Notes under the pieces: model-generated
Told to the model about the DNA's origin: nothing
The model's database searches: none
The model's input: only the letters and a program-made list of their open reading frames with translations
Assembly: GCA_016875395.1 (NCBI GenBank)
Contig: VGRF01000010.1
Span: 65,065-129,064, forward strand
DNA length: 64,000 nt
Direction: 5' to 3'
Origin: Deltaproteobacteria bacterium
Lineage (GTDB): Bacteria > Myxococcota_A > UBA9160 > UBA6930
In this document: one piece after another, positions 1 through 64,000 of the stretch
Layout: each line of letters begins with the position of its first letter
How positions within the stretch are numbered: the stretch's first letter is position 1
Program-made: the position numbers and the translations under genes

Positions 1-2138
1 ACCGGGGCGTCGACTTCGACCGCGTCCCTCGTGTCGGGGCTCGCCCGCCGGAGCCGCAGCGTGAGCGTGGCGCCGCGGCCCGGCTCGCTCTCTGCGCTCA
101 GCGAGCCGCCGTGCTGCGTCGCGATGCCCCGCGCAGCGGCGAGGCCGAGGCCCTTCGCCGTCGGCTTCGTACTGAAGAATGGCTCGAACGCGCGCCGCAG
201 CGTCTCGGCATCCATGCCGCAGCCGTCGTCGCGCACGCGCAACACCACGTCCGAGCCGTCTTCGTACGCATCTACGGCGACCCGACCGCCACTCGCAGGA
301 AGCGATTCGACCGCGTTGCGAAGCAGTACTGCGAGCAAATGCCCGAGTTGCACCGCGTCGCCAGCCACTCGCGGCAACGCTGCAGGAAGGGAAACCTCGA
401 CGAGCACGCCCGCCCGCGCCTCGGCAGCGAGAGCAGCCGCCTCGCGCTCGACCACGCGCTGCAAGTCCACGCGCGCCTCCCGCAGCGGCGCGCGGCCGGC
501 ATAGGCGAGGAGCTGATTCGCGAGCGCCGCGCCGCGTTCGGCGGCGTCCCGCACCTCGCGCATGTGCGCACTCGCGCGCGCCTCGGGCGACGCCGTGAGG
601 AGCGCGAGATCGGCGTTGCCGAGGATCGCGGCTAGCAGGTTGTTGAAACCGTGCGCCACACCACCCGCGAGCGCGGCGAGATCGTCGAGGCGCGCGGCGT
701 CGTGCGCGGCGCGCTCGCGGCGGCGACGCTCGGTCACGTCGGCGTTCAGGAAGAGCCGCGAATGAACGGCGCCGGCGTCACGCATCGGCACGGTGACGAC
801 TTCGATGATGCGGCCGTCGCTGAGCGTGAGGTCGCGGCGGAGGAACACATTCGGGTCGCGGCTCGTTTCGTCGAGTAAGCGCACGATGCCGTCCGCCGCG
901 CCTGAAGAACGCAGCGGCTCGCGCTGTGCCAGCTCCGCGATCGGACCCTTCGTCGCCTCGCCGCGCGGGACCTTCCAGAGGCGCTCCATCATGTCGTTCC
1001 CGAAGCGCACCCGCCCCTGGCGATCGACCACGGCGACCGCGAGGCCGGCGGCGTCGAACACGGCTTCGAGCAGCGCGGCGCGCTTGCGCGCTCGCTCGTT
1101 GGCGGATGCGAGCTCGCTCTCATCGCGCGCACGCAGCAGTAGCGCTGCGGCCTCCTGCCGCTCGTCGCGCACGACGAGCGTCGAGACTCGGAGCGTGCGC
1201 GCAGCGTCGCGCACGAACGTGAAGACCTCTCCCGGCGGCGCGACGCCGATGCGCAAGCGCTCGTCGACGGTGAGGTCGTCCGATGCCTCGCCGGAATTCA
1301 GCGCCTTCGCGACACGGCGCAGTGCTTCGCTCGGGTCGTCGAGCGCGGCGCCGAAGAGCGCGTGCGCGGCGGGATTCGCGTCGAGCAGGTGCCCGTCGCA
1401 GTCGAACAGCACGACGGCATCCGGATCCTGCGCCCGCAGCTCCGCGAACTCGACGGGCGCGAGCGAGAAGACGCGCCGCCGCGCAACCAGGAAGACCATC
1501 ACCGCGGAAGTGAGCGTGAATGCGGCGATGGTGGGGTCGAGCTCGCCCGGGCTGGGCATGGCGAGATAGACGACGTTCGCGACGAGCGGCGCGCACATCG
1601 CGAACGCCAGTGCGCGGCTGTTGGCGCGCACGCGCGGGCGCCGCGCACGCAGCGCGAGCCACGCCTGCACGCCGATCGCTCCCACCGCGGCGAGATACGT
1701 GATCGCGGTGTGCACCCAGAACAGCGGCCGGAACTCGCTGCGGAACGGCTGCGGCTCGAGGAACGCGCCGTGCCACGGGTTCGTGAGGAGCACCCCGAAG
1801 AAGAACGCGGCCGAGAGCGTGGGAACGTGGATCCAGCGCGCGTGCGCGAAGGAGAGGTGCTCTCCCTGCGCCTCCGCGTAGCGCAGCGACGTGATCCACC
1901 ACGCGGGCGGCACGCACATCAGGCCCCCGTAGAGCACGACGAGCCAGCGCCAGTGCTGCACGGGATCGTGCACAGTGAGGCGCGTCATCACGTCGGCGAT
2001 CGCGTACACGAGCGCACCGCCGATGCCGACGAGCAGCGCGGGCCTCAGCGCCCGCGGCGTCTCGCGACGCAACACGTCGACGAGGAGGAGCGCCATCGAG
2101 GCGACGCACGCAATGCCGACGAAGAGCCAAAATTGCAC
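1..2138 (-). CDS. Sensor histidine kinase (7TM N-terminal domain, PAS-like middle, HisKA + HATPase_c); 3' end runs off the left edge
   Basis: Absent from the ORF track because it is open at the window edge. Reverse translation of about 130-190 gives FEPFFSTKPTAKGLGLAAARGI (HATPase_c G-box). About 640-670 gives GGVAHGFNNLL (H-box). From GTG at 2138 it reads VQFWLFVGIACVASMALLLVD followed by multiple hydrophobic helices. The frame agrees at all three points. Confidence 0.8.
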   Translation of the reverse strand, partial: MQFWLFVGIACVASMALLLVDVLRRETPRALRPALLVGIGGALVYAIADVMTRLTVHDPVQHWRWLVVLYGGLMCVPPAWWITSLRYAEAQGEHLSFAHARWIHVPTLSAAFFFGVLLTNPWHGAFLEPQPFRSEFRPLFWVHTAITYLAAVGAIGVQAWLALRARRPRVRANSRALAFAMCAPLVANVVYLAMPSPGELDPTIAAFTLTSAVMVFLVARRRVFSLAPVEFAELRAQDPDAVVLFDCDGHLLDANPAAHALFGAALDDPSEALRRVAKALNSGEASDDLTVDERLRIGVAPPGEVFTFVRDAARTLRVSTLVVRDERQEAAALLLRARDESELASANERARKRAALLEAVFDAAGLAVAVVDRQGRVRFGNDMMERLWKVPRGEATKGPIAELAQREPLRSSGAADGIVRLLDETSRDPNVFLRRDLTLSDGRIIEVVTVPMRDAGAVHSRLFLNADVTERRRRERAAHDAARLDDLAALAGGVAHGFNNLLAAILGNADLALLTASPEARASAHMREVRDAAERGAALANQLLAYAGRAPLREARVDLQRVVEREAAALAAEARAGVLVEVSLPAALPRVAGDAVQLGHLLAVLLRNAVESLPASGGRVAVDAYEDGSDVVLRVRDDGCGMDAETLRRAFEPFFSTKPTAKGLGLAAARGIATQHGGSLSAESEPGRGATLTLRLRRASPDTRDAVEVDAP

Positions 2139-2231
2139 GAGGGAACCCTGTCCGCGCGCCGGCAGCCGCGCGTCGCGCCCATCCTACTCCGGTCGCCGTA
2201 TGCTGTTCGCGCGAATCGAGGAGTTTTTTCG

Positions 2232-3332
2232 ATGCGCGCTTTGGTGATCGGCGGCACAGGTCCGACGGGCCATTTCATCGTGAACGGCCTGCGCGCGCGC
2301 GGTTATCAGGTCGCGATGCTGCACTCGGGGCGACACGAAGTGCCCGAGATCCCGGGCGACGTCGAGCACGTGCACACGAATCCGTTCGACGAAGCGGCGC
2401 TGCGCGAGGCGCTCGGCGCGCGCACGTTCGACGTGTGCGTCGCGACGTACGGGCGCCTGCGCGTCACGGCGAAGGTGATGGCGGGGCGCTGCGGGCGCTT
2501 CGTCTCGGTGGGCGGCGCGCCGGCGTACAGCGGGTACATGAACGCCGACGCGTGGACGCCGGCCGGGATGCCGGTGCCCACGCGCGAGGACGCACGCACG
2601 GTGCCGGGCGAGAGCGAAGACGCGAAGGGCTTCCGCATCCGCCGCACCGAGGAAGCGGTGCTCGCGATCCACCCGACGGCGGCGCACTTCCGATATCCGT
2701 ACGTCTACGGCAAGTACCAGCTGCTGCCGCGCGAGTGGCTGGTCGTCAGGCGCATCCTCGATCGCCGCCCGTTCATCGTCGTACCCGACGATGGCCTCAC
2801 GCTCTGCCACTACGGCTACGCGCAGAACCTCGCGCATGCGCTGCTGCTCGCCATCGACAAGCCCGAGGCCTCGGCGGGCGAGATCTACAACTGCGGCGAC
2901 GAGGAGATCCTCACGCTGCGCCAGGTGATCGAGCTCGTGACGGCGGCCTGCGGCGCGCAGCTCGAGCTCGTATCGATGCCGTGGGAGCTCGCCGTGTGCG
3001 CGCGGCCGCTCGTGATGCAGCAGCGCACGACGCACCGCGTGCTCGATCTCACCAAGCTGCGCGTGCAGCTCGGCTACCGCGATGTCGTGCCCGCACGCGA
3101 GGCGCTCGCCGCGACGGCGCGCGAGCTGCTGGCGAATCCGCTCGAGCGCGGCGGCAAGGAAGAGAAGTCGCTCACCGATCCGTTCGACTACGCGGCGGAA
3201 GACGACCTCGTCGGGAGTTGGCGCCGCGCGCTCGCCTCGGTGCCCCCGCCGAAGTTCGCGCGCGAGCCGGGCTTCACGCTGTCGTACAGCGGGCCGGGCG
3301 GAACCGCGCGCAAGGGAGCGTTCGAAGAATGA
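2232..3332 (+). CDS. NAD-dependent epimerase/dehydratase family protein
   Basis: Internal ATG (codon 291) of ORF 1362..3332. The N-terminus MRALVIGGTGPTGHFIV is a Rossmann GxxGxxG. The upstream part of the ORF is shadow of the kinase gene. Confidence 0.8.
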   Translation: MRALVIGGTGPTGHFIVNGLRARGYQVAMLHSGRHEVPEIPGDVEHVHTNPFDEAALREALGARTFDVCVATYGRLRVTAKVMAGRCGRFVSVGGAPAYSGYMNADAWTPAGMPVPTREDARTVPGESEDAKGFRIRRTEEAVLAIHPTAAHFRYPYVYGKYQLLPREWLVVRRILDRRPFIVVPDDGLTLCHYGYAQNLAHALLLAIDKPEASAGEIYNCGDEEILTLRQVIELVTAACGAQLELVSMPWELAVCARPLVMQQRTTHRVLDLTKLRVQLGYRDVVPAREALAATARELLANPLERGGKEEKSLTDPFDYAAEDDLVGSWRRALASVPPPKFAREPGFTLSYSGPGGTARKGAFEE

Positions 3333-3415
3333 GCCCGACGAGTCACTGCGAGAGGCACGCAAGCGAGCGAAGCGAGCGCGCAGCGAGCCGGAGGTGAGCG
3401 AAGTGAAACAAGCTG
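3320..3415 (+). repeat. Intergenic repeat family, copy R1 (ends 6 nt before the CoA-transferase ATG)
   Basis: Core GCAAGCGAGCGAAGCGAGCGCGCAGCGAGCCGGAGGTGAGCGAAGTGAAACAAG. Confidence 0.7.
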
Positions 3416-3420
3416 GCCCG

Positions 3421-4590
3421 ATGGCGGGCGTGAAGGTCGTCGATCTCACGATCGCGCTCTCCGGACCGTGGGCGATCGGATTGCTCGCGGATCAGGGCGC
3501 GGAGGTGATCAAGATCGAGCCGCCGGGGATCGGCGACATCGGGCGCTGGGTGGGCGTCGCGCGCGGCGGCGTCTCGGCGATGGCGCAGTTCGCGAATCGC
3601 GGGAAGCGCTCGCTGTGCGTGAACCTCCAGACCGACGAGGGGCGCGACATCGTGCGCGCGCTGGCAATGCGTGCCGACGTGTTCGCGCAGAACTTCCGGC
3701 CCGGCGTGATCGAGCGATTAGGGCTCGGCTACGACGAGCTGCGTCGCGACAACCCAGAGCTCGTCTACCTCTCGATCAGCGGCTTCGGCGACACGGGCCC
3801 CTACGCGGAGAAGAGCGCCTACGACCCTGTCGTGCAGGCGTACGGCGGCCTCGCCGCGACGCAGGCCGGGCGCGACGGACCGCCGCAGCTGATTCGGCAC
3901 ACCGCAGCCGACAAGATCAGCTCGCTCACCGCGTCACAGGCCGTGACCGCCGCGCTCTTCGCGCGCGCGAACGGGCGCGGCGGGCAGCACGTGCGCGTGC
4001 CGATGCTCGACGCAGTGGTGAACTTCGTGTGGGCCGACGCCGCCGGGAACGAAGTGCTGCTCGACGCGGATCACTCGCAGCCTTCGAGCTTCGCGCGCGA
4101 CCAGAAGCTCTGGCCGACGAAGGACGGCTTCGTGATCGCGGCGCCCACCGGCGACGAGGACACGGCGCGCATCTGCCGCGCCGCGGGCGTCGACGGTTAC
4201 GACGACCCGCAGACGAAGCTGATGCAGCGCCGCGCGAACCCCGGCCCGTTCCAAGAGTTGTTAAGGCGCGTGCTCGAGAGCGTGGCGCAGATGACGACCG
4301 CCGAGGCGATGGAGCGCTTCGATCGCGAGAAGGCGCCTGCCGGCGCCGTGCTCGGGCCCGAGTCGCATCACCTCGATCCGCACGTCGCCGCGACGGGGCT
4401 CCTGGAAGACAGCGTGCACCCCGCCGCGGGCCGCGTGCGCCAGCCGCGTCCCGCCGCGCGCTTCGAGCGCACGCCCGCGCGCATCGGCGCGCCCGCACCG
4501 ACGCTCGGGCAGCACACGGACGAGATCCTGCGCGAGCTCGGCTTCGCGGATCGCATCGCCGCGCTGCGGGAGAAGAAGGTGGTGGCGTAG
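3421..4590 (+). CDS. Family III CoA-transferase (CaiB/BaiF type)
   Basis: Internal ATG (codon 114) of ORF 3082..4590. MAGVKVVDLTIALSGPWAIGLLADQGAEVIKIEPPGIGD is the typical N-terminus of this family. Confidence 0.85.
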   Translation: MAGVKVVDLTIALSGPWAIGLLADQGAEVIKIEPPGIGDIGRWVGVARGGVSAMAQFANRGKRSLCVNLQTDEGRDIVRALAMRADVFAQNFRPGVIERLGLGYDELRRDNPELVYLSISGFGDTGPYAEKSAYDPVVQAYGGLAATQAGRDGPPQLIRHTAADKISSLTASQAVTAALFARANGRGGQHVRVPMLDAVVNFVWADAAGNEVLLDADHSQPSSFARDQKLWPTKDGFVIAAPTGDEDTARICRAAGVDGYDDPQTKLMQRRANPGPFQELLRRVLESVAQMTTAEAMERFDREKAPAGAVLGPESHHLDPHVAATGLLEDSVHPAAGRVRQPRPAARFERTPARIGAPAPTLGQHTDEILRELGFADRIAALREKKVVA

Positions 4591-4596
4591 GGCGGC

Positions 4597-4648
4597 AGCG
4601 AACGTTCGAACTTCGCTCGCCTGCGGCTCGCTGCGCGCTCCGCTTGCG
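4597..4648 (-). repeat. Intergenic repeat family, copy R2 (inverted, partial)
   Basis: The reverse complement reads GCGCAAGCGGAGCGCGCAGCGAGCCGCAGGCGAGCGAAGTTCGAACG. Confidence 0.65.
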
Positions 4649-5518
4649 CTACCCGAGCTTCTTCGTCAGCAGCTCGCGGCCCGTCGCCGTGAAGCCCTCG
4701 GCGAGATAGAGCCGCTGCGCCTCGTTGCCTGGTTCCACCTCGAGATGCAGCTGCCGCACGCCGCTCGCACGCGCGTCGGCCTCGAGCGCGCGAAGCAGCG
4801 CGCGGCCGAGTCCGCGCCCTCGCGCGTCGGGCGCGACGTAGAGCTCGTCCACGAAAGCGTCGCGGCCGCGAAACTCGATCGAGTGCCCGAAGCAAAGCGC
4901 CGCGTAGCCGAGCGCGCGGCCGTTCTCGCGAGCGACGAGCATGCTCCCGCGCTGAGCGACGCCGAGGAGCTCGAGCACGGCGCTGCGCAGCGCGTCGTCG
5001 CCGGCGGCGTAACCCTCCTCGCGCTGGAATGCGTCGACGAGCGGCAGCAGCTCGGGGAGGTTGTTAGGCGCCGCGCGCTCGATCGAGACGCCAGTGGGCG
5101 CCTCGAACGCGCCGGCGTCGCCCGCCAGCCGGCGCCAAGCGATCGCGCCGAACACGAGCGCCGCGATCTCGCCAGCGTGCAGCGCAAAGCCGAGTGCGTT
5201 CGGCGCACCCGCGAGCGCGAAGCTCACCACGCGCGCGCTCGCGAGCCCCGCGTAGAGCAGGAGCTGCGCCGCGAGCCCGACGCGCACGAGCGCTTCGTTC
5301 GCGCGCGCCGCGAGCGCGAGCAACAAGCCGCACGCGAGCTGCAGCCCGCCATACACCGCGCGCACGTCGTTGTCCGCGGTGGCGCCGCTGAGCGCGAGCC
5401 CGACGCGCTCCGCGAGCGCATGGGGCGCGAGCAAGAACGCGGCGCCGATCGCGAAGAAAGGCAGCGCGCTCGCGGCGAGCACGAAGCGGGCGAAACCGAT
5501 GCCGCGCGTGCGACTCAC
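4649..5518 (-). CDS. Fusion protein: N-terminal 4-helix membrane domain (DUF4345-like) + C-terminal GNAT N-acetyltransferase
   Basis: 289-aa ORF. The first roughly 125 aa are hydrophobic helices. The C-terminus reads VDELYVAPDARGRGLGRALLRALEADA (GNAT motif A, acetyl-CoA loop). Confidence 0.75.
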   Translation of the reverse strand: MSRTRGIGFARFVLAASALPFFAIGAAFLLAPHALAERVGLALSGATADNDVRAVYGGLQLACGLLLALAARANEALVRVGLAAQLLLYAGLASARVVSFALAGAPNALGFALHAGEIAALVFGAIAWRRLAGDAGAFEAPTGVSIERAAPNNLPELLPLVDAFQREEGYAAGDDALRSAVLELLGVAQRGSMLVARENGRALGYAALCFGHSIEFRGRDAFVDELYVAPDARGRGLGRALLRALEADARASGVRQLHLEVEPGNEAQRLYLAEGFTATGRELLTKKLG

Positions 5519-6042
5519 CGGACGCGGGCAGAGAACGTCGCGAAGAGGACTTCACCGACGACGCGGTCCGGCGGAGGAGCGAGTGGCGTCGCACTCGTCA
5601 CTGCCCGAAGCGTGCTGCGCGCCGCGGCATCACTCGTCGAGCTGAGAACCCTCGCGTAGGTGACACAGCCGTTCGCCGCGACCTGGAACTCCATCTCGAC
5701 CGTCGCGCTGACCGAGGTCGGCCCGGTCCAGTGGCGAAGGACTCGGGCCCTGCCGGCGCGCAGATAGGCTTCGGCCTCGCGTTTGTGCTCGTCCGGCGTA
5801 CGGACCCCATACGTGCTTTGCACGGCAGCGGGCAGCACCGCATCACGCCCAGGCGGCGGTGGACTCGGGGGGCGAGGCTGCGCCGCGGCGCCGTTCGAGC
5901 CAGCGAGGGGGTCGGTTCGTCCGAACGAGTAGGCCTCTTCGCGCGTGATCGGCGTTTCACGAAGATCCGGGCACGCGATGCGCGGGGGATTCGCGCAGGC
6001 GATGCACGCGAGTCCGAGGAGTGCGAAGCGTCGAGACCTCAT
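5515..6042 (-). CDS. Putative lipoprotein, unknown function
   Basis: Internal ATG (codon 37) of ORF 5515..6150. MRSRRFALLGLACIAC is a signal peptide with a lipobox-like LAC, followed by a Pro-rich linker. Confidence 0.55.
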   Translation of the reverse strand: MRSRRFALLGLACIACANPPRIACPDLRETPITREEAYSFGRTDPLAGSNGAAAQPRPPSPPPPGRDAVLPAAVQSTYGVRTPDEHKREAEAYLRAGRARVLRHWTGPTSVSATVEMEFQVAANGCVTYARVLSSTSDAAARSTLRAVTSATPLAPPPDRVVGEVLFATFSARVR

Positions 6043-6073
6043 AACAACCTCGCGGCCGAAGCTATCACGCGCC

Positions 6074-6619
6074 TCACTTCCGGAAGTACGGATTCTCCGG
6101 CGCGCCTCGCGCCGCGAGCACGTCTTCGGTGCGCGGCTCGCGCTTCGCACCCGCAGCGAGGGCGGCGCACGTGGCGGCGAGGTTGTTGCGGTACACGGCT
6201 TCTTCGTCGCGCGCCTCGGGCGAGACCCACACCGCGGCGATCAGCACGAGCGCGTCGACCAGCGCGCGCGGGATCACGCCAGCGGCCACGGACTCGGCGA
6301 CCCCCTGCGCGACGCCCGCCTGCGCGGCGCCCCAGGTGAGCTTGCCGTGCAGCGCCTCCGTCACGGTCGCCTTGCTCACGAACAGCGTGAACGGCTTCAC
6401 CGGTAGACCTGGCTTCAGCACCACGAGGAACGGCGTGTGCCCGGGCGACGGCTGCGCGAGCGCGGTCGCGAACGCAGCCTCTGCGGGGCCGCCGCGCGCG
6501 CCGAGCACGGTGTTCACGTGCGCCGAGTCGCCGCCTTCGCCCGCAAAGCCCTCGCCAATCTGCGTGACGAACGAACGCGCGCCGCGCGCGCTCGACTTGT
6601 ACCGCCGCCTCGCCGCCAT
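6074..6619 (-). CDS. fae: Formaldehyde-activating enzyme (Fae) family protein
   Basis: ORF 6074..6637 (start at second Met). IGEGFAGEGGDSAHVNTVLGARGGPAE...FLVVLKPGLPVKPFTLFVSKATV...VWVSPEA aligns by eye with the H4MPT-dependent Fae. Confidence 0.75.
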   Translation of the reverse strand: MAARRRYKSSARGARSFVTQIGEGFAGEGGDSAHVNTVLGARGGPAEAAFATALAQPSPGHTPFLVVLKPGLPVKPFTLFVSKATVTEALHGKLTWGAAQAGVAQGVAESVAAGVIPRALVDALVLIAAVWVSPEARDEEAVYRNNLAATCAALAAGAKREPRTEDVLAARGAPENPYFRK

Positions 6620-6668
6620 CGCGTGTCCTCCGCTCACGCGCGGAGAACGGCGAGCGAGCCGCGCGACG

Positions 6669-7100
6669 TTATCGCCGCCGCCAGCCGATCACGTCGTAGC
6701 CGCGGTCGCGCAGGCAGCGGTTCACGTAGCGCGCATACACCGGATCGACGCGCCCGTGCCGGCGCGGGTGAAGGATCGAGCGCACCACCGTGGCCGTCGC
6801 GGCACCCGCCGCGCCGCCTGCAGCACCACGCGCCGCGCTGCGCCCGACCGCTGCGCCAACCGCGGCGCCGGTCGCCGCGCCCGTCGCGGTGTTCGCGGCG
6901 GTGCGCTTCGCGGTGTCCTCCGCGCCGCTCGACGCGCTCCCGCCCACGTCGCCGTTCGCGCGCGCGAGGCACTCGTCGATGTCGCGCTGCGCCTGCTCGC
7001 GCCCGACGCGCTCGAGCTTCTCGTTCGGGTAGAGCACCGGCCGCGGCGTGGCGCAGGCCAGGAGCGAGAGAGCGAGTAGGAGCAGGGCGAGCTTGCGCAT
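6669..7100 (-). CDS. Glycine-zipper lipoprotein
   Basis: MRKLALLLLALSLLAC is a signal/lipobox. GAATGAAVGAAVGRSAARGAAGGAAGAA is a Gly-zipper region. Confidence 0.6.
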   Translation of the reverse strand: MRKLALLLLALSLLACATPRPVLYPNEKLERVGREQAQRDIDECLARANGDVGGSASSGAEDTAKRTAANTATGAATGAAVGAAVGRSAARGAAGGAAGAATATVVRSILHPRRHGRVDPVYARYVNRCLRDRGYDVIGWRRR

Positions 7101-7225
7101 CGTGCACCTCGAAGGGTCGAACCGCGCGGCCGGCGTGCGGTTGCGGCGATGCTACCCGGGAGCCGCCGCCACACGCGGCCCGCGCGGCCGCGAGTCGACC
7201 GCGCGCGCGGTGAATCGAAGCCGGT

Positions 7226-7597
7226 TCACGCGACGGCCCCGATCCCGCGAAACGCGAAGAACACCGCGCCGAGCAGGCACAACCCCGCCCACGCGAAGTC
7301 GATGCCGACCGGCACGCGCATGAACCAGATCGCGAACGGGACGAACACCACGAGCGTGATCACCTCCTGCAGGATCTTCAGCTGCGGGAGCGTCATCACC
7401 GTGAAGCCGATGCGATTCGCGGGCACCTGCAGCTGATACTCGAAGAACGCGACGCCCCACGAGAGCAGCGCCGCGATCCACCACGGCTTGTCGGCGAGCG
7501 ACTTCAGGTGGCCGTACCAGGCGTAGGTCATGAAGAGGTTCGAGAGAGTGAGCAGCAGCACGGTCTGAAGCGCGGCGGGCATGAGCGTCTCCTGCAC
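7226..7597 (-). CDS. DMT-superfamily small membrane protein (DUF486-like)
   Basis: 123 aa with four predicted helices. Contains LSNLFMTYAWYGHLK...FEYQLQVPANRIG. The start may be the Met at 7582. Confidence 0.65.
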   Translation of the reverse strand: MQETLMPAALQTVLLLTLSNLFMTYAWYGHLKSLADKPWWIAALLSWGVAFFEYQLQVPANRIGFTVMTLPQLKILQEVITLVVFVPFAIWFMRVPVGIDFAWAGLCLLGAVFFAFRGIGAVA

Positions 7598-7606
7598 ACG
7601 CGGCCG

Positions 7607-7891
7607 TCAGCGCCGGCGCGTGTTCTCGGTTTCGATCTCGTCCACGAGATCGAGGATCTGCGCGAAGCGCGCGCCGAAGGGCGTGAGCGTGTACTCGACG
7701 CGCGGCGGAATCTCGCGGAACGCGCGCTTCGCGATCACGCCGAAGCGCAAGAGCTTCGCGAGGCGTTCGTTCATCACCTTCGCGCTGATGCCGTCGACGG
7801 CGCGCTGAATCGCGCCGGGCCGCGCGACGCCGCGGCGCACGGCGCCGAGCACGGCGAGCGACCACTTGCAGCCGACGACGTCCTCGACCAT
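7607..7891 (-). CDS. HxlR-family transcriptional regulator
   Basis: C-terminal part of ORF 7607..8032. VGCKWSLAVLGAV...RPGAIQRAVDGISAKVMNERLAKLLRFGVI...YTLTPFG. The start is uncertain (ATG 7891 chosen). Confidence 0.65.
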   Translation of the reverse strand: MVEDVVGCKWSLAVLGAVRRGVARPGAIQRAVDGISAKVMNERLAKLLRFGVIAKRAFREIPPRVEYTLTPFGARFAQILDLVDEIETENTRRR

Positions 7892-8043
7892 GCGCGCGAC
7901 CGTCGTTCGCGAAGTTTTTTTCGTGCGCCGCGTCGCCAAGATGAACCGTTTCGTGCCTACCCCACGCGCGAGTGCGTGCTCGACAACGGTACTCCCGCGC
8001 GGTGACGATTGCGCGAGCGCAACACCGCGCATGAGGAGAAGTC

Positions 8044-8535
8044 ATGCACCGCACCGCACTCTTTTCGCTCGCCGCCGCCGGGCTGCTCGCCGCAACGCTC
8101 GCCTTCGCCTTCGCCGACGCCGCGAGCGTCGACTACCAGACCGGCTATCGCGAGTGGACCCACGTGAAGTCGATGGTGATCGAAGAGGGCCACCCGCTCT
8201 TCGCGAGCTTCGGCGGCATTCACCACCTCTACGCGAACGAGAAGGCGATCGAGGGCTACCGCGCGGGCAAGTTTCCCGACGGCGCGGTGATCGCGTTCGA
8301 TCTGCTCGAAGCCGCGCGCGCCGAAGGCGCCGTGACCGAGGGCGCACGCAAAGTGCTCGGCGTGATGCAGAAGGACGCCGCGAAGTTCGCTGCCACCGGC
8401 GGCTGGGGCTTCGAAGGATTCGCGGGCGGCGACGCGACGAAGCGCGCCGTCGGCGCGAACGCGGTGGAAGCTTGTTATGGCTGCCACGCGTCGCAGGCGG
8501 ATCGCGACTACGTGTTCAGCGCGTGGCGCGAGTGA
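8044..8535 (+). CDS. Cytochrome P460-family haem protein
   Basis: Has a signal peptide and a single C-terminal CYGCH haem-c motif. YREWTHVKS...GIHHLYAN is typical of P460. Confidence 0.7.
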   Translation: MHRTALFSLAAAGLLAATLAFAFADAASVDYQTGYREWTHVKSMVIEEGHPLFASFGGIHHLYANEKAIEGYRAGKFPDGAVIAFDLLEAARAEGAVTEGARKVLGVMQKDAAKFAATGGWGFEGFAGGDATKRAVGANAVEACYGCHASQADRDYVFSAWRE

Positions 8536-8581
8536 GCTGAGGCGCGCGGCGCGCAGCGACGAGGCTGCGCGCCGCGCGTGC

Positions 8582-9247
8582 TCACTGGATTCGGCGAATC
8601 GACACGCGCGCGACGGGGTTGCGCCAATCGCGCTCGGCGTCGTCGAAGTCGCCGACACCGTGCATGCCGTTGTGCACGTGCACGAAGCCCTCTTCGCCGC
8701 CGCTCGGGGCGCCGCCGCCGCCGGGGCCGCCGCACTCGGCGAAGCCGGGCCCCGGAATCGAGGCGCAGCTCTCGTCGTTGCGCTCACTGCCAGCGTCGTA
8801 AGCGACGGCGTTCAGTGTCACCGGGACACGATTCTTCGGGAGCGTCGTGCCGTTCACCGCCACGAACGCGTCGTTCGTGGGGATCAGCATGGCTGCGACG
8901 CTGAGTTGCTCGCCGGGGACGCCGCGAATCACGACTTGCACCGAAGCGCCCGGCGCGAGCAGTCCGCTCGTGCTGCTCACCTCGCGCACGCCGGAGGTCG
9001 CCTGCAGCGCGCTCGCGAGCGGAGCGGTGTCGCCTTCCTCCGCGAGCGTCGCGAGCTCGGGCGAGGCTGGCATGCCGACCGAGAAGAGCCGCGCGCCCTC
9101 ACCGTGGGTGGCGACCAGCACGGGCGTGAAGCGCTGATTGCGCGTCGCGTTGGTGAGCGTGACCTCGTACGTGGCCAGGCGGGTTTCCGCGAGCGCCGGG
9201 ACCGCGGCGGCGGCGAGGGCCGCACAAAGAAGAGTTCGCATTCGCAT
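8582..9247 (-). CDS. Secreted spondin_N-domain protein
   Basis: Internal ATG (codon 86) of ORF 8582..9502. Signal peptide MRMRTLLCAALAAAAVPALA. Also YEVTLTNATRNQRFTPVLVATH...MLIPTNDAFVAV. Confidence 0.6.
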   Translation of the reverse strand: MRMRTLLCAALAAAAVPALAETRLATYEVTLTNATRNQRFTPVLVATHGEGARLFSVGMPASPELATLAEEGDTAPLASALQATSGVREVSSTSGLLAPGASVQVVIRGVPGEQLSVAAMLIPTNDAFVAVNGTTLPKNRVPVTLNAVAYDAGSERNDESCASIPGPGFAECGGPGGGGAPSGGEEGFVHVHNGMHGVGDFDDAERDWRNPVARVSIRRIQ

Positions 9248-9411
9248 CGAGTTGCTCCTGATTGGGGATGCGCCGCGGCTCGCACCGCGCGAGAGAGGCG
9301 CACCCGGAGCAACAGGCGAGCCCCCACGAAAGTTCCCGCTTCGCTCGCGAACCCCCCGCGTAACCGAAAGGCCGGCTGGAACGTTCGCGCCCGAGGCTTC
9401 GAGGCACGTTC

Positions 9412-9966
9412 TTGGCGCAACGGTGGACGGATCACTCCGCGCGACGGGTGGCGTTCGAGCAGCTCGCGCTGCCGCACGCGGCGTCGCTGCGCGGCGCCGC
9501 ACGCCGTTGGTGCAGCCACGCGAGCGTGGCCGACGACGCGGTGCAGGAGACGTACCTGCGCGCCTACCGAACCTTCGACGCGTTCGAGCCGGGAACGAAT
9601 GCGAGGGCGTGGTTGTTCACGATCTTGTACTCGGTGTGCGCGAACGAGCGCGAGCGCGCCCGGCTGCGGAGGGTGACGGCGCTCGACGAGATTCCCGAAG
9701 CGATGCTCGCCGATCCCTCGCAACCCGTGAAACCCGAAGACTCGCTCGCGGAGAGCGAAGTCGGCCGCGAGCTGGCGGCGCTCGCGGAGCCGTTCCGCAG
9801 CGCCGTGCTGCTGGTCGACGTGGGCGAGCTCTCGTACGAGCAGGCCGCGCGCGCCGCGGGCTGCGCGACTGGGACGCTGCGCTCGCGGCTCGCGCGCGGG
9901 CGCCGCGCGCTCGCGGAAAAGCTCGCGCACCTCACGCGCGTGAGAGCGAGGGCTGCGCATGAGTGA
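9412..9966 (+). CDS. ECF (sigma-70 family) RNA polymerase sigma factor
   Basis: Region 2 reads DDAVQETYLRAYRTFDAF...NARAWLFTI. Region 4 reads LSYEQAARAAGCATGTLRSRLARGR. TTG start as given in the track. Confidence 0.8.
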   Translation: MAQRWTDHSARRVAFEQLALPHAASLRGAARRWCSHASVADDAVQETYLRAYRTFDAFEPGTNARAWLFTILYSVCANERERARLRRVTALDEIPEAMLADPSQPVKPEDSLAESEVGRELAALAEPFRSAVLLVDVGELSYEQAARAAGCATGTLRSRLARGRRALAEKLAHLTRVRARAAHE

Positions 9967-10735
9967 CGCGCTGCATCCGTCGCCCGAGGTGCTGGGAGCG
10001 TGCGTCGACGGCGCGCTGGCGGCGCGAGAGAGCGCCGAGGTCGAGGCGCATGCGCGCACGTGCGAGACGTGCGCCGGGGAGCTGCGCGCGCTGGCCGCAC
10101 TGAAGACGCAGCTGCGCGATGGCACGGGCGTCGGCGCCGACCCGGCGTTCGATGCGCGCATTCGCGCAGCGCTCGATCGCGAGGATGGGCGCGCCCTGCC
10201 GCGACGCGTGCGGCCGCGCTGGCCGTACGCTGCGCTCGCCGCGGCCGCCGCAGCGCTGTTGTTATGGGCCGCGCTGCCGCGAGCGGTCGACCTGCCTGCA
10301 GAAGCCGCAGTGCTCGCGCGCGAAGCCGCCGCGCAGCCGAGCGCGCGGACCCCGGCCGCGGCGCTCGAAGCGCGCTTCGCCGCAGCGGAGCTGCCCTTCG
10401 CAGCGCGCGTGCTCGATCTGGGCATGATGGGCTGGGAGATCGCGTCGGGGGAGGTCAGCCGGCTCGCAGAGCGCCCGAGCACTCAAATCCTCTATCGGGA
10501 CGCTACGGGTCGTTCGCTGCTGTGCGTGATGCTCGAGGCGCGCGCGAGCGAGCTGCCCGACGACGCCGCGCGCTTCGACTCCGGAGCGATCACGTTCTTC
10601 GAGTTCACGCGTGGCGACGTCACGGTGGTCGCCTGGGCGGAGGGGGACGTGCTGTGCTTCCTCGCGGGTAGGCTGCCCGCAGAAGAAGTGCGCGCGCTCG
10701 CGGTGGCGAAGGCGATGCTGCCGCCGCCCTCGTAG
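9959..10735 (+). CDS. Anti-sigma factor (zf-HC2 type)
   Basis: Overlaps the sigma gene by 8 nt. N-terminal H-x3-C-x2-C motif (EAHARTCETCAGEL) and a central TM helix. Confidence 0.7.
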   Translation: MSDALHPSPEVLGACVDGALAARESAEVEAHARTCETCAGELRALAALKTQLRDGTGVGADPAFDARIRAALDREDGRALPRRVRPRWPYAALAAAAAALLLWAALPRAVDLPAEAAVLAREAAAQPSARTPAAALEARFAAAELPFAARVLDLGMMGWEIASGEVSRLAERPSTQILYRDATGRSLLCVMLEARASELPDDAARFDSGAITFFEFTRGDVTVVAWAEGDVLCFLAGRLPAEEVRALAVAKAMLPPPS

Positions 10736-10750
10736 GCGCTCGCGCGCCCT

Positions 10751-11182
10751 TCAGCTCGCGACGAGCCCGAGCGCGGCGATCGCTGCTTTCGCCACTTCGG
10801 CGTCGCGCGCCTGGTCCGCGCCCGAGACGCCGATCGCGCCTAACAAGAGCCCGTTCTCGACGACGGGGTAGCCGCCGTCCGCGCCGATGTAGCCCGGGAT
10901 CGCGTGGATGATTTGCTGCTCGCTCGCCGGGATGCTCGCGACGTACGCGCCCCAGGCGCGCGTCGACATGCCCGTATTCACCGCGGTGAACGCCTTGTCG
11001 CGCGCGGTGTTCGCGGCGATGCGCGGCGCGCCCTCGAAGCTGAGCCAGCCCGCGAGCTGGGCCGACGAATCCATCACCGCGATGTGCACGCGGATGCCCA
11101 GCGCGCGCGACTTCGCGGCGGCGGCGTGGATCAGCTTCTCGGTCGCTTCGGTGCTGAGCGTGGCGCGCGGTGCGCTGTTCAT
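10751..11182 (-). CDS. GlcG/HbpS-like haem-binding protein (DUF336)
   Basis: Last 143 codons of ORF 10751..12310. GGYPVVENGLLLGAIGVSGADQARDAEVA is the family signature. There is a 4-nt overlap with the upstream P450. Confidence 0.7.
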   Translation of the reverse strand: MNSAPRATLSTEATEKLIHAAAAKSRALGIRVHIAVMDSSAQLAGWLSFEGAPRIAANTARDKAFTAVNTGMSTRAWGAYVASIPASEQQIIHAIPGYIGADGGYPVVENGLLLGAIGVSGADQARDAEVAKAAIAALGLVAS

Positions 11183-12420
11183 GGCGTGGCTCCTCGTCGC
11201 GGTTCGTACGTGATGTGCAGCGCGCGCAGCGTACGCAGCGAGAGGCCGGGCAGATACTCGGGCGCGAAGCCGGGCGCGAGCGCGATGCGGTCGAGTCGCT
11301 CGAGTAGCGCGGCGAACGCGAGCTGAAGCTCGAGCCGCGCGAGCGGCGCGCCAATGCAGTGATGCTCGCCTTGGCTGAAGGCCATGTGCGCGCCGGCGTT
11401 CGGGCGCTGCAGATCGAGCGCGTCCGGGTTCGCGAACACCTCGGGATCGCGGTTCGCGGCGGCGAAGCGCACGTGCACCATCGCGCCGCGCGGAATCAGG
11501 GCGCCGCCCACGACGCCGTCGGCCACGGCGAAGCGGAAGAAGCCCTGGCTCGGCGACTCGAGCCGCAGCACTTCCTCGACGAAGGTGCGCAGCAGCGCCG
11601 GCTCGCGGCGCAGCTCGTCCGCGACGTCGGGGCGCTGCGCCAATAACAACACGCCCGATGCGATGGCGCTCGTCGCCGTCTCGTGCCCGCCCACGAGCAG
11701 GTGCTCGGCGATGCCCATGCGGTCCGTGGGGGTGAGACGCGAGCCGTCCGGCAGCGTGTCGTGCACCAAGTCGCTGAGGATGTCCTCGCGCGGCGCGTGC
11801 TCGCGCTCGGCCATGCGCGCAGCGAGGTAGCGCTGCAGCTCGAGCCCGAGCCGCGCCACTTCGAGCTCGCGTTCGAGCGTCAGCGTGAAGCCGAGCGGCT
11901 CCACCCACGCGTCGCTCCACGCCTTGATGCGCGGCGCGTCCTCCGGCGGAAGCCCGAGGCGATTCGCGATCACGTGAATCGGCAGCGGCGCCGCGAAGCG
12001 CGCGATCAGCTCGCACGCGCGGGAGTCGAGCAGCGCGTCCGCGAGGCGCGCCACGATCGCGCGCAGAAACGGCTCGCTCGCGCGCACACGGCCCGCCGTG
12101 AACGACGTGTTGACGAGCGCGCGAAAGCCGCGGTGCTCGGGCGGATCGGTCTGCAGCTTCGTGTTGCGCGCGAAGCCCTCGCGCGCGAGCAGCTCCGCCG
12201 CCTCCGCGTGGCGGAACATCGAGAAGCCCGCCTTGCCGAGCAGGTCGTTCGACCAGATCTCGGGATGCGACAGCACGTGCTGCACGTCGCGATAGCGCGT
12301 CACGACCCACGCGTTGATCTCGGGCATGAAGTACACGCCGTGCTCGCGCAGCGCGGCGTGGTAGGCGTACGGGCTCTGCTGCACCGCGGGATCGAGCAAG
12401 CTCGCGTCGCTGGGCTTCAT
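11179..12420 (-). CDS. Cytochrome P450
   Basis: Internal ATG (codon 145) of ORF 11179..12852. Contains GGHETT (I-helix), ESP (ExxR region) and FSQGEHHCIGAPLA (Cys-ligand loop). Confidence 0.9.
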   Translation of the reverse strand: MKPSDASLLDPAVQQSPYAYHAALREHGVYFMPEINAWVVTRYRDVQHVLSHPEIWSNDLLGKAGFSMFRHAEAAELLAREGFARNTKLQTDPPEHRGFRALVNTSFTAGRVRASEPFLRAIVARLADALLDSRACELIARFAAPLPIHVIANRLGLPPEDAPRIKAWSDAWVEPLGFTLTLERELEVARLGLELQRYLAARMAEREHAPREDILSDLVHDTLPDGSRLTPTDRMGIAEHLLVGGHETATSAIASGVLLLAQRPDVADELRREPALLRTFVEEVLRLESPSQGFFRFAVADGVVGGALIPRGAMVHVRFAAANRDPEVFANPDALDLQRPNAGAHMAFSQGEHHCIGAPLARLELQLAFAALLERLDRIALAPGFAPEYLPGLSLRTLRALHITYEPRRGATP

Positions 12421-12439
12421 GCGCGGTCCCCTCGCAACG

Positions 12440-13615
12440 TCACGCGCTCGCCCACAGCGCGGCGGGCGCGCGCACGGTGGGGTTGTCGCTGCGCCACGCG
12501 ACCTCGCCCTCGAGGCGCAGCGCCGGCGCCGCGCGCAGCAGCGCGCCCACCGCGAGCTGCGCTTCGAGGCGCGCGAGCGCGGCGCCGAGGCACACGTGGC
12601 GGCCGCCGCCGAACGCGAGCGAGCGTTCGGGCGCGCGCGCGAGGTCGAAGCGATCGGGCGACGGGAAGCGCGCGGGGTCGCGGCTCGCGGCGGCGATCGA
12701 GATGAGCACGTGCGCACCAGCGGGAATCTCGGCGCCGCCGAGCTCCAGCGCGCGCGCCGCGAAGCGGCTGCACGAGAGCGCGGGCGGCTCGAAGCGCAGC
12801 GTCTCCTCGATCGCGGCGGCCAGCGCCGCGTCGTCCGCGCGCGCTCTCGCAAGTTGTTCGGGATGCGCGTGCAGGCACAGCAGCGTGTTCGCGATCAGCC
12901 CCGTCGTCGTGTCGATCGCCGCGGACACGAGCAGCACGCAGTTCGCGACCACCTCGAGCTCGCTCAGCGCGCCGAGCTGCGCGTCCGGCGCGCGCAGCCG
13001 CGCGAGTAGGCCCTCGGGCGGAGCGCTCGCGGCGCGCTGATTCGCGGCGAAGAAGTACTCCGCGAGCGCCGCGAGAAAGCCGCCGCCCTCGGCGCTCGCG
13101 CCAGGTCGCAGCAGCGGCTCCACCCGAGCCTGCCACTCCTCGCGCTCGATGCAGAACAGCGCGCGAATCACCTCGCTCGGCAGCGCGAACGCAAGGCGCG
13201 CAACGAGGTCGACGCGGCCGTGCACTGCTTCGCGCGCGACGCCCTGCGCGAGCCGCTCCGAGGTTGCGGCGATGAACGGCCGTAACAACTCGACGCGCCG
13301 CGGCGTTAACTCGCGGCGCACGAGGCCACGCGCGCGCTCGTGAGTGGCTCCGTCTTGCGCCATCAGCCAGTGCGTCATCACGTCGTAGAGGAGGCCGCTG
13401 CGCGCGCCGAACGACTCCGCGACGCCGCTGCCCGCCACGAGCTCCGGCGCACGCAGCGCGCGCTCGGCCTCGGCGTAGCGCGTCACGAGGAACACGTTGC
13501 CCGCCAGCGCGTGCACCGCCGCGGCGTCGCGCAGCTCCGCGAGCGCCGCGTGCATGTCCTCGCGGCGATGCAGCGCATAGAGATCCCAGCCTTGGGCGAA
13601 CGGCATGGCCCGCAT
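12440..13615 (-). CDS. Cytochrome P450
   Basis: 391-aa ORF with the FGGGRHVCLGAALARLE Cys-ligand loop. Tandem with the downstream P450. Confidence 0.85.
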   Translation of the reverse strand: MRAMPFAQGWDLYALHRREDMHAALAELRDAAAVHALAGNVFLVTRYAEAERALRAPELVAGSGVAESFGARSGLLYDVMTHWLMAQDGATHERARGLVRRELTPRRVELLRPFIAATSERLAQGVAREAVHGRVDLVARLAFALPSEVIRALFCIEREEWQARVEPLLRPGASAEGGGFLAALAEYFFAANQRAASAPPEGLLARLRAPDAQLGALSELEVVANCVLLVSAAIDTTTGLIANTLLCLHAHPEQLARARADDAALAAAIEETLRFEPPALSCSRFAARALELGGAEIPAGAHVLISIAAASRDPARFPSPDRFDLARAPERSLAFGGGRHVCLGAALARLEAQLAVGALLRAAPALRLEGEVAWRSDNPTVRAPAALWASA

Positions 13616-13649
13616 CTTGGCGTAGCCTGCCCAGCCGCGAGCCGACTTC

Positions 13650-13713
13650 GTCCGAGGCGGAGCGCGATGCCACGATCGAACGCAGCGACCGAAGGCGAGC
13701 GGGGAGTCGAGCG
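13650..13713 (+). repeat. Possible diverged member R6 (abuts the ADH GTG start)
   Basis: GAGGCGGAGCGCGATGCC..CGCAGCGACCGAAGGCGAGCGGGGAGTCGAGCG. Confidence 0.4.
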
Positions 13714-14655
13714 GTGAAAGCGGTGCGATTCGAGCAAGGCGCGGTGCGCGTAGTGGACGCGGAGGCGCCGCGCGGCGAAGGCGTGCGGGTGCGCGTCAGC
13801 GCGTGCGGCATTTGCGCGAGCGACCTCGCGATGCTCGACGCGGGCTTCCCGATCGCGGGCATCCCCGGCCACGAGATCGCGGGCACGCTCGCGGACGGCA
13901 CCGCGGTCGCGATCGAGCCCGTCGCGCCGTGCGGCGCGTGCGAGTTCTGCCGCACCGGCGACTACCAGGTTTGCCGTGCGGGCGTCGAGATCATCTACGG
14001 CGTCGGTCGCAACGGCGGCATGGCGGACGAGATCGTCGTGCCCGAGCGCTGCCTCGTCGCGCTGCCGCGCGGACTCGATCCGCGCCACGCGGCGCTCGTG
14101 GAGCCGCTCGCGGTCGCGGTGCACGGCCTCCGCCGCGCAGGGATTCGCGGCGGCGAGCGCGTCGCGATCATCGGCGGCGGCGCGATCGGCCTGTGCGCGA
14201 CGGCGGCGGCCGTCGCGGCCGGCTGTCAGGTCGCACTCGCCGCGCGCCACGATCGCCAGCGCGAAGCCGGCGCGCGCCTCGGCGCGAAGCCGCTCGCCGC
14301 GGGCGAGGCCGACATCGCGATCGACTGCGCGGGCACCACGCAATCGCTCGAAGAGTGCGCCGCCGCGCTGCGGCCGAACGGGATGTTGTTATTGCTCGCC
14401 GCCGCCTGGGGCCCGATCGCGCTGCCAGGCTTCACGTTCGTCGCGAAGGAGCTCGCGCTCACCGTCGCCTCGATGTACGGCCGGAGCGCCCAAGGGCGCG
14501 ACGCCGACGCAGCCGCCGCGCTGCTCGCCGCGAAGCCGCAAATCGGCGAGCTGCTGATCACGCACCGCTTCCCGCTCGCAGCCGCCGCCGAAGCCTTCGC
14601 TACCGCGCGCGACCGCAAGGCGGGAGCGATCAAGGTCGTGCTCGAGCCGGCCTGA
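13714..14655 (+). CDS. Zinc-dependent alcohol dehydrogenase (MDR family)
   Basis: GICASDL...GHEIAG (catalytic Zn), CGACEFC (structural Zn) and IIGGGAIGL (NAD fold). GTG start. Confidence 0.8.
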   Translation: MKAVRFEQGAVRVVDAEAPRGEGVRVRVSACGICASDLAMLDAGFPIAGIPGHEIAGTLADGTAVAIEPVAPCGACEFCRTGDYQVCRAGVEIIYGVGRNGGMADEIVVPERCLVALPRGLDPRHAALVEPLAVAVHGLRRAGIRGGERVAIIGGGAIGLCATAAAVAAGCQVALAARHDRQREAGARLGAKPLAAGEADIAIDCAGTTQSLEECAAALRPNGMLLLLAAAWGPIALPGFTFVAKELALTVASMYGRSAQGRDADAAAALLAAKPQIGELLITHRFPLAAAAEAFATARDRKAGAIKVVLEPA

Positions 14656-14705
14656 AAGGCGTCGCTGGCCTCGCCGCGCTGCGCGCAGGGGAGCGCCGCT
14701 CGCGG

Positions 14706-15110
14706 TCAAGCCTTCGGCGGGAATTCGTCGAACTGCGGGAGGTCGTCGCTGATCTCGTACCACGGCGCCTTCGACGCGACGAAGATGTGGCACACCGCGC
14801 GCTTCCCGGGGTCCGTCGCGAGCGTGCCGAGTGCGAGCCCGTAGTTGTCAGGGTCGGGATCCCACGAGTTCACGAGCGGCGACCCGCACACGCGGCAGAA
14901 ACGCTTCACCGTGTCCGCCGACGAGCGGTACTCCGTGATCAACTCCTCGCCGCGCACGAAGCGAAAGTCGCGCTTCCGCACCGCCGCGCTGGTGCGAAAC
15001 GCCGAGCCATGCCAGCGCCGGCACATCGAGCAGTGGCAGTAGAGAATCGTCCCGATCTCGCCGTCGATCTCGTACGCGACGCCGCCACAGAGGCACGAGC
15101 CGTGGTGCAT
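14706..15110 (-). CDS. GFA (glutathione-dependent formaldehyde-activating / CENP-V) family protein
   Basis: CLCGGV...CHCSMCRRWHG...CRVCGSPL Zn-Cys pattern. Confidence 0.75.
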   Translation of the reverse strand: MHHGSCLCGGVAYEIDGEIGTILYCHCSMCRRWHGSAFRTSAAVRKRDFRFVRGEELITEYRSSADTVKRFCRVCGSPLVNSWDPDPDNYGLALGTLATDPGKRAVCHIFVASKAPWYEISDDLPQFDEFPPKA

Positions 15111-15127
15111 GCTGTTCCCCGCGATGA

Positions 15128-15514
15128 GTGGAGGCTGCGATGCCCACGTACACGGGAAAGTGTCACTGCGGCGCGATCGAGTTCGAGGTCGACGGCACGC
15201 TCGACCACGTCGTCGACTGCAACTGCTCCTACTGCGCCCGCGCCGGCTACCTGCACTGGAACGTCGAGCCGCGCCAGCTCCGCATCACGAAGGGTGCGGA
15301 CGCCTACCGCACCTACACCTTCGGCACCGGCACCTCGCGGAACCACTTCTGCACCACCTGCGGCATCTCCCCCTTCCGCGTCCCGCGCTCCGACCCGCAC
15401 CTGATCGACATCAACGTGCGCTGCCTTCACGGCGTCGACGCGAGCAAGCTGCACGTCCAACGCTTCGACGGCGCCCACTGGGAAGACGCGATCAAGACGA
15501 GGCGCTGGAAGTAA
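15128..15514 (+). CDS. GFA family protein (second copy, divergent)
   Basis: CHCGAIEF...CNCSYCARAG...CTTCGISPF. GTG at 15128 or ATG at 15140. Confidence 0.75.
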   Translation: MEAAMPTYTGKCHCGAIEFEVDGTLDHVVDCNCSYCARAGYLHWNVEPRQLRITKGADAYRTYTFGTGTSRNHFCTTCGISPFRVPRSDPHLIDINVRCLHGVDASKLHVQRFDGAHWEDAIKTRRWK

Positions 15515-15535
15515 CCGCCGCCAACCTCAGAAAAG

Positions 15536-15570
15536 CGAAGCGACGGCGCCTCGATGGCGCCGTCGCTTCG
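15536..15570 (+). terminator. GC-rich hairpin after the GFA gene
   Basis: CGAAGCGACGGCGCC-TCGAT-GGCGCCGTCGCTTCG is a perfect 15-bp stem. It starts 22 nt after the stop. There is no clear U-tract. Confidence 0.45.
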
Positions 15571-15616
15571 TTCCTCCACAAACGAGACGTGCAGCCCCTC
15601 TTCGAACCCACGACAA

Positions 15617-15781
15617 GGCCGCGGGGGGCGGGGGCGGCGGAGGCGAAATCAAGCACAGCTCGGCCGCGAACACCGTGCAGCGCTACGCCGAGGCGAGCGC
15701 GTTCTCCCAGATCTCGGAGACGCCCCAAGCGAGCGGCCGCCAACGAGCCATTCGCCGCGGCCGCCCCCGCCCCCCGCGGCC
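15617..15781. repeat. 22-bp perfect G/C inverted repeat pair enclosing 121 nt of non-coding DNA
   Basis: GGCCGCGGGGGGCGGGGGCGGC at 15617-15638 and its exact reverse complement at 15760-15781. Confidence 0.7.
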
Positions 15782-15837
15782 GCTGCGAGCGCGAGTGCTT
15801 CCTCGAGCGCGAGTCCGCGACGCGCTCGATCCGCCAC

Positions 15838-17379
15838 TCAAGGCCGCATCGAGTAAACCCGCGGCCCTGACAACCCCCGCAGCTCTCCCTGCACTTCCTC
15901 CACCCACGCGCACAGCCGCGGGCGCGTCTCGCGCGGGTCGATCAGCTCGTGCACGCCGAACTCCTCAGCCCGCGGAAACACCGACTGCGCCGCGGCCATT
16001 TCCTCTTCCAGCTCGCGCCGCCGCGCCTCCGGATCCGGCGCCGCCGCGATCTCCTTGGCGAACGCGAGATGCACGCCGCTCTCCACCGGCAGCGCGCCGC
16101 TCGCGAGCGACGGCCACGCGAGCACCGTGCAGCTCGGGCCGTAATGAATCCCCTGCGCGACCCCGAACGACTTGCGCAGCACCACCGCGATCCACGGCAC
16201 GCGCGTCTGCTGCACGGCGAAGAGCGCCTCCATGCCGTAGCGGATCGTGCCCGCCTTCTCGGCGTCGGGGCCGATCAGGAAGCCCGGCTCGTCGACGAAG
16301 CTCACGATCGGCAGATGAAACGCGTCGCACGTCTCGACGAAGCGGCGCAGCTTCTGCGCGCCGTCGGCCGACATGCCGCCCCCGTAGATGTTGGGGTCGT
16401 TCGCGATCACGCCGACGGGCTGGCCCGCGATGCGCGCGAGTGCCGTGACCTGCGTGCGCCCGTAGAGCGGCGCGATCTCGAACAGCGAGCCGGAGTCGAC
16501 GACGTGCTCCAGCAAGCGGCGCACCTTGTACGTCTTGCGGCGATCGCGCGGGATGAAGCTCAGCAGCGCTTCTTCCGCGCGCGCTGCGGGATCGCTGCAC
16601 ACGAGGCGTGGCGCGGGCTCCCACACCGAGGGCGGGAGGTACGAGAGGAACGCGCGGATCTGGCGCCACGCGTCGGCTTCGTCGGCGGCTTCGTTGTGCA
16701 CGACGCCACTTCTCAGGTGGACCGCGGGTCCGCCGAGCTCCTCCTTCGTGAATTTCTTCCCCATCGCGCGCTCGACCAGCGCGGGGCCGCCGGTGAGCAC
16801 GACCGCGGTGTCGCGAGTCATTAGGGAGAAATGCGACGCGGTGAGGCGGCCGGCCGGGAAGCCTGCGCACGGGCCGAGCGCGGCGCACACGACGGGCACT
16901 TCGGCGAGCGCCTGCATCGCGAGCAGGTTCATCGGGCTCGGGGCTGTTAAGTCGTAGCCCGAGCGCCCGCGCGCGCCGTACGCGCCGGACACGCTGGCGC
17001 CGCCGCCTTCGAGCAGGCGCACGAGCGGCATGCGGCGGCGGATCGCGAGGCCCTCGGCGTGCTGGATCTTCTTGAGGCTCGCGGGCGTGTAGGCGCCGCC
17101 CTTGATCGTGAAGTCGTCGCCCGCGATCACCGCGGCGCGCCCGCCGACCGTCGCGGTGCCGGCCACGATGTTCGTGGGCGAGAACGCGCCGCCCTCGGCG
17201 ACTTCGCCCGCGATCTCGCCGACCTCGCGGAAGCTGCCCGCGTCCGCGAGCGCGTCGATGCGCTCGCGCACCGTGCCACGCCCGCGCGACTTGTGCTTCG
17301 CCACCGCCTCCGCGCCGCCGAGCGCGTGCGCACCGCGGCGCCGGCGCGCGATCTCGTCCGCCTCGTCCTGCCAGCTCAT
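15838..17379 (-). CDS. Acyl-CoA carboxylase carboxyltransferase (beta) subunit, propionyl-CoA carboxylase-like
   Basis: Internal ATG (codon 22) of ORF 15838..17442. GKRGTVRERIDAL-like N-terminus, GGAYTPA, and a PLVRLLEGGGA / GPCAG / IANDPNIYGG pattern. Confidence 0.85.
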   Translation of the reverse strand: MSWQDEADEIARRRRGAHALGGAEAVAKHKSRGRGTVRERIDALADAGSFREVGEIAGEVAEGGAFSPTNIVAGTATVGGRAAVIAGDDFTIKGGAYTPASLKKIQHAEGLAIRRRMPLVRLLEGGGASVSGAYGARGRSGYDLTAPSPMNLLAMQALAEVPVVCAALGPCAGFPAGRLTASHFSLMTRDTAVVLTGGPALVERAMGKKFTKEELGGPAVHLRSGVVHNEAADEADAWRQIRAFLSYLPPSVWEPAPRLVCSDPAARAEEALLSFIPRDRRKTYKVRRLLEHVVDSGSLFEIAPLYGRTQVTALARIAGQPVGVIANDPNIYGGGMSADGAQKLRRFVETCDAFHLPIVSFVDEPGFLIGPDAEKAGTIRYGMEALFAVQQTRVPWIAVVLRKSFGVAQGIHYGPSCTVLAWPSLASGALPVESGVHLAFAKEIAAAPDPEARRRELEEEMAAAQSVFPRAEEFGVHELIDPRETRPRLCAWVEEVQGELRGLSGPRVYSMRP

Positions 17380-17522
17380 AGGCGGGCGACAGTACCCCGA
17401 GGCCGGATGCGAGCGAACGTGCCCGGACGCGAGCGAACGCATGGCAATGGCACACTCGGGGTCCGACCACTTGAGGTCTGACCCTTTTGTGCCGCAGCCG
17501 CGCCGACCGAACCGGAGACCCG

Positions 17523-18044
17523 ATGCCCACCACCGATGAGCTCGCCGCCGAGATCGCGGCGCTACGGGCGCGCGTCGAGCGCGCGGAGGCGGCGCTCGCG
17601 ATTCATGCGCTGAAGGCGCGCTACGCGCAGCTCGTGGACGAGCGCTACGCGCGCGGCCGCGTCGCGAGCGACGAGATCGTGGCGGCGCGCGCGGAGGCGA
17701 TCGCGGCGCTCTTCACCGAGGACGGCGTATGGGACGGCGGCGCGCAGCTCGGCATCGCCCGCGGGCGCGCCGAGATCGCGGCGCGCATGCGCGTGCCCAC
17801 GCTCGTTTTCTCGTGGCACTTCTTCGTGAAGCCACAGATCGACGTGCTCTCGCCCGACCGCGCCCGCGCGCGCTGGGACATTCTCTCGCCATGCACGACC
17901 GCGGACGGCGCGCCGAGCTGGATGGTCGGCTTCGAGGACGACGAGTACGCGCGCGTCGGCGGCGAGTGGCTGCACCGCGCGATGAAGCTCACGCCCGTCT
18001 TCATGGCGCCGCACGCGACGGGCTGGACGCGCATCCTCCGCTGA
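17523..18044 (+). CDS. SnoaL-like / NTF2-fold protein
   Basis: Internal ATG (codon 13) of ORF 17487..18044. Coiled N-terminus, then the pattern of SnoaL_4-type proteins (W..G...G...I......F.WH). Confidence 0.5.
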   Translation: MPTTDELAAEIAALRARVERAEAALAIHALKARYAQLVDERYARGRVASDEIVAARAEAIAALFTEDGVWDGGAQLGIARGRAEIAARMRVPTLVFSWHFFVKPQIDVLSPDRARARWDILSPCTTADGAPSWMVGFEDDEYARVGGEWLHRAMKLTPVFMAPHATGWTRILR

Positions 18045-18052
18045 CGCGCACC

Positions 18053-18167
18053 TGGGACGTACGTGCACCAAAGCGCGCACACGGGACGTACATGCACCAA
18101 AGCGCGCACTGGGGACGTACGTGCACGCTCCCAGGCGTCTCGATGTGCACGTACGTCCCCAGTGCGC
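18053..18167. repeat. 29-bp tandem repeat (about 2.5 units) ending in a 23-bp perfect hairpin; likely bidirectional terminator
   Basis: Repeat units start at 18053, 18082 and 18111 (GGGACGTACRTGCACCAAAGCGCGCAC). The stem GCGCACTGGGGACGTACGTGCAC at 18104-18126 pairs with 18145-18167. It lies between convergent genes. Confidence 0.75.
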
Positions 18168-18170
18168 GGG

Positions 18171-19439
18171 CTACGCGCGCTCCTCGCGCGCCACGGCGGC
18201 GAGGTCTTCGCGGACGCTCGCGGCGCAGCGGAAGAAGAGCGGGCCCGAGAGCGCGCCGATCGCGGCGGGCAGGAGCAGCGTCCAGCGCAGCGCAGCGTCG
18301 GCGTACTCGGCGAACAGCACGTCGTTGAGCTTGCCGACGAGCGCGACACCGAGGCCGTAGCCGAACACGTTCGTGACGGCGAGCTGCGTCGCGGACGACG
18401 TGGCGCGCAGGCGCGCCGGCACGAGCGACTGCACCAGCGTCCAGAGCGAGGGCACGTAGATGTTGTTGAGGAAGTAGAAGACGCCGAAGCACGCGAGCGC
18501 GAGCGCCGCGCTCTCGACCCGTGCGAACGCCGCGAAGAACGGCGCCGCCGCGAGCGACACGCCGCCCGAGAGCCACGCGTACCAGCGCGCGTCGCGCGTG
18601 GAGAGGCGATCCGCGAGCACGCCGCCGAGCAGCGAGCCGGCGGCGCCCGCGATGCCGGCGGTGAGCCCGAACGCGATTCCGGACTCCGCCTTGTTCATCG
18701 CGAACACGCGCTGCAAGAAGAGCGCGCTCCACGAGAGCGCGGCGTAGCCGATGAACGCCTGGCACGCGGCTGCGAGCATGAGCCAGCGATACGTGCGCTG
18801 CTCGAACAGGACGCGCGTCATCTCGCGCAGCGGCGCGTGCTGGGCGCTCGCTGCGATGCGCTCGGGCTCGCGCACGCTGAAGGCGATCACCAGCGCGAGC
18901 GGCACGCCTGATAACCCCGCGACGAAGAACGCGGTGCGCCAGTCGAACCACTCCGCGATCACGCCGCCGCCCGCGAATCCGAGCAGCGTTCCGACATAGA
19001 TGCCGAGGCCGAACACGCTGAGCGCTCGCGCGCGCTGCTGGGGCGGGAAGTAGTCCGACAGCATCGACTGCGAGGGCGGTGCGCCCGCGGCTTCGCCGAT
19101 GCCGACGCCGAAACGCAGCGTCGCGATCTGCCAGAAGTTCGTGGCGAGCCCGCAGGCGGCGGTGAGCAGGCTCCACACCGTGAGCCCCGCCGTCAGCACG
19201 CGCTTGCGCGAGCGCGTGTCCGCCCAATGCGAAACCACGAAGCCCGAGAGCGTGAAGCAGAGGACGAACGCCGGGCCTAACAAGAGGCTCAGCTGAAAGT
19301 CCGTGAGCGCGAGCTCCTTCTTCACGTCACCCGCCACGATCGCGAGCACTTGGCGGTCGACGAAGTTCAGCACGTACGCGAGCGAGAGCAGCGCGAGTAC
19401 CCAGAGCGAGTACGCACGGGTCGGCTTCGAGTCGGGCAA
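18171..19439 (-). CDS. MFS transporter
   Basis: C-terminal 422 codons of ORF 18171..20375, with 12 hydrophobic helices and the VDRQVLAIV / GRLSDR-like ADRLSTRD motifs. There is no in-frame ATG; TTG at 19439 is proposed. Confidence 0.7.
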   Translation of the reverse strand: MPDSKPTRAYSLWVLALLSLAYVLNFVDRQVLAIVAGDVKKELALTDFQLSLLLGPAFVLCFTLSGFVVSHWADTRSRKRVLTAGLTVWSLLTAACGLATNFWQIATLRFGVGIGEAAGAPPSQSMLSDYFPPQQRARALSVFGLGIYVGTLLGFAGGGVIAEWFDWRTAFFVAGLSGVPLALVIAFSVREPERIAASAQHAPLREMTRVLFEQRTYRWLMLAAACQAFIGYAALSWSALFLQRVFAMNKAESGIAFGLTAGIAGAAGSLLGGVLADRLSTRDARWYAWLSGGVSLAAAPFFAAFARVESAALALACFGVFYFLNNIYVPSLWTLVQSLVPARLRATSSATQLAVTNVFGYGLGVALVGKLNDVLFAEYADAALRWTLLLPAAIGALSGPLFFRCAASVREDLAAVAREERA

Positions 19440-19514
19440 TGGACGCTCCAGCGGAAGAGGCGAGATAGCCGAGCCAACGTGCTGCTGCCCCGAGTTCGCG
19501 GAATCGGAGGAGCT

Positions 19515-19612
19515 GCCTCGAAGTCGAACACTCCTCGGGGTAGGTCTGCATGGGCCGCAAGCGGAGCGCGCAGCGAGGCGAAGCCGAGCGAAGTAAACAA
19601 GGAGGGCCGGCG
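19515..19612 (+). repeat. Intergenic repeat family, copy R3 (20 nt before the phosphotransferase ATG)
   Basis: CCTCGAAGTCGAACACTCC...GGCCGCAAGCGGAGCGCGCAGCGAGGCGAAGCCGAGCGAAGTAAACAAGGAGG. Confidence 0.75.
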
Positions 19613-19631
19613 CCGCCACGACGGAGGCTTG

Positions 19632-20978
19632 ATGCCCAGCGACACCTTGGAGCCCGAGATCATCGCGTGGGTGGCAAAGCAAGGCGCCGGCGACGTGACG
19701 CGCGCAGCGCGTCACGTCGCGCGACGCGAAGCGTGGCTGGTCGACGTGTCTCGGCCTGATGGCTCGCGCGCGGAGTGGTTCCTGAGCGTCGATCGCGCGA
19801 AGCCGGCGCGCCCGAATCCGTTCTCGCTCGCGCGCGAGACGCGCGTCCTCGGGGCGCTCGGCGCGAATGGCATTCGCGTGCCGCGCATCCACGGCTGGAG
19901 CGAGGCGCATCAGGTCGCGCTGCAGGAGCGCGTGCGCGGGAGTGCGGACTTGCCGCCGGCGCCGCCCGCCGAGCGCCGCGCCGTGCTCCTCGACTTCGTC
20001 GAAGAGATCGCGCGCATGCACGCCCTCACACCTGCGCAGCTCGCGCTCGATCTCGCGATTCCTCAGACGCCCGCCGAGGCCGCCCTCGGCGAGGTGAACA
20101 CGCTCGAAGGGATGCTCGCGGGCCACCGCGAGCCCGAGCCGATCGCGCGCTTCGGCGTCGCGTGGCTGCGCAAGCACGTGCCCGAGAAGCTCGATCGCGT
20201 CGCGCTCGTGCAGGGCGACACGGGCCCTGGAAACTTTCTCTACGAAGGCGCGCGCATGACGGCGCTCGTCGACTTCGAGTGGGCGCACTTCGGCGATCCG
20301 ATGGAGGATCTCGGCAACTTCTGCGTGCGCGAGTTCTTCGCGCCGTGCGGCGGCGTCGCAGAGGCGCTCGCGCACTACGGGAAGCTCACCGGCGCGCCGG
20401 TGCCGCTGGGTCGCGTGCGTTACTTCCGCGTGCAGCAGATGACGCGCTCGGTGCTCGGCCTCGTGCGCGTCACCTCACCGCACGATCCGCGCGGCCCCGT
20501 CGCGATGAATCTCGCCTATCGCGTGATCTGCGAGCGCGCGCTGTGCGAAGCGATCGCGGATGCGCTGGGCATCGCGCTCGAGCCCGCGGCGCTGCCCGAT
20601 GCGCCAGCGCTCGATCAGCACGCACTGCCCGCGCTCGTCGCGAAGCAGCTCAGCGACGAGATCGCACCAGCGCTGCCGAGCGCGTACCTGAAGCACCGCG
20701 CCGAGAGCGCGGCCGCGCTCGTGGAATGCATCGAGCGCGAGCGGCGCTACGGCGCGGCGATCGCCGCGTGCGAACGCGAGGAGCTGAGCGAGCTGTTAGG
20801 GATTCGCGTCGAGCGAGCGCGCGCCGGCCGCATCGAGCTGGAAGAGCGCATTCGCGCGGGATCGGCGCCGGAGGCAGCGACGCTGCGCTACCTCGCGTGC
20901 CACGCGCAGCGCGCCGAGGCGCTCTACGCGCCGGTCGTGGCGCCCTTCGCAGGGCGCAAGTTCTCGCCGCTCGCGTAG
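19632..20978 (+). CDS. Phosphotransferase (APH / choline-kinase fold) family protein
   Basis: Internal ATG (codon 95) of ORF 19350..20978. LVQGDTGPGNFLY (catalytic loop) and VDFEWAHFGDPMEDL (DFE/Mg site). Confidence 0.75.
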   Translation: MPSDTLEPEIIAWVAKQGAGDVTRAARHVARREAWLVDVSRPDGSRAEWFLSVDRAKPARPNPFSLARETRVLGALGANGIRVPRIHGWSEAHQVALQERVRGSADLPPAPPAERRAVLLDFVEEIARMHALTPAQLALDLAIPQTPAEAALGEVNTLEGMLAGHREPEPIARFGVAWLRKHVPEKLDRVALVQGDTGPGNFLYEGARMTALVDFEWAHFGDPMEDLGNFCVREFFAPCGGVAEALAHYGKLTGAPVPLGRVRYFRVQQMTRSVLGLVRVTSPHDPRGPVAMNLAYRVICERALCEAIADALGIALEPAALPDAPALDQHALPALVAKQLSDEIAPALPSAYLKHRAESAAALVECIERERRYGAAIAACEREELSELLGIRVERARAGRIELEERIRAGSAPEAATLRYLACHAQRAEALYAPVVAPFAGRKFSPLA

Positions 20979-22183
20979 TCGCTCACTTCGCGGCGCACGA
21001 ACCAGAGTGCCGCGAGCATCGCGACGTTCAGCACCGCAAAGCCCGCGAACGCCGGCTCGTAGCTGCCCGTCACGTCGCGCACGCGGCTCGTCACCATCGA
21101 CCCGAGCGGCGCGGCGACGAACAGGCTCATCATCACCGCGCCGTAGATCGCCGGCATCGTGCGCTCGCCGAAGCAGTGCGCGAGCGCGAGCGGATACACG
21201 ACGTCGCGCGCGGCGATCGCGAAGCCGTAGGCCGCGAGAAACGGGAAGAAGAGCGCGGGCGTGACGGGCAACGCGAATACGAGGAGCGCCGCGAGCGCGA
21301 GCAGCGCGTGGTCCAGCACGAGCGCGGTCTTCGCGGGCAAGCGATCGCCGAACCAGCCCGCGACGAGCTTGCTCACGCCGCCCGCGCCGGTCGCGATCCC
21401 GTAATGACGCGCGGCTTCCTCGCGCGACATGCCGAGGTCGTTCAGGAACGAGACGAACGCGTCGTTCATGCCGAGGAAGAAGAAGAAGAAGCCGAAGATC
21501 GTGAACGCGAGCAGCCAGAACGTGCGAGTGCGCAGCGCTTCGCCGAGCGAGAGCGCGCTCGCGCTTGCGGGGCCGGAAGCGGCCGCGGCTCCGCCTGGCG
21601 CGCTTCGCCCGGCGATCCAAGCGAACGGCAGGATCACCGCCGCTCCCGCGAGGCCCATCCATAACAACGTGGCCCGCCAGCCGCGCGCGGAGACGCCTGC
21701 CGCGAAAACCTGAGGCACGAAGAAGCCGGCGATGTTCGAGGCCGCGTACACGAAGCCCATCGCCGCGCCGCGCGCGCCGCGCACCCAGCTCGTGAGCACG
21801 CCCGCGATCGCGACGTCGCCGAGCCCCGCCATGAAGAGCCCGTAGAAGATCTGCGCGATCCAGAACATCGCGAGGTCCTGCATGCGCGACAGCAGCGCCA
21901 ACCCCGCCGCGAGACAGAGCGCGCCCGTAACGAGCACCGGCCGCGCACCGAAGCGTACGGTCCACTGCCCCGCCGCGAGCCCGCCGAGCGCCGTCATCGC
22001 GAAGTAAGGCCAGCGCCCGCTCGAAAACTGCGCCCGCGTCCACCCCAGCTCGGCCGTCGCCTCCGGCAACACCGCCGAAAACAAATACGTGTACCCAAGC
22101 CCCAACTGACACACGAAACACGCAAACACCACCAGCGCGCGCTGAGAGGCACTCGGTGACCGAATCGACTCCGCGCCGTTCAC
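20924..22183 (-). CDS. MFS transporter
   Basis: 419-aa hydrophobic ORF with 12 helices. Its 3' end overlaps the convergent phosphotransferase gene by 55 nt. Confidence 0.75.
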   Translation of the reverse strand: MNGAESIRSPSASQRALVVFACFVCQLGLGYTYLFSAVLPEATAELGWTRAQFSSGRWPYFAMTALGGLAAGQWTVRFGARPVLVTGALCLAAGLALLSRMQDLAMFWIAQIFYGLFMAGLGDVAIAGVLTSWVRGARGAAMGFVYAASNIAGFFVPQVFAAGVSARGWRATLLWMGLAGAAVILPFAWIAGRSAPGGAAAASGPASASALSLGEALRTRTFWLLAFTIFGFFFFFLGMNDAFVSFLNDLGMSREEAARHYGIATGAGGVSKLVAGWFGDRLPAKTALVLDHALLALAALLVFALPVTPALFFPFLAAYGFAIAARDVVYPLALAHCFGERTMPAIYGAVMMSLFVAAPLGSMVTSRVRDVTGSYEPAFAGFAVLNVAMLAALWFVRREVSDYASGENLRPAKGATTGA

Positions 22184-22222
22184 AGCTGTGAGCCCGACGC
22201 GCCGCTGAAGAAGTCAGAAAAA

Positions 22223-22322
22223 CCTCGATGACGAACGCTCCACCAAAGCAAGTCGGCCGAGACCGCAAGCGAAGCGCGCAGCGAGCCGGAGTCTTCGGAG
22301 GCGAGCGGAGTCAACAAGGAAA
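22223..22322 (+). repeat. Intergenic repeat family, copy R4 (full length)
   Basis: CCTCGATGACGAACGCTCCACCAAAGCAAGTCGGCCGAGACCGCAAGCGAAGCGCGCAGCGAGCCGGAG..GCGAGCGGAGTCAACAAGGA. Confidence 0.8.
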
Positions 22323-22385
22323 GATCGATGCCGGCCGCGCGACGGCTCGCATTCTGCGCGGCTCTGACTTCACGGTGCGCCCCAA

Positions 22386-23567
22386 CTACCCGCGCCACAC
22401 CACCGGCATCGATGCCCAGCCTTGCACGAACTCGGTTCTCAAGCGCTTCAGCTTCTCCGCGCGCACTTCGTACTCCGGCGCGAAGCTGAGCAGCTTCTCG
22501 ACGCACAGCTTCGCTTCCATCTTCGCGAAGTGCTGCCCGATGCAGAGGTGCACGCCGTGGCCGAAGGAGAGGATGCGCGGCGATTTGCGTCGCACGTCGA
22601 ACACGTCGGGATTCTCGAACTCGCGGCGATCGCGATTCGCGCTCGGGTAGAGGAACGCGAGGTTCGAGCCGGGCGCGCACTCCTTGTCGTGGAAGCGCAC
22701 GGGCTTCACGATCTTGCGCATCAGGTACTGCGTCGGCATGTCGTACCGCAGCACCTCGCGGTAGGCGTCAGGGATTAGGGACGCGTCCTGCACGAGCCAC
22801 TTGCGCTGATCCTTGTGTTGCCAGAAGCGGTGCACCGCGCTCGCGAACGTCTTCGGGAAGGTCTCGGCGCCGCCGATCAGGAACATCGAGAGGTGCGAGG
22901 CGGCGTCCTGCGGCTCGAAGCGCTTGCCGTCCTTCTCGAAGCGGCAGATCAGGTCGACCACGTTCGCTTCGTTCGCGCCCGCGGCGCGCCGCGCGGCGAT
23001 CAGCTCGTTGAAGTATTGGAACATCTCCATCATCGCGTTCACGCCATCGGGGGTCATGCCCGAGACGCCTTCTTCGCGCGCGAAGAACCGCCACACGAGC
23101 TTGTTCAGCATCTCGCTGTCTTCCATCGGGAAGCCGTTCGCGAGGCACGCCACCTTCACCGAGACTTTCGCGGCGAACTGATTGAACACGTCGACCTCGG
23201 CGAGCTCGCGCACCTCGGCGAACGCGTCGTCGACGAACTGCTGAATCTGCGGCTCGAGGCGCTTCACGCGGCCCGGCGTGAAGAAGCCGATCACGGCGCT
23301 CCGAAACGCGGTGTGAAACGGCGGGTCGAGGCTGTTGATCATGGGCGTGACGGGCTGGACCTTCGTCACGAGCTGCGCGGTCGTCGTGCCCTGCGCGGTG
23401 GAGAAGCGCTCGGCATCCATCGACGCGCTCCAGATGTCGTCGAAGCGCGAGAGGAAGTACGTGTTCCACTCGGGCAAGTAGAAGCAGGGGTCTTCTTCGC
23501 GCAGGCGGGCGTAGGTCGGGTGCGGGTCGTCCTGGACCGCCTCCGAGAACGGGTGGTAGTCGACCAT
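22386..23567 (-). CDS. Cytochrome P450 (noticeably more A/T-ending codons than its neighbours)
   Basis: Internal ATG (codon 93) of ORF 22386..23843. GGAETF (I-helix), EVLRYD (ExxR) and FGHGVHLCIGQHFA (Cys loop). Confidence 0.9.
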   Translation of the reverse strand: MVDYHPFSEAVQDDPHPTYARLREEDPCFYLPEWNTYFLSRFDDIWSASMDAERFSTAQGTTTAQLVTKVQPVTPMINSLDPPFHTAFRSAVIGFFTPGRVKRLEPQIQQFVDDAFAEVRELAEVDVFNQFAAKVSVKVACLANGFPMEDSEMLNKLVWRFFAREEGVSGMTPDGVNAMMEMFQYFNELIAARRAAGANEANVVDLICRFEKDGKRFEPQDAASHLSMFLIGGAETFPKTFASAVHRFWQHKDQRKWLVQDASLIPDAYREVLRYDMPTQYLMRKIVKPVRFHDKECAPGSNLAFLYPSANRDRREFENPDVFDVRRKSPRILSFGHGVHLCIGQHFAKMEAKLCVEKLLSFAPEYEVRAEKLKRLRTEFVQGWASMPVVWRG

Positions 23568-23634
23568 CGCGCGAATTCCCCTTTGATTCTGCGAGGGTGA
23601 ATGATAACGAGACGTACAGTATCGTAATGAGACG

Positions 23635-24288
23635 ATGTGGCCGGGAGCGCTTCCGGGGGTTCTAGAAATGGGCGCCGGGACGAGCGGAATCGGGAACGGC
23701 GAGGCGAGCGCCGCTGGCCGTCCGCGCAGTGGCGAAGCGCACCGCGCGATTCTCGACGCGACGCTCGAGCTGCTGCAGGAAGTGGGCTTCTCCGCGCTCA
23801 CGGTCGAGGGCGTCGCGACGCGCGCGGGCGTCGGCAAAGCCACGATCTACCGGCGCTGGCCCTCGAAGCTCCCGCTCGTGGTCGAGGCGTTCGGCCAGCT
23901 GCCCGCGTTCGAGGACGTCGACACCGGCACACTCGCGGGCGACCTGAAGGCGATGCTCACGCGCTACCTCGAGAACTTTCTCGCGACGCCGCTCGCCACG
24001 ATCTACCCGAGCCTCGCCGCGGAGCGCGCGCACAATCCCGAGCTCGGCGCCGTGTTCGATCCCGTGCTGAAGGGGCGCCGCCGCCCGCTCGAGGCGGCGC
24101 TGAAGCGCGCCGAAGTGCGCGGCGAGATCGCGCCGGGCACGGACCTCGATCTGGCGGCGGATCTCGTCGTGGGCCCGATCGCGGTTCGCCTCTTCTTTCG
24201 GGCCATGAAGATTTCGCCCGCCATGGTCGATCCGATGGTCGACCTCGCCCTCGAAGGCGTGCGCCGAGCCGGCGCGCGCAGGGAGTAA
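23635..24288 (+). CDS. TetR/AcrR-family regulator, divergent from the P450
   Basis: HTH LTVEGVATRAGVGKATIYRRWPSK. The start may be the ATG at 23668. Confidence 0.85.
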   Translation: MWPGALPGVLEMGAGTSGIGNGEASAAGRPRSGEAHRAILDATLELLQEVGFSALTVEGVATRAGVGKATIYRRWPSKLPLVVEAFGQLPAFEDVDTGTLAGDLKAMLTRYLENFLATPLATIYPSLAAERAHNPELGAVFDPVLKGRRRPLEAALKRAEVRGEIAPGTDLDLAADLVVGPIAVRLFFRAMKISPAMVDPMVDLALEGVRRAGARRE

Positions 24289-25713
24289 ATCCTGGCCCGC
24301 TACTTCTACGAACGCCTGAGCTACGAGAGCGCCGCGTTGTTAGGCGGCGAGAGCTCGCGCCACTTCGGGCACGCGGCGACGACGCTCGTGTTCGATGCGG
24401 GCCCGCTCGCGAACCCCGGCGGCGGCGTGAACTTCGATGCGATCCGCAGCGCGATCGAGTCGCGCCTGCACCTCGTACCGGCGTATCGCAGGAAGCTGCG
24501 CCGCATCCCGTTCGAGAATCACCCCGTGCTCGTCGACGACCGCGAGTTCAGCCTCGACTACCACGTGCGTCACACCGGTATCGCGCATCCCGGCGAGATC
24601 GCGCATGTGCAGAAAGTCGTGGCGCGCCTGCAAGCGCAGCGGCTCGATCGCTCGCGGCCACTCTGGGAATGCTGGGTGATCGAGGGGTTGTCGGGGGGGC
24701 GCTTCGCGCTCGTGGTGAAACAGCACGCGATCCTCGCCGAGAGCGGTGGCGACTTGATGCAGGTGCTGCTCGCGCAGAACGCCGACGACGAGTTCGAGCC
24801 CGCGCCGCCGTTCGTGCCGCGCGCGATGCCGAGCGCCGCCGAGCTCGTGCGCGACGAAGTGGTGCGCCAGCTGCGCCTGCCGCAGCGCGCGCTGCGGCGG
24901 CTGCAGGAGTTCGCGCGCGAGAGCGACTCGCTCTCGAACGAGCTGCGGCACCGCGCGCAGGGCGTCGCGAACCTGCTCGGCTACACGATTCGTCAGCTGC
25001 ACGAGACGCCGCTCAGCGGCGAGCCCGGCCCGCACCGCCGCTTCGAGACGCTCGTGATTCCGCTCGCCGACGCGAAGCTCGTGCACGAGGAATTGGGCGG
25101 CACCGTGCACGACGTGCTGCTCGCCGCGGTCGCCGGCGCCGTCGGCGCGTACTTCCGCATGCGCCACATGAATCCCGCCGTGATCGACTTCCGCGCGGCG
25201 GTGCCCGTGAGCCTGCGCAGCGGCGACAAGAACGAAGGCGTCGGCGAGTGGATCCTCGATCTGCCGATCTGGGAGCGCGATCCCGCGCGGCGCCTCGAGC
25301 AGATCCACGTGAAGACCGACGAGCTGAATCGCGAGAGCCCGGCGCTCGGCGCGCGCACGCTGAACAGCGTCGCGAAGTGGACCAGCTCGCGGACGCTCGC
25401 GCAGGCCGTGCGCGCGATCTCGGAGCGCACGCCCGTGAACGTGCGCATCGCGAACGTGCCCGGCCCGCAGACGCCCGTGTATCTGCGCGGCGCGCGCCTG
25501 CTCGAAGCGTTCGGCACCGTGCCGCTCGCGAAGAGCGGAGGCCTCGGCATCGCGATGTTCAGCTACGACGGAAAGCTGTGCGTGGGCGTGAACGCCGACT
25601 ACGACCGGGTCGCCGACCTCGACGTGTTCACGCGCCTGCTCGGCGAGTCCGTGCGCGAGCTCGTCGCCGCCGCGAAGCGCAGGTCGCGCCCGCTGAAGGT
25701 GGTGGGCCGCTAG
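24289..25713 (+). CDS. WS/DGAT-like (wax ester synthase / acyl-CoA:diacylglycerol acyltransferase family) protein, divergent active site, start codon unclear
   Basis: The frame opens immediately after the TetR TAA stop. The N-terminus ERLSYESAALLGGES..HFGHAATTLVF resembles the WS/DGAT N-terminus. The C-terminal half NVPGPQTPVYLRGARLLEAFGTVPL...LGIAMFSYDGKLCVGVNAD is typical. The HHxxxDG position reads KQHAILAESGGD. Confidence 0.6.
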   Translation: MLARYFYERLSYESAALLGGESSRHFGHAATTLVFDAGPLANPGGGVNFDAIRSAIESRLHLVPAYRRKLRRIPFENHPVLVDDREFSLDYHVRHTGIAHPGEIAHVQKVVARLQAQRLDRSRPLWECWVIEGLSGGRFALVVKQHAILAESGGDLMQVLLAQNADDEFEPAPPFVPRAMPSAAELVRDEVVRQLRLPQRALRRLQEFARESDSLSNELRHRAQGVANLLGYTIRQLHETPLSGEPGPHRRFETLVIPLADAKLVHEELGGTVHDVLLAAVAGAVGAYFRMRHMNPAVIDFRAAVPVSLRSGDKNEGVGEWILDLPIWERDPARRLEQIHVKTDELNRESPALGARTLNSVAKWTSSRTLAQAVRAISERTPVNVRIANVPGPQTPVYLRGARLLEAFGTVPLAKSGGLGIAMFSYDGKLCVGVNADYDRVADLDVFTRLLGESVRELVAAAKRRSRPLKVVGR

Positions 25714-25723
25714 CGGCTCGCGT

Positions 25724-26647
25724 CTACGACCGCTTCCGTACCCACGCCCCGATCTCGTCGATCGCGGCGTTCGCCTCGGGCAGGAACGGCGCGAACGCGT
25801 GCCACACGTGCGGCATCTCGGGGTAGATCGCGAGCGTCGCGTCGACGCCCGCGGCCTTCGCCTTCGCGGCGATGCGCGTCGAGTCGTCGAGCAGCACCTC
25901 GTGGTCGCCGACGTGGATCAGCAGCGGTGCGATCCCGCGTAGGTCGCCGTTCAGCGGCGAGCACAGCGGCGAGAGCGGGTCGGCGCGGCCCTGCGTGTAG
26001 ACGGCGCCCATCGCCTGAATGCCTTCGCGCACGCCGGGGATGACAGGATCGAGCGCGGCGCGCGTGCCGTAGGAATCGCCACTCGCGCTGAAGTCGGTCG
26101 CAGGCGAGATCGGGATCGCGCCGGTTGGCTGCGGGAGGCCGCGCTCCTTGCACGCGAGCAACGTGGCGAGCGTGAGGTTGCCGCCCGCGGAGTCTCCCGC
26201 GATGAAGATCGCGCGCGCGGGCGCGGCGCCGTTCGGGCCGTTGTTACGGAGCCAGCGGTACGCGTGCACGCAGTCGTCGAGGCCCGCCGGAAACGGATGC
26301 TCGGGCGCGAGGCGATAGTGCACGGCGAGCACCGCGACCCCCGCAGCCTTCGAGAGGCGCGCGCTCAGCGGGCGGTGCGAGTCGAGGTTGCCCGCGGTCC
26401 AGCCGCCGCCGTGGATGTAGAGCAGGCGCTTGTCAGGATCTGCGCCCTTCGCCACGAGCCACTCGCAGGCGACCCCCGCGAGATCGATGCGCTTCACGTC
26501 GGCGACGAGCTCCTGCGTCGAGCCGTCCACCTTCCAGTAATCGTTCACTGCCGCACGCGACGCTTCGATGTCCGCGCCCGCAGCGGCCATGCGCTTCGCG
26601 AGCGCGCGGAGATGAGCATCGACTTGCTTGGCTTGGGGGCTGGCCAT
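25724..26647 (-). CDS. Alpha/beta hydrolase, HSL/Aes-type esterase-lipase
   Basis: YIHGGGWTAGN (oxyanion HGGG), GDSAGGNL (nucleophile elbow) and C-terminal D...H. Confidence 0.8.
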   Translation of the reverse strand: MASPQAKQVDAHLRALAKRMAAAGADIEASRAAVNDYWKVDGSTQELVADVKRIDLAGVACEWLVAKGADPDKRLLYIHGGGWTAGNLDSHRPLSARLSKAAGVAVLAVHYRLAPEHPFPAGLDDCVHAYRWLRNNGPNGAAPARAIFIAGDSAGGNLTLATLLACKERGLPQPTGAIPISPATDFSASGDSYGTRAALDPVIPGVREGIQAMGAVYTQGRADPLSPLCSPLNGDLRGIAPLLIHVGDHEVLLDDSTRIAAKAKAAGVDATLAIYPEMPHVWHAFAPFLPEANAAIDEIGAWVRKRS

Positions 26648-26707
26648 GGGGTTCTCCTCGGGGTGCGCTCACTCTACGCCAGCAGCGACACCGAGTGGTG
26701 TCGCGCC

Positions 26708-27154
26708 TCACGGGAGCAACACGAAGCCCGTGAAGATCGACGCCGCCGCGCACAGCGCAGCGAGAACCGCGAGCAGCGCGTGCGTGTCGTGGGCGTCCTT
26801 CGCGCCGCGCTCGAGCTTTCGCCCGAACAGCGCGGCGCCGAGGAACAACACGAGCGCCGCGCTGCTGATCCGGCCGTGCGCGCTACCGAGCGCGCTCCAG
26901 CCGCGCAGCAGCACGGCGGACGCGACGCCCGCGGCGAAGCCGAGCGGCAGCAGCGTGACCGCGAGCTTCGCGAGCCGGAGGTGCCGCGCGTAGGCGCGCC
27001 CATCGCGCCGCGCGCCGAGCCTGCGCGAGCTGCGCAGCCCGAGGCCGAGCCGCAGCGCGGCGAGCGCGAGGCCGAGCGCGGCGAGCATGAAGGCGGGGTG
27101 TGCGTACGCGAGCCAGTACGCCGCGCCGCCCTGCGCCGCGAGATCGTTCTCCAC
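26708..27154 (-). CDS. Small integral membrane protein (DUF4079-like)
   Basis: 148 aa with four hydrophobic helices. GTG start. Confidence 0.5.
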   Translation of the reverse strand: MENDLAAQGGAAYWLAYAHPAFMLAALGLALAALRLGLGLRSSRRLGARRDGRAYARHLRLAKLAVTLLPLGFAAGVASAVLLRGWSALGSAHGRISSAALVLFLGAALFGRKLERGAKDAHDTHALLAVLAALCAAASIFTGFVLLP

Positions 27155-27192
27155 CTAACAGCTCGCACCAGCATGCGGCATCGAGCGGCGCC

Positions 27193-27918
27193 CTACTCGA
27201 CTCGGTGAATCGCGTCCGCCGGGAGCCGCGCGAGCAGCGAGTCGAGCGCGCGCTGCAGATAGCCTGCGTCGCGCGACTCGAGCGTGAGCAGCACGTGGAA
27301 CATCTCCTCGCCGATCTTCGGGTAGGAGCCGAGCATCAGCTCCGGGAACTCGGCGACGAGGTCGTTGAGCGACTGCGCGATCTCGCTCTCGCGGCGCTTC
27401 ACGAACACGTTCTTCAGCAGCACCGGCACGCCGTGGAAGCGCTCGCGGATCGACTCGAACTTCTTCCGTAACAACTCCGGGATGCCGGGGAAGATGTGCA
27501 CGTTCTTCACGATCACGACGGGGAACCAGAGATCGCCCGCGTCCACCAGCTGCGCGCCCGCCGGCACCATCGCCATCTTGATCTGGCTCGCGTTCGCCGG
27601 CTTGTTCTGGTGGCGCTCGACGCGCGACACCATCGACTCGTTGCGCTCGAGCGGCACGCCGAACGCGAGCGCAACGCCGTCCATCGTCATGTCGTCGTGC
27701 GTCGGCCCGATGCCGCCCGACGTGAACACGATGTCGTAGGCGGCGGAGAGCGTTCGCACCTCGCGCGCGATCAGCTCGATGTCGTCGGGAATCGTGAGAA
27801 TGCGGTGCACGTCGACGCCGAGCACGCGCAGCTCGCGGCACAGGTACGGCGAATTCGTGTCCGTGACTTTGCCGGACAAGACTTCGTTGCCGATCACGAG
27901 AATGGCCGCGGTAGGCAT
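27193..27918 (-). CDS. Molybdopterin-binding (MoCF/CinA N-terminal-like) domain protein
   Basis: AAILVIGNEVLSGKVTDTNSPYL...VFTSGGIGPTHDDMT. Confidence 0.7.
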   Translation of the reverse strand: MPTAAILVIGNEVLSGKVTDTNSPYLCRELRVLGVDVHRILTIPDDIELIAREVRTLSAAYDIVFTSGGIGPTHDDMTMDGVALAFGVPLERNESMVSRVERHQNKPANASQIKMAMVPAGAQLVDAGDLWFPVVIVKNVHIFPGIPELLRKKFESIRERFHGVPVLLKNVFVKRRESEIAQSLNDLVAEFPELMLGSYPKIGEEMFHVLLTLESRDAGYLQRALDSLLARLPADAIHRVE

Positions 27919-28002
27919 CGCGCGAGCTTAAACCGGCGCGCGCGGGCGCGGCGACGGAACCCAGCGAAATCGCGCTCGCGAAAGGCGCCTAAGATCGCGC
28001 GC

Positions 28003-28311
28003 ATGGAGCACACGGTGACGTTCGTGCGGCGCGTCGCGGGGGAGCCCGCGCTCGTGGTCGCGCGCGTGGTCGACGGCACCACGCTGCTCGATGCCGCGCG
28101 CGCGGCGGGGCTCCCGATCGCGAGCGCGTGCTCCGGAGTCGCGCTGTGCGCGCGCTGCGGCCTCAGCGTGCTCGCGGGCGCAGAGGCGCTCGACCCCGAA
28201 CGCGCGGACGAGCGGCGGCAAAAGGAGCGCAATCGCATCCCGGCCGAGCAGCGGCTCGCGTGCCGCGCGGGCGTGCACGGCGAAGTGACGGCGACGGCGG
28301 CGTACTGGTGA
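28003..28311 (+). CDS. 2Fe-2S ferredoxin-like protein
   Basis: Internal ATG (codon 170) of ORF 27496..28311. Cys cluster ACSGVALCARCG...LACRAG. Confidence 0.6.
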   Translation: MEHTVTFVRRVAGEPALVVARVVDGTTLLDAARAAGLPIASACSGVALCARCGLSVLAGAEALDPERADERRQKERNRIPAEQRLACRAGVHGEVTATAAYW

Positions 28312-28691
28312 TGCGCGTGGTGATTCTGCTCGATCACGGCAGCCGCGAGCCCGAGGCGAACGCGCAGCTCGAGGCGCTCGCCGCTCACGTGGCCGCGCGC
28401 CTCGGCGGCGCGCGCGTCGCGACCGCGCACCTCACGCTCGCCGCGCCCTCGCTCGCGGAGGCTGCTGCGGCGTGCGTGCGCGACGGTGCGCGCGAGCTCG
28501 TCGTGCTGCCGTGCTTTCTCGCGCCGGGCCGGCACGTGCGCGAGGACCTGCCGCGCCTCGCCGCGGAGCTGCGCGCCACGCATTCGGGGGTCGAGGTGGT
28601 GCTCGCGGAGCCGCTGGGCGCGCACCCCGCGGTGGCCGACGCGCTGGCGGAGCGCGTGCGCGAGGCACTCCGCGGGCCTGGCTCCCCTTGA
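28311..28691 (+). CDS. CbiX/SirB-type sirohydrochlorin chelatase
   Basis: Internal ATG (codon 62) of ORF 28128..28691, overlapping the ferredoxin stop (TGATG). VILLDHGSREPEAN...VVLPCFLAPGRHVREDLP. Confidence 0.7.
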   Translation: MRVVILLDHGSREPEANAQLEALAAHVAARLGGARVATAHLTLAAPSLAEAAAACVRDGARELVVLPCFLAPGRHVREDLPRLAAELRATHSGVEVVLAEPLGAHPAVADALAERVREALRGPGSP

Positions 28692-28790
28692 CTCCCATGT
28701 CCCCGGCGCGCGGTGTGGGTCTAGGTTTCCCGCGGGTCACTTCTGAGACGAGTTGGAGCAATCTCGTCTAGTTCGTCCTAGAGTGCTGCG

Positions 28791-29432
28791 ATGGCACACC
28801 CGACCCCCCTCGGCGAGCCGCTGCGAGTCGATCGCGCGGAGCGCACGCGCCAACGCCTGCTCGATGCGGCCGCTCAGTGCTTTGCGAACGCGGGCTACTC
28901 GAAGACGACCGTGGAGGAGATCGCCGCCTCGGCGCACGCGTCGAAGGCCGTCGTCTACCACCACTTCCGCGGCAAGGAGTCGATCCTCGAGGCGCTGCTC
29001 GAGCGCACGCTCGCGGATTGGGCACGCGTCTCCGACCTCGACGCCTACCTCGCGCGCGGCGCCGGCCTGCTCGCCGCCTTCGAGCGCTCGCTGCGCGCCT
29101 CGCTCGACTACGCGCGCCGCAGCCCGCTCCTGCGCGCGCTCTTCCAGCTCGATCCGGCGGTCGTGCTCGGCCTCGGCGGCAGCGCCGCGGTGCAGCGCAG
29201 CATGAGCGAGGCGCGCACGCGCCTGGTCGCCGCGGTGCGCGCGGCCATCGCGTCCGGCGAGCTGCGCAGCGACCTCGATCCCGAGTGCGCCGCCGACTTG
29301 TTACGGCTCGTGATGATCGCGCTCTGCGATCACCTGCTCTTCCCGCAGTGGATCGACGCCTCGGACGAGCGCTTCGTCGCCACTTGCGTCGACGTGCTGC
29401 AGCGCGGCCTGCGCGCGGAGGGCGCGCGATGA
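28791..29432 (+). CDS. TetR/AcrR-family regulator of the downstream efflux pump
   Basis: HTH TTVEEIAASAHASKAVVYHHFRGK. Overlaps the MFP start (ATGA). Confidence 0.85.
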   Translation: MAHPTPLGEPLRVDRAERTRQRLLDAAAQCFANAGYSKTTVEEIAASAHASKAVVYHHFRGKESILEALLERTLADWARVSDLDAYLARGAGLLAAFERSLRASLDYARRSPLLRALFQLDPAVVLGLGGSAAVQRSMSEARTRLVAAVRAAIASGELRSDLDPECAADLLRLVMIALCDHLLFPQWIDASDERFVATCVDVLQRGLRAEGAR

Positions 29433-30577
29433 AGGTGCGGATCCTCGTTCTTCTACTCACGGTGGCGCTCGCCGCGTGCGGAGACGATGGGAAGCGCGAG
29501 CACGCGGCGAAGGCGACGGGCGATGTCGCAGCCGCGCCCGCGGGCAGCGCCCAGGCGCCGGCGCGCGTCGAGACCGCAGTCGTCGCGAGCGAGTCCCTGA
29601 CCGCTGTCGTCGCCGCCTCGGGCACGATCGAAGCGAAGCGGCTCACCGAAGTCGGCACCGACGTGCCCGGCACGCTCGACGCGGTATTCGTCGACGTGGG
29701 GCACAGCGTGAAGGCCGGTGCTCCGCTGTTCCGCGTCGACCCGGGTCCGTACGAGATGGCGCTCGCCGAGGCGCGCGCCGGCCTCGCGCTCGCGCGCGCG
29801 GAGAGCGCGAACGCGGCGACCGAGGCGGCGCGCATGGCGAAGCTCGTCGAGGAGAACGCGGCCTCGGTGCAGCGCGCGGACCAGATCCGCACGCAGGCGG
29901 AAGTTGCGGCGGCGCGCGTGGTGCAGGGCGAAGCGCGCGTCGCGCGCGCCGAGCGCGACCTCGCGCGCACGACGGTGCGCGCGCCGTACGCGGGCAGCGT
30001 GGTCGAGCGCCGCGCGCACGAGGGTGCGCTCGCGGGCGCGGCGCCCGTGCTCGTGCTCCAAGAGTCGGGCGCGCTCGAAGCGATCCTCGATGTGCCCGAG
30101 ACGACGCCGATCACCGTGCGCGCCGGCCACGCCGTGCGCCTGTTCGCGCAGGGCGTCGCCGACCCGATCGTCACGGAGGTGACGCGCGTCTCCGAGCGCA
30201 TCGACCCGAGCACGCGCACGTACGAGGTGCGCTGTCTCGTGCGCGACGCGAGCGGCGCGGTGAAGGCGGGCTCCTACGCGCGCGCCGAGATCACCGCCAC
30301 GCGCGAATCGCCGCAGCCCGTCGCGCCGCGCAGCGCCGTCGTCACGCGCGACGGGCGCTCCTACGTGCTGCGCGTCGAACGCGGCGTCGCGCGCGAAGTG
30401 CCGGTGCGCGTGGGCATCGCCACCGAGACGCGAGTGGAGCTGCTCGCCCTCGTCGCGCCCGGCGACGTCGTGGTGCACGGCGAGGCCGCGCAGCGCCTCA
30501 GCGATGGCACGCGCGTCGACGCCGCCGCGCCCGGAGCCGCTGCGCCGGTCGTCGCGCAGAACGAGACGCAGCCGTGA
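29429..30577 (+). CDS. RND efflux pump periplasmic adaptor (MFP/HlyD family), lipoprotein
   Basis: Internal ATG (codon 185) of ORF 28877..30577. Signal/lipobox LTVALAAC, coiled-coil hairpin, and TVRAPYAGSVVER beta-barrel motif. Confidence 0.85.
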   Translation: MKVRILVLLLTVALAACGDDGKREHAAKATGDVAAAPAGSAQAPARVETAVVASESLTAVVAASGTIEAKRLTEVGTDVPGTLDAVFVDVGHSVKAGAPLFRVDPGPYEMALAEARAGLALARAESANAATEAARMAKLVEENAASVQRADQIRTQAEVAAARVVQGEARVARAERDLARTTVRAPYAGSVVERRAHEGALAGAAPVLVLQESGALEAILDVPETTPITVRAGHAVRLFAQGVADPIVTEVTRVSERIDPSTRTYEVRCLVRDASGAVKAGSYARAEITATRESPQPVAPRSAVVTRDGRSYVLRVERGVAREVPVRVGIATETRVELLALVAPGDVVVHGEAAQRLSDGTRVDAAAPGAAAPVVAQNETQP

Positions 30578-33500
30578 GGATCGCGGACATCTCGATCGAG
30601 CGGCCGGTGTTCGCCGCGATGCTGAACCTCGGCCTCGTCGTGTTGGGGCTGATCTCGCTCTCGCGCCTCGAGCTGAAGCTCGAGCCCGACATCGACTTCC
30701 CGTTCGCGAACGTGGTCACCGAGCTGCGCGGCGCATCGCCGGAAACCGTCGAGCGCGAAGTCACCGACGTGCTCGAGGAGCAGCTCAACGCGATCGAGGG
30801 CGTGAAGGAGATCAACTCCACCTCGGAGCAAGGTCTCTCGCAGGTCCACGTCGAGTTTCGGCTCGGCTACGACATCGACACGAAGGTTCAGGAGATCCGC
30901 GACAAGGTCGCGCTCGCCCGGCCCGAGCTGCCCGTCGACGTCGAGGATCCGATCGTCCAGAAGTTCGATCTCTCGGCGATCGAGTTCATGACGCTCGTGC
31001 TGGGCGGGCCGATCGGGCAGCGCGAGCTAACGGATTTCGCCGAGAACACGGTGAAGGAGCGGCTCGAGCGCATTCCCGGCGTCGGCGGCGTGCGCATTCG
31101 CGGCGGGCGCGAGCGCGAAGTCCGCGTGTGGCTCGATCCGCTGAAGCTCGCGGGCTACGGCCTCGCGATCGAGGATGTCGCGACCACGCTGCGGCTCGAG
31201 AACGCGGAGCTCGCGAGCGGGCGCATCGAGGGCGCGGCGCGCGAGTGGTCCGTAACGACTCAGGGCAAGGCGCGCACGGTCGACGAGTTCGGCGCGCTGA
31301 TCATCGCCGAGCGCGCTGGCCGCCCGATCCAGCTGCGCGACGTCGCTCTGGTCGAAGACGGCATGGCGGAGGAACGCAGCGTCGCGCGTGTGAATGGCGA
31401 GCCCGGCGTCTCGATCGACATTCAGCAGCAGAGCGGATCCGACCTCGTGCTGGCCGCGCGGCTCGTGCGCAAGGAGCTCGAGAGCATTCGCGCCGTGGCG
31501 CCGCCGGGCGTCGAAGTGAGCGTGCTGCGCGACTACGCGCGCATCGTCGAGGACCAGATCTCCTCCGTGCTGCTCGACATGCTGCTCGCCGCCGCGCTGG
31601 TCGTCGCCGTCGTACTGATCTTCATGCGCAACTGGCGCTCCACGCTGATCGCGTCCCTCGCGATCCCCGCGAGCGTGATCGCGAGCTTCACCGTCCTGTA
31701 CGCCACCGGTCTCTCGCTCAACAACATGACGCTGATGGCGCTCTCGCTCGCGGTCGGCCTCGTGATCGACGACGCGATCGTCGTGCTCGAATCGATCTTC
31801 CGCCGCGTCGAGCACGGCGAGGATTCGAAGAGTGCGGCGCTCACGGGCACGCGCGAAGTCGCGCTCGCGGTGATCTCGACCACGCTCGCCGTGTGCGGCG
31901 TGTTCGTTCCGGTGCTCTTCATGACGAGCACGATGGGCCGCTACTTCCTCGAGTTCGCGGTCTCGGTGACGGTCGCGGTGCTGATGTCCGCGCTCGTCGC
32001 GCTCACGCTCACGCCCATGCTCGCGAGCAAGGTGCTGCGCCAAACGCCGAAGGAGAGCGCGTTGTTCCTCGCGTGCGAACGCATGCTGCGGTGGCTGGAG
32101 CGCGGCTACGCGCGCGTGCTCGGTTGGTCGCTGCAGCACAAGCTCGCGACGGTGGCGATCGCGCTCGTCACCGTGTTCAGCGGCTGCGGCGTGTTCAGCA
32201 CGCTGCCGACGAACTACTTCACGCAGGACGATCTCGGCGAAGCGTTCGTGACGGCGAAGCTGCCGATCGGCACTCCGCTCTCGGTGACGGACGCGACGCT
32301 GCGCGCGATGGAGGCGGCGGTCGAGTCGCATCCCTACGTGGTGACGACGTTCGCGACGGCGGGCGACGAGCTGCAGTACCAGCCGCACAGAGCGCGCATG
32401 AACTTGTTACTGACCGAGAAGACCGAGCGCGACGTCCCGATCGCCGAGACCTTCGAGGAGATTCGGCAGCGCGTCGCCGCGGTGCTGCCGCCGGGCACCG
32501 AGATCGGCGTGTCGCACCCGATGTACGCGAGCTCGAGCGGCGAGGGCTACAACGACCTCGCCTACTCGGTGCAGGGCCCCGACCTCGAGCAGATCGCGCG
32601 CTACGCGACTGCGATTCGCGCAAAGATGGAGGCGGATCCGGACTTCATCGACGTGCGCTGGTCGCACGAGACGGGCCGCCCACAGATCACGCTCGACATC
32701 GATCGCGGGCGCGCCGCGGACATCGGCGTCTCCTCCGTCGCGCTCGGCCGAACGCTGCGCACGCTGCTCGCAGGTGAGGAGGTCGGCTCGTTCGAGGACC
32801 GCGGCGAGCGCTACGACGTGCGCGTGCAAGTGCTGCCCGAGTACCGCGACGATCCGAGCAAGCTCGACTTGATCCGTGTGCGCTCGATGCGCGGAGAGCT
32901 CGTGCCGATCACCAGCGCGGCGATCGTGCGAAGCGAGAGCGGCGCGGTCGAAGTGCGCCGCCACAACCGCGCGCGCATGATCCGCATCTACTCGAGCAAG
33001 GCCCCAGACACTTCGCTCGACGCCGCGATGCGGAAGATCGAGCAGTTCGGCAAAGAAGTGGGCGTCGCGCCGCCCTACTCGCTCGATGCCGGCGGGGCCG
33101 CCGAATCGCAAGCGGAGTCCGCCGCCGACCTCGGTTTCGCGCTCGTGCTCGCGATGATCTCGATCTACATGATCCTCGCGTCGCTGTTCAACTCGGTGAC
33201 GCATCCGCTCACGATCATGACCTCGGCGCCGCTCTCGTTCGTCGGCGGCTTCTTCGCGCTGAAAGTCAGCGGCATGTCCTTCGACATCATGGGCGCGATG
33301 GGCCTGCTCGTGCTGATGGGCCTCGTGATGAAGAACGGCATCCTGCTCGTCGACTACACGAACCAGCTGCGCGGCGAAGGCATGTCACGCGACGAAGCCA
33401 TCTTGCGCGCCGGCCCCGTGCGCATGCGCCCGGTCCTCATGACCAGCGCCGCGCTCGTGCTGGGCCTGTTGCCGATGGCGCTCTCGAACGCGACCGGCGC

Positions 33501-33696
33501 CGAGTTCCGCGCACCGATGGCCGTGATCGTGATCGGCGGGCTCGCCACTTCCACCGCGCTCACGCTGATGGTGGTGCCCGTGTTCTACGCGCTCATCGAC
33601 GGCATGAGCGCGCGCGTGCGCGGCTCGATCTCGCGAGCGCGCGCGTCGCTGCGCGGCCGCGACGAGGAGCGCGCGCGCCTCGACGTCTCGCCCTGA
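30574..33696 (+). CDS. RND efflux transporter permease (AcrB/HAE1 type)
   Basis: GTG at 30574 overlaps the MFP stop. IERPVFAAMLNLGLVVLG, 12 TM helices, two large loops, about 1040 aa. Confidence 0.9.
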   Translation: MRIADISIERPVFAAMLNLGLVVLGLISLSRLELKLEPDIDFPFANVVTELRGASPETVEREVTDVLEEQLNAIEGVKEINSTSEQGLSQVHVEFRLGYDIDTKVQEIRDKVALARPELPVDVEDPIVQKFDLSAIEFMTLVLGGPIGQRELTDFAENTVKERLERIPGVGGVRIRGGREREVRVWLDPLKLAGYGLAIEDVATTLRLENAELASGRIEGAAREWSVTTQGKARTVDEFGALIIAERAGRPIQLRDVALVEDGMAEERSVARVNGEPGVSIDIQQQSGSDLVLAARLVRKELESIRAVAPPGVEVSVLRDYARIVEDQISSVLLDMLLAAALVVAVVLIFMRNWRSTLIASLAIPASVIASFTVLYATGLSLNNMTLMALSLAVGLVIDDAIVVLESIFRRVEHGEDSKSAALTGTREVALAVISTTLAVCGVFVPVLFMTSTMGRYFLEFAVSVTVAVLMSALVALTLTPMLASKVLRQTPKESALFLACERMLRWLERGYARVLGWSLQHKLATVAIALVTVFSGCGVFSTLPTNYFTQDDLGEAFVTAKLPIGTPLSVTDATLRAMEAAVESHPYVVTTFATAGDELQYQPHRARMNLLLTEKTERDVPIAETFEEIRQRVAAVLPPGTEIGVSHPMYASSSGEGYNDLAYSVQGPDLEQIARYATAIRAKMEADPDFIDVRWSHETGRPQITLDIDRGRAADIGVSSVALGRTLRTLLAGEEVGSFEDRGERYDVRVQVLPEYRDDPSKLDLIRVRSMRGELVPITSAAIVRSESGAVEVRRHNRARMIRIYSSKAPDTSLDAAMRKIEQFGKEVGVAPPYSLDAGGAAESQAESAADLGFALVLAMISIYMILASLFNSVTHPLTIMTSAPLSFVGGFFALKVSGMSFDIMGAMGLLVLMGLVMKNGILLVDYTNQLRGEGMSRDEAILRAGPVRMRPVLMTSAALVLGLLPMALSNATGAEFRAPMAVIVIGGLATSTALTLMVVPVFYALIDGMSARVRGSISRARASLRGRDEERARLDVSP

Positions 33697-33714
33697 AGCT
33701 CGAGGAGAGTCGCC

Positions 33715-34407
33715 GTGGAGAAAGTCGTCTACGTGTTGTGGAAGCGTGGCGAAGAGCCGAACGAAGCGTTCAAGCAGCGCTTGTTGGGCGAGACGGGCCC
33801 GCGCCTGCTCGCGCTCGACGTCGAGCGCGTGCAGATCTCGATCGTGGATGACGACGTCGCCGCGGGCGAGAAGCTCCGGCTCGGGAAGATGTCGCCGCCG
33901 AAGGCCGCCTTCGCATCGTTCTGGATCGAGCAGTCGCAAGACCGCGCGCCGGTGGAGCGCGTGCTCGCGGGCACCTGCGGCGCATTCGCGGGCTACCTCG
34001 TCGTCGAGTCGCGCCCGCTCGTGAACCGCAGCGCGCGCGCCGGCGCGCGCACGCCGGGCTTCGCGCTCGTCACGTGCATCGAGCCTGCAGACGGCCTCCC
34101 GTACGCCGAGTTCCTGCGCATCTGGCACGAGCAGCAGCGCGCCTGCGCGATCGAGACGCAGAGCACGTTCGGCTACGTGCGCAACGAGATCGTGCGAGCG
34201 CTCACGTCGAACGCGCCGAGCTGGGCGGCGATCGTCGAGGAGAATTTTCCGATCGCCGCGCTGAACGACCCCGCCGCGTTCTACGACGCGGTGGGCGATC
34301 CGGCGAAGCTGAAGCGCAACCTGAAGCGCATGATCGACACTTGTCAGGGATTCCTCGCGCAGGAGCGCGTCGAGTCGCACCCGATGAGCGAGTACGTGCT
34401 CTCGTGA
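33715..34407 (+). CDS. Hypothetical protein (possibly tandem EthD-like alpha/beta-barrel)
   Basis: 230-aa ORF with normal amino-acid composition. GTG start. I made no firm motif match. Confidence 0.45.
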   Translation: MEKVVYVLWKRGEEPNEAFKQRLLGETGPRLLALDVERVQISIVDDDVAAGEKLRLGKMSPPKAAFASFWIEQSQDRAPVERVLAGTCGAFAGYLVVESRPLVNRSARAGARTPGFALVTCIEPADGLPYAEFLRIWHEQQRACAIETQSTFGYVRNEIVRALTSNAPSWAAIVEENFPIAALNDPAAFYDAVGDPAKLKRNLKRMIDTCQGFLAQERVESHPMSEYVLS

Positions 34408-34688
34408 TGCGCCTCGTGCTGATCGCGCTCGCGGTGCTCATCGCGCTGCGCATCCTCGCGCGCTTCGCGGCGCGCGAGATCCCGCTCGCGAAGGAGCGCG
34501 ACCCCGAGCGCCCGCGGCCGACGCTCAGCCCCGCGCAGCGCGCCGAGCTCGAGGCGGCACGCGAGCAGGCGCTGCGCGAGGGGCGTCAGATCGACGCGAT
34601 CAAGATCCATCGCGAGCTGACCGGCCTCGGGCTCGCGCAGGCGAAGGACGAGATGGACGAAGCGCGGCGAGACCGCGGCGGGAGCTGA
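34407..34688 (+). CDS. Small membrane-anchored protein with a bL12 (L7/L12) C-terminal-like segment
   Basis: Internal ATG (codon 112) of ORF 34074..34688, overlapping the upstream stop (TGATG). N-terminal TM helix MRLVLIALAVLIALRIL. C-terminus IDAIKIHRELTGLGLAQAKDEMDEA resembles the bL12 helix ..IREVTGLGLKEAKDLV. Confidence 0.5.
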   Translation: MRLVLIALAVLIALRILARFAAREIPLAKERDPERPRPTLSPAQRAELEAAREQALREGRQIDAIKIHRELTGLGLAQAKDEMDEARRDRGGS

Positions 34689-34697
34689 CTTCGCGCA

Positions 34698-34735
34698 CCT
34701 TGAAAATCGAAAGGCAGACTTTCTATTTTCAAGGT
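34698..34735. repeat. 38-bp AT-rich palindromic element, copy A
   Basis: CCTTGAAAATCGAAAGGCAGACTTTCTATTTTCAAGGT. 16-bp arms with one mismatch. Lies 12 nt upstream of the ATPase GTG. Confidence 0.9.
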
Positions 34736-34746
34736 AGGCTCGGCGC

Positions 34747-35934
34747 GTGATCGAACGCCCTCGCCTCCTGCGCGAGCTGCAGACGGCGCTGCGCCGCAGC
34801 CCCGTCGTGGCGCTCGTGGGCCCGCGCCAGTGCGGCAAGACGACGCTCGCGCGCACGCTCGTTCCGCCCGGCTCGCCTCGCTACTTCGACCTGGAGGATC
34901 CCGCGAGCCTCGCGAGCCTCGCCGAGCCGATTACCACGCTGCGTGAGCTGCGCGGCCTGGTCGTCGTCGACGAAGTGCAGCGGCGCCCCGACCTGTTTCC
35001 GGTGCTGCGCGTGCTGGCGGATCGACGCCCGCTCCGCGCGCGCTTTCTGATTCTCGGCAGCGCCTCGCCCGAGTTGTTGCGGCAATCCTCCGAGACACTC
35101 GCGGGACGCATCGAAGTGCTGACGATCGGAGGCTTCGATCTCTCGGAAGTGGGTGAGGACTCGCTCACGCGGCACTGGCGACGCGGCGGCTTCCCTCAGT
35201 CGTTCCTCGCGCGCAGCGAGGGCGACAGCTTCCAGTGGCGAAAGCAGTTCATTCAGACTTTTCTCGAGCGCGACCTCCCGCAGCTCGGCGTGCGCATCCC
35301 GCCGCAGGCGCTGCATCGCTTCTGGGCGATGCTCGCTCACTTCCACGGAAACGTGTGGAACGGCGCCGAGCTCGCACGCTCGCTCGCGTTGAGCCAGCCG
35401 ACCGTGCGCCAGTACCTCGACCTGATGACTGGCCTGTTCATGGTGCGGCAGCTCCTGCCTTGGCACGAGAACCTCGGCAAGCGCCAGGTGAAGGCGCCGA
35501 AGGTGTACGTGCGCGACGCCGGGCTCCTGCACCAACTGCTCGGCATCGCGAGCGACCGCGACCTGCAACGCCACCCCAAGCTCGGCGCGTCGTTCGAGGG
35601 CTACGCGATCGAGGAAGTGCTGCGGGCGGTGAGTCCTGCGCAAGCCTATTTCTGGGCCACGCATTCCGGCGCCGAGCTCGACTTGCTGCTCGTGAAGGGC
35701 GGGCGACGATTCGGCGTCGAGGTGAAGCACGCCGACGCGCCGCGCATCACGCCATCGATGCGCACCGCGATCGACGACCTCGGCCTCGAGCGCGTGACGG
35801 TGATCTATCCCGGCGAGCGCGCCTACGCCCTGTCAGACCGTGTGCACGTGCTCCCGGTCGGCGCTCTTGCCGACGGCGGCGCTACGCAGATCACGAAGTC
35901 CGCCAGGGCGCGTCAGGCGAAACGGAGACCTTGA
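34747..35934 (+). CDS. AAA+ ATPase with C-terminal DUF4143 domain (COG1373-type)
   Basis: Walker A LVGPRQCGKTTL and Walker B VVVDEVQ. The DUF4143-like region reads FLERDL...FWAMLAHFHGNVWNGAELARSL. GTG start. Confidence 0.8.
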   Translation: MIERPRLLRELQTALRRSPVVALVGPRQCGKTTLARTLVPPGSPRYFDLEDPASLASLAEPITTLRELRGLVVVDEVQRRPDLFPVLRVLADRRPLRARFLILGSASPELLRQSSETLAGRIEVLTIGGFDLSEVGEDSLTRHWRRGGFPQSFLARSEGDSFQWRKQFIQTFLERDLPQLGVRIPPQALHRFWAMLAHFHGNVWNGAELARSLALSQPTVRQYLDLMTGLFMVRQLLPWHENLGKRQVKAPKVYVRDAGLLHQLLGIASDRDLQRHPKLGASFEGYAIEEVLRAVSPAQAYFWATHSGAELDLLLVKGGRRFGVEVKHADAPRITPSMRTAIDDLGLERVTVIYPGERAYALSDRVHVLPVGALADGGATQITKSARARQAKRRP

Positions 35935-35966
35935 AAATCGAAAGGCAGACTTTCGATTTTCAAGGT
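35929..35966. repeat. 38-bp AT-rich palindromic element, copy B (perfect hairpin); contains the stop codons of both convergent genes
   Basis: CCTTGAAAATCGAAAGGCAGACTTTCGATTTTCAAGGT. The ATPase ends ...CCT TGA in the left arm and murI ends ...CCT TGA in the right arm on the other strand. Confidence 0.9.
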
Positions 35967-36805
35967 GCTGCCCGCTCGAAGCGCGGCGCCTCGGGCCAGA
36001 ACACTGCCGCGGTGCGCGAGACGTGCGCCGGATCGCCCGTCGTCAGCAGCCGCACTCCGGGCGCTCCGTTCGCGGCGTATTCGGGATGTCGCGCGAGGTA
36101 GTCCTCGAAGCTGTCCGCCACGACCTCGGGTTGCGAGAGGATGCGCACGCCGGCCGGCAGCTTCGCTGCGAACACGTCCTCGACCAGCGAGAAGTGCGTG
36201 CAGCCGAGAATCGCGCGATCGGGTTTGCCGCCACCGAGCTGCGCGGTCATCGCCTTCACCGCGTTCGCGACGATTGCCTCGAGCTCGGCGCGCGGCTGCG
36301 CGTTCTCGATCGCGGCGGCGAGCTCCGAGCACGGCTGCAGCACGATGCGCACGCGTGGACAGCGCTTGAAGATCTCCTCCGCGTACACGCCCGACGCGAT
36401 CGTGCGCGTGGTGCCGAACACCGCGATCACGTCGCGGTTGTTCTTCTGCGGATACTGCGGAGTCGTTACGGCCCACGGCGTCTGCGTCGCCGCCTCGACC
36501 GTCGGCGCCACGATGCCGACCACGTTGCGCCCCGCGTAGCCCGAGCCCGGCAGCCACTTGCGCTGCAGCGTGCGCAGCGCGACCGCCGTGGCGGTGTTGC
36601 AGCCGAGCACGACGAGCTTCGCGCCGAGCGCGAAGAGCCGCGCGACGCCGGCCTGCGTGAACGCGACGATCTCCGCCGACGCGCGATCGCCGTAGGGCGC
36701 GTTGGCGTGATCCCCGAGGTAGAGAAACGCCTGCTGCGGGAAGCGCGAAGAAAGCGCGCGCAGAACTGTTAGGCCGCCGAGCCCGGAGTCGAAGACGCCG
36801 ATCAT
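35960..36805 (-). CDS. murI: Glutamate racemase
   Basis: VFDSGLGGLTV, LVVLGCNTAT and ILGCTHF, with both catalytic Cys motifs. Confidence 0.9.
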   Translation of the reverse strand: MIGVFDSGLGGLTVLRALSSRFPQQAFLYLGDHANAPYGDRASAEIVAFTQAGVARLFALGAKLVVLGCNTATAVALRTLQRKWLPGSGYAGRNVVGIVAPTVEAATQTPWAVTTPQYPQKNNRDVIAVFGTTRTIASGVYAEEIFKRCPRVRIVLQPCSELAAAIENAQPRAELEAIVANAVKAMTAQLGGGKPDRAILGCTHFSLVEDVFAAKLPAGVRILSQPEVVADSFEDYLARHPEYAANGAPGVRLLTTGDPAHVSRTAAVFWPEAPRFERAAP

Positions 36806-38349
36806 GGGGCTTCACTCGGTCGCACATCGCGTGCTTTCACGGCTTCGAAGATCGCACGTGCAAGGACAGGAAACGCCGCCGCCTGGAACTGCGCATCGCC
36901 CATGTAACGCGTGACGATCGCGTCGTTGTCGGCCATGCGCTGCACCATCAGGTCCTCGATCAGCTTGCGCACGCCGAGCTCGAACTTGTCGAGCGGGTTT
37001 GCGCGCGCCGTGTCGATCACGCGCGGATCATTCGATGCCTTCTCTTGGATTTGTTGGAAGAACAGGCGGTCCTCCTCCGTGAACTGCGTGCCGAATCGTT
37101 CGTTCAGCAGCTCGATGATCTCCGAGAGCGGCGCTCGATCTTCCTTCGCCTTGGCGGTGCCCACCTCGCTCGGGCTCTTCACGCCCCACGGCTCGCCCTC
37201 GGCGACGTGGATCGGCCCAGAGAACAGGCGCTCGAGGCGGTAGTACTGAAGCTCGACGTCGTCGCCGAACCGAACTGTGAGGCGCTCGCGCTCATCGCGC
37301 AGGTACGGGAGCAAGAGCTTCCCGAACGAGTAGAGCTTCTCGAGCTCTGGATCGTTCCACGGCAAGACCTGGCTGACGAACGCGTACAGCTTCACGAACG
37401 CCGTTAGCTTCTCGCGGAACTCGCGGCGCGGTTCCTCCTCGAGCCCCTGGAAGCTGTCGACCGCGGGCTGGATGTGCTTCTGCATCTGCGCGTGGTCGGT
37501 CGCTGCGGCCTTCGCCGGCGGCTTGTAGAAGATGCGCGCGAACGCCTCGACTTCGCTCGCGTGGTAGACCTGCGCGAGATCGAGTTCGTGCTTCAGCGCT
37601 TCGAGCTGCGCCGGATCTGACGCCTCCGCGAGGCTGGTCGTGTCGTAGTAGGGCTTGAACGCGCGGTAGATGTTCTCCGCGTCGTTCACGAAATCGAGCA
37701 CGAACGGCGCTTCTTTGCCGCTCGCGGCGCGGTTCAGGCGCGAGAGAGTCTGCACGGCCTGCACGCCATCGAGCCGCTTGTCGACGTACATCGCTTGCAA
37801 GAGCGGCTGATCGAAGCCGGTCTGATACTTGTTCGCGACGAGCAGGATGTTGTAGTCGGGCGAGTCGAAGCGTTCGGGAAGCTGCGACTCGCTGATCGGC
37901 TTACAGCTCACCACGTCGCGATTCATCCCCGGCTCGGTGTACTCCTGGCCGTTCTCGGGATCGCGCACGCTCCCGCTGAACGCGACCAGCGGCCGCACGT
38001 CCGAGTAGCCGTGCTCCGCGATGTACGCCTGGAACGCGCGCATGTAGCGAACCGCGTGCAGGCGCGAAGACGTCACGACCATCGCCTTCGCACGGCCGCC
38101 GAGCTTCGCGCGCACCTTGTTACGGAAGTGCTCGATCATCACCTCCGTCTTCTGCTCCACGTTCACGGGGTGAAGCGTCATGAACTTCGCGAGCGCCTTC
38201 GCCGCCTGGCTCTTCGGCAGCGACGGATCCTCGGCCGCGGTCTTCACGAGGCGGGAGTAGGCCTTGTACGTCGTGTAGTTCGCGAGCACGTCGAGGATGA
38301 ACTCCTCCTCGATCGCCTGGCGCATGCTGTACGTGTGGAACGCCTCGGG
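36802..38349 (-). pseudogene. hsdR: C-terminal half of a type I restriction enzyme HsdR subunit (helicase C-lobe + C-terminal helical domain); N-terminal nuclease/motor half absent
   Basis: ORF 36802..38325 plus in-frame upstream APEAFHTYS. FHTYSMRQAIEEEFILDVLANYTTY, AMVVTSSRLHAVRY (motif IV), ILLVANKYQTGFDQPLL (V) and QTLSRLNR (VI). An in-frame TGA lies about 20 codons upstream of the Met. GC is lower than in the flanks. The stop overlaps the murI ATG (ATGA). Confidence 0.7.
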
Positions 38350-38554
38350 CGCAGTGGCCGATCGAGACGCCGAGCACGTTGCCCATCTTCAGCAGATCGC
38401 CGACCGCGGGCACCGCCTTCCCGTCCTCGAAGTCGCGCACGGCGGCTTCGGGGAGCGCGGCGCGGCGCGCGAGGTCCGCCATCGAGAGGCCGTTGTCTTC
38501 GCGCAGGCGGCGCAGCTTGCCGCCGACGTCGAGCTTGAGGAAGTCGTCGCTCAT
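38120..38554 (-). CDS. XRE-family HTH ORF; only the first roughly 65 codons look like real protein, and the rest runs out of frame across the hsdR fragment
   Basis: MSDDFLKLDVGGKLRRLREDNGLSMADLARRAALPEAAVRDFEDGKAVPAVGDLLKMGNVLGVSIG is a complete HTH_XRE domain. After about 38350 the sequence is frame-shadow. The ATG lies 3 nt after the E2 stop. Confidence 0.45.
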   Translation of the reverse strand: MSDDFLKLDVGGKLRRLREDNGLSMADLARRAALPEAAVRDFEDGKAVPAVGDLLKMGNVLGVSIGHCARGVPHVQHAPGDRGGVHPRRARELHDVQGLLPPREDRGRGSVAAEEPGGEGAREVHDASPRERGAEDGGDDRALP

Positions 38555-38557
38555 GGC

Positions 38558-39991
<1,434 letters not shown>

Positions 39992-40022
39992 GCGCTTCTC
40001 CGAGCCTGTAGTCACTAATGCC

Positions 40023-40136
40023 TCAATAATCGATCGCCCGCACGAGCGCGGAGAGGATTCGATCCGCGTTCGGCAGGTAGTGCTCTTCGAGCGTGTACGG
40101 GAACGGCAAAAACTCGGAGTCGCGGCGCGATGAGCG
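40023..40136 (-). pseudogene. Last roughly 35 codons of a 2-oxoacid dehydrogenase E1 beta subunit
   Basis: SEFLPFPYTLEEHYLPNADRILSALVRAIDY* with an in-frame TAA immediately upstream. No E1 alpha, and none of the rest of E1 beta, is present. Confidence 0.5.
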
Positions 40137-40140
40137 TTAG

Positions 40141-40344
<204 letters not shown>

Positions 40345-40357
40345 GCCCGCTGCCCGA

Positions 40358-41191
40358 TCACGAGCCGGTCGCGAGGAACTCGCCCACCACGCGCGCCAGC
40401 TCCGGGCCGTTGTCGAACATCACCGCATGCCCCGCGTTCGGGATCTGTGCGAGGCGCGCGTTCGCGATTACGCGCTCGGTCATCTTGCGCGCCACTTCTT
40501 CTGGGAGCATCGCGCTGCGTTCGCCGCGCGCGAGCAGCACGGGGCAGCGCAGCTTCGCGAGCGCGTCCCAGAGCGTGGCCTCGGTCTCGCGCAGCTCGTC
40601 CTCGGTGCCGAGCAGCTCGAGCAGCGCGGGGTCGAGCTTCGGCTCGAAGCGACCGTCGCGGCGCTGCACGAGGCTCGTGCGCGCGAGGCGATCCAGCGCG
40701 GCGCTCGCGGAGAGCGGATACGCGAGGCCGAGCAGCTTGCGGTACTCGGCGACGCTCTCGTAAGCGCGCGCCTGCTCGCTCACGTCGCTGGATGCGCGGC
40801 GCCAAGCATCGACCCCGAGCGCGGGGCCGCTGTCGATCATCACGAGGCGCGAGACGCGTTCGGGGTTCCGCGACGCGAAGAGCGCGGAGATGTTGCCGCC
40901 GAGCGAGTGGCCGACGAGCGCTGCGCGCTCGATGCCGAGCGCGTTGAAGATCTCGAGCAGATCGGCAGCGTGATCGAACAGGTGGTAGCGGCAGTCGAGG
41001 GACCAGCCGGAGTCGCCGTGCCCGCGCAGGTCGTGACGGATCGCTCGGTTGTCAGGGAGTGCGGCAGCGAGGTCGTCCCACACGAAGCGGTCGTTCGAGA
41101 AGCCGTGCACGAACACGACAGGTGAGGCGCCACCGCGCGAATCCGTCGCGGCCAGCTCGATTCCGTCGCGAGTGACGAGGCGCGCTTCCAT
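40358..41191 (-). CDS. Alpha/beta hydrolase, 8 nt downstream of the PKS
   Basis: Internal ATG (codon 127) of ORF 40358..41569. VVFVHGF, GHSLGG nucleophile elbow and a C-terminal GH. Confidence 0.8.
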   Translation of the reverse strand: MEARLVTRDGIELAATDSRGGASPVVFVHGFSNDRFVWDDLAAALPDNRAIRHDLRGHGDSGWSLDCRYHLFDHAADLLEIFNALGIERAALVGHSLGGNISALFASRNPERVSRLVMIDSGPALGVDAWRRASSDVSEQARAYESVAEYRKLLGLAYPLSASAALDRLARTSLVQRRDGRFEPKLDPALLELLGTEDELRETEATLWDALAKLRCPVLLARGERSAMLPEEVARKMTERVIANARLAQIPNAGHAVMFDNGPELARVVGEFLATGS

Positions 41192-41199
41192 GCGAACTC

Positions 41200-44100
41200 C
41201 TACGCGCCGCCGATCGAGGCGGCGAGGCGCTCGACCACGGCTTCGAGGTTGGGCTCGGCGAACAGCACCGCGGGCGGGATCTCGAGGCCCGCGGCTTCTT
41301 CGATGCGCGTGTGCAGCTCGACGCCCATCAGCGAGTCGAGGCCGAGCTCGCTGAGCGGGCGGTGCCAGTCGATGCGCGCGCGCGCTTCGGCGCTGAGGCG
41401 CAGCACGATCGCGAGCGCGGCGGCGACGATCTCGCGCAGCTTCGTGCGCCCGTCGGGCGAAGCGGCAGCGAGCTTCGAAGCGGCGCTCGCGTTCGCGGCG
41501 CCGAGCTCGCGCAGGATTGGGGCGCTCGCTGCGTTCCACGCGTTCGGCGCAGTGGCGTGCACTGCACACGCTGCGACGTCACTGCCTGCGATGCGCGAGA
41601 GCAGCGCGAAGGCCCCCGCGCTGGGCGCGACGCTCGCATCGAGCGCGAGGGCGGTCACCACATCACCGCGATCGCGGCGCGCGGCGGCGAAGTCCGCGAG
41701 CGGAATCTCGCCGAGCGTGAGCGAGGCGTTTGCGTCGCTCACGAGCCAGAGCGCTGCGCCCTGCTCCGCGGCGAACGAGGCGACCTCGCGAGCGCGCGGC
41801 GCGGCGTCGCCCGCGTCCGTTTCGTCGAGGACGAGCGCGACGAAGCGCAACGGCGCGCCGAGCTTGGCGCGCGCCGCCTCGAGGTCGTCGCTCGCACCGA
41901 GCCGCAACAACTCTCGCGGCGATTGCGCCGCAATCCAAGCGGCGAGCGCCGGAAAGCGCGCCTCGTCGCCGATCACCATCACGGCGCCGTTCGCGATGCG
42001 CTCGGACATCGAGAGCGGCACGAGCTGCGCGGACGCACGCTGCGCGAGCGAGATCACGACCTTCCCGGTGTGGCGCGCTTGCGCCATGAAGCGCACGGCG
42101 CGCCCGAGCTGTGCGACGGGGAAGACGCTGAGCGGGAATTCGAGCGCCGCGGGCGACGCAGCGATCGAGGCGCACAGCGATGCCGCGAGCTCGTCGGGCT
42201 TCGCGGCGAGTAGGCCCGCGGGATCGAGCGTGTGCAGCGAGACGTTGCGCGGTGCGCGCGAGAGCGTCGCGTGCGAGTCCCCGTTGCGAGCGAGCGCGAT
42301 GTAGCGGCCGCCGGGTGCGAGCGCGGCGAGCGGCGCGCCGTCGCCCGCGAGGTCGAGCGCGATGTCGAACGCGCCGGCCACTTCGGCGGGGCTGGATTCG
42401 GCGCGCGCTGCGACATTTCGGCCCGGCCGGAATGTCTCACCCGCGCGCGCGCCCAGCACGTGCGCTGCGCCGGCGCGCGCGAGGCTCTCGCGCTTGCGCG
42501 CGCTCCCGGCGCTCGCGGTGACCTCGGCGCCGAGCGCGCGCGCGAGCGCGACCGCCGCGTGCCCGATCGCGCCGCCCGCGGAGTGTACGAGCACGCGCTC
42601 GCCTTTGCTCACGCGCGCGAGGCCGTGCAGTGCGTAGTGCGCGACCGCGCGTGCGAGCGGGAGCGCGGCGGCGTTCTCGAAGCTGAGCGCTGCGGGCTTG
42701 CGCACGACGAGCGCGGCGTCCGTAACAACTCGCGAGGCGACGGACGCGCGCGCGAAGCCGAGGACCGCGTCGCCTGGCGCGAGCTCGCTCACGCCGGCGC
42801 CGACTTCGGAGACGATCCCCGCGACTTCGCAGCCAAGCCCGCGCAGCGCGTCGTCCTGTTCGAGGCCGAACGTGCGTAGAACGTCGAGGAACGAGAGGCC
42901 GGCGGCGTTCACCTCGATCGCGACTTGGCCGGGGCCGGGCGCGATCGGCTCGGACTCTCGCAACACCGCCGCAGAGAGGCGCTCGGGCGCTGCGGGCAGC
43001 GCGGTGAACTCGCGGCCGCGCGCGGGCTCGCGGCGCTCGCCGCTGGCGAGCGTGAGCGGCACGAGGCGCGGCGCGCTCGGAACGCCGTTGCGCGTCGCAC
43101 GCTGCGGTTCGTTCTCGCCCGATCCTTCGAGCTTTCGCCACGCGATCTCGTAGAGGAACGGGCCTGCCTCGGGCTTCGCGGGGCGCGCACGCCGCGCCAG
43201 TGCGATTCCTTCGAGCCGCGCGACGATCTCGCCACTGGCGCTGAGCAGCGCGACCTCCGCGCGCGCGCCGTCGAGCCGCGCGCTTGCGAAGATGTCGCCC
43301 GAGATGAACGCCGCACCGAGTGTGATGCGCTCGATCCCCGCAAGCTCGAAGCGTGTCGCGACGTCGCCGCGCGCGCGCTCGGCGAGGCGCGCGAGCAGCT
43401 GGAGACTCGCGTCGAGAACGGCGCCCGGAATCACCTCGTTGCTCGCGAGCGGCGCCGCGTGCGCAACGCGCGCGAGCGCTTCACCCGCGCCGAAGCTCGC
43501 CTCACGCAGCGCGCGGCGCTCCTTCGGTACGGACTCGCCCGCCGCGTCGAGCGCGGCGTAGAACGCATCGCGTGCTTCGGCGTTCGTGCAGCGCGCTTGC
43601 AGCGCCGCGAGGTCGAGCGCGCTCGCAGCGCTCTGTGCGCGCACGATGCGCGCGCTCGCGAGCGGCTCGAACGCTGCGTTCGAGAACGCGGCGCGCGTGG
43701 CGAAGCGCAGCGCAGCGCCATCCGCGGTTTCCCTCGCGGTGAGTTGCAGCGTCCGCGCGCCGCTCTTCGGAAGTGTGAGGGGCGCCGCGAGCGCGAAGTC
43801 CTCGACCCGAACGGCCGCATCGGGGAACGAGCGCTTCGCGACGCCGAGCGCGGTCGCGAGCAGCTCGCTCGGCGGAACGACGATCGCGCCGTCGCGCTTT
43901 GCCTCCGCGCCGAGCGCCTCGCGGAACAGGTCGATCTGCCAGAAGCGCTCGCCGCTCTCTGCGCTCTCGAGCTCGGTGGCGTTCGATCCGATCATGCCCG
44001 CGAACGGATGGGCGCTCTTGCGGCCGTCGACGCCGCGCTTGCCGCCGTACCAGTGCTCTTCGCGCTGGAACGGATACAGCGGCGTCGCAACGACTCGGCC

Positions 44101-46710
44101 CTGCGGGTGCACCGCGGCGAAGTCGATGCTCGCGCCGGCGCAGAAGAGCGCGCCGAGCGACGCGAGCATCTCGGCCTGATCGTCGGCCTCGCGGCGCAGC
44201 GACACCGCGACGTTCACGCGCTGCTTCGCGGTGCGGCCGATCTCTTCGAGCGAGAGCTTCAGCACAGGGTGCGGGCCGATCTCGAGGAACGTCGTGTGGC
44301 CCGCGGCGACTGCGGCGGCCGCCGCATCCGCGAAGCGCACGGGCTCGCGCAGGTTCTCGCCCCAATAACTCGCCGTGAGCGACTCACCCGCGACGACACC
44401 CGGCGTGACCGTGCTGAAGATCGGCACCGCGCTCGCGCTCGGCGCGACGCTCGCAACGCGCCGCGCGAGCTCGGGCGCGAGCGCATCCATGTGCGAGCCG
44501 TGCGAGGCGAACTCGACGCGCAGCTTGCGCGCGAAGACGCCGCGCGCCTCGAACGCGGCGACGACGGCCTCGATCGCGTCGATGTCGCCGGAGAGCACGG
44601 TCATGTTCGGGCTGTTCGCGCCAGCCACCGCAGCGCGGTTCCCGACGCGCGCGAGCTCTTCGTCGACTGCGCTCGCAGGCAGCGCGACGAGCGCCATCGC
44701 GCCGGGCGGCGCGAGCTCGCGCACCACCGCGCCGCGCGCGCACGCGATCAGCGCCGCGTCCGCGAGCGAGATCGCGCCCGCGATGTGCGCCGCGGCGATC
44801 TCGCCGCTCGAATGCCCGAGCACCGCGGCCGGCTTCACGCCCCAGTGCTCCCACTGCCGCGCGAGCGCGATCGCGATGCCGGTCAGGGCGGGCTGAAGCA
44901 CGTCGATGCGATCGAGGTCTTCGCCGCCGACTGCCCGCTCGAGCAGATCGCGGAGGGACCAGCGCACGTGCCTCCGCTGCTCCGCGTCCCACGCGTCGAT
45001 CGCCGCGGCGAACGCGGGCTCGCGCTCGAGGAGCGTCTTGCCCATGCCTGCCCAGTGCGTGCCGTGACCTGAGAACGCGAACACGACGCCCGTCGGTTTT
45101 GTGGCGACGCCGCTCGAAGTCGTTGGGGACGGCGCGCCCGAGAGGAAGCTCGCCAGCTCGCTCGCAAGCTCCGAGCGATCGCGCGCGACGACCGCCGCGC
45201 GGTTCGCGCGCAGCGTGCGGCGGCGTGCGTGCGTGTAGGCGACGTCGCGCAGCGCGGGGCCACCCCCGCGCGCCGCTTCTTCGCGAACGACATCGGCGAG
45301 CTCGACGAGCGCGCGATCGGTGTGCGCGCTGAGCGTCACGAGCCGCGGGCGCGCCGCCTCGTCTGCGAGCGCAGGCAGCGCAGGCGCTTCTTCGAGCACG
45401 ACGTGCGCGTTCGTGCCGCTGATGCCGAACGAGTTCACGCCCGCGAGTGCGCGCTCGGGATACGGCCAGGGCGCGAGGTCCTTCTGCACGCGGATCGGCA
45501 CCTTCTCCCACGGAATCTTCGTGCTCGGCGTCTCGAAGTTCGCCTGCGGCGGCAGCTCGCGGTGCTTCACGGCGAGCGTGGCCTTGATGAGTCCCGCGAC
45601 GCCCGACGCCGGTTCGGCGTGGCCGATGTTGCCCTTGACGGACGAGATCAGGAGCGGGCGCTCCTTCGCGCGGCCGGGGCCCATCACGTCCGCGAGCGCG
45701 GCGATCTCCACGGGATCGCCCACGACGGTGCCGGTGCCGTGCGTCTCGACGAAGTGGACGTCGCTCGGCGCGATGCCCGCGCGCTCGTAGGCGTCGCGAA
45801 TCGCTTGACCTTGGCCGAAGCGACCGGGCGCCATCATGTGCCCGCCGTCGCGGCCGTCGGCGCTGAAGCCGGTTCCCCTAATGACTGCGTGAATCGGGTC
45901 GCCGTTCGCGAGCGCGGCGGCGAGTGGCCGCAGCACGACGGCGCCGGCCCCTTCCGCGCGCACGAAGCCGTTCGCGCGGTCGTCGAACGCCTTGATCTTG
46001 CCGTCGGGCGCCATCATGCCCACGCGCGACAGCGCGATCATGCCTTCGGGCGTGATGAACACGTTCACGCCGCCAGCAATTGCGGTGTGCGTCTCGCCGC
46101 TCCACAGGCTCTGACACGCGAGGTGAACCGAGAGCAGCGAGGTAGAGCAGGCGGTGTCGATGAAGAAGCTCGGGCCGCGCGTGCCGAGCCAGAACGAGAT
46201 GCGCCCTGACAACACCGAGCCCGTGATGCCCGCAGCGCCCCACACGTCCATGTTGCGGCGGAAGCGATCCTCGCCGAGCACGGCGATGTGCTCGCGCGAG
46301 TAGTCCTCGTTCATGCGCCCGAAGATCACGGCCACGCGCTCGCCCATCAGCGCGTCGTGCGGAATGCCGGCGTCGTCGAGCGCGTCGAAGACGACCTCCA
46401 TCGCGTAGCGCTGGTGCGGCTCCATCGCGACGGCGTCGCGTGGCGAGAGGCCGAACACGAACGGATCGAACAGCTCGGGGTGATCGAGGAAGCCTGCGAG
46501 CTTCGACGAGATCTTGCCCGGCGTGCCCGGCCGCGGGTCGTAGATGTCGTCGATGTTGAAGCCGAGCTCGACGCGGTGCTGCGGCGGCTCGCTGATGCCA
46601 CTGCGCCCCTCGCGCAGCATGCGCCAGAACTGCTCGGGGCCGCGCGCGCCGCCGGGGAAGCGGAGCCCGATGCCGATGATCGCGATCGGCTCCGGAGCGC
46701 GCGGGATCAA
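41200..46710 (-). CDS. Single-module type I polyketide synthase: KS-AT-DH-ER-(KR-like remnant?)-ACP
   Basis: Part of ORF 41200..47106. KS: DTACSTSLL, HGTGT, GNIGHAEPASG. AT: GHSSGE, FASHG. DH: HPFAGM, LDASLQ. ER: an MDR fold with HSAGGAIGHAAV. ACP: LGLDSLMGVEL. The proposed TTG start at 46710 overlaps the upstream stop (TTGA). Confidence 0.9.
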   Translation of the reverse strand: MIPRAPEPIAIIGIGLRFPGGARGPEQFWRMLREGRSGISEPPQHRVELGFNIDDIYDPRPGTPGKISSKLAGFLDHPELFDPFVFGLSPRDAVAMEPHQRYAMEVVFDALDDAGIPHDALMGERVAVIFGRMNEDYSREHIAVLGEDRFRRNMDVWGAAGITGSVLSGRISFWLGTRGPSFFIDTACSTSLLSVHLACQSLWSGETHTAIAGGVNVFITPEGMIALSRVGMMAPDGKIKAFDDRANGFVRAEGAGAVVLRPLAAALANGDPIHAVIRGTGFSADGRDGGHMMAPGRFGQGQAIRDAYERAGIAPSDVHFVETHGTGTVVGDPVEIAALADVMGPGRAKERPLLISSVKGNIGHAEPASGVAGLIKATLAVKHRELPPQANFETPSTKIPWEKVPIRVQKDLAPWPYPERALAGVNSFGISGTNAHVVLEEAPALPALADEAARPRLVTLSAHTDRALVELADVVREEAARGGGPALRDVAYTHARRRTLRANRAAVVARDRSELASELASFLSGAPSPTTSSGVATKPTGVVFAFSGHGTHWAGMGKTLLEREPAFAAAIDAWDAEQRRHVRWSLRDLLERAVGGEDLDRIDVLQPALTGIAIALARQWEHWGVKPAAVLGHSSGEIAAAHIAGAISLADAALIACARGAVVRELAPPGAMALVALPASAVDEELARVGNRAAVAGANSPNMTVLSGDIDAIEAVVAAFEARGVFARKLRVEFASHGSHMDALAPELARRVASVAPSASAVPIFSTVTPGVVAGESLTASYWGENLREPVRFADAAAAAVAAGHTTFLEIGPHPVLKLSLEEIGRTAKQRVNVAVSLRREADDQAEMLASLGALFCAGASIDFAAVHPQGRVVATPLYPFQREEHWYGGKRGVDGRKSAHPFAGMIGSNATELESAESGERFWQIDLFREALGAEAKRDGAIVVPPSELLATALGVAKRSFPDAAVRVEDFALAAPLTLPKSGARTLQLTARETADGAALRFATRAAFSNAAFEPLASARIVRAQSAASALDLAALQARCTNAEARDAFYAALDAAGESVPKERRALREASFGAGEALARVAHAAPLASNEVIPGAVLDASLQLLARLAERARGDVATRFELAGIERITLGAAFISGDIFASARLDGARAEVALLSASGEIVARLEGIALARRARPAKPEAGPFLYEIAWRKLEGSGENEPQRATRNGVPSAPRLVPLTLASGERREPARGREFTALPAAPERLSAAVLRESEPIAPGPGQVAIEVNAAGLSFLDVLRTFGLEQDDALRGLGCEVAGIVSEVGAGVSELAPGDAVLGFARASVASRVVTDAALVVRKPAALSFENAAALPLARAVAHYALHGLARVSKGERVLVHSAGGAIGHAAVALARALGAEVTASAGSARKRESLARAGAAHVLGARAGETFRPGRNVAARAESSPAEVAGAFDIALDLAGDGAPLAALAPGGRYIALARNGDSHATLSRAPRNVSLHTLDPAGLLAAKPDELAASLCASIAASPAALEFPLSVFPVAQLGRAVRFMAQARHTGKVVISLAQRASAQLVPLSMSERIANGAVMVIGDEARFPALAAWIAAQSPRELLRLGASDDLEAARAKLGAPLRFVALVLDETDAGDAAPRAREVASFAAEQGAALWLVSDANASLTLGEIPLADFAAARRDRGDVVTALALDASVAPSAGAFALLSRIAGSDVAACAVHATAPNAWNAASAPILRELGAANASAASKLAAASPDGRTKLREIVAAALAIVLRLSAEARARIDWHRPLSELGLDSLMGVELHTRIEEAAGLEIPPAVLFAEPNLEAVVERLAASIGGA
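42413..42438. repeat. 26-nt exact copy (inverted) of the tetR-promoter palindrome, inside the PKS ER-domain coding sequence
   Basis: ACATTTCGGCCCGGCCGGAATGTCTC is the reverse complement of 47341-47366. It encodes ..GETFRPGRNV.. in the PKS. Confidence 0.85.
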
Positions 46711-47135
46711 ACGCGCTCCCAGATCAGGTAGCCCGTGGGTGCCTGCGCGTTGATCGTGAGCGGCGGCGTCTCGAGGATCAGGCGGTCGCCGTCGATCTTG
46801 AAGATGCGTTCTTGGTCGACCCCGACCCACTGCGGCAGCGACGCGACTTCGACGTGGTGAACGACGCGGTTGCCCTTCGTCTCGAAGCGCCCGCAGTAGG
46901 CGTTGAACTGATCGAAGTTCACGTTCTTCGCGGTGTCGGCGAGGTCGCTCGACTGCGGCTTCAAGCGATCCGCGCCCATGAACGCCGCCGACATGAAGCC
47001 CTGCGCGTTGTAGAAGAGGTAGCCGCGCGGCCCCTTCCCGAACGGGTACGAGACGTCGCCGTTCGGCATGCGCAGCTCGAACGAGAGCAGCTTCCAGGAG
47101 CCGCAAAGCGCGTGGCGGCCAGCGTCGTCGCTCAT
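46707..47135 (-). CDS. Lipocalin-like domain protein, first gene of the PKS operon
   Basis: 142-aa ORF. GSWKLLSFELRMPNGDVSYPFG..PRGYLFYNAQGFMS is typical of the small lipocalin-like beta-barrel family. Confidence 0.55.
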   Translation of the reverse strand: MSDDAGRHALCGSWKLLSFELRMPNGDVSYPFGKGPRGYLFYNAQGFMSAAFMGADRLKPQSSDLADTAKNVNFDQFNAYCGRFETKGNRVVHHVEVASLPQWVGVDQERIFKIDGDRLILETPPLTINAQAPTGYLIWERV

Positions 47136-47340
47136 CCGAACTTCCTCGATGGCTTTAGAGAGAGGTGGTCGCGAGGAGTCTCGGGGGTGGGCTCACTGCG
47201 CGCGGCGAAACAGCGTTCGCGCCAAACCAAGGACGCGGATGATGGGCGGATTCACGCGCGCTGTCTGTGCGGCGCGCCCGAAACCGCTGACTCGAAGCCC
47301 GCGCGCGTCTAATGCGGGGCGAGTCGATTGGCCCCCACGC

Positions 47341-47366
47341 GAGACATTCCGGCCGGGCCGAAATGT
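47341..47366. promoter_or_regulatory. Imperfect palindrome 42-67 nt upstream of the tetR ATG; candidate TetR operator
   Basis: GAGACATTCCGGCC|GGGCCGAAATGT(GTC). It sits in the divergent intergenic region between the PKS operon and tetR. Confidence 0.35.
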
Positions 47367-47407
47367 GTCACCTGGGTAAAGTGCGCCGACCTCGGGAGGG
47401 GGGACGC

Positions 47408-48043
47408 ATGGCGGGTGCGGGCGAGTTCTCTCAGCGGCGCGCCGGCAAGGCGGCGACGCAGGAAGCGATCCTCGTGGCGGCGACCCAGCTCTTCATGGAG
47501 CGCGGCTACGAGGGCACCACGGTCGCCGACGTCGCGGAGCGAGCGGGCGTCTCGCGCGCGACGGTGTTCTGGCACTTCAGCGACAAGGGCGGGCTGTTCC
47601 GCGAGGCATTCGTGCGGCTGTTCGCGCCGTTCCGAGACTCGATGGCGAACGATTTCCACGATCTCCCGGCCCCAAAGCGCCTGCACGAGCAGCTCGGCGC
47701 CGCGGAGCTGTTCGCACGCCAGCACGGCGCCGAGCTCGCGGCGTTCCTGCGCTGGGCCTTCGAGTCGCCCGAGCACCGCGAGGGCGTGATCACGGCACTG
47801 CTCGACCTCAATCAGCGCTACCAGGGCGTGCTGATCGAGACGGTCGCCGAGATCGCCGGCCCCGAGCGCGACGCGCGCGCCCTGGGCGGCGCGCTTTGGC
47901 TCGCGGTCGATGCGAACTTCTTCCTCTCGATCTTCGACAAGAGCGACCGCGGCTTCGAACAACGCGCCGCCGCCGCCCGCGCACTCGCGGACCTGATCAT
48001 CGCGGACGCGGAGACGAGCCGAGGGGCGGCAGCAGCGAAGTAG
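47408..48043 (+). CDS. TetR/AcrR-family regulator divergent from the PKS operon
   Basis: Internal ATG (codon 33) of ORF 47312..48043, preceded by GGGAGGGGGG. HTH TTVADVAERAGVSRATVFWHFSDK. Confidence 0.85.
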   Translation: MAGAGEFSQRRAGKAATQEAILVAATQLFMERGYEGTTVADVAERAGVSRATVFWHFSDKGGLFREAFVRLFAPFRDSMANDFHDLPAPKRLHEQLGAAELFARQHGAELAAFLRWAFESPEHREGVITALLDLNQRYQGVLIETVAEIAGPERDARALGGALWLAVDANFFLSIFDKSDRGFEQRAAAARALADLIIADAETSRGAAAAK

Positions 48044-48057
48044 GCCCCGCGGGCCCC

Positions 48058-48117
48058 GGGGACGTTCCGCAAGCAAGTAAAGAAACCCGCAGCTTTACTT
48101 TCTTGCGGAACGTCCCC
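48058..48117. terminator. 25-bp-stem hairpin between convergent tetR and nudix genes
   Basis: GGGGACGTTCCGCAAGCAAGTAAAG - 10 nt - CTTTACTTTCTTGCGGAACGTCCCC, with one mismatch. Confidence 0.6.
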
Positions 48118-48149
48118 GATTCTACGCGTCCCCGATTCCGCGGGCCGCC

Positions 48150-48707
48150 TCACCCCTCGCGATCGAGCCGCCACCAGTGCAGCGCGGCGATCACGAGCGC
48201 GTGGTCGATCTCGCCGGCGCGGAGTCGCGCCGCGATCTCGCGCTCGGGCACCAGCTCCACCCAGGTCTCCTCGAGCGGGCCGTTGCTCACTTCGGCAACG
48301 CGTTCGCAATTCTCGGCGAGATACGTGTGAACGCGGTTGCCGAAGATCGCGGGGTTCGGGTTGGCGACGCCGAGGGGACGCACGCTCGCTGAGGCAAAGC
48401 CCGTCTCTTCGAGCAGCTCGCGCGCCGCGGCGAGCTCTGGCGACTCGCCGGGATCGATCAGGCCGCCGGGGATCTCGAGCGTCACGCGGCTCGCGCCGTG
48501 CCTCCACTGCCGGACCATCACGACCTCGCCGAGCGCGGTGGTCGCGACCACGTTCACCCAGCTGTCCGCGTCGATCGTGTAGAACGGGTGCGCAGCGGCG
48601 GTGTGAGGCGAGCGCGCGGTGGCGCGGTGGACGCGGAAGATGCGGCAATCGTGGAGCAGCTCGCGCGCGACGACCTCCCACGCGGGGGGCTCGCGGCGTG
48701 CGCTCAC
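48150..48707 (-). CDS. NUDIX hydrolase (ADP-ribose pyrophosphatase-like)
   Basis: Nudix box GGLIDPGESPELAAARELLEETGF. GTG at 48707 overlaps the upstream stop (GTGA). Confidence 0.8.
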   Translation of the reverse strand: MSARREPPAWEVVARELLHDCRIFRVHRATARSPHTAAAHPFYTIDADSWVNVVATTALGEVVMVRQWRHGASRVTLEIPGGLIDPGESPELAAARELLEETGFASASVRPLGVANPNPAIFGNRVHTYLAENCERVAEVSNGPLEETWVELVPEREIAARLRAGEIDHALVIAALHWWRLDREG

Positions 48708-49267
48708 GAGGCGGGCTCGAGCGCGATCTCGACGCCTGAGTCGCCGGGAGATGCCGGCTGCGCCGCGCGGCCTTCGAGCCCACCCGCGTCGCGCGTCATC
48801 GCGTTGCCGTCGAGGTCGATGCGCGCCGTCACGTTGAACGGCCCCTGCCACGGCATCTCGGCGATCATGCGGTTCTCGGGGCCCAGCGAGAACTCGAAGG
48901 GAAAGCGCGGCGCGGGAACGCGCAGCACCGCGGTCGGCGGCCCGGCCTCGCCGGCACGCGCGATCACGAACAGCGTCGCGCCCGCGGGCGCCTCCACGCC
49001 GCTCGCGAGCCGCACGACACCGCGGATCGGCGGCCCCGCGTTCTCGGGCGCCGTCATGCCCGCGACCGCCGGCGACCCCGCTGCAAGCTGCTCGGGCGAG
49101 GGCGGCATGTCGCTCGGCGCCATCGCGCGCGTCGCGCCCTCGGGAAAGATCTTGGAGAGGTCGGGCTGCTGGACCTGTTCGTTCGGGTCGTAGGGCTCGA
49201 CCTTGCGGTGACAGGAGGCGGCGAGCGCGGCGACGAGAAGGGCGAGCGCGAGGCGGCGGATGAGCAT
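48704..49267 (-). CDS. Putative lipoprotein, unknown function
   Basis: Last 187 codons of ORF 48704..51247. MLIRRLALALLVAALAASC is a signal peptide plus lipobox. The rest of that ORF is antisense shadow of thiC. Confidence 0.5.
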   Translation of the reverse strand: MLIRRLALALLVAALAASCHRKVEPYDPNEQVQQPDLSKIFPEGATRAMAPSDMPPSPEQLAAGSPAVAGMTAPENAGPPIRGVVRLASGVEAPAGATLFVIARAGEAGPPTAVLRVPAPRFPFEFSLGPENRMIAEMPWQGPFNVTARIDLDGNAMTRDAGGLEGRAAQPASPGDSGVEIALEPAS

Positions 49268-49344
49268 GGCGGCGGACCTTAAGGCACGCATCCCGCCCGA
49301 ACGAGCGCAGCGAATGGCGCGGTGCGGGGCTAGGGTCGCGGACG

Positions 49345-49431
49345 CGGAGCCTAGGGGTGGGTCGCGAGAGCGATCCTGAGAAAACACCCTCGGAACCTGA
49401 TCTCGTTGATACGAGCGGAGGGAAGGCTCAG
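49345..49431 (+). promoter_or_regulatory. TPP (THI-box) riboswitch upstream of thiC
   Basis: GGGGTG...CCTGAGA..ACCC..GAACCTGATC....GATAC...CGGAGGGA in canonical order. A P1 pairing GAGCC/GGCTC is possible. Confidence 0.85.
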
Positions 49432-49477
49432 CGGCCGAGGCCGCGCGTCTCCTTCCGCCAACACGAAGGAGTGCGCA

Positions 49478-51217
49478 ATGCCGACTCATCAACTTCCGCC
49501 GCTCGGGCACAACCCCTCGTCGCGCGCGCAGGGCACGACACCCGGCAGCTTCGCGAACGTGCCCGACATCGGCGGCCCGCGCAGCTTCAGCTCGCCCGAC
49601 ACGCCGGGCATGCCTCAGCCTTCGGAGAAGACCGCGTGGCACTTCTTGCCGCGCGGCTGGAAGCGCGACGCGGCGACCGGCTTTGCGACTGCGCCGGCGG
49701 GCTTCGAGCCTTCGACGCAGCTCGAGTTCGCGCGCCTCGGAGTTGTTACGGCGCAGATGCGCCGCGTCGCCGAGCGCGAGCCGCACCTCACGCCCGAGCA
49801 GGTGCGCGACGAGGTCGCCGCTGGGCGCATGGTGATTCCCGCGAACAAGGTGCACCTCGGCTACGCGCTCGACCCGATGGCGATCGGCCGCGCCAGCACG
49901 ACCAAGGTGAACGCGAACATGGGCGCGTCGCCGATTTCGAGCTCGACCGACGAAGAGGTGGAGAAGCTGCGCTGGGCCGAGAAGTGGGCGGCCGACACCG
50001 TGATGGATCTCTCGACCGGCGGAAACCTCGACGCCACGCGCGCCGCGATCATCAGGGCCTCGACCGTTCCGATCGGCACCGTGCCGATCTACTCGATGAT
50101 CATCGGGCGCAAGATCGAGGATCTCGACGAGCGCATGATTCTCGACGGCCTCGAGCATCAGGCGAAGCAGGGCGTCGACTACATGACCGTGCACGCGGGC
50201 GTGCTGCAGGGGCACCTGCCGTTCGTGCAGCGGCGGCTGATCGGCATCGTGTCGCGCGGCGGCTCGCTGCTCGCGAAGTGGATGATCACGCACGGCAAGC
50301 AGAACCCGATGTACACGCTGTGGGACGACATTTGCGAGATCCTGCGGCGCTACGACGTGACGTTCTCGATCGGCGACGGCCTGCGCCCCGGCGGCCTCGC
50401 GGACGCGACCGATGCCGCGCAGCTCGGCGAGCTCGAGACGCTCGGCGAGCTCACCGAGCGCGCCTGGCAGCACGGTGTGCAGGTGATGGTCGAGGGTCCG
50501 GGGCACGTGCCGTTCGATCAGATCGAATACAACATGAAGCTGCAGCGCCGGCTCTGTCACGGCGCGCCGTTCTACGTGCTCGGGCCACTCGTGACGGACA
50601 TGTTCCCCGGCTACGACCACATTACGAGCGCGATCGGCGCGACGGCCGCCGCGTATCACGGCGCCGCGATGCTCTGTTACGTGACGCCGAAGGAGCATCT
50701 CGGGCTCCCAAAGAAGGACGACGTGAAGCAGGGCTGCGTCGCCTACAAGATCGCGGCGCACGCGGCCGACGTGGCGCTCGGCATTCCCGGCGCGCGCGAT
50801 CGCGACGACGAGCTGACGAAGGCGCGCGCCGCGCTGAACTGGGAGCGCCACTTCGAGCTGTCGTTCGATCCCGATCTCGCGCGCGCGTACCACGACGAGG
50901 ATCTCGACGTCGACACCGACTTCTGCGCGATGTGCGGGCACGACTGGTGCTCGGTGCGCATCAGCAAGGAGATCAACCAGTTCGTGAGCGGCAAAGACGA
51001 GAAGTACGCGTGGGCGTCGCCGAAGATCTCCGCGGCCCTCACCAGCGAGCAGAAGGCGGTGCTGGAGAAACGCGGCGTGCTGTCGGCCGCGGAGATCCAC
51101 CGCCTCGCGAGCAAGACGCGCGCGAAGGTCGGCGCCGACCACGGCGAGAAGGCGGCGTGCCACAGCGACGTCGCATCGCCCGAAGAGGCGCAGCGCCTGC
51201 AAGGCGATCCAGCCTAA
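49478..51217 (+). CDS. thiC: Phosphomethylpyrimidine synthase
   Basis: Internal ATG of ORF 49406..51217 after [25 protein letters not shown] and C-terminal [10 protein letters not shown] (CxxCxxxxC cluster). Confidence 0.95.
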
Positions 51218-51370
51218 CAACTCGCGTGAGCCGAGAAGCAAAGCCACGAGGCGCGTGAACGCCTCGGGGCTCGCGGCTTCCGGACCTCACCCCCCAGCTC
51301 GGTCCGGTTACGTGGTCGTAACTTCGGCCGATCTGCGCTCGTCTTGAGTGAAATTTTCGGAGATTGCGCG

Positions 51371-52384
51371 ATGGCTGCGCAGCGGCTGCTCACGGAAGAT
51401 GAGATTCCTGCGTACATCCGAGGCCTTGGGCTCGCGCAGGCGGGTGAGCCGGTCGCGGTTTCGGGCGCCGGGGACGGCAACATCAACTGGGTGCGGCGCG
51501 TCTCGATTGGCGGCGCGCGCCCGCGCTCGTTCGTGCTGAAGCAGGCGCGCCCTGCACTCGAGCGCTTCCCGCAGTACGCGGCGCCCACCGAGCGCCTGCT
51601 GTGCGAGGCGCGCTGGTTCGAGCTTGCGGCGCCGCACGACCGCGACGCGATCTGCCCGCGCGTGCTCGCGCTCGACGAGACGAACCGTGTGCTCGCGCTC
51701 GAAGATCTGACCGGCGCCGAGCGCCTCGACGCCGCGTTGTCGCGCGGCGCAGAGGTGGCGTCGCGCATGGAGTCGCTCGCACGCTTCCTCGCGCGCGTGC
51801 ACGCGGCGACCGAGCGCGACGCTTCGCTTCCTGCGCGCTTCCAGAACGACGCGATGCGCCGCCTCCACGGCGACCACATCTTCGCGCTGCCGTTTCAGCC
51901 GAACGACTTCGGCCGAACAGCTCGCGTCGAGGACGCGGCGCGTGAAGCGCGCGGCGACGTCGCACTCGTTGCCGCTGCTGCGCGCGCCTACGCGCGTTAC
52001 CTCGCGCCGACGGGCGCGCTCGTTCACGCCGACGTGCAGGCCGGCAACATCCTCTTGCCCGAGGCGGGCGGCGTGAAGCTACTCGACGCCGAGATCGCGC
52101 ACGCGGGCGACGCGGCCTTCGACCTCGGCACGCTGCTCGCGCACGTCGCACTGCCCGCCATCGCGCGCGGCGACGACGCGAGCGAGGTCGTGGCGCGCGC
52201 GCGCGAGGCCTATCGCCGCGAGCGCGGCGCAGACGAAGCGTTGCTCGCGCGCGCGCAGCAGTACGGCGGCTTCGAGCTGATTCGCCGCACGATCGGCGCG
52301 GCGCGCGTCGCCGCGGTCGCGAGTGATGAAGCGAGCCTGCGCGTGCTTGCGGCAGGACGCGCGTGGGTGCGCGATTCCGGTTAG
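51371..52384 (+). CDS. Methylthioribose-kinase-like phosphotransferase
   Basis: ORF 51344..52384 (ATG at codon 10). GAGDGNINWVRRV (MtnK G-loop-like), HADVQAGNIL and DAEIAHAGDAAFDLG. Confidence 0.6.
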   Translation: MAAQRLLTEDEIPAYIRGLGLAQAGEPVAVSGAGDGNINWVRRVSIGGARPRSFVLKQARPALERFPQYAAPTERLLCEARWFELAAPHDRDAICPRVLALDETNRVLALEDLTGAERLDAALSRGAEVASRMESLARFLARVHAATERDASLPARFQNDAMRRLHGDHIFALPFQPNDFGRTARVEDAAREARGDVALVAAAARAYARYLAPTGALVHADVQAGNILLPEAGGVKLLDAEIAHAGDAAFDLGTLLAHVALPAIARGDDASEVVARAREAYRRERGADEALLARAQQYGGFELIRRTIGAARVAAVASDEASLRVLAAGRAWVRDSG

Positions 52385-52387
52385 CGC

Positions 52388-53242
52388 CTACTCGCGCTCG
52401 ATCCCCGGCTCATCGACGTCTGCCCAGTGAATCCGCTCGTAGTCGAAGGCGCCGCTCTCGATCACGTTGAACTTCACGACCTCGAAGTACGGCGAGAGGT
52501 CGAAGTCGCGGGGCGTGAGGAGCGTCGGGTGGCGCATGCGGAACAGGCCCGTGAAGTGCTCGCTCTCGTGGCCGAGCACGTGACCGAGTAGGCCCGCGCG
52601 CCGGCCGTCGGGCGCAGCGTCGGGAAACTCGACCTGCGGCAACACGGGGAAGCCGACGCTGCCGAACAGGCGACCGAGCAGGCTCGAGCAGATCACCTCG
52701 GTGGGCTGCCCGCTGCCGAAGTGAAGTGCGTCGCGGCGGAAGCGGTGCGGGACGATCTGCGCAGGGAGCAGGTATCGCATCAGATCGAGCACGTTGCGCA
52801 GGTCGTAGCGCCAGCCGAGCGTGCCGATCGCATCTTCGAGGATGCGCTTCAGGTGCTCGGGCCGCAGGCGGTGCGGGCGGACGATGCGGACGTTGTAGTC
52901 GATGTACTTGGCGAGGGGCGCCACGACGACGCCGCGCGGCAGTGCCTCGACCAGGAGGTGCTCCGCGTCCGGGCCGAACTCGCGGCGCGTGCGCTCGGCG
53001 AGCTCGCCGCCGTGACGCAGCAGCTCGTCGCCCACATACAGCGCGGCGTGCGACCAGCTGCTCTGCGTCAGGTACTTGATCACGACCGAGATGCGGTTGT
53101 CGCCCTCGACCAGCACCACGTCGCCTTTGCAGATGTTGCGGCGCAGCGCGTGCGGGTCGTTCCAAACGCGCTGCTCGTACGCCGGCGCTGGCTCGGTGAG
53201 CCAGTCGAGCAGGCGCCCTGTGAGCCACGCACGCAGTGTCAT
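52388..53242 (-). CDS. YiiX/permuted-papain-like (C92-type) hypothetical protein
   Basis: GDVVLVEGDNRISVVIKYLTQSSWSHAALYVG...VICSSLL. The family assignment is tentative. Confidence 0.45.
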   Translation of the reverse strand: MTLRAWLTGRLLDWLTEPAPAYEQRVWNDPHALRRNICKGDVVLVEGDNRISVVIKYLTQSSWSHAALYVGDELLRHGGELAERTRREFGPDAEHLLVEALPRGVVVAPLAKYIDYNVRIVRPHRLRPEHLKRILEDAIGTLGWRYDLRNVLDLMRYLLPAQIVPHRFRRDALHFGSGQPTEVICSSLLGRLFGSVGFPVLPQVEFPDAAPDGRRAGLLGHVLGHESEHFTGLFRMRHPTLLTPRDFDLSPYFEVVKFNVIESGAFDYERIHWADVDEPGIERE

Positions 53243-53474
53243 GAGGACCTCGGCGCGCGCTTCGGCAGGAAGTCACTCGAGAGTGAGCCGTCGCTTGCGG
53301 CTGAGGCTCGCAAACACGCGAAAAGACGCGGTTTTTCCGTAGCCTTCCCTGGGGGCCTCGGTTATGATGCTCCACTCAACTGAGATTGTCCTTTAGTTTC
53401 GAGGATTTACGGGCGCTCGCGCACGCGGACTCTGGAAACGAACGAAGGCCGAGAGAAGAGCGCCGGAGCTAGCA

Positions 53475-53675
53475 ATGGATGTCAGGATCAAGGCGAATCT
53501 CGCGTTCACCATCAGCGGGCCCGCCCTCGAGGACGCGATGGCGGAGTACGACGAGCTCACGGTCGAAGGACTCGTGAAGGAGATCCTGGACAAAGCGATC
53601 GCCTGCGACTCGATCTCGGTCGAGGTGATCGAGGGCCCGAACACGCTCGAGGACTACGACGCACAGGGCAGCTAG
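53475..53675 (+). CDS. Small acidic hypothetical protein (66 aa)
   Basis: The ORF has normal (non-shadow) composition and sits behind an unusually AT-rich 130-nt pocket. No motif recognised. Confidence 0.35.
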   Translation: MDVRIKANLAFTISGPALEDAMAEYDELTVEGLVKEILDKAIACDSISVEVIEGPNTLEDYDAQGS

Positions 53676-53696
53676 CGAGACTTCGCTCGGCTCTCG

Positions 53697-54164
53697 TCAG
53701 CGGCTGTCAGCCTCGAACAGCGCGAGTTGAAGCGGGCGCCGCGCGGAAGCGTCCGCGCCAGCGAGCCGCGTGGTCGTGCGAGGCGCGCCGCGCATGACGC
53801 GATGCGGCAGCGCCGGAGCCAGCGGTCGCGCGCGTTGCTCGGCGCCAGGCCGGTAGATCCGCACCGCCCGCGCGTGCTCGAGGATCTCGCGGTAGAGCCT
53901 CTTGAAGCGCGCGCCGTGATTGAAGTGGCGTAGGTGCGCGAGCTCGTGGCAGAGCGTGTTCACGAGGCTCGAGTATGCGAGCGGCCCTCCGCTCGTGGCG
54001 TGCGTCAGCCGAATGCGGATCGTGCCGTCGGCAAAACACACGCCGTAGCGGCGCTTCACGCGCGGGAGCTCCGCCTCGATGGCGCGGTACTGGAGCCCGA
54101 AGCGCGCCGCGAGCGCGGCGCCATCGCGATTCAGCTGGGCGAGAATCTCCGACGGCGGCTTCAC
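53697..54164 (-). CDS. DUF45/YgjP-like zinc metallopeptidase-fold protein
   Basis: CHELAHLRHFNHGARFKRL (HExxH followed by a conserved H..F). Confidence 0.65.
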   Translation of the reverse strand: MKPPSEILAQLNRDGAALAARFGLQYRAIEAELPRVKRRYGVCFADGTIRIRLTHATSGGPLAYSSLVNTLCHELAHLRHFNHGARFKRLYREILEHARAVRIYRPGAEQRARPLAPALPHRVMRGAPRTTTRLAGADASARRPLQLALFEADSR

Positions 54165-54214
54165 GGCGCCGCAGCATCTCGGCAGCGCGAGCTCCGGTCA
54201 AGTAAGTTGCGCCG

Positions 54215-54862
54215 GTGACCTTTTCGCTGCCGATCTTCCCGCTCGCGGGCCCAGCGCTTTTCCCCCACTGCGCGGCGCCGCTGCACATCTTCGAGCCGCG
54301 CTATCGCGCCATGGTGGCCGACGCGATCGCGGGCGAGCGGCGCATCGGCATGGTCACGGTGCGCAGCGACGCGCTGGGCGAGATGTCCGGGGATCCGCCG
54401 GTGTTCGCGATCGGCTGCGCGGGCTTCATCGCGCAGCATCAGCGCCTCGCGGACGGCCGGTACCTAATCACTCTGCAGGCGACCTCGCGCTTCCGCATCG
54501 TGAGCGAGCTGCCGCGGCCCGCGGACCGGCTCTATCGCATCGGCAAGGTCGAGCTGTTAGGGGAAGAGCTCGGCGACGAAGCGCGCGCGCGAGCGCAGCG
54601 CGACGAAGTCGTACGCGAGCTGCGCGAGCTGCTCGGCGATGCCGGCGCTGGAGGCGAGCTCGATCTCGCGCGCATCGAGCAGCTCGAGCTCGGGCGCTTT
54701 GCCGGCGAGATCTGCCAAGCGCTGCAGCTGCCTGGCCCCGAGAAGCAGGCGCTGCTCGAGGCCGCGACGACCGAGCAGCGGATTGAACGGCTTGCGCAGA
54801 CGCTCGCCTTCTATCGGACACTGAGCCGCGCGCCTGGGGGCGACGGCGCCACGCTGCACTGA
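54215..54862 (+). CDS. LON substrate-binding (Lon N-terminal) domain protein
   Basis: LPIFPLAGPALFPHCAAPLHIFEPRYRAMV. GTG start. Confidence 0.7.
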   Translation: MTFSLPIFPLAGPALFPHCAAPLHIFEPRYRAMVADAIAGERRIGMVTVRSDALGEMSGDPPVFAIGCAGFIAQHQRLADGRYLITLQATSRFRIVSELPRPADRLYRIGKVELLGEELGDEARARAQRDEVVRELRELLGDAGAGGELDLARIEQLELGRFAGEICQALQLPGPEKQALLEAATTEQRIERLAQTLAFYRTLSRAPGGDGATLH

Positions 54863-55245
54863 CTTACCGCTTCGATCGGCCCCTCAGAAATCCTCAAATT
54901 CACACGAAAATTCTTGAATCGGAGCCGATTCACCGATTTCAAAGCGCGCGCTAATTCGGCGGGTGACACCAAACTGCGGCGGCGGCGGTGCCCTCACGAA
55001 AGCGGCCGAACCCCGTGTCCGACGGTCGTTTTTTGGGAAGCAAACAGCGGTTCCCTAAGTGCTGAAACGGTTTTTCGGTTGAACCGCTTTGGTGTAGGCC
55101 CCTCCGCAGGTTCGGGGGTCGAGCGCTTTGCCGGGCTCGCGGAGAAGTGGTCTACTTCGACGCCTTTTGACGGTTTCCGGCGGGCCCAACCGGCGGAATC
55201 CGTCGATTTCACCCCCAAACCCCTTCTCGCACCCCCGGACCCCGG
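54863..55245. other. dnaA upstream region, locally AT-richer; dnaA promoter and possible oriC-associated sequence
   Basis: The call rests on position only. I could not find consensus TTATCCACA boxes. CGATTTCA-type and CGGTTT-type short repeats are present. Confidence 0.2.
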
Positions 55246-56628
55246 ATGCCCTCGCCTCTCACGGCATGGGATGGCGCGCTTGCGCGCCTCTCGGCCGAAA
55301 CGCCTCCGCTCGCCCTGAAAGCGTGGATCCTGCCCCTCGGGATTCATGCTGACGGGGACACCCTGGTGCTCACGGCGCCGACGAGCTTTCACGCCGAGCG
55401 GGTGCGGTCGCGGTTCTCGAGCGCGATCGAGATGCACCTCGCCCAAGAAGGCGTCGCAATTCCGCTGCGAATCGAGGTGGGGAGCGAGGCTGCGCCCGTG
55501 CGGGAGCCCGCTGCCGGCGCGGTCGGTCTACGTCCGAACGCTCTTTCCGAAGCGGCGCCTTCGCGCGCGCTGATGGTCCGCGTCGAGGCGCCGCTGGCTC
55601 CGGCCGCGCAGCTCGCGCTGCCGCACACGTTCGACACGTTCGTGGTCGGGCCCGGCAACGCACTCGCCCGCGAGGCGTCCTTCGCGCTCGCGCGCGGCCG
55701 CACACTCGGCGCCGGCACGCTCTTCCTCGCGGGCCCGCCTGGCATCGGGAAGTCGCACCTCGCGCGCGCGGTCGTGCACGAGGCGCGCGCGAACGGCTCC
55801 GAGCGCGCGCTCTACGCCTCCGCCGAGTCGTTCACGAGCGAGCTGATGTCGGCGATTCGCGCGAACGAGACGCCGGCGTTTCGTCGCCGCTATCGACGCG
55901 AGTGCGACCTGCTCGTGATCGAAGACGTGCAGTTCTTTGCGGGCAAGAACGCGACGCAGCTCGAGCTCTTCCACACCGTCGAGCACCTGCGCCTCGTCGG
56001 CGCGCGCGTCGTGCTCACCGCCGATCGCCTGCCGCGCGACATCGCGCGCTTCGACGCGCGGCTCGCCTCGCAGCTCGCGAGCGGTCTCGTCGCCGAGATG
56101 GATCCGCCCGACCGCGAGCTGCGCCGCGACATTCTGCGCGACCGCGCCGCGCGCGGCGGCTTCCGCATTCCCGACGATTGCCTCGAGCTGCTCGCCGACA
56201 CGGTGCACGGCAGCGTGCGCGACCTCGAGGGCGTGCTCATGCAGCTCGTCGCGAGCTCGGCGCTGCTCGGGCGCAAGATCGATCGCGCGCTCGCGGAGAG
56301 CGCGCTGCGCAAAGTCGCCGGCCCGAGCGGCGCCGCGCACTCGATCGATGAAGTGATCGACTGCGTCGCGCAGTTCTCCGGCCTGCGCCGCGCCGACCTC
56401 GCGAGCCGCTCACGCCGCCGCGCAACGCTGCGGCCGCGCCAGCTCGCGATGTACCTGTGCCGCCAGCTCACCGACGCCAGCCTCAGCGAGATCGGCCGCG
56501 CGCTCGGCCGCGACCACCCCGCCGTCGCCAACGCCCTGCGCGCCATCGAACGCGCCCTCCTCGAACGCGCCCCCCTCCGCTACCAGGTCGAAGAGCTCTC
56601 CGCGCGCCTCCAACGACGCCGCAGCTAG
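55246..56628 (+). CDS. dnaA: Chromosomal replication initiator protein DnaA
   Basis: Walker A GPPGIGKSHL, Walker B LLVIEDVQF, sensor/box VII LTADR, and domain IV RQLAMYLCRQLTDASLSEIGRALGRDHPAV. Confidence 0.95.
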   Translation: MPSPLTAWDGALARLSAETPPLALKAWILPLGIHADGDTLVLTAPTSFHAERVRSRFSSAIEMHLAQEGVAIPLRIEVGSEAAPVREPAAGAVGLRPNALSEAAPSRALMVRVEAPLAPAAQLALPHTFDTFVVGPGNALAREASFALARGRTLGAGTLFLAGPPGIGKSHLARAVVHEARANGSERALYASAESFTSELMSAIRANETPAFRRRYRRECDLLVIEDVQFFAGKNATQLELFHTVEHLRLVGARVVLTADRLPRDIARFDARLASQLASGLVAEMDPPDRELRRDILRDRAARGGFRIPDDCLELLADTVHGSVRDLEGVLMQLVASSALLGRKIDRALAESALRKVAGPSGAAHSIDEVIDCVAQFSGLRRADLASRSRRRATLRPRQLAMYLCRQLTDASLSEIGRALGRDHPAVANALRAIERALLERAPLRYQVEELSARLQRRRS

Positions 56629-56690
56629 CGCGAGCAGGGTCTCTTCTCCGCCTGACTCGCCGACGCGCACTCCCCTCAAAGCGGGAGGAT

Positions 56691-56793
56691 CCTCGAAGTC
56701 GAACGCTCCACCGGAGCAGGTCGGCCGAGGCCGCAAGCAAAGCGCGCAGCAAACCGCGGAGTCCTCGACGCGGTTTGCGAAGTCAACAAGGAA
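56691..56793 (+). repeat. Intergenic repeat family, copy R5 (full length)
   Basis: CCTCGAAGTCGAACGCTCCACCGGAGCAGGTCGGCCGAGGCCGCAAGCAAAGCGCGCAGCAAACCGCGGAG..TTTGCGAAGTCAACAAGGA. About 85% identical to R4 by eye. Confidence 0.8.
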
Positions 56794-56819
56794 AAGGGGA
56801 GGCGCTGTCTCCTGACCGC

Positions 56820-58079
56820 CTACTTCCCGGCGTGACTCGCTGCCTCAATACGCTCCTTCACCCGCGCCACTCCAGCCTCCCCGCGGAAGCGCGACGGCCC
56901 CGCCATCGGGCGCAGGTGCTCGGGCTCGAGCGAGGGCGGATCCTGCGCGGGGTCGTCGAAGCGCCGCAGCACCTTGTAGGTCGTGCTGCGCTCGACGGGC
57001 GTGCGGCCCATCTCGCGGATCAGGCGGCGCATCTCCTCGGGCGCGAGGTTCTCGCCGAAGTCCGCGCCGGACTCGCGGCTGATCGACTCCTCCATCAGCG
57101 TGCCGCCGAAGTCGTTCGCGCCAGCTGTCAGGGATACCTGCGCGAGCTTCGGCCCCATCTTCACCCACGACATCTGCACGTTCTGGATGTGCGGGCGCAA
57201 GAACAGGCGCGACACCGCGATCATCTTCAGGTCTTCGGCCGCCGACGGGCCGGGCCGCGTGATGTCGACGTGGCCGAGCGTGTTCTTCTCGTGAATGAAG
57301 CCGAGCGGCACGAACTCGGTGAAGCCGCCCGTCTCCTTCTGAATGTCGCGAATCGTGCCAAGGTGCTTCGCGACGTGGTGCGGCTTCTCGAGGTGCCCGT
57401 ACATGATCGTCGCCGTCGAGCGCAGCCCGACGCGATGCGCGGTCTTCACGATCTCGATCCAGCGGTCGGTCATCAGCTTGTTAGGTGAGAGCTGGCGGCG
57501 GACCGAGTCGTCGAGGATCTCCGCCGCGGTGCCGGGGATCGTCCCGAGGCCCGCTTCCTTCAACCACGTCAGCAGCTGCTCGAAGGACCAGCCGCTCTGC
57601 TTCTGCATGAAGCTGATCTCTTCCGGCGAGTACGCGTGGATGTGCAGCTGCGGGTACTTCGCCTTGATCGAGGTGAGGATCAGCTTGTAGTGGTGTTGGT
57701 CCTTGTGCGGGTCGATGCCGCCTTGGATGCACACTTCGGTCGCGCCGCGTGAAACCGCGTCGTCGCACTTCGCGAGGATCTGCTCCATCGAGCGGTCGTA
57801 GGCGTCGTGCTCGTCGCGGTGGCGCGCGAATCCGCAGAACGAGCAGCCGACGTAACAAATGTTGGTGAAGTTGATGTTGCGGCACACCACGAACGAGACG
57901 TCGTCGCCTTTGTCGGCCTTGCGCGCGGCATCCGCGGTGAGGAGCAGCGCGGTGTAGTCCGCGCCCTGCGCCGCGAGCAGCGCGATCGCGTCTTCGTGCG
58001 TGAGCTCGCGGCCCGCGAGCGCGCCCTCGAGCAGCCGCGCGAAGTCGGGCTTCACGTCCGAGAGGAGTCGCTCCAGCAT
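56820..58079 (-). CDS. cofH: FO synthase subunit 2 (7,8-didemethyl-8-hydroxy-5-deazariboflavin synthase CofH)
   Basis: Last 419 codons of ORF 56820..59198. Radical-SAM CYVGCSFCGF, plus GTIPGTAAEIL and ATIMYGHLE. ATGA overlap with cofG. Confidence 0.85.
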   Translation of the reverse strand: MLERLLSDVKPDFARLLEGALAGRELTHEDAIALLAAQGADYTALLLTADAARKADKGDDVSFVVCRNINFTNICYVGCSFCGFARHRDEHDAYDRSMEQILAKCDDAVSRGATEVCIQGGIDPHKDQHHYKLILTSIKAKYPQLHIHAYSPEEISFMQKQSGWSFEQLLTWLKEAGLGTIPGTAAEILDDSVRRQLSPNKLMTDRWIEIVKTAHRVGLRSTATIMYGHLEKPHHVAKHLGTIRDIQKETGGFTEFVPLGFIHEKNTLGHVDITRPGPSAAEDLKMIAVSRLFLRPHIQNVQMSWVKMGPKLAQVSLTAGANDFGGTLMEESISRESGADFGENLAPEEMRRLIREMGRTPVERSTTYKVLRRFDDPAQDPPSLEPEHLRPMAGPSRFRGEAGVARVKERIEAASHAGK

Positions 58080-59281
58080 CAGGCAGCCTCCAGGCTCATG
58101 CGCGGGCGCGCGTAGAAATCGCCGGTCGCCGCGCGCTGCACGGCCTCGTACACGTTCGGCTCGAAGAACTCGGGCTTGCGCGCGTGGCGCGGATACACCG
58201 GCAGGCGCTCGACGAGGCGCTTGCCGTGCGCCTCGGTGCGCGCGCGCAGATCGCGCAGCGCAGGCCACGGCGCTTCGGGGTTGATGAAGTCGACCGTCAC
58301 CGGCGAAACGCCGCCCCAGTCGCTCACGCCGGCGGCGAGCAGCTCGCCGAACGACTCGGGCGAGAGATTCGGCGGCGCCTGCACGCTGATCTCGCGCCCC
58401 AGCACGAGCCGCGCGAGCGCCGACCAGTCCGCGACCTCGGCGTCCGTCACCGCCGCCGCCCAGCGCATGCGCGTGCCGGGCTTCGGGTGGAAGGGCTGGA
58501 TGATCGCTTCTTGGATGTGCCCGTAGCGATCGTCGAGCTCGCGCATCGCGATGAGTGTGTCGACGCGCTCCTCGAGATTCTCTCCGATCCCTAACAACAT
58601 GCCCGTGGTGAACGGAATCTTCAGCTCGCCCGCCTCGGCGTGCATGCGCAGCCGCAGCGCCGGGTCTTTGTCGGGCGCGTACTGATGCGCCATGCCCTTG
58701 CCGCGCAGGCGCGGGCTCACGGACTCGAGCATCAGGCCCATCGACGCGTTCCAGTGGCGCAGCGCCGCCATCTCTTCCTGCGTGAGGATCCCGGCGTTCG
58801 TGTGCGGGAGCATTCCGCCCTCGAACGAGACGCGGCAGCCCTGCACGAGATACTCCGCGGTGCTGCGGTAGCCGACGCCCGCAAGCCACTCGCGATACGA
58901 CCGGTAGGCGATCTCGGGCTTGTCGCCGAGGCAGAACAGCGCCTCGATGCAGCCCGTGCGCACGCCGCCGCGCGTCACGTCCGCGACTTCTTCGAGCGTG
59001 TAGGTCTTCGCCTCGGGCGAATCGTCCTGCTTCGCGAACGTGCAGTAGGCGCAGCGGTCGCGGCACAGGTTCGTGAGCGGGATGAAGACGTTGCGCGAGA
59101 ACGTGACCGCGTCGCCGAGCACGCGGCGCGTGCCCTCCGCCGCCGCCTCGAACACGGCGCCGCGCACGCTCGCGTCGCGCATGTGCTCCGCGAGCCAAAC
59201 CGCATCGGCGCGGGCGAGCCGCCCCGCTTCGAGGGCGTCGCGGGAAATGGCTTGCGCTTGCGCGGAGTCGGGGGAGGTCAC
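58079..59281 (-). CDS. cofG: FO synthase subunit 1 (CofG)
   Basis: ORF 58079..59458. Radical-SAM CRDRCAYCTF, plus FTTGMLLGIGE. GTG at 59281 is chosen because the longer ORF overlaps the upstream gene; the start is uncertain. Confidence 0.8.
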   Translation of the reverse strand: MTSPDSAQAQAISRDALEAGRLARADAVWLAEHMRDASVRGAVFEAAAEGTRRVLGDAVTFSRNVFIPLTNLCRDRCAYCTFAKQDDSPEAKTYTLEEVADVTRGGVRTGCIEALFCLGDKPEIAYRSYREWLAGVGYRSTAEYLVQGCRVSFEGGMLPHTNAGILTQEEMAALRHWNASMGLMLESVSPRLRGKGMAHQYAPDKDPALRLRMHAEAGELKIPFTTGMLLGIGENLEERVDTLIAMRELDDRYGHIQEAIIQPFHPKPGTRMRWAAAVTDAEVADWSALARLVLGREISVQAPPNLSPESFGELLAAGVSDWGGVSPVTVDFINPEAPWPALRDLRARTEAHGKRLVERLPVYPRHARKPEFFEPNVYEAVQRAATGDFYARPRMSLEAA

Positions 59282-59375
59282 GGGGAGCCCAGCATAACCC
59301 GCATGTCGGGGTGTCTCGCGCGGCCGGATGGATGCGGGTAGGGCCCGCCGCCGTTTGGTGTCACCCGCGACCGCA

Positions 59376-61100
59376 CTACTTCCCGTCCGCGATCCCCACC
59401 CACTCGCGCAGCTGCGCGGGGTCGGTGCGGTGCAGGAAATCGCCCGCCGGGAGCCCACTCCCGTGCTCGCGGATGGCGCGCGCGAGACCTACCAGCGCGG
59501 GCACCATCTGCTCCTCCGCGATGCGCGCGTACAGCGTGTGCGCGAGGCGCTCGCCGTTGCGCGCGCCGCCGACCAGGATCACGTGGTCGTTCTTGCCGTA
59601 GCCGAAGATGCCGATCTCGGCGGACGGCGGGCGGGCGCAGTTGTTGGGGCAGCCCGTCATGCGGATCACGATGTCGACGTCGCCGAGGCCCGCGGCTTCG
59701 ACCTCGTCGATGTAGTGCGGGAGGATGTTCTCGGCGTCAGTCATCGCGAGCCCGCAGGTCGGCTTCGCGGGGCAAGCCATCGCGTTCGCGCGCACGCGCG
59801 ACACCGCCTTGCGCGCGCCGTGCGCGTCGAGGATGCGCTCGACGCTCGCGGCGTCCGGCGCATCGCACAGGATCAGATCCTGCTGCGGCGTCAGCACGAC
59901 GGCGCAGCCGAGCTTCTCCACCGCTTCGCGCACGGCCTTGCGCTGCGCGCCCTTCAGGCGCCCGTTCTCGACGGAGACGCCGTAATAACCGCGTCCGCCG
60001 CGCTGCGCGTGCCAGCCGAGGTGAAGCTGCATGTCGGCGATGCGCACGGGCGCTGCGTCCTCGAGCGCGAGGCCGAAGCGCTCGCGCAGCTCCTTCTTCA
60101 CCGCGTCGACGCCGAGCCGGCGCAGCGTGTACTTCCAGCGCGCCTGCCTGCGGTCGCCGCGCTCGCCGTTCTCCTTCTGGATCAGCACGATTGCGCGGCA
60201 AGCGGCGACCACGTCGCTTCGCGCGATGCGCCCCAGGTGCTCGCCCAGCAGCGGCGCGGTCTTCGGGTTGTTGTGCGTCATCCCGAGCCCGCCGCCGGTG
60301 TAAAAGTCCCAGCGCTCGCCGCGCTCGTCCGCGGGCACGAGCCCGACGTCCTGCGTGCGCACGTCCACCGAGCCGTCGCGCGGGTGCGCGATCCCGATCT
60401 TGAACTTGCGCGGCAGGTACTGCGCGCCGTAGATCGGCTCGTCCGTGTTCACGGGCGCTTGGTTCCGACCCTCGGCGTCAGACACGAAGATCTGGAAGTA
60501 CGACGAGCTGCGCGGCGTCAGCTCCGCGGCGATGTCGTGCGCGAGCGCGAGGCCGCCGGGCGCGCAGCTCGGATCCAGCGCGTCGATCGGCGACGCCATC
60601 ACGTTGCGATTCACGTCGCCGCAGGCGGAGACGGTCGCGCCGTCGCGGTAGTGGCGGTTCAGGTGCCGCATCAGCGGCGCGAGCTTCGGTCCGTAGACGC
60701 GGTGGTACTGGATCGCCTGGCGCGAGGTGAGGCGCAGCGTCCCGTCCGCGAACTGATCGGCTGCATCGTCGAGCGCGAGCCACTGCTTCGGAGAGAGCTT
60801 GCCGCCCGCCGGATTCTTGATCCGCACCATGAAGAAGTAGTCGTGCGTCTTGCGCCCGCGCTCGCCGCGGCCCTGCTGCTTATAGATCCCGAAGAACTTG
60901 GACAGCTCCTTGGCCGTTCCCGAGATCGACTGCTCCTCGCCCGAATCGAGCTTCTGGACCTCGTCGAGGAAGCTGTGCGTCGCCTTCCCGTCCGCGACGA
61001 AGAACAGCCCGCGGCTCTCGACCTTGATGCGCTCGTTGTCGGACATCTCCGCGAGCGACGCGGTCTTCAGCGAGGCGACCGGCCTGGGCTCTGCGGACAT
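59376..61100 (-). CDS. Sulfite/nitrite reductase hemoprotein (sirohaem-4Fe4S)
   Basis: Internal ATG (codon 53) of ORF 59376..61256. RLTSRQAIQYH repeat halves, and the C-terminal cluster ACPAKPTCGLA...TGCPNNCARP. Confidence 0.85.
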   Translation of the reverse strand: MSAEPRPVASLKTASLAEMSDNERIKVESRGLFFVADGKATHSFLDEVQKLDSGEEQSISGTAKELSKFFGIYKQQGRGERGRKTHDYFFMVRIKNPAGGKLSPKQWLALDDAADQFADGTLRLTSRQAIQYHRVYGPKLAPLMRHLNRHYRDGATVSACGDVNRNVMASPIDALDPSCAPGGLALAHDIAAELTPRSSSYFQIFVSDAEGRNQAPVNTDEPIYGAQYLPRKFKIGIAHPRDGSVDVRTQDVGLVPADERGERWDFYTGGGLGMTHNNPKTAPLLGEHLGRIARSDVVAACRAIVLIQKENGERGDRRQARWKYTLRRLGVDAVKKELRERFGLALEDAAPVRIADMQLHLGWHAQRGGRGYYGVSVENGRLKGAQRKAVREAVEKLGCAVVLTPQQDLILCDAPDAASVERILDAHGARKAVSRVRANAMACPAKPTCGLAMTDAENILPHYIDEVEAAGLGDVDIVIRMTGCPNNCARPPSAEIGIFGYGKNDHVILVGGARNGERLAHTLYARIAEEQMVPALVGLARAIREHGSGLPAGDFLHRTDPAQLREWVGIADGK

Positions 61101-61135
61101 CGAGGGGTCTCCGGGGAAGCGGCGCACCCTATCGG

Positions 61136-62950
61136 ATGCCCCTAGGGCGAGCCACGAATCCCGACCTGCGCGCCTGTGAATCGCGGGCGAGGAGACGCGG
61201 TCCCGCGTGCTGGCGCCTCGATCGGCACGAAAGCGGAGGCAGAAGCCGCCTTCCATCCGGGGTTGAAGGGTTCATTTGCACGCAAGTTGCGGTCAAGAGG
61301 GCTTGCGGGGATGCCGATTCAAACCGCGACGTTGACTCGACACCGATCAGCCGCACGCCGCTCATCGCGTGGCTCCGCCAGAGCCTCGCGCGCGATCTCG
61401 CCGTGCTCGTGGTCGGGCTGTGCCTGGTCGCCGCAATCGTCACCGCGCTGACGTCGCGTGAGGTGCTAGACACCGCAGTTCGCCACGGCGTTCGTGCGGA
61501 GCTCGAGCGGGAGTTCGATCGTGCGCAAACCGCACTGCAGCTCTCGCGAAGACAAGAGTTCGAGGGAGCGAACGTAATCGCGCGCGACGATCTGCTGCTC
61601 GAATGCCTCGCACGCGGCAGCGAAGGGCACAGCGCCTTGCGGGCGCGGCTAGAGGTGCTGTTCGCGCGCGAGCCCGAAGCCATCGGCTTTGCGCTGGCTC
61701 GGCCCGGCGCGCGCGAGCCCTTCGTCATGGTCGGCCAGTGGGGCCGCTCGCACTGGCAGTTCGCGCTCGCACAGCGCACCTCCGCGGGCAGCTCCGTTGC
61801 CGCGACAGAGGTCGAAGGCGCTCCGATCGACCTCGCGCGGATCGCGATTGCGACGCGCGACGGGTCCGTGCTGCTGTGGATCGCGTTCGATCCGCTGCGC
61901 GCACTCGACGTGCTCTACGACGAGGGCCAGATCGACGCCGCGATCACGGGCGCGCGAGGAGACAAGCTCGCCGGCTCCCTCGCCGCGTCTGCGCTCACGC
62001 GCGAGATCGGCTTCCGCGACGCCAAAGGATCCGATGGCGCACCGCTGCTCGTGCTGCGTCGCGAGCTCGCCGGAACGCCGTGGCAGCTCGTCATCGCGCG
62101 TCCGCTGCCCGCGCTTCCGGCAAACACGCTGCTCAGCCTCGTGCTCGGGAGCGTTCTCACGGCGGTCGTCGCCGGGGGCCTCGCGTTCGGCGTCGGCGCG
62201 TGGCGCCTGCGCCCGCTGCTCGATCTCGCCGAGGGCGCGGGCCGGCTCGCCGGCGGCGACTTCAACGTGCGCATGCCCGTGAGCGAAGCGCACGACGAGG
62301 TGCAGACGCTCGCGCGCGCGTTCAACGACATGGCCGCGCAGCTCGAGGGCCAGCGGCGTGCGCTCGAGGAGCGCAACCGGGATTTGTTACGGGCGAACGA
62401 GGTACTCGAGCAGCTCTCGATCACCGACGGACTCACCCACCTCCACAATCACCGCCACTTCCACGACCAGTTCTCGCGCGAGGTGAAGCGCGCCGACCGC
62501 AGCGAGCAGCCGCTTTGCCTGCTGCTCGTCGACATCGACGACTTCAAGCTGCTGAACGACCGCTACGGCCACGCTGCGGGCGACCGCGTGCTCGCGGCGG
62601 CCGCTCAGCTGATCAACCTGCAAATCCGCGAGTCGGACTACGTCGCCCGCTACGGCGGAGAGGAGTTCGCGCTGCTCCTGCCACACACGCCCCTCGAAGG
62701 CGCCACCGCGCTCGGCGAGAAGATTCGGACCGCGATGTCGGAGCACGAGTTCCCGATCGAGGAGCGCGACATCGTCGTGCGCGTGACGGTCTCCGTGGGT
62801 GTCGCGCTCTACTCCACGACCACCGACGAGACCTTCGATGCCGCCGATCGCGCGCTGTACGAGGCGAAGGCCGCGGGCAAGGACTGCGTCTTCACGGCGG
62901 CGCCGCTCGATCGGACGCCGGCTCCATCTCCGCTGAAGCGCCGCCGCTGA
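61136..62950 (+). CDS. Membrane sensor diguanylate cyclase (periplasmic domain-HAMP-GGDEF)
   Basis: Two TM helices, HAMP (LAGGDFNVRMP...EVQTLARAFNDMA), I-site RESD and active site GGEEF. The start is uncertain; ATG 61136 lies only 36 nt from the divergent reductase start. Confidence 0.8.
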   Translation: MPLGRATNPDLRACESRARRRGPACWRLDRHESGGRSRLPSGVEGFICTQVAVKRACGDADSNRDVDSTPISRTPLIAWLRQSLARDLAVLVVGLCLVAAIVTALTSREVLDTAVRHGVRAELEREFDRAQTALQLSRRQEFEGANVIARDDLLLECLARGSEGHSALRARLEVLFAREPEAIGFALARPGAREPFVMVGQWGRSHWQFALAQRTSAGSSVAATEVEGAPIDLARIAIATRDGSVLLWIAFDPLRALDVLYDEGQIDAAITGARGDKLAGSLAASALTREIGFRDAKGSDGAPLLVLRRELAGTPWQLVIARPLPALPANTLLSLVLGSVLTAVVAGGLAFGVGAWRLRPLLDLAEGAGRLAGGDFNVRMPVSEAHDEVQTLARAFNDMAAQLEGQRRALEERNRDLLRANEVLEQLSITDGLTHLHNHRHFHDQFSREVKRADRSEQPLCLLLVDIDDFKLLNDRYGHAAGDRVLAAAAQLINLQIRESDYVARYGGEEFALLLPHTPLEGATALGEKIRTAMSEHEFPIEERDIVVRVTVSVGVALYSTTTDETFDAADRALYEAKAAGKDCVFTAAPLDRTPAPSPLKRRR

Positions 62951-62956
62951 AGATCC

Positions 62957-63958
62957 CTAATAGGTCTTCGGCTCTCGCCGATAGCGAGGCCGCGGCTCGC
63001 CCGGCGGCTGCGTGCGCCAGCGGCGGTGCGCCCACGTCCACAGCTCCGGCGCAGCGCGGATCTCCGCCTCGACCGCGCGGGTCATCTGCCGCACGTTCGC
63101 GGCGAGCGATGCGTCGTCGTCGCGCGAGCGCTCGATGTCGAGCGCGGGGTAGAAGCGCGCGACGTGGCGCGCGGGATCCATCGCGTCTCGGTGCAAGAAC
63201 ATCGGCACGATCGGCGCGCCGGTGGACATCGCGAGCTGCGCGGGGCCGCTGCGCGTGCAGGCGAGCCTTCCGAGGAACGGGACGAAGATTCCCTCGTCCG
63301 CGCCCACGTTCTGGTCGAGCAGCAGCGCGAGCAGGCTGCCCTTGCGCAGCGCGCGCACTACGCCCAGCGCGGCGCTCCCGCGCGGCAAGTACGTCGCGCC
63401 GCTCTCGGCGCGGCGGGCGACGATCACCTCGTCGAGCCCCGCGTCGTCGCGCACGCGGTGGACGACGGTGAGCGGGTAGCCGCGCGCGGTGAGCACGGCG
63501 GCGAAGAGCTCCCAGGAGCCGAAGTGCGCGGTCATCACGATCACGCCGCCGCCGGGCGCCGCAGCGCGCGCCGCGTCGAGATGTTCGAGGCCCTCGAAGC
63601 GCACGCGCGCGAGCACCTGCTCCGGCGAGCGGCGCCCGAGCCACGCGAGCTCGACCAAGCTGCGGCCGAGATTCTCGAACGAGCGCACGAGCCCGCGCGT
63701 TCGCCGAGCTTCGCTCCACTCGGGAAACGCGATGCGCAGATTGATCCGCGCGTCGCGCGTGCGCGGCAGCCCGAGGCGCGCCCAGCTGCGGCCGGCAAAC
63801 GCGCCGAGCGCGAGCGCCGCGTCGTCGGGCAGCTGCGCAACCGCCCATAACAACCCACGCGCAGCGACGCCTCGCAGGCTGGATCGCGGCGGCTCCTTCG
63901 CGTCGCGAGCGCTCAGACGAGCCCCAGCGAGCGCTCGAACTCCTCGAGCTCCGCCCAC
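62957..63958 (-). CDS. LpxL/HtrB-family lysophospholipid (lipid A late) acyltransferase
   Basis: IVMTAHFGSWE (HX4E-like motif), LLLDQN and a C-terminal WxWxHRRW motif (WTWAHRRWR). Confidence 0.7.
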   Translation of the reverse strand: MGGARGVRALAGARLSARDAKEPPRSSLRGVAARGLLWAVAQLPDDAALALGAFAGRSWARLGLPRTRDARINLRIAFPEWSEARRTRGLVRSFENLGRSLVELAWLGRRSPEQVLARVRFEGLEHLDAARAAAPGGGVIVMTAHFGSWELFAAVLTARGYPLTVVHRVRDDAGLDEVIVARRAESGATYLPRGSAALGVVRALRKGSLLALLLDQNVGADEGIFVPFLGRLACTRSGPAQLAMSTGAPIVPMFLHRDAMDPARHVARFYPALDIERSRDDDASLAANVRQMTRAVEAEIRAAPELWTWAHRRWRTQPPGEPRPRYRREPKTY

Positions 63959-64000
63959 ACCTCGCGATCGATCGCGCGGAAACGCTCGATCGCGTCGTCG
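63913..64000 (-). CDS. 3' end of an unidentified gene entering from the right edge
   Basis: The open frame reads ..DDAIERFRAIDREVWAELEEFERSLGLV*. It is too short to name. Confidence 0.3.
   Translation of the reverse strand, partial: DDAIERFRAIDREVWAELEEFERSLGLV

Follow-up and report, generated by a model that had tools for sequence, protein, structure and literature searches.

Apparent erosion of the reductive loop in a MAS-like single-module polyketide synthase encoded within a conserved Myxococcota cassette

Among the described single-module polyketide synthases (PKSs), the mycobacterial MAS carries the full set of reductive domains in the order KS-AT-DH-psiKR-ER-KR-ACP. In modules of the DH-ER-KR type the structural subdomain of the KR (psiKR) is located between DH and ER and not past the ER, and the partners in the mycobacterial systems are of the FadD, PapA or Chp type. 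Reductive domains that have become vestigial are common throughout modular PKSs, and 'KR0' labels are in use in the PKS literature. Hot-dog 'DH' domains also serve as product-template (PT) or thioester-hydrolase (TH) domains in other iterative PKSs. In the echinoderm synthases SpPks1/CrPKS the domains are ordered KS-AT-DH-psiMT-ER-KR0-ACP and the KR is devoid of the catalytic tyrosine; they act as iterative non-reducing enzymes which form unreduced aromatic polyketides, and no lipocalin or hydrolase partner is described in that study (PMC11414698).

The locus analyzed here comprises three minus-strand genes within a window of 64 kb, i.e. the whole stretch of DNA under study, which encode a Lipocalin_5 (PF13924) protein of 142 aa (46707-47135; Pfam E 2e-29), a type I PKS of 1836 aa with the order KS-AT-DH-ER-KR remnant-ACP (41200-46710; Pfam and PDB matches) and an alpha/beta hydrolase of 277 aa (40358-41191; Pfam Abhydrolase_1, E 3e-28). 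The genes are translationally coupled: the TTG start of the PKS gene overlaps the TGA stop of the lipocalin gene by 4 nt (TTGA; gTTTGAtc), and the ATG of the hydrolase gene follows the PKS stop TAG by 8 nt. A gene for a TetR-family regulator of 211 aa (47408-48043, plus strand; Pfam TetR_N, E 4e-19) is oriented divergently. On a metagenome contig of identical sequence, JGI called the same products (142, 1836 and 277 aa, and the 211-aa TetR protein), and a PKS protein of 100% identity (P0001) is present on seven metagenome contigs. The open reading frames and junctions agree with the sequence-only reading, which had proposed a coupled operon with a divergent TetR gene. That reading had also termed the operon an orphan. 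This is correct for the window, where no other KS, AT or ACP was found and the immediate neighbors of the cassette are housekeeping genes, but not beyond it. At all 23 Myxococcota MAG loci with a lipocalin of at least 51% identity, the PKS gene is located directly downstream, followed by the hydrolase gene where the contig allows. The trio occurs in at least four different genomic contexts, the overlap of PKS start and lipocalin stop is conserved in the related loci, and gene families beyond the trio are common only within sub-lineages of related loci. The cassette has been conserved and vertically inherited as a unit, with at least 23 species-level genomes of uncultured Myxococcota carrying it.

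The condensing core of the PKS is readily recognized. Pfam identifies the KS at residues 7-393 (45532-46692, minus strand; 260 and 126 bits) with Cys188, His324 and His364 present, the AT at residues 543-860 (44131-45084, minus strand; 254 bits) with the motifs GHSSGE, RIDVLQP and FASH and Arg659, and the ACP at residues 1760-1829 (41224-41433, minus strand; PP-binding E 1e-12), in which Ser1793 resides in the motif LGLDSLMG and which has PDB matches such as PpsC (E 8e-10). Weak matches to DH (914-1178) and ER (1259-1553) are placed between AT and ACP, and neither a KR (PF08659) nor a thioesterase (PF00975) was detected in the protein, so that the domain order and the absence of a TE are as originally proposed. 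By motif table and PDB ranking, the AT is closest to methylmalonyl-type enzymes, with 200-229 bits for the Lsd14, Tyl and DEBS ATs versus 137-142 bits for those of CurL and Pks13. In the motif table, KS Cys/His/His, AT Ser/Arg and ACP Ser do not vary, the KS residues across 17 family members.

The stretch of about 200 aa between ER and ACP (region X) had been placed at about 41450-42040 and described as lacking recognizable KR motifs. The position holds closely (41434-42051, minus strand; residues 1554-1759), whereas the reading as a stretch of no assignable identity does not. Profile-profile comparison by hhalign against 70 PKS KRs yielded a global probability of 96.7% (E 4.8e-10) and a local one of 94.5% (E 7.8e-8), and the reversed and ten shuffled controls all scored 0.3% or less. 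GDEARFP stands at the position of the glycine-rich NADPH loop, beta2-beta3 has lost about 30 aa, the region of the catalytic tyrosine is deleted, and in total some 60-70 aa are missing from the catalytic half. Based on this homology to KRs and on the loss of the NADPH loop, beta2-beta3 and the tyrosine region, X is, at the level of the profile alignment, a degenerate and catalytically dead KR catalytic subdomain that is predicted to persist as a folded, Rossmann-like remnant. In its AlphaFold2 model (pLDDT 82) beta and alpha elements alternate. X has no Pfam match even at E<=10 and none in a PDB sequence search; Foldseek gave no significant match, the structural search being not significant by itself, and a canonical PKS-KR HMM matched neither X nor any other part of the 64-kb window. 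The earlier statement that the PKS lacks a functional KR is supported, and an eroded remnant occupies the place of an intact domain with NADPH site and tyrosine. As to the argument that the stretch is too short for a full KR, about 200 aa past the ER is roughly the size of a somewhat shortened catalytic subdomain, and it is the structural half that is missing.

The missing half would be expected in the DH-ER spacer (42991-43170, minus strand; residues 1181-1240), which was delimited by spacing and alignment with MAS. Only 75 aa separate the end of the DH from the start of the ER, compared to 178 aa in the related locus L003 and 223-272 aa in relatives of the long form, and in the MAS alignment only the last strand ahead of the ER is matched. 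By these two measures the structural KR half is deleted in the window PKS. Upstream of the spacer, the DH-like double hot-dog domain (43171-44025, minus strand; residues 896-1180) was assigned by hhalign against canonical DHs (99.8%, E 8e-30); its Pfam scores are only about 31 bits, and phmmer found no PDB match. His901 and Asp1100 are kept, VPKERR replaces the YGP motif, and the proline of HxxxGxxxxP is substituted by asparagine. The ER (42052-42990, minus strand; residues 1241-1553) has an MDR fold with phmmer matches to the ERs of MAS (E 5e-40) and CurK (E 3e-33). It retains the NADPH motif HSAGGAIG, which is invariant within the orthologue group and degraded in L006 and L031.

Comparison across the family indicates that this erosion is not confined to a single genome. 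Mean identity among ten orthologues is 0.92 for KS, 0.84 for AT and 0.79 for ACP, in contrast to 0.59 for DH, 0.64 for ER and 0.56 for X. Likewise, dN/dS amounts to 0.10 for KS and 0.22 for AT versus 0.39 for ER, 0.58 for DH and 0.56 for X, values to be read as relative only, since extreme GC3 bias compresses dS. DH, ER and X change four to six times faster, the DH at about five to six times the rate of the KS, and constraint on the DH, jointly with X, is the weakest in the PKS; as dN/dS remains below 1 in all three, some constraint persists, be it structural or catalytic. X is wholly absent in L004 and L014, where 90 aa lie between the ER and the ACP serine, and psiKR is present, partial or absent depending on the lineage. 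The catalytic DH histidine is lost in L005 and the aspartate in L004, L014 and L006, the YGP motif is missing family-wide, and L006 and L031 have lost the GGxG motif of the ER. No family member has lost the ER itself, and its NADPH motif is mostly kept. A canonical KR HMM applied to 17 family PKSs, including the long forms of 2000-2170 aa, which retain the full MAS domain order, detected no KR except for a weak 21-bit match in L006, where by-eye alignment places an arginine instead of the tyrosine. To judge from these comparisons, the condensing core of KS, AT and ACP is under strong constraint, the reductive loop decays in a lineage-specific fashion inside orthologous cassettes, and the loss of the KR appears to be both old and tolerated.

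How does this synthase relate to the known systems? MAS is the best PDB match to the whole protein (E 1e-198) and to the ER, and like the MAS-like PKSs the window enzyme is a single module which starts at the KS and has neither a loading domain nor a TE; the resemblance of its AT to methylmalonyl-type enzymes adds to the likeness. It differs in the dead KR catalytic subdomain, the deleted psiKR, the DH devoid of YGP and its Lipocalin_5 and hydrolase partners, and it reaches 778 bits with the NCBIfam Pks2-type model, the cut-off of which is 2400. With SpPks1/CrPKS it shares a fully reducing domain order, in which DH and ER are present and the KR lacks the catalytic tyrosine, and by this analogy of domain order these enzymes are the closest functional precedent for a non-reducing synthase. 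They are, however, animal enzymes with a pseudo-methyltransferase domain and a full-length KR, whereas the KR in the window is gutted. The KR0 domains of modular cis-AT PKSs are similar in that a dead KR is maintained as a folded scaffold within a module with functional KS, AT and ACP. In comparison, erosion here reaches deeper, as Pfam is blank and the whole structural half is gone along with part of the catalytic one, and the loss, in a stand-alone one-module synthase, is family-wide, stepwise and lineage-specific.

Of the two partners, the Lipocalin_5 protein has no signal peptide, is modeled by AlphaFold2 as an antiparallel beta-barrel (pLDDT 87), is 82-90% identical among orthologues, and is always encoded directly 5' of the PKS in Myxococcota loci. 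Foldseek returned only weak calycin-type matches. These include, at rank 18, the calycin/lipocalin-fold spirocyclase OssO, likewise a small cytosolic beta-barrel encoded beside a PKS, a comparison at fold level only, with TM-scores of 0.5 or below, identities of about 10% and uncharacterized or binding proteins ranking above. The hydrolase, of esterase type, possesses a Ser96-Asp120-His255 triad, invariant in 18 family hydrolases, and an HG oxyanion motif; no close characterized homologue was found in PDB or NCBIfam. Its presence wherever the contig runs past the PKS and its invariant triad back the earlier proposal that it is the likely release enzyme. No closely related characterized cluster was found either: NCBIfam gave nothing above cut-offs, and this family was not the subject of any study returned by literature searches on lipocalin-like proteins with PKSs and on PF13924/Lipocalin_5. 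Among the accessory parts, the lipocalin-like barrel is the best conserved.

Relaxed constraint and lineage-specific decay across the reductive loop render the original designation as a reducing PKS doubtful and make an enzyme that is non-reducing in practice more likely. We therefore favor, with slightly better than even confidence, a once MAS-like reducing module that is now a non-reducing condensing enzyme; the lipocalin-like protein would handle its beta-keto product and the hydrolase would release it. The ancestor would have been a fully reducing KS-AT-DH-psiKR-ER-KR-ACP module that has since lost ketoreduction, leaving KS, AT and ACP as the putative working parts. As no beta-ketoreduction would take place in cis, DH and ER would be without substrate and drift as a scaffold. 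A starter acyl group drawn from the acyl-CoA or acyl-ACP of the cell might be condensed once or iteratively with a probably methylmalonyl-type extender, which would leave a thioester of beta-keto or poly-beta-keto type bound to the ACP. The cytosolic barrel may bind the hydrophobic starter or product, or may template and cyclize the reactive beta-keto chain, and the Ser-Asp-His hydrolase would off-load the product by hydrolysis, lactonization or acyl transfer.

Some considerations count against the non-reducing reading. Ketoreduction in trans by a housekeeping enzyme of the FabG type would not be visible at the locus, the constraint that persists on DH, ER and X might be catalytic, and residual or repurposed catalysis by DH or ER is conceivable given the ER in all members, its mostly kept NADPH motif and the DH His and Asp in the window. 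A trans-acting KR had already been raised by the sequence-only reading and is possible, if rather unlikely in our estimation: FabG or another SDR encoded elsewhere would supply ketoreduction to a MAS-like iterative synthase, cis DH and ER would complete the cycle, and the product would be a saturated fatty acyl chain, probably with methyl branches, released or transferred by the hydrolase and bound by the lipocalin-like protein. The relationship to MAS and the type of AT are in line with this, as are the DH dyad and ER NADPH motif, both intact and invariant in the 11-member orthologue group, and the well-preserved ER; the literature also includes papers on trans-acting KRs, for example one on the iterative ketoreductase SiaM (PMC4046962). 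However, no PKS-type KR or SDR matched in the 64-kb window and no SDR is conserved beside the cassette in related loci; those near L004, L014 and L019 are sporadic and, by the author's estimate, at about chance level. The missing YGP motif and the fast-evolving DH speak against it as well, sister lineages with the same cassette have lost the DH dyad or the ER motif, and deletion has removed the psiKR, the hub around which the DH/ER/KR region of MAS and FAS is organized.

Repurposing of DH, ER or both, which we regard as improbable, would have the hot-dog domain act as product-template, cyclase or thioester-hydrolase, comparable to the PT domains of fungal NR-PKSs or the 'DH' of 6-MSAS-type synthases, and the ER reduce a C=C bond of an unsaturated starter or of the product after release; in this way an unusual product, reduced in part, would arise with no KR involved. 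Retention of His901 and Asp1100 in a domain that has lost the dehydratase-specific YGP would fit, as would the ER NADPH site conserved in most members and the three non-KR regions remaining in frame, with dN/dS below 1, across the Myxococcota genomes examined; yet dyad and motif are not universal in the family, and the low constraint on the DH argues against it as well. Deletions and relaxed constraint in the reductive loop could finally be taken to mean that the PKS is effectively a pseudogene in progress and that the cassette makes nothing. This is hardly credible, as the 5.5-kb frame is intact here and complete in 16 related loci that yield full-length proteins, the exactly identical protein recurs on the seven contigs, the KS evolves at a dN/dS of about 0.1 with all condensing residues invariant, both partners are strongly conserved together with the hydrolase triad, and the start/stop overlap is maintained.

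With regard to regulation of the putatively non-reducing synthase, the TetR protein would sense a ligand of the pathway. Conservation of its divergent gene is limited to the group of close orthologues (L001, L002 and L007-L013). The 272-bp intergenic region (47136-47407) between the lipocalin and TetR genes is presumed to harbor promoter and operator; it holds no match to the sigma-70 consensus, and its inverted repeats are imperfect only. The TetR start is more likely ATG 47408 than 47312, given the preceding ribosome-binding site GGGAGG and the 211-aa call on the identical contig.

The cassette lies on the minus strand of a window with a G+C content of about 70% and comprises a lipocalin gene (46707-47135, 142 aa), a PKS gene that runs from a TTG start codon at 46710 to 41200 (1836 aa), and an alpha/beta hydrolase gene (40358-41191, 277 aa). 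The junctions between the three genes read in the sequence as they had been described before: the lipocalin TGA and the PKS TTG share a 4-nt TTGA overlap (in gag cgc gtt tga tcc), and the PKS stop is separated from the hydrolase start by 8 nt (in tag gagttcgc atg). A protein identical to the PKS (P0001, 1836 aa) is present on seven metagenome contigs, on one of which the JGI gene calls consist of a TetR protein of 211 aa, a lipocalin of 142 aa, a PKS of 1836 aa and a hydrolase of 277 aa. Because the TetR protein is called there with 211 aa, the divergent tetR gene most likely begins not at 47312 but at the ATG at 47408, which is preceded by a GGGAGG motif. Its product matches Pfam TetR_N (E 4e-19), and operator and promoter scans of the TetR-lipocalin intergenic region were uninformative. 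The adjacent genes in the window are housekeeping genes encoding ThiC, a NUDIX protein, a 2-oxoacid dehydrogenase E2 and AcrB.

The sequence-only reading had called the PKS an orphan. This holds within the 64-kb window, where neither a further KS, AT or ACP nor a PKS-type KR is encoded, but not for the cassette, which recurs in related genomes. Six homologous PKS neighbourhoods share the order Lipocalin_5-PKS-Abhydrolase_1 with the same tight spacing while their flanks differ; at one of them, L006, the contig starts within the PKS gene and shows only the PKS and the hydrolase. A scan of the GTDB species representatives with an alignment of the lipocalins returned 80 loci. At all 23 loci in Myxococcota metagenome-assembled genomes (MAGs) whose lipocalin is at least 51% identical, the PKS gene follows directly downstream, and the hydrolase gene is found wherever the contig is long enough. 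This PKS is not found behind any lipocalin with an identity of 47% or less (Chloroflexota, cyanobacteria and others), and at a single locus in Parabeggiatoa (L039) a more distant KS-AT is located upstream of the lipocalin. The 57 lipocalin homologues unlinked to the cassette PKS have no common neighbours and thus give no functional hint. Additional conserved cassette genes, such as those for an FAAL, a PPTase or an SDR, were not found; outside the trio the loci share only lineage-level synteny, and the divergent tetR gene is confined to the close group. Among close orthologues the lipocalins are 82-90% identical. Several of the MAGs that carry the cassette are labelled as Deltaproteobacteria or as Spirochaetales or Spirochaetaceae (L009, L010, L014, L019, L020 and L025). 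The cassette genes of the latter share 54-87% identity with their counterparts in Myxococcota MAGs, and 'MYXO' forms part of one isolate name; the Spirochaetales and Spirochaetaceae labels are probably taxonomic mislabels of Myxococcota bins.

Pfam assigned to the PKS a KS (residues 7-393), a KS-AT linker, an AT (543-860), a weak DH (914-1178, about 31 bits), a weak ER (1259-1553, 33-37 bits) and an ACP (1760-1829). The condensing domains are well preserved. The KS was matched with 260 bits in its N-domain and 126 bits in its C-domain, and the catalytic Cys-His-His triad is present as Cys188 (DTACSTS), His324 (HGTGT) and His364 (NIGHAE) and is invariant in 17 family members. The four residues in front of the DY motif read RMNE in the PKS translation and are unlike KS gatekeeping motifs of the VMYH/TNGQ kind. 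The AT (254 bits) possesses the GHSSGE motif with Ser634 as well as Arg659, and the ACP (PP-binding, 48 bits) the motif LGLDSLMG with Ser1793; GHSSGE, R659 and the ACP DSL are likewise invariant across the 17 family PKSs. The AT further carries RIDVLQP and FASH motifs, and its best-scoring PDB entries are of the methylmalonyl- and ethylmalonyl-type (Lsd14, Tyl and DEBS, 200-229 bits, versus 137-142 bits for CurL and Pks13), which together make a methylmalonyl-type extender the best guess. The PKS is a genuine type I module with a cis-AT and is kin of MAS-like synthases. No integrated TE (PF00975) was matched in the PKS, which ends 7 residues past the ACP match. In the distant long-form group (L015-L031) and in L006 the AT elbow reads GQSMGE or GQSLGE and not GHSxGE, so that Gln takes the place of His; FASH and the Arg are retained.

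The stretch between ER and ACP (residues 1554-1759, window 41434-42051), here termed region X, was left unassigned by Pfam. PF08659 (KR) found no match over the whole PKS at E<=0.01 or on region X alone at E<=10, at which threshold no other Pfam model matched region X either; a custom HMM of 70 PKS KRs had no significant match in the PKS, and a phmmer search of the C-terminal 300 aa against the PDB matched the ACP but no solved structure for region X. None of the orthologues P0001-P0011 (60-100% identical, 1836-1861 aa) matches PF08659. A profile of region X was then built from these orthologues together with the longer relative P0013 and compared with a reference profile of 70 canonical KR catalytic subdomains from other PKS matches. 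In global mode, hhalign aligned the two with a probability of 96.7% (E 4.8e-10) across 181 columns that cover the entire KR, and in local mode with 94.5% (E 7.8e-8), whereas the reversed profile and ten column-shuffled profiles all remained at or below 0.3%. Set against these controls, the scores show that region X is homologous to the KR catalytic subdomain, a relationship that was recovered only by profile-profile comparison. A search of the profile against 1.84 billion representative proteins yielded four strong matches, all of them family members, and therefore revealed neither a bridge to KRs nor another home for region X. Foldseek found no match in the PDB for a model of region X at E<=1e-3; the longest, non-significant alignments were to a PKS KS-AT-DH-KR structure and to an SDR.

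What remains of the KR is severely altered. In the profile alignment the glycine-rich, NADPH-binding loop (canonically GGxGxLG) reads GDEARFP. About 30 residues corresponding to beta2-alpha3-beta3 of canonical KRs, where the 2'-phosphate is bound, are gone; the relatives P0010 and P0013 have retained them. The window PKS and its orthologue P0002 have an 8-residue deletion within the stretch aligned to the segment of the catalytic Tyr; in our alignment to the motif the other orthologues have Ala at the Tyr position. Our reading of the hhalign result is that the catalytic Ser is not preserved and that Arg stands in place of the Lys. The lack of Pfam or HMM matches and the loss of the glycine loop and the catalytic residues thus bear out the earlier suggestion that no functional KR resides between ER and ACP. 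The accompanying argument, that this stretch could not accommodate a full KR together with the structural subdomain, calls for correction: in DH-ER-KR modules the structural half (psiKR) stands between DH and ER, not after the ER. In the window PKS the spacer from the DH end to the ER start measures 75 aa, compared to 223-272 aa in the long-form relatives, and of a psiKR only the last strand in front of the ER aligns to MAS. Since the DH-ER spacer is this short and the catalytic half is gutted in the alignment, both halves of the KR are damaged, the psiKR by deletion. The module is related to the fully reducing MAS-like modules but lacks their defining KR and psiKR features.

The DH region is a genuine homologue of double hot-dog DH domains (hhalign 99.8%, E 8e-30), in which His901 and Asp1100-xxx-Gln are present at the catalytic positions; with respect to the canonical HxxxGxxxxP, YGP and DxxxQ motifs, a 6-aa insertion precedes an Asn in place of the Pro, and YGP is replaced by VPKERR. 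The ER, of the MDR type and similar to that of MAS (E 5e-40), is the best preserved of the reductive domains and has kept the GGxG NADPH motif as HSAGGAIG.

Comparison of the family members revealed that the condensing core is strongly constrained while the reductive loop is drifting, and that a dead KR is tolerated family-wide. The mean identity of ten orthologues to the window PKS amounts to 0.92 for KS, 0.84 for AT and 0.79 for ACP, and to 0.59 for DH, 0.64 for ER and 0.56 for region X. Nei-Gojobori dN/dS ratios between the window and the related locus L011 were 0.10 (KS), 0.22 (AT), 0.39 (ER), 0.58 (DH) and 0.56 (X), of which only the ranking is meaningful, as the values are inflated by GC3 codon bias. 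No KR is recognized by the canonical HMM across the family, the long forms (about 2000-2170 aa) included, save for 21 bits in the PKS of L006 (P0078), which by eye has Arg at the Tyr position and has lost the glycine loop. Between the ER and the ACP Ser, the PKSs of the window group have 241-251 aa and most long forms 266-308 aa, with 239 aa for L031; in L004 and L014, which have lost region X altogether, this interval shrinks to 90-92 aa. Likewise, DH and ER are 42-77, 178 or 223-272 aa apart depending on the lineage. L005 has lost the DH His, L004, L014 and L006 have lost the DH Asp, and L006 and L031 the ER GGxG motif. The PKSs of L003 (2001 aa) and L004 (1659 aa) are followed by the same downstream genes, and the differences in size therefore reflect deletions in orthologous loci. 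One orthologous family thus displays the decay of a reductive loop in stages, from a full-length dead KR to a gutted remnant and to complete deletion, while the condensing core and the two small partners are under strong selection.

Both partner proteins are conserved along with the PKS to which they are linked. The lipocalin clearly belongs to Pfam Lipocalin_5 (PF13924; 102.7 bits versus a cut-off of 25, E 2e-29), for which we found no functional study in the literature. Its AF2 model (pLDDT 87) is an antiparallel beta-barrel of eight main strands. A search by sequence against the PDB found nothing, and the Foldseek matches were all weak calycin-type barrels (TM <=0.5), namely an uncharacterised Bacteroides protein, nitrobindins, FABP4, ToxS and the spirocyclase OssO. 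A number of polar and aromatic residues are invariant or near-invariant among the lipocalins (W14, S18, E20, R22, Y39, Y42, R57, D64, Y80, H93-H94, Q108, R110, W139 and R141), a set that resembles a specific site for binding or catalysis more than a generic pocket for lipids. The hydrolase matches Abhydrolase_1 (E 3e-28), and the nucleophile elbow GHSLGG with Ser96, the further triad residues Asp120 and His255, and the oxyanion motif HG at positions 29-30 are invariant in 18 cassette hydrolases. These proteins also share an invariant RxDGRxEPxxDP motif at residues 177-188, between Asp120 and His255, which by its position may lie in the cap or lid region and serve as a substrate-recognition element; to our knowledge, this motif has not been described. 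None of the NCBIfam models reached its curated cut-off for any of the four cassette proteins.

The findings on the cassette would be explained most simply by a module that has ceased to reduce. Its KS, AT and ACP would assemble a beta-keto thioester in one round, or a poly-beta-keto thioester if acting iteratively, from a cellular acyl starter and an extender probably of the methylmalonyl-type. The hydrolase would release the product, and the lipocalin-like barrel, residing in the cytosol, would bind a lipid substrate or product, or would template and cyclise the chain. We lean, with modest conviction, towards such a non-reducing condensing PKS with release by the hydrolase and handling by the lipocalin-like protein. 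That a synthase of reducing architecture can act in a non-reducing fashion when its KR is dead has a biochemical precedent: the echinoderm synthases SpPks1 and CrPKS have the order KS-AT-DH-psiMT-ER-KR0-ACP with a Tyr-less KR and make aromatic polyketides (PMC11414698). The DH dyad and the ER motif are intact in the window orthologue group, as would be expected if a trans-acting reductase restored a MAS-like cycle; SDR genes occur within 8 kb of the cassette at 3 of about 24 loci, which by our own estimate is compatible with chance, and we regard such a reductase as possible but rather unlikely. That the DH and/or the ER have been repurposed appears improbable. A dying gene in a non-functional cassette is very hard to reconcile with the KS dN/dS ratio of about 0.1, itself inflated by codon bias, and with the intact frames across related genomes.

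Starting from the non-reducing condensing module, it might be speculated that the trio constitutes a new bacterial biosynthetic system, in which a reducing module has turned non-reducing and possibly iterative in parallel to echinoderm SpPks1, and in which the PF13924 barrel, from a family not known to have a characterised member, is a catalytic partner that templates, cyclises or processes the beta-keto chain. We consider this extended proposal doubtful; if true, an enzymatic function would be assigned to Lipocalin_5 proteins for the first time, and uncultured Myxococcota would yield a new class of metabolites. Expression of the compact three-gene cassette should be straightforward.

Modular PKSs are well known to contain dead KRs and vestigial reductive domains, and a missing KR alone is therefore not very surprising. 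New are the degree and the stepwise course of the erosion within one family and its occurrence in a stand-alone module, as is the strictly conserved association, in uncultured Myxococcota, of the PKS with a dedicated hydrolase and with a Lipocalin_5 protein not yet characterised. The family represents a natural experiment on the dispensable parts of a MAS/FAS-type modifying region, which bears on PKS engineering. It also calls for caution in genome mining, as a count of DH and ER domains can lead to a module with a dead KR being labelled as reducing.

The cassette does not correspond to a PUFA or alkylresorcinol-type system. The PKS scores 275 bits with the NCBIfam model omega_3_PfaA, compared to a cut-off of 1010, and has a single ACP. 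A type III PKS neighbour, as in an alkylresorcinol-type system, occurs at L004 and is absent from the window and the other loci. At L004 (1-5414) the trio is directly preceded by genes for a type III PKS, an ICMT-type methyltransferase, an FAD oxidoreductase, a P450 and two SDRs, an alkylresorcinol/alkylquinone-like set that adjoins no other family locus. Because it is confined to this locus, a connection with alkylresorcinol-type pathways was discarded as a general property of the cassette. The L004 PKS is the shortest form (1659 aa, region X fully deleted), and the arrangement could hint that the type I PKS product feeds the type III PKS in this lineage.

At the syntenic loci L001 and L002, genes for a GST, an HPPD-like glyoxalase, an aromatic amino-acid hydroxylase, E1 alpha and beta, and E2 come after the hydrolase gene. 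In the window, about 525 bp separate the hydrolase from an E2 gene (38558-39832) with E3-binding and catalytic domains, in whose product no lipoyl domain was detected. The region 34700-40360 further contains, beyond the E2 gene, a T1R_D3-like ORF of 507 aa, an Asp/Glu racemase-like ORF and an AAA_14/DUF4143 ATPase gene, with a lower GC content (0.664) at 36-38 kb, and looks like the site of a deletion or an insertion. At a distance of 15-30 kb from the PKS gene, the window harbours lipid-flavoured genes (11179-26647). They encode three cytochrome P450s (11179-12852, 12440-13615 and 22386-23843), two MFS transporters, a WS/DGAT wax-ester synthase (24337-25713), an Abhydrolase_3 esterase (25724-26647) and an acyl-CoA carboxyltransferase (15838-17442), which could supply a carboxylated extender. 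Two further TetR-like matches are located at 23692-23949 and 28845-29015.

Follow-up and report, generated by a model that had tools for sequence, protein, structure and literature searches.

The 26-nt word that recurs in the 64-kb stretch of DNA analysed here (hereafter, the window) very probably represents the stretch shared by two copies of a dispersed, REP-like, 33-bp palindrome in the genome of a freshwater member of the Myxococcota. The family resembles REPs of the 'long palindromic singlet' type, and some of its in-frame copies are like the Rickettsia palindromic elements (RPEs).

Two copies at the lipocalin-PKS-hydrolase/tetR locus

The word, GAGACATTCCGGCCGGGCCGAAATGT, occurs at exactly two sites in the window (47341-47366, + strand; 42413-42438, - strand), with no further matches there at three or fewer mismatches. 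None of 100 dinucleotide-preserving shuffles contained any match, and both copies were found in JGI and Logan assemblies of five different samples; because these assemblies are independent, an assembly artefact was ruled out. The exact repeat described in the first-pass annotation is thus real. Its identity is also beyond chance, as was claimed there, but the cause is descent from a shared master of the repeat family rather than any regulation that connects the sites. The identity ends exactly at 26 nt on both flanks. The imperfect palindromy reported for the word was likewise borne out, with one mismatched pair in the 23-nt core, ACATTCCGGCC-G-GGCCGAAATGT, and the symmetry around this core reaches about 29-33 nt.

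The locus comprises a lipocalin-PKS-hydrolase operon and, on the opposite strand, a gene encoding a TetR/AcrR-family regulator of 211 aa (47408-48043, + strand; Pfam TetR_N, E = 2e-19). The first gene of the operon encodes a Lipocalin_5 protein of 142 aa (46707-47135, - strand), the second a type I PKS of 1836 aa (41200-46710, - strand; gene call in L001 and Pfam matches) and the last an alpha/beta-hydrolase (40358-41191, - strand). The domain order of the PKS is KS-AT-DH-ER-(about 200 aa with no Pfam match)-ACP. This arrangement is kept in all orthologous loci, and the exact TetR protein is present on 23 contigs. The intergenic region had been called a PKS/tetR region; the Lipocalin_5 gene, however, stands between these two genes and is the true divergent partner of tetR.

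Copy A of the palindrome, GCGAGACATTCCGGCCGGGCCGAAATGTGTCAC (33 nt, 47339-47371, + strand), contains the 26-mer and lies between the lipocalin gene and tetR, occupying the positions 37-69 nt before the tetR ATG (47408), probably within the tetR leader; its 26-mer part falls 42-67 nt upstream of the ATG, the position given previously. Copy B, which reads GTGAGACATTCCGGCCGGGCCGAAATGTCGCAG on the coding strand (33 nt, 42408-42440, - strand), is in frame within the PKS enoylreductase (ER) domain, where it codes for (A)GETFRPGRNVA at PKS residues ~1423-1434, in agreement with the earlier translation of the word as GETFRPGRNV. Each copy has three mismatches against the 33-nt family consensus described below, the centre base of copy A being left uncounted. 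The sole Rfam match in the window was a TPP riboswitch, and no Rfam family was matched at copy A or copy B. A strict scan for sigma-70 promoters and terminators at 47000-47500 gave no matches, and the predicted RNA fold of the tetR leader (47320-47425) was no more stable than those of shuffled sequences (z = +0.5). Apart from the hairpin of the repeat itself, nothing points to a dedicated structure in the leader.

How might these two copies have arisen? Gene conversion or template switching might have copied the sequence of one site directly across the 4.9 kb to the other, as a private local event with no genome-wide family behind it. The exact 26-nt identity within a single locus is what such an event would leave, and the two copies in the sister lineage L007 are also alike, at 28/33 positions. 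However, copies A and B differ from each other at 4 of 33 positions, whereas either of them differs from the copy at locus L140 at only 2, so that each is nearer to that copy than to its partner; moreover, the exact 26-mer is found at other loci, L124 and L140. We consider local copying very improbable and attribute both copies to the dispersed family.

A dispersed palindrome family

The family consensus is 33 nt long, GTGAGACATTTCGGCC-S-GGCCGAAATGTCTCAC. A metagenome scan with the core pattern returned 83 stretches, many of them on Lake Tanganyika contigs of ~70% GC; the metagenome scans are non-exhaustive, as the known contig Ga0194121_10000805 is missing from their output. Contigs of at least 68% GC hold 33 distinct core-pattern loci, 9 of them near-consensus, and the distinct loci lying within three mismatches of the 33-nt consensus number 9, both window copies included. 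On the Lake Tanganyika contigs, the family has at least nine loci that are unrelated to one another. The flanks of the copies are unrelated, which sets the unit at about 31-33 nt, and neither target-site duplications nor direct repeats were seen in them. Most of the copies observed are singlets. Inverted doublets were found in L080 (units at 9031 and 9062) and in L124 (units at 9477 and 9511), and the two cores of each pair are reverse complements of one another. Judged against GC3-filtered ORFs, the majority of copies are located outside ORFs or at their extreme 5′ edge, and three are clearly genic (in the PKS ER domain, an Lhr helicase and an AMP ligase). As DNA, the consensus folds at -16.7 kcal/mol (z = -9), and the window copies form hairpins with internal mismatches at -7.3 (copy A) and -8.8 kcal/mol (copy B). 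The search for the 26-mer elsewhere, which the first-pass annotation had advised, has thus revealed a repeat dispersed on metagenome contigs at many loci unrelated to TetR genes.

A scan of the representative genome contigs (596 Gb) with CATTYNGGCCNGGCCNRAATG returned 56 stretches from many phyla and none from Myxococcota, a number close to a rough chance estimate of ~35 (596 Gb, uniform composition). Because the source species is apparently absent from the representative genomes, that scan could not probe dispersal. Other kinds of short element were considered and set aside: CRISPR repeats because there is no array, an intrinsic terminator because there is no T-run, integron attC sites because the unit is too short, and DNA uptake sequences because these do not arise as 27-33-nt indels. 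A crude regular expression for the HUH...RFWE...NP motifs of a RAYT transposase, applied to six-frame translations of all fetched loci, which represent a small part of the genome, found no match.

Do these other copies belong to the genome of the window? The tetranucleotide correlation with the window is 0.86-0.95 for family loci on Lake Tanganyika stretches that are long enough, and 0.49-0.79 for unrelated high-GC loci. Three large Lake Tanganyika contigs that carry family copies also have the two other repeat families of the window, and one such set of contigs comes from the same sample as a contig identical to the window. No sequence overlap was found between the window and the metagenome loci, and the protein of the window-terminal gene (59376-61256, - strand), used to extend the window, yielded no record. 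It is therefore their composition and shared repeats, and no physical linkage, that would place the other copies in the same genome or in a sister genome. About 7 core-pattern matches were counted in ~454 kb of contigs from one sample, from which any copy number per genome is an extrapolation; the apparent density of the family is moderate, about 1 per 30-65 kb. Classic REPs occur at a density of 1 per 4-8 kb.

The outer arms of the palindrome vary symmetrically, such that palindromy is kept (GAGAC/GTCTC, GAGTC/GACTC, GCTGC/GCAGC), and within each genome the copies have a common arm variant. Such a pattern would also fit a non-mobile sequence that is recognized by another abundant protein with affinity for DNA or RNA (a global regulator, a nucleoid protein or an RNA-stability hairpin) and has been selected at many places; binding to IHF, gyrase and RAYT is known for REPs (PMC3479197, PMC3337134). 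Against this, it is unusual for a binding site to arise as a 27-33-nt indel in coding sequence, and both the presence/absence polymorphism at orthologous sites and the inverted doublets are marks of a spreading repeat. We regard a purely non-mobile site as improbable in comparison with a spreading, REP-like family. The two readings overlap, because REPs are often co-opted.

The palindrome and the TetR operator

Could the palindrome nevertheless be the operator of the neighboring regulator? In the model put forward in the first-pass annotation, TetR (47408-48043) binds the palindrome both upstream and inside the PKS gene, and thereby controls the operon by roadblock or looping. The size and symmetry of the palindrome are operator-like, one copy is close upstream of tetR, and the sister lineage L007 is likewise palindromic at both sites. 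In known TetR-family operators (tetO, QacR IR1), too, a palindrome of 20-30 bp lies upstream of a tetR-family gene. Several observations speak against the model. First, identical or nearly identical copies are found at unrelated loci. None of the 10 ORFs tested next to 8 other family copies encodes a TetR; their Pfam matches are SDR (two), TPR/transglutaminase, HI0933 flavoprotein, MsrA, Crp, methyltransferase, AcrB, AMP ligase and FAD-binding protein. Copies are also present inside the Lhr helicase and AMP ligase genes. Second, the helix-turn-helix is invariant across 8 TetR orthologues, yet the palindrome is missing upstream of tetR in 6 of the 8 other orthologous loci (L008, L009, L010, L151, L152 and L153), and copy A sits where other lineages have a different sequence; in L150, a possible but doubtful relic of the palindrome was noted upstream of tetR. 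Third, four orthologous loci have no insert in the ER domain. Fourth, the N-terminal DNA-binding domain of the L007 TetR is 100% identical to that of the window, whereas, at each of the two sites, 10-11 of the 33 palindrome positions are different. With an identical domain facing different palindromes, we rejected the idea that operator and TetR have co-evolved. Finally, a different block is conserved in all loci.

This block, at 47286-47329 (+ strand), is found upstream of all orthologous tetR genes and consists of GCTGACTC, a 17-nt spacer, a TAGACT-like element and GAGTC(TGA). The version in the window is partly eroded, with GTCTAATG in place of GTCTAGAC. Putative -35 and -10 elements plus an inverted repeat may be read in the block, where the strict sigma-70 scan had no match. 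Judging from its conservation, the block is a better candidate for the tetR promoter and operator than the palindrome, and TetR would most likely act there.

Considering these observations, we find a dual TetR operator scarcely credible. The idea of a second, intragenic operator is not supported, in view of the dispersal of the word at non-TetR loci, its absence upstream of most orthologous tetR genes and the L007 mismatch; the finding that the 26-mer belongs to a dispersed family unrelated to TetR genes is the one that the first-pass annotation had itself named as speaking against its proposal. Unlike the TetR-family operators, the palindrome does not accompany the regulator across the orthologous loci and is found at many places far from any TetR gene tested, and it is the promoter-like block that has a different, conserved inverted repeat.

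In-frame copies, the sister lineage and known repeat systems

The ER domain (MDR-type; residues ~1259-1553, 42052-42936, - strand; Pfam ADH_N, ADH_zinc_N and ADH_zinc_N_2), whose closest solved relatives are the ER domains of MAS-like PKS, CurK and SpnB, had been said to look slightly longer than usual around the repeated word. The alignment with homologues that had been proposed shows that these codons are an insertion: the window and L007 alone have a gain of 27 nt (9 codons), which is absent from L008, L009, L010 and L150. The window domain is also 9 residues longer than the solved ER domains in the PDB, and the gain coincides with copy B and with 9 gap positions relative to the ER of mycocerosic acid synthase (PDB 5bp4). 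Aligned in this way, the gain is lineage-specific and lies at the periphery of the nucleotide-binding subdomain. Directly after copy B on the coding strand, the next 39 nt, AARAESSPAEVAGA (42369-42407, - strand), are hypervariable in the window-L007 comparison, being identical at 16/39 positions where the flanking ER sequence is 83-85% identical. Their similarity to family units is weak, with a score reached by 12/500 shuffles for the window and 25/500 for L007, and no such similarity was found in the native L008 sequence. This segment may be a decayed second unit of a doublet, as the scores suggest.

The other genic copies are similarly in frame. A related copy in an Lhr helicase (L092) encodes AAGETFRPGQND, within a 17-residue excess over the Lhr of M. 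smegmatis (5v9x), and a copy in an acyl-AMP ligase (L077) encodes LATFRPGQNVH; the PKS ER copy encodes AGETFRPGRNVA. The peptide xTFRPGxN is common to all three, with extra length established for the ER (+9 aa) and Lhr (+17 aa) copies and not for that in the AMP ligase. The alternative that the first-pass annotation had offered, the in-frame insertion of a small, palindromic mobile element, is therefore supported by a 27-nt in-frame gain in the ER domain and by the same core in frame in two other proteins.

We noted that L007 has the arm variant GCTGCATTC...AAATGCAGC at both orthologous sites, upstream of tetR and in the ER domain. This is a puzzle, because it is not predicted by a simple 'insert once, then decay' history. 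One possible, still tentative reading is that this is an RPE-like, coding-competent REP family of a free-living member of the Myxococcota, which donates an xTFRPGxN loop to unrelated enzymes and whose orthologous copies are overwritten by each lineage's own master (concerted evolution). On this reading, the tetR-leader and ER copies changed their arms in parallel between the window and L007.

As for the route by which they came, the two window copies would have arrived by the family's own spreading mechanism, for which a RAYT-type (REP-associated tyrosine transposase) single-strand transposase and recombination between copies are candidates. Both are presumably tolerated passengers. The ER copy may have survived because the palindrome, when read in this frame, is open (xETFRPGRNVx) and because it was inserted in a surface loop or helix, and any effect, such as that of a hairpin in the tetR leader or the PKS mRNA, would be incidental.

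These results remove a tempting but very probably wrong model, that of an intragenic TetR operator controlling the PKS; when an exact repeat links a promoter region to a gene, it may be no more than selfish or structural DNA that is present twice. They document a REP-like family in uncultured freshwater Myxococcota, of which we found no description in the literature searched, and they offer a case from nature in which a catalytic PKS domain and a helicase each tolerate a 33-bp palindrome in frame. Such insertion sites mark permissive loops, usable for engineering, and the parallel arm changes in two sister lineages constitute a compact test case for the homogeneity of REP families.

REPs have been described as singlets, doublets and long palindromic singlets (PMC3337134). 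Like the REPs and REPINs (BIMEs) of Enterobacteria and Pseudomonas, including the long palindromic singlets of P. fluorescens SBW25 (PMC3337134, PMC3116915, PMC3479197), the family consists of ~33-nt imperfect hairpin palindromes that are dispersed and mostly extragenic, with lineage-specific variants, some inverted doublets and perfect long-palindrome copies of the form a-core-a′. REPs and REPINs are associated with RAYT, a Y1 HUH transposase whose gene is usually REP-flanked and whose motifs had no match in our fetched loci, a small part of the genome. In E. coli they have a conserved unpaired 5′ GTAG guide tetranucleotide at the foot of the hairpin (PMC3479197), whereas our consensus starts with GTGAG, paired with CTCAC at the other end, and its flanks have no conserved unpaired tetranucleotide. 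The host here is also different (a Myxococcota MAG), as are the density, at about 1 per 30-65 kb, and the presence of several copies in frame within genes. Bacterial MITEs (Correia, ERIC, Chunjie; PMC10969869) are similarly small, non-autonomous-looking, hairpin-forming, dispersed and occasionally intragenic in frame; however, they are typically 100-500 bp long (PMC10969869), with terminal inverted repeats around an internal segment and a target-site duplication, whereas the present unit is one 33-nt palindrome with no internal segment and with flanks free of direct repeats. In-frame palindromic elements have been reviewed for Rickettsia (PMC10969869), and the RPEs likewise lie in frame in unrelated housekeeping and metabolic genes, adding a conserved peptide and leaving the ORF intact. 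RPEs are ~100-150 bp long, encode 30-50 residues and belong to an obligate intracellular bacterium, whereas the element described here is 33 bp long (9-11 residues), belongs to a free-living bacterium of 70% GC and is mostly extragenic. The family thus works like an RPE but, with its 33-bp unit and Myxococcota host, is not one.

The 26-mer and its gene context

The 26-nt word GAGACATTCCGGCCGGGCCGAAATGT occurs at exactly two sites in the 64-kb window, 47341-47366 (+) and 42413-42438 (-), as the first-pass annotation had reported; no further site was found in the window with up to three mismatches allowed, and no match arose in 100 dinucleotide-preserving shuffles (0/100). Independent assemblies (JGI and Logan) of five samples also contain both copies, which we therefore consider real. 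The word is an imperfect palindrome with a 23-nt core, ACATTCCGGCC-G-GGCCGAAATGT. The match between both copies breaks off exactly at 26 nt, and the symmetry extends to about 33 nt (copy A, 47339-47371, +; copy B, 42408-42440, -).

Copy A places the word 42-67 nt 5' of the ATG of a TetR/AcrR regulator gene (tetR, 47408-48043, +), after which a convergent NUDIX gene comes next. The annotation had named the polyketide synthase (PKS) gene as the divergent partner of tetR, but that place is held by a gene for a Lipocalin_5 protein (46707-47135, -). The type I PKS (41200-46710, -; 1836 aa, KS-AT-DH-ER-(unassigned ~200 aa)-ACP) carries the second 26-mer in the ADH_zinc_N part of its enoylreductase (ER) domain, translated as GETFRPGRNV, and an alpha/beta-hydrolase gene lies at 40358-41191 (-). 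Homologues of the locus come from Myxococcota MAGs, judging by source names, and the exact locus from metagenomes of Lake Tanganyika and other freshwater.

Several further features of the region were observed. In the PKS (41200-46710), KS, AT, DH, ER and ACP domains are present, no ketoreductase is recognisable, and residues ~1560-1760 (about 200 between ER and ACP) matched no Pfam family; DH plus ER without a detectable KR is odd in a reducing module. A long near-perfect hairpin without a T-run (GGGGACGTTCCGCAAGCAAGTAAAG...CTTTACTTTCTTGCGGAACGTCCCC, 48058-48117) separates tetR from the convergent NUDIX gene; in its place the orthologous locus L008 has a perfect GGCC-N-GGCC-type palindrome of 31 nt (GCGCACATCTGGGCCAGGCCCAGATGTGCGC, L008 10647-10677). 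About 7.8 kb downstream of tetR is dnaA (~55246-56628, gene calls in L001), so that a chromosomal replication origin is probably close to the window. An ordinary TPP riboswitch precedes thiC (49343-49440; Rfam RF00059, 60 bits). An AT-rich hairpin of 41 nt occurs twice (34695-34735 and 35928-35968; ACCTTGAAAATCGAAAG-gcagac-TTTC[T/G]ATTTTCAAGGT), once on either side of a lone gene of ~1.2 kb, where the region otherwise has 70% GC; the arrangement has the look of an inserted cassette or of paired sites for protein binding, and no copy was found in the other fetched loci.

A dispersed family of 33-nt palindromes

When public metagenome contigs were scanned for the core CATTYNGGCCNGGCCNRAATG, 83 stretches matched, many of them on large contigs of ~70% GC from the same Lake Tanganyika samples. 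Alignment of the copies gave a 33-nt palindromic consensus, GTGAGACATTTCGGCC-S-GGCCGAAATGTCTCAC; the sequences flanking the aligned copies are unrelated to one another and show no target duplication. Nine distinct loci lie within three mismatches of it, those at 42408-42440 and 47339-47371 included; in other subfamilies the outer arms differ and self-complementarity is kept. The exact 26-mer recurs in metagenome loci L124 and L140, and such exact or near copies at unrelated loci bear out the suspicion that it is a dispersed repeat. Of 33 positions, 2 separate either window copy from the L140 copy and 4 separate the window copies from each other; the window copies, being closer to L140 than to each other, are independent near-master copies, neither copied from the other. 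Folded as DNA, the consensus gives a perfect hairpin (-16.7 kcal/mol, z = -9); the hairpins of the window copies are less stable (-7.3 and -8.8 kcal/mol).

Do the other copies share the genome of the window? No overlap or physical linkage was found between the window and the metagenome loci carrying them. Their tetranucleotide correlation with the window is 0.86-0.95, against 0.84-0.96 among the window's own 10-kb pieces and 0.49-0.79 for unrelated high-GC loci. Three large contigs with near-consensus copies also have two other repeat families of the window, and four such contigs come from the same sample as a window-identical contig. Tetranucleotides, common repeat families and common sample support an origin in the same or a sister genome. 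The core density of ~7 matches in 454 kb of those contigs agrees with the window's 2 in 64 kb. A scan of representative genomes, among which the window's lineage apparently has no member, gave only scattered matches in other phyla, near chance expectation.

Other repeats were noted as well. A second dispersed family, of ~115 nt, lies at 22196-22322 and 56689-56795 with partial copies at 3374-3418, 19564-19608 and 4610-4648 (core GTCGGCCGAGGCCGCAAGCGAAGCGCGCAGC, end ...GCGAAGTCAACAAGGAAAA); it also occurs in Lake Tanganyika loci L104, L111 and L140, and may represent a MITE or else a conserved leader. A third, at 18045-18168, has ~29-nt units (GGGACGTACGTGCACCAAAGCGCGCAC), three in tandem and then one inverted, with related arrays in L067, L077 and L134. 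The core pattern CATTYNGGCC-N-GGCCNRAATG recurs in other organisms as apparently independent palindromic families: at 4 sites in a gammaproteobacterial MAG, in tropical soil contigs (GGCATTCCGGCC-S-GGCCGGAATGGCCGGAAT) and in lake contigs of 55% GC (ACTGCATTTAGGCC-S-GGCCTAAATGCAGT, arms resembling the L007 variant). Loci of such families fall into three groups: L012, L031 and L037 (contig CAWACV010000001.1); L069, L073, L075, L078, L082 and L143; and L121, L128 and L136.

The region upstream of tetR

The annotation had proposed that the 26-mer could be a dual TetR operator. The lipocalin-PKS-hydrolase/tetR order is kept in eight further loci, with TetR identity from 96% down to 81%, and the helix-turn-helix region is invariant in 8/8 aligned orthologues, so that the operator would be expected to be conserved too. 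Between the lipocalin gene and tetR, however, the palindrome is absent from six of these loci (L008, L009, L010, L151, L152 and L153), and in L150 the interval holds at most a doubtful relic (GGCAGGCCTGGCCGG). Only the closest relative, the sister-lineage locus L007, has palindromes at both sites; its TetR is 100% identical to that of the window over the N-terminal 72 residues, and its palindromes differ from those of the window at 10-11 of 33 positions. Moreover, a Pfam scan of ten ORFs neighbouring eight other copies (two SDR, TPR/transglutaminase, HI0933-type flavoprotein, MsrA, Crp-family regulator, methyltransferase, AcrB-type transporter, AMP ligase and FAD-binding protein) found no TetR, and dispersal away from TetR genes is the outcome by which the annotation itself would have the proposal refuted. 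On these comparisons the operator interpretation is not supported.

All loci have in common a block upstream of tetR: GCTGACTC, a 17-nt spacer, TAGACT, 13-14 nt and GAGTCTGA. It is partly eroded in the window (47286-47329; GTCTAATG...GAGTCGA) and intact in L007. Because it can be read as a -35/-10-like pair, the -10 region forming an inverted repeat with GAGTCT, the block would be a better candidate for the tetR promoter and operator than the palindrome; a strict consensus promoter scan gave no match there. If the block is the tetR promoter, the tetR transcript would carry copy A as a leader hairpin, which leaves the ribosome-binding site uncovered. Taken as a whole, the leader does not exceed shuffled sequences in structure. 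We regard both copies as passengers, with incidental effects at most.

In-frame copies and likeness to known elements

In protein and nucleotide alignments with L008, L009, L010 and L150, the PKS genes of the window and L007 have 27 extra nucleotides (9 codons) precisely at copy B, and the solved ER of a MAS-like PKS (5bp4) also lacks these 9 residues. The ER segment is therefore longer than typical, as had been suspected, and the gain, limited to the window and L007, supports the suggestion that a small palindromic mobile element landed in frame. By alignment, the insert lies between the HV-x-x-SR and VDVVL strands of the nucleotide-binding subdomain, where the MDR fold normally has a peripheral helix. 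Although the genes of the window and L007 are 86% identical overall, the 39 nt following the palindrome agree at only 16/39 positions. In both lineages these 39 nt have a weak likeness to a second, decayed repeat unit (the score is reached by 12/500 shuffles for the window and by 25/500 for L007), and the native sequence has no such likeness; the original insert may accordingly be pictured, only suggestively, as a doublet put in place of the helix-coding segment. At the empty site, the native sequence (CCGCGCGTCGCAG in L008, CCGAACGCAGCC in L150) is similar to the palindrome's right arm, which hints at microhomology at the target.

The window and L007 have the element at the same two sites and the same net ER length, and in each genome both copies have a common arm variant (window, GAGACATTCC...AAATGT; L007, GCTGCATTC...AAATGCAGC). 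Identity between copies is 29/33 within the window and 28/33 within L007, against 22-23/33 between genomes. Gene conversion, a process long proposed for REPs in work cited by PMC3337134, might have drawn the copies of each lineage towards a master sequence of its own; alternatively, both sites might have been refilled independently in each lineage. The findings are of value chiefly as a clear case of a PKS domain that tolerates an in-frame copy, and for the parallel arm changes in sister lineages.

Two other copies also lie within genes. In L092, a copy inside an Lhr helicase, in the same frame (peptide AAGETFRPGQND), lies centrally in a segment by which this protein exceeds M. smegmatis Lhr (5v9x, 7lhl) by 17 residues; in L077, a copy inside an acyl/aryl-AMP ligase gives LATFRPGQNVH, and solved homologues do not clearly differ from the ligase in length here. 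TGA occurs in one of the palindrome's three frames, and the peptide read from the frame in use is almost unchanged when the orientation is reversed, because the element is a palindrome.

The palindromes form a dispersed, mostly extragenic family with doublets, differences in presence between lineages and tolerated in-frame copies. They may have spread by a RAYT-type single-strand transposase or by recombination; a search of the fetched loci, which cover a small part of the genome, gave no RAYT. L080 and L124 each have a pair of mutually inverted units at a spacing of 31-34 nt, like REPIN/BIME doublets (PMC3337134), whereas the unpaired GTAG guide of E. coli REPs (PMC3479197) is absent from the 33-nt family. 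The in-frame copies recall Rickettsia palindromic elements (RPEs), although the unit here is 33 bp and those elements are ~100-150 bp (PMC10969869). The 33-nt palindrome belongs to an already known kind of element, being REP-like with RPE-like in-frame copies.
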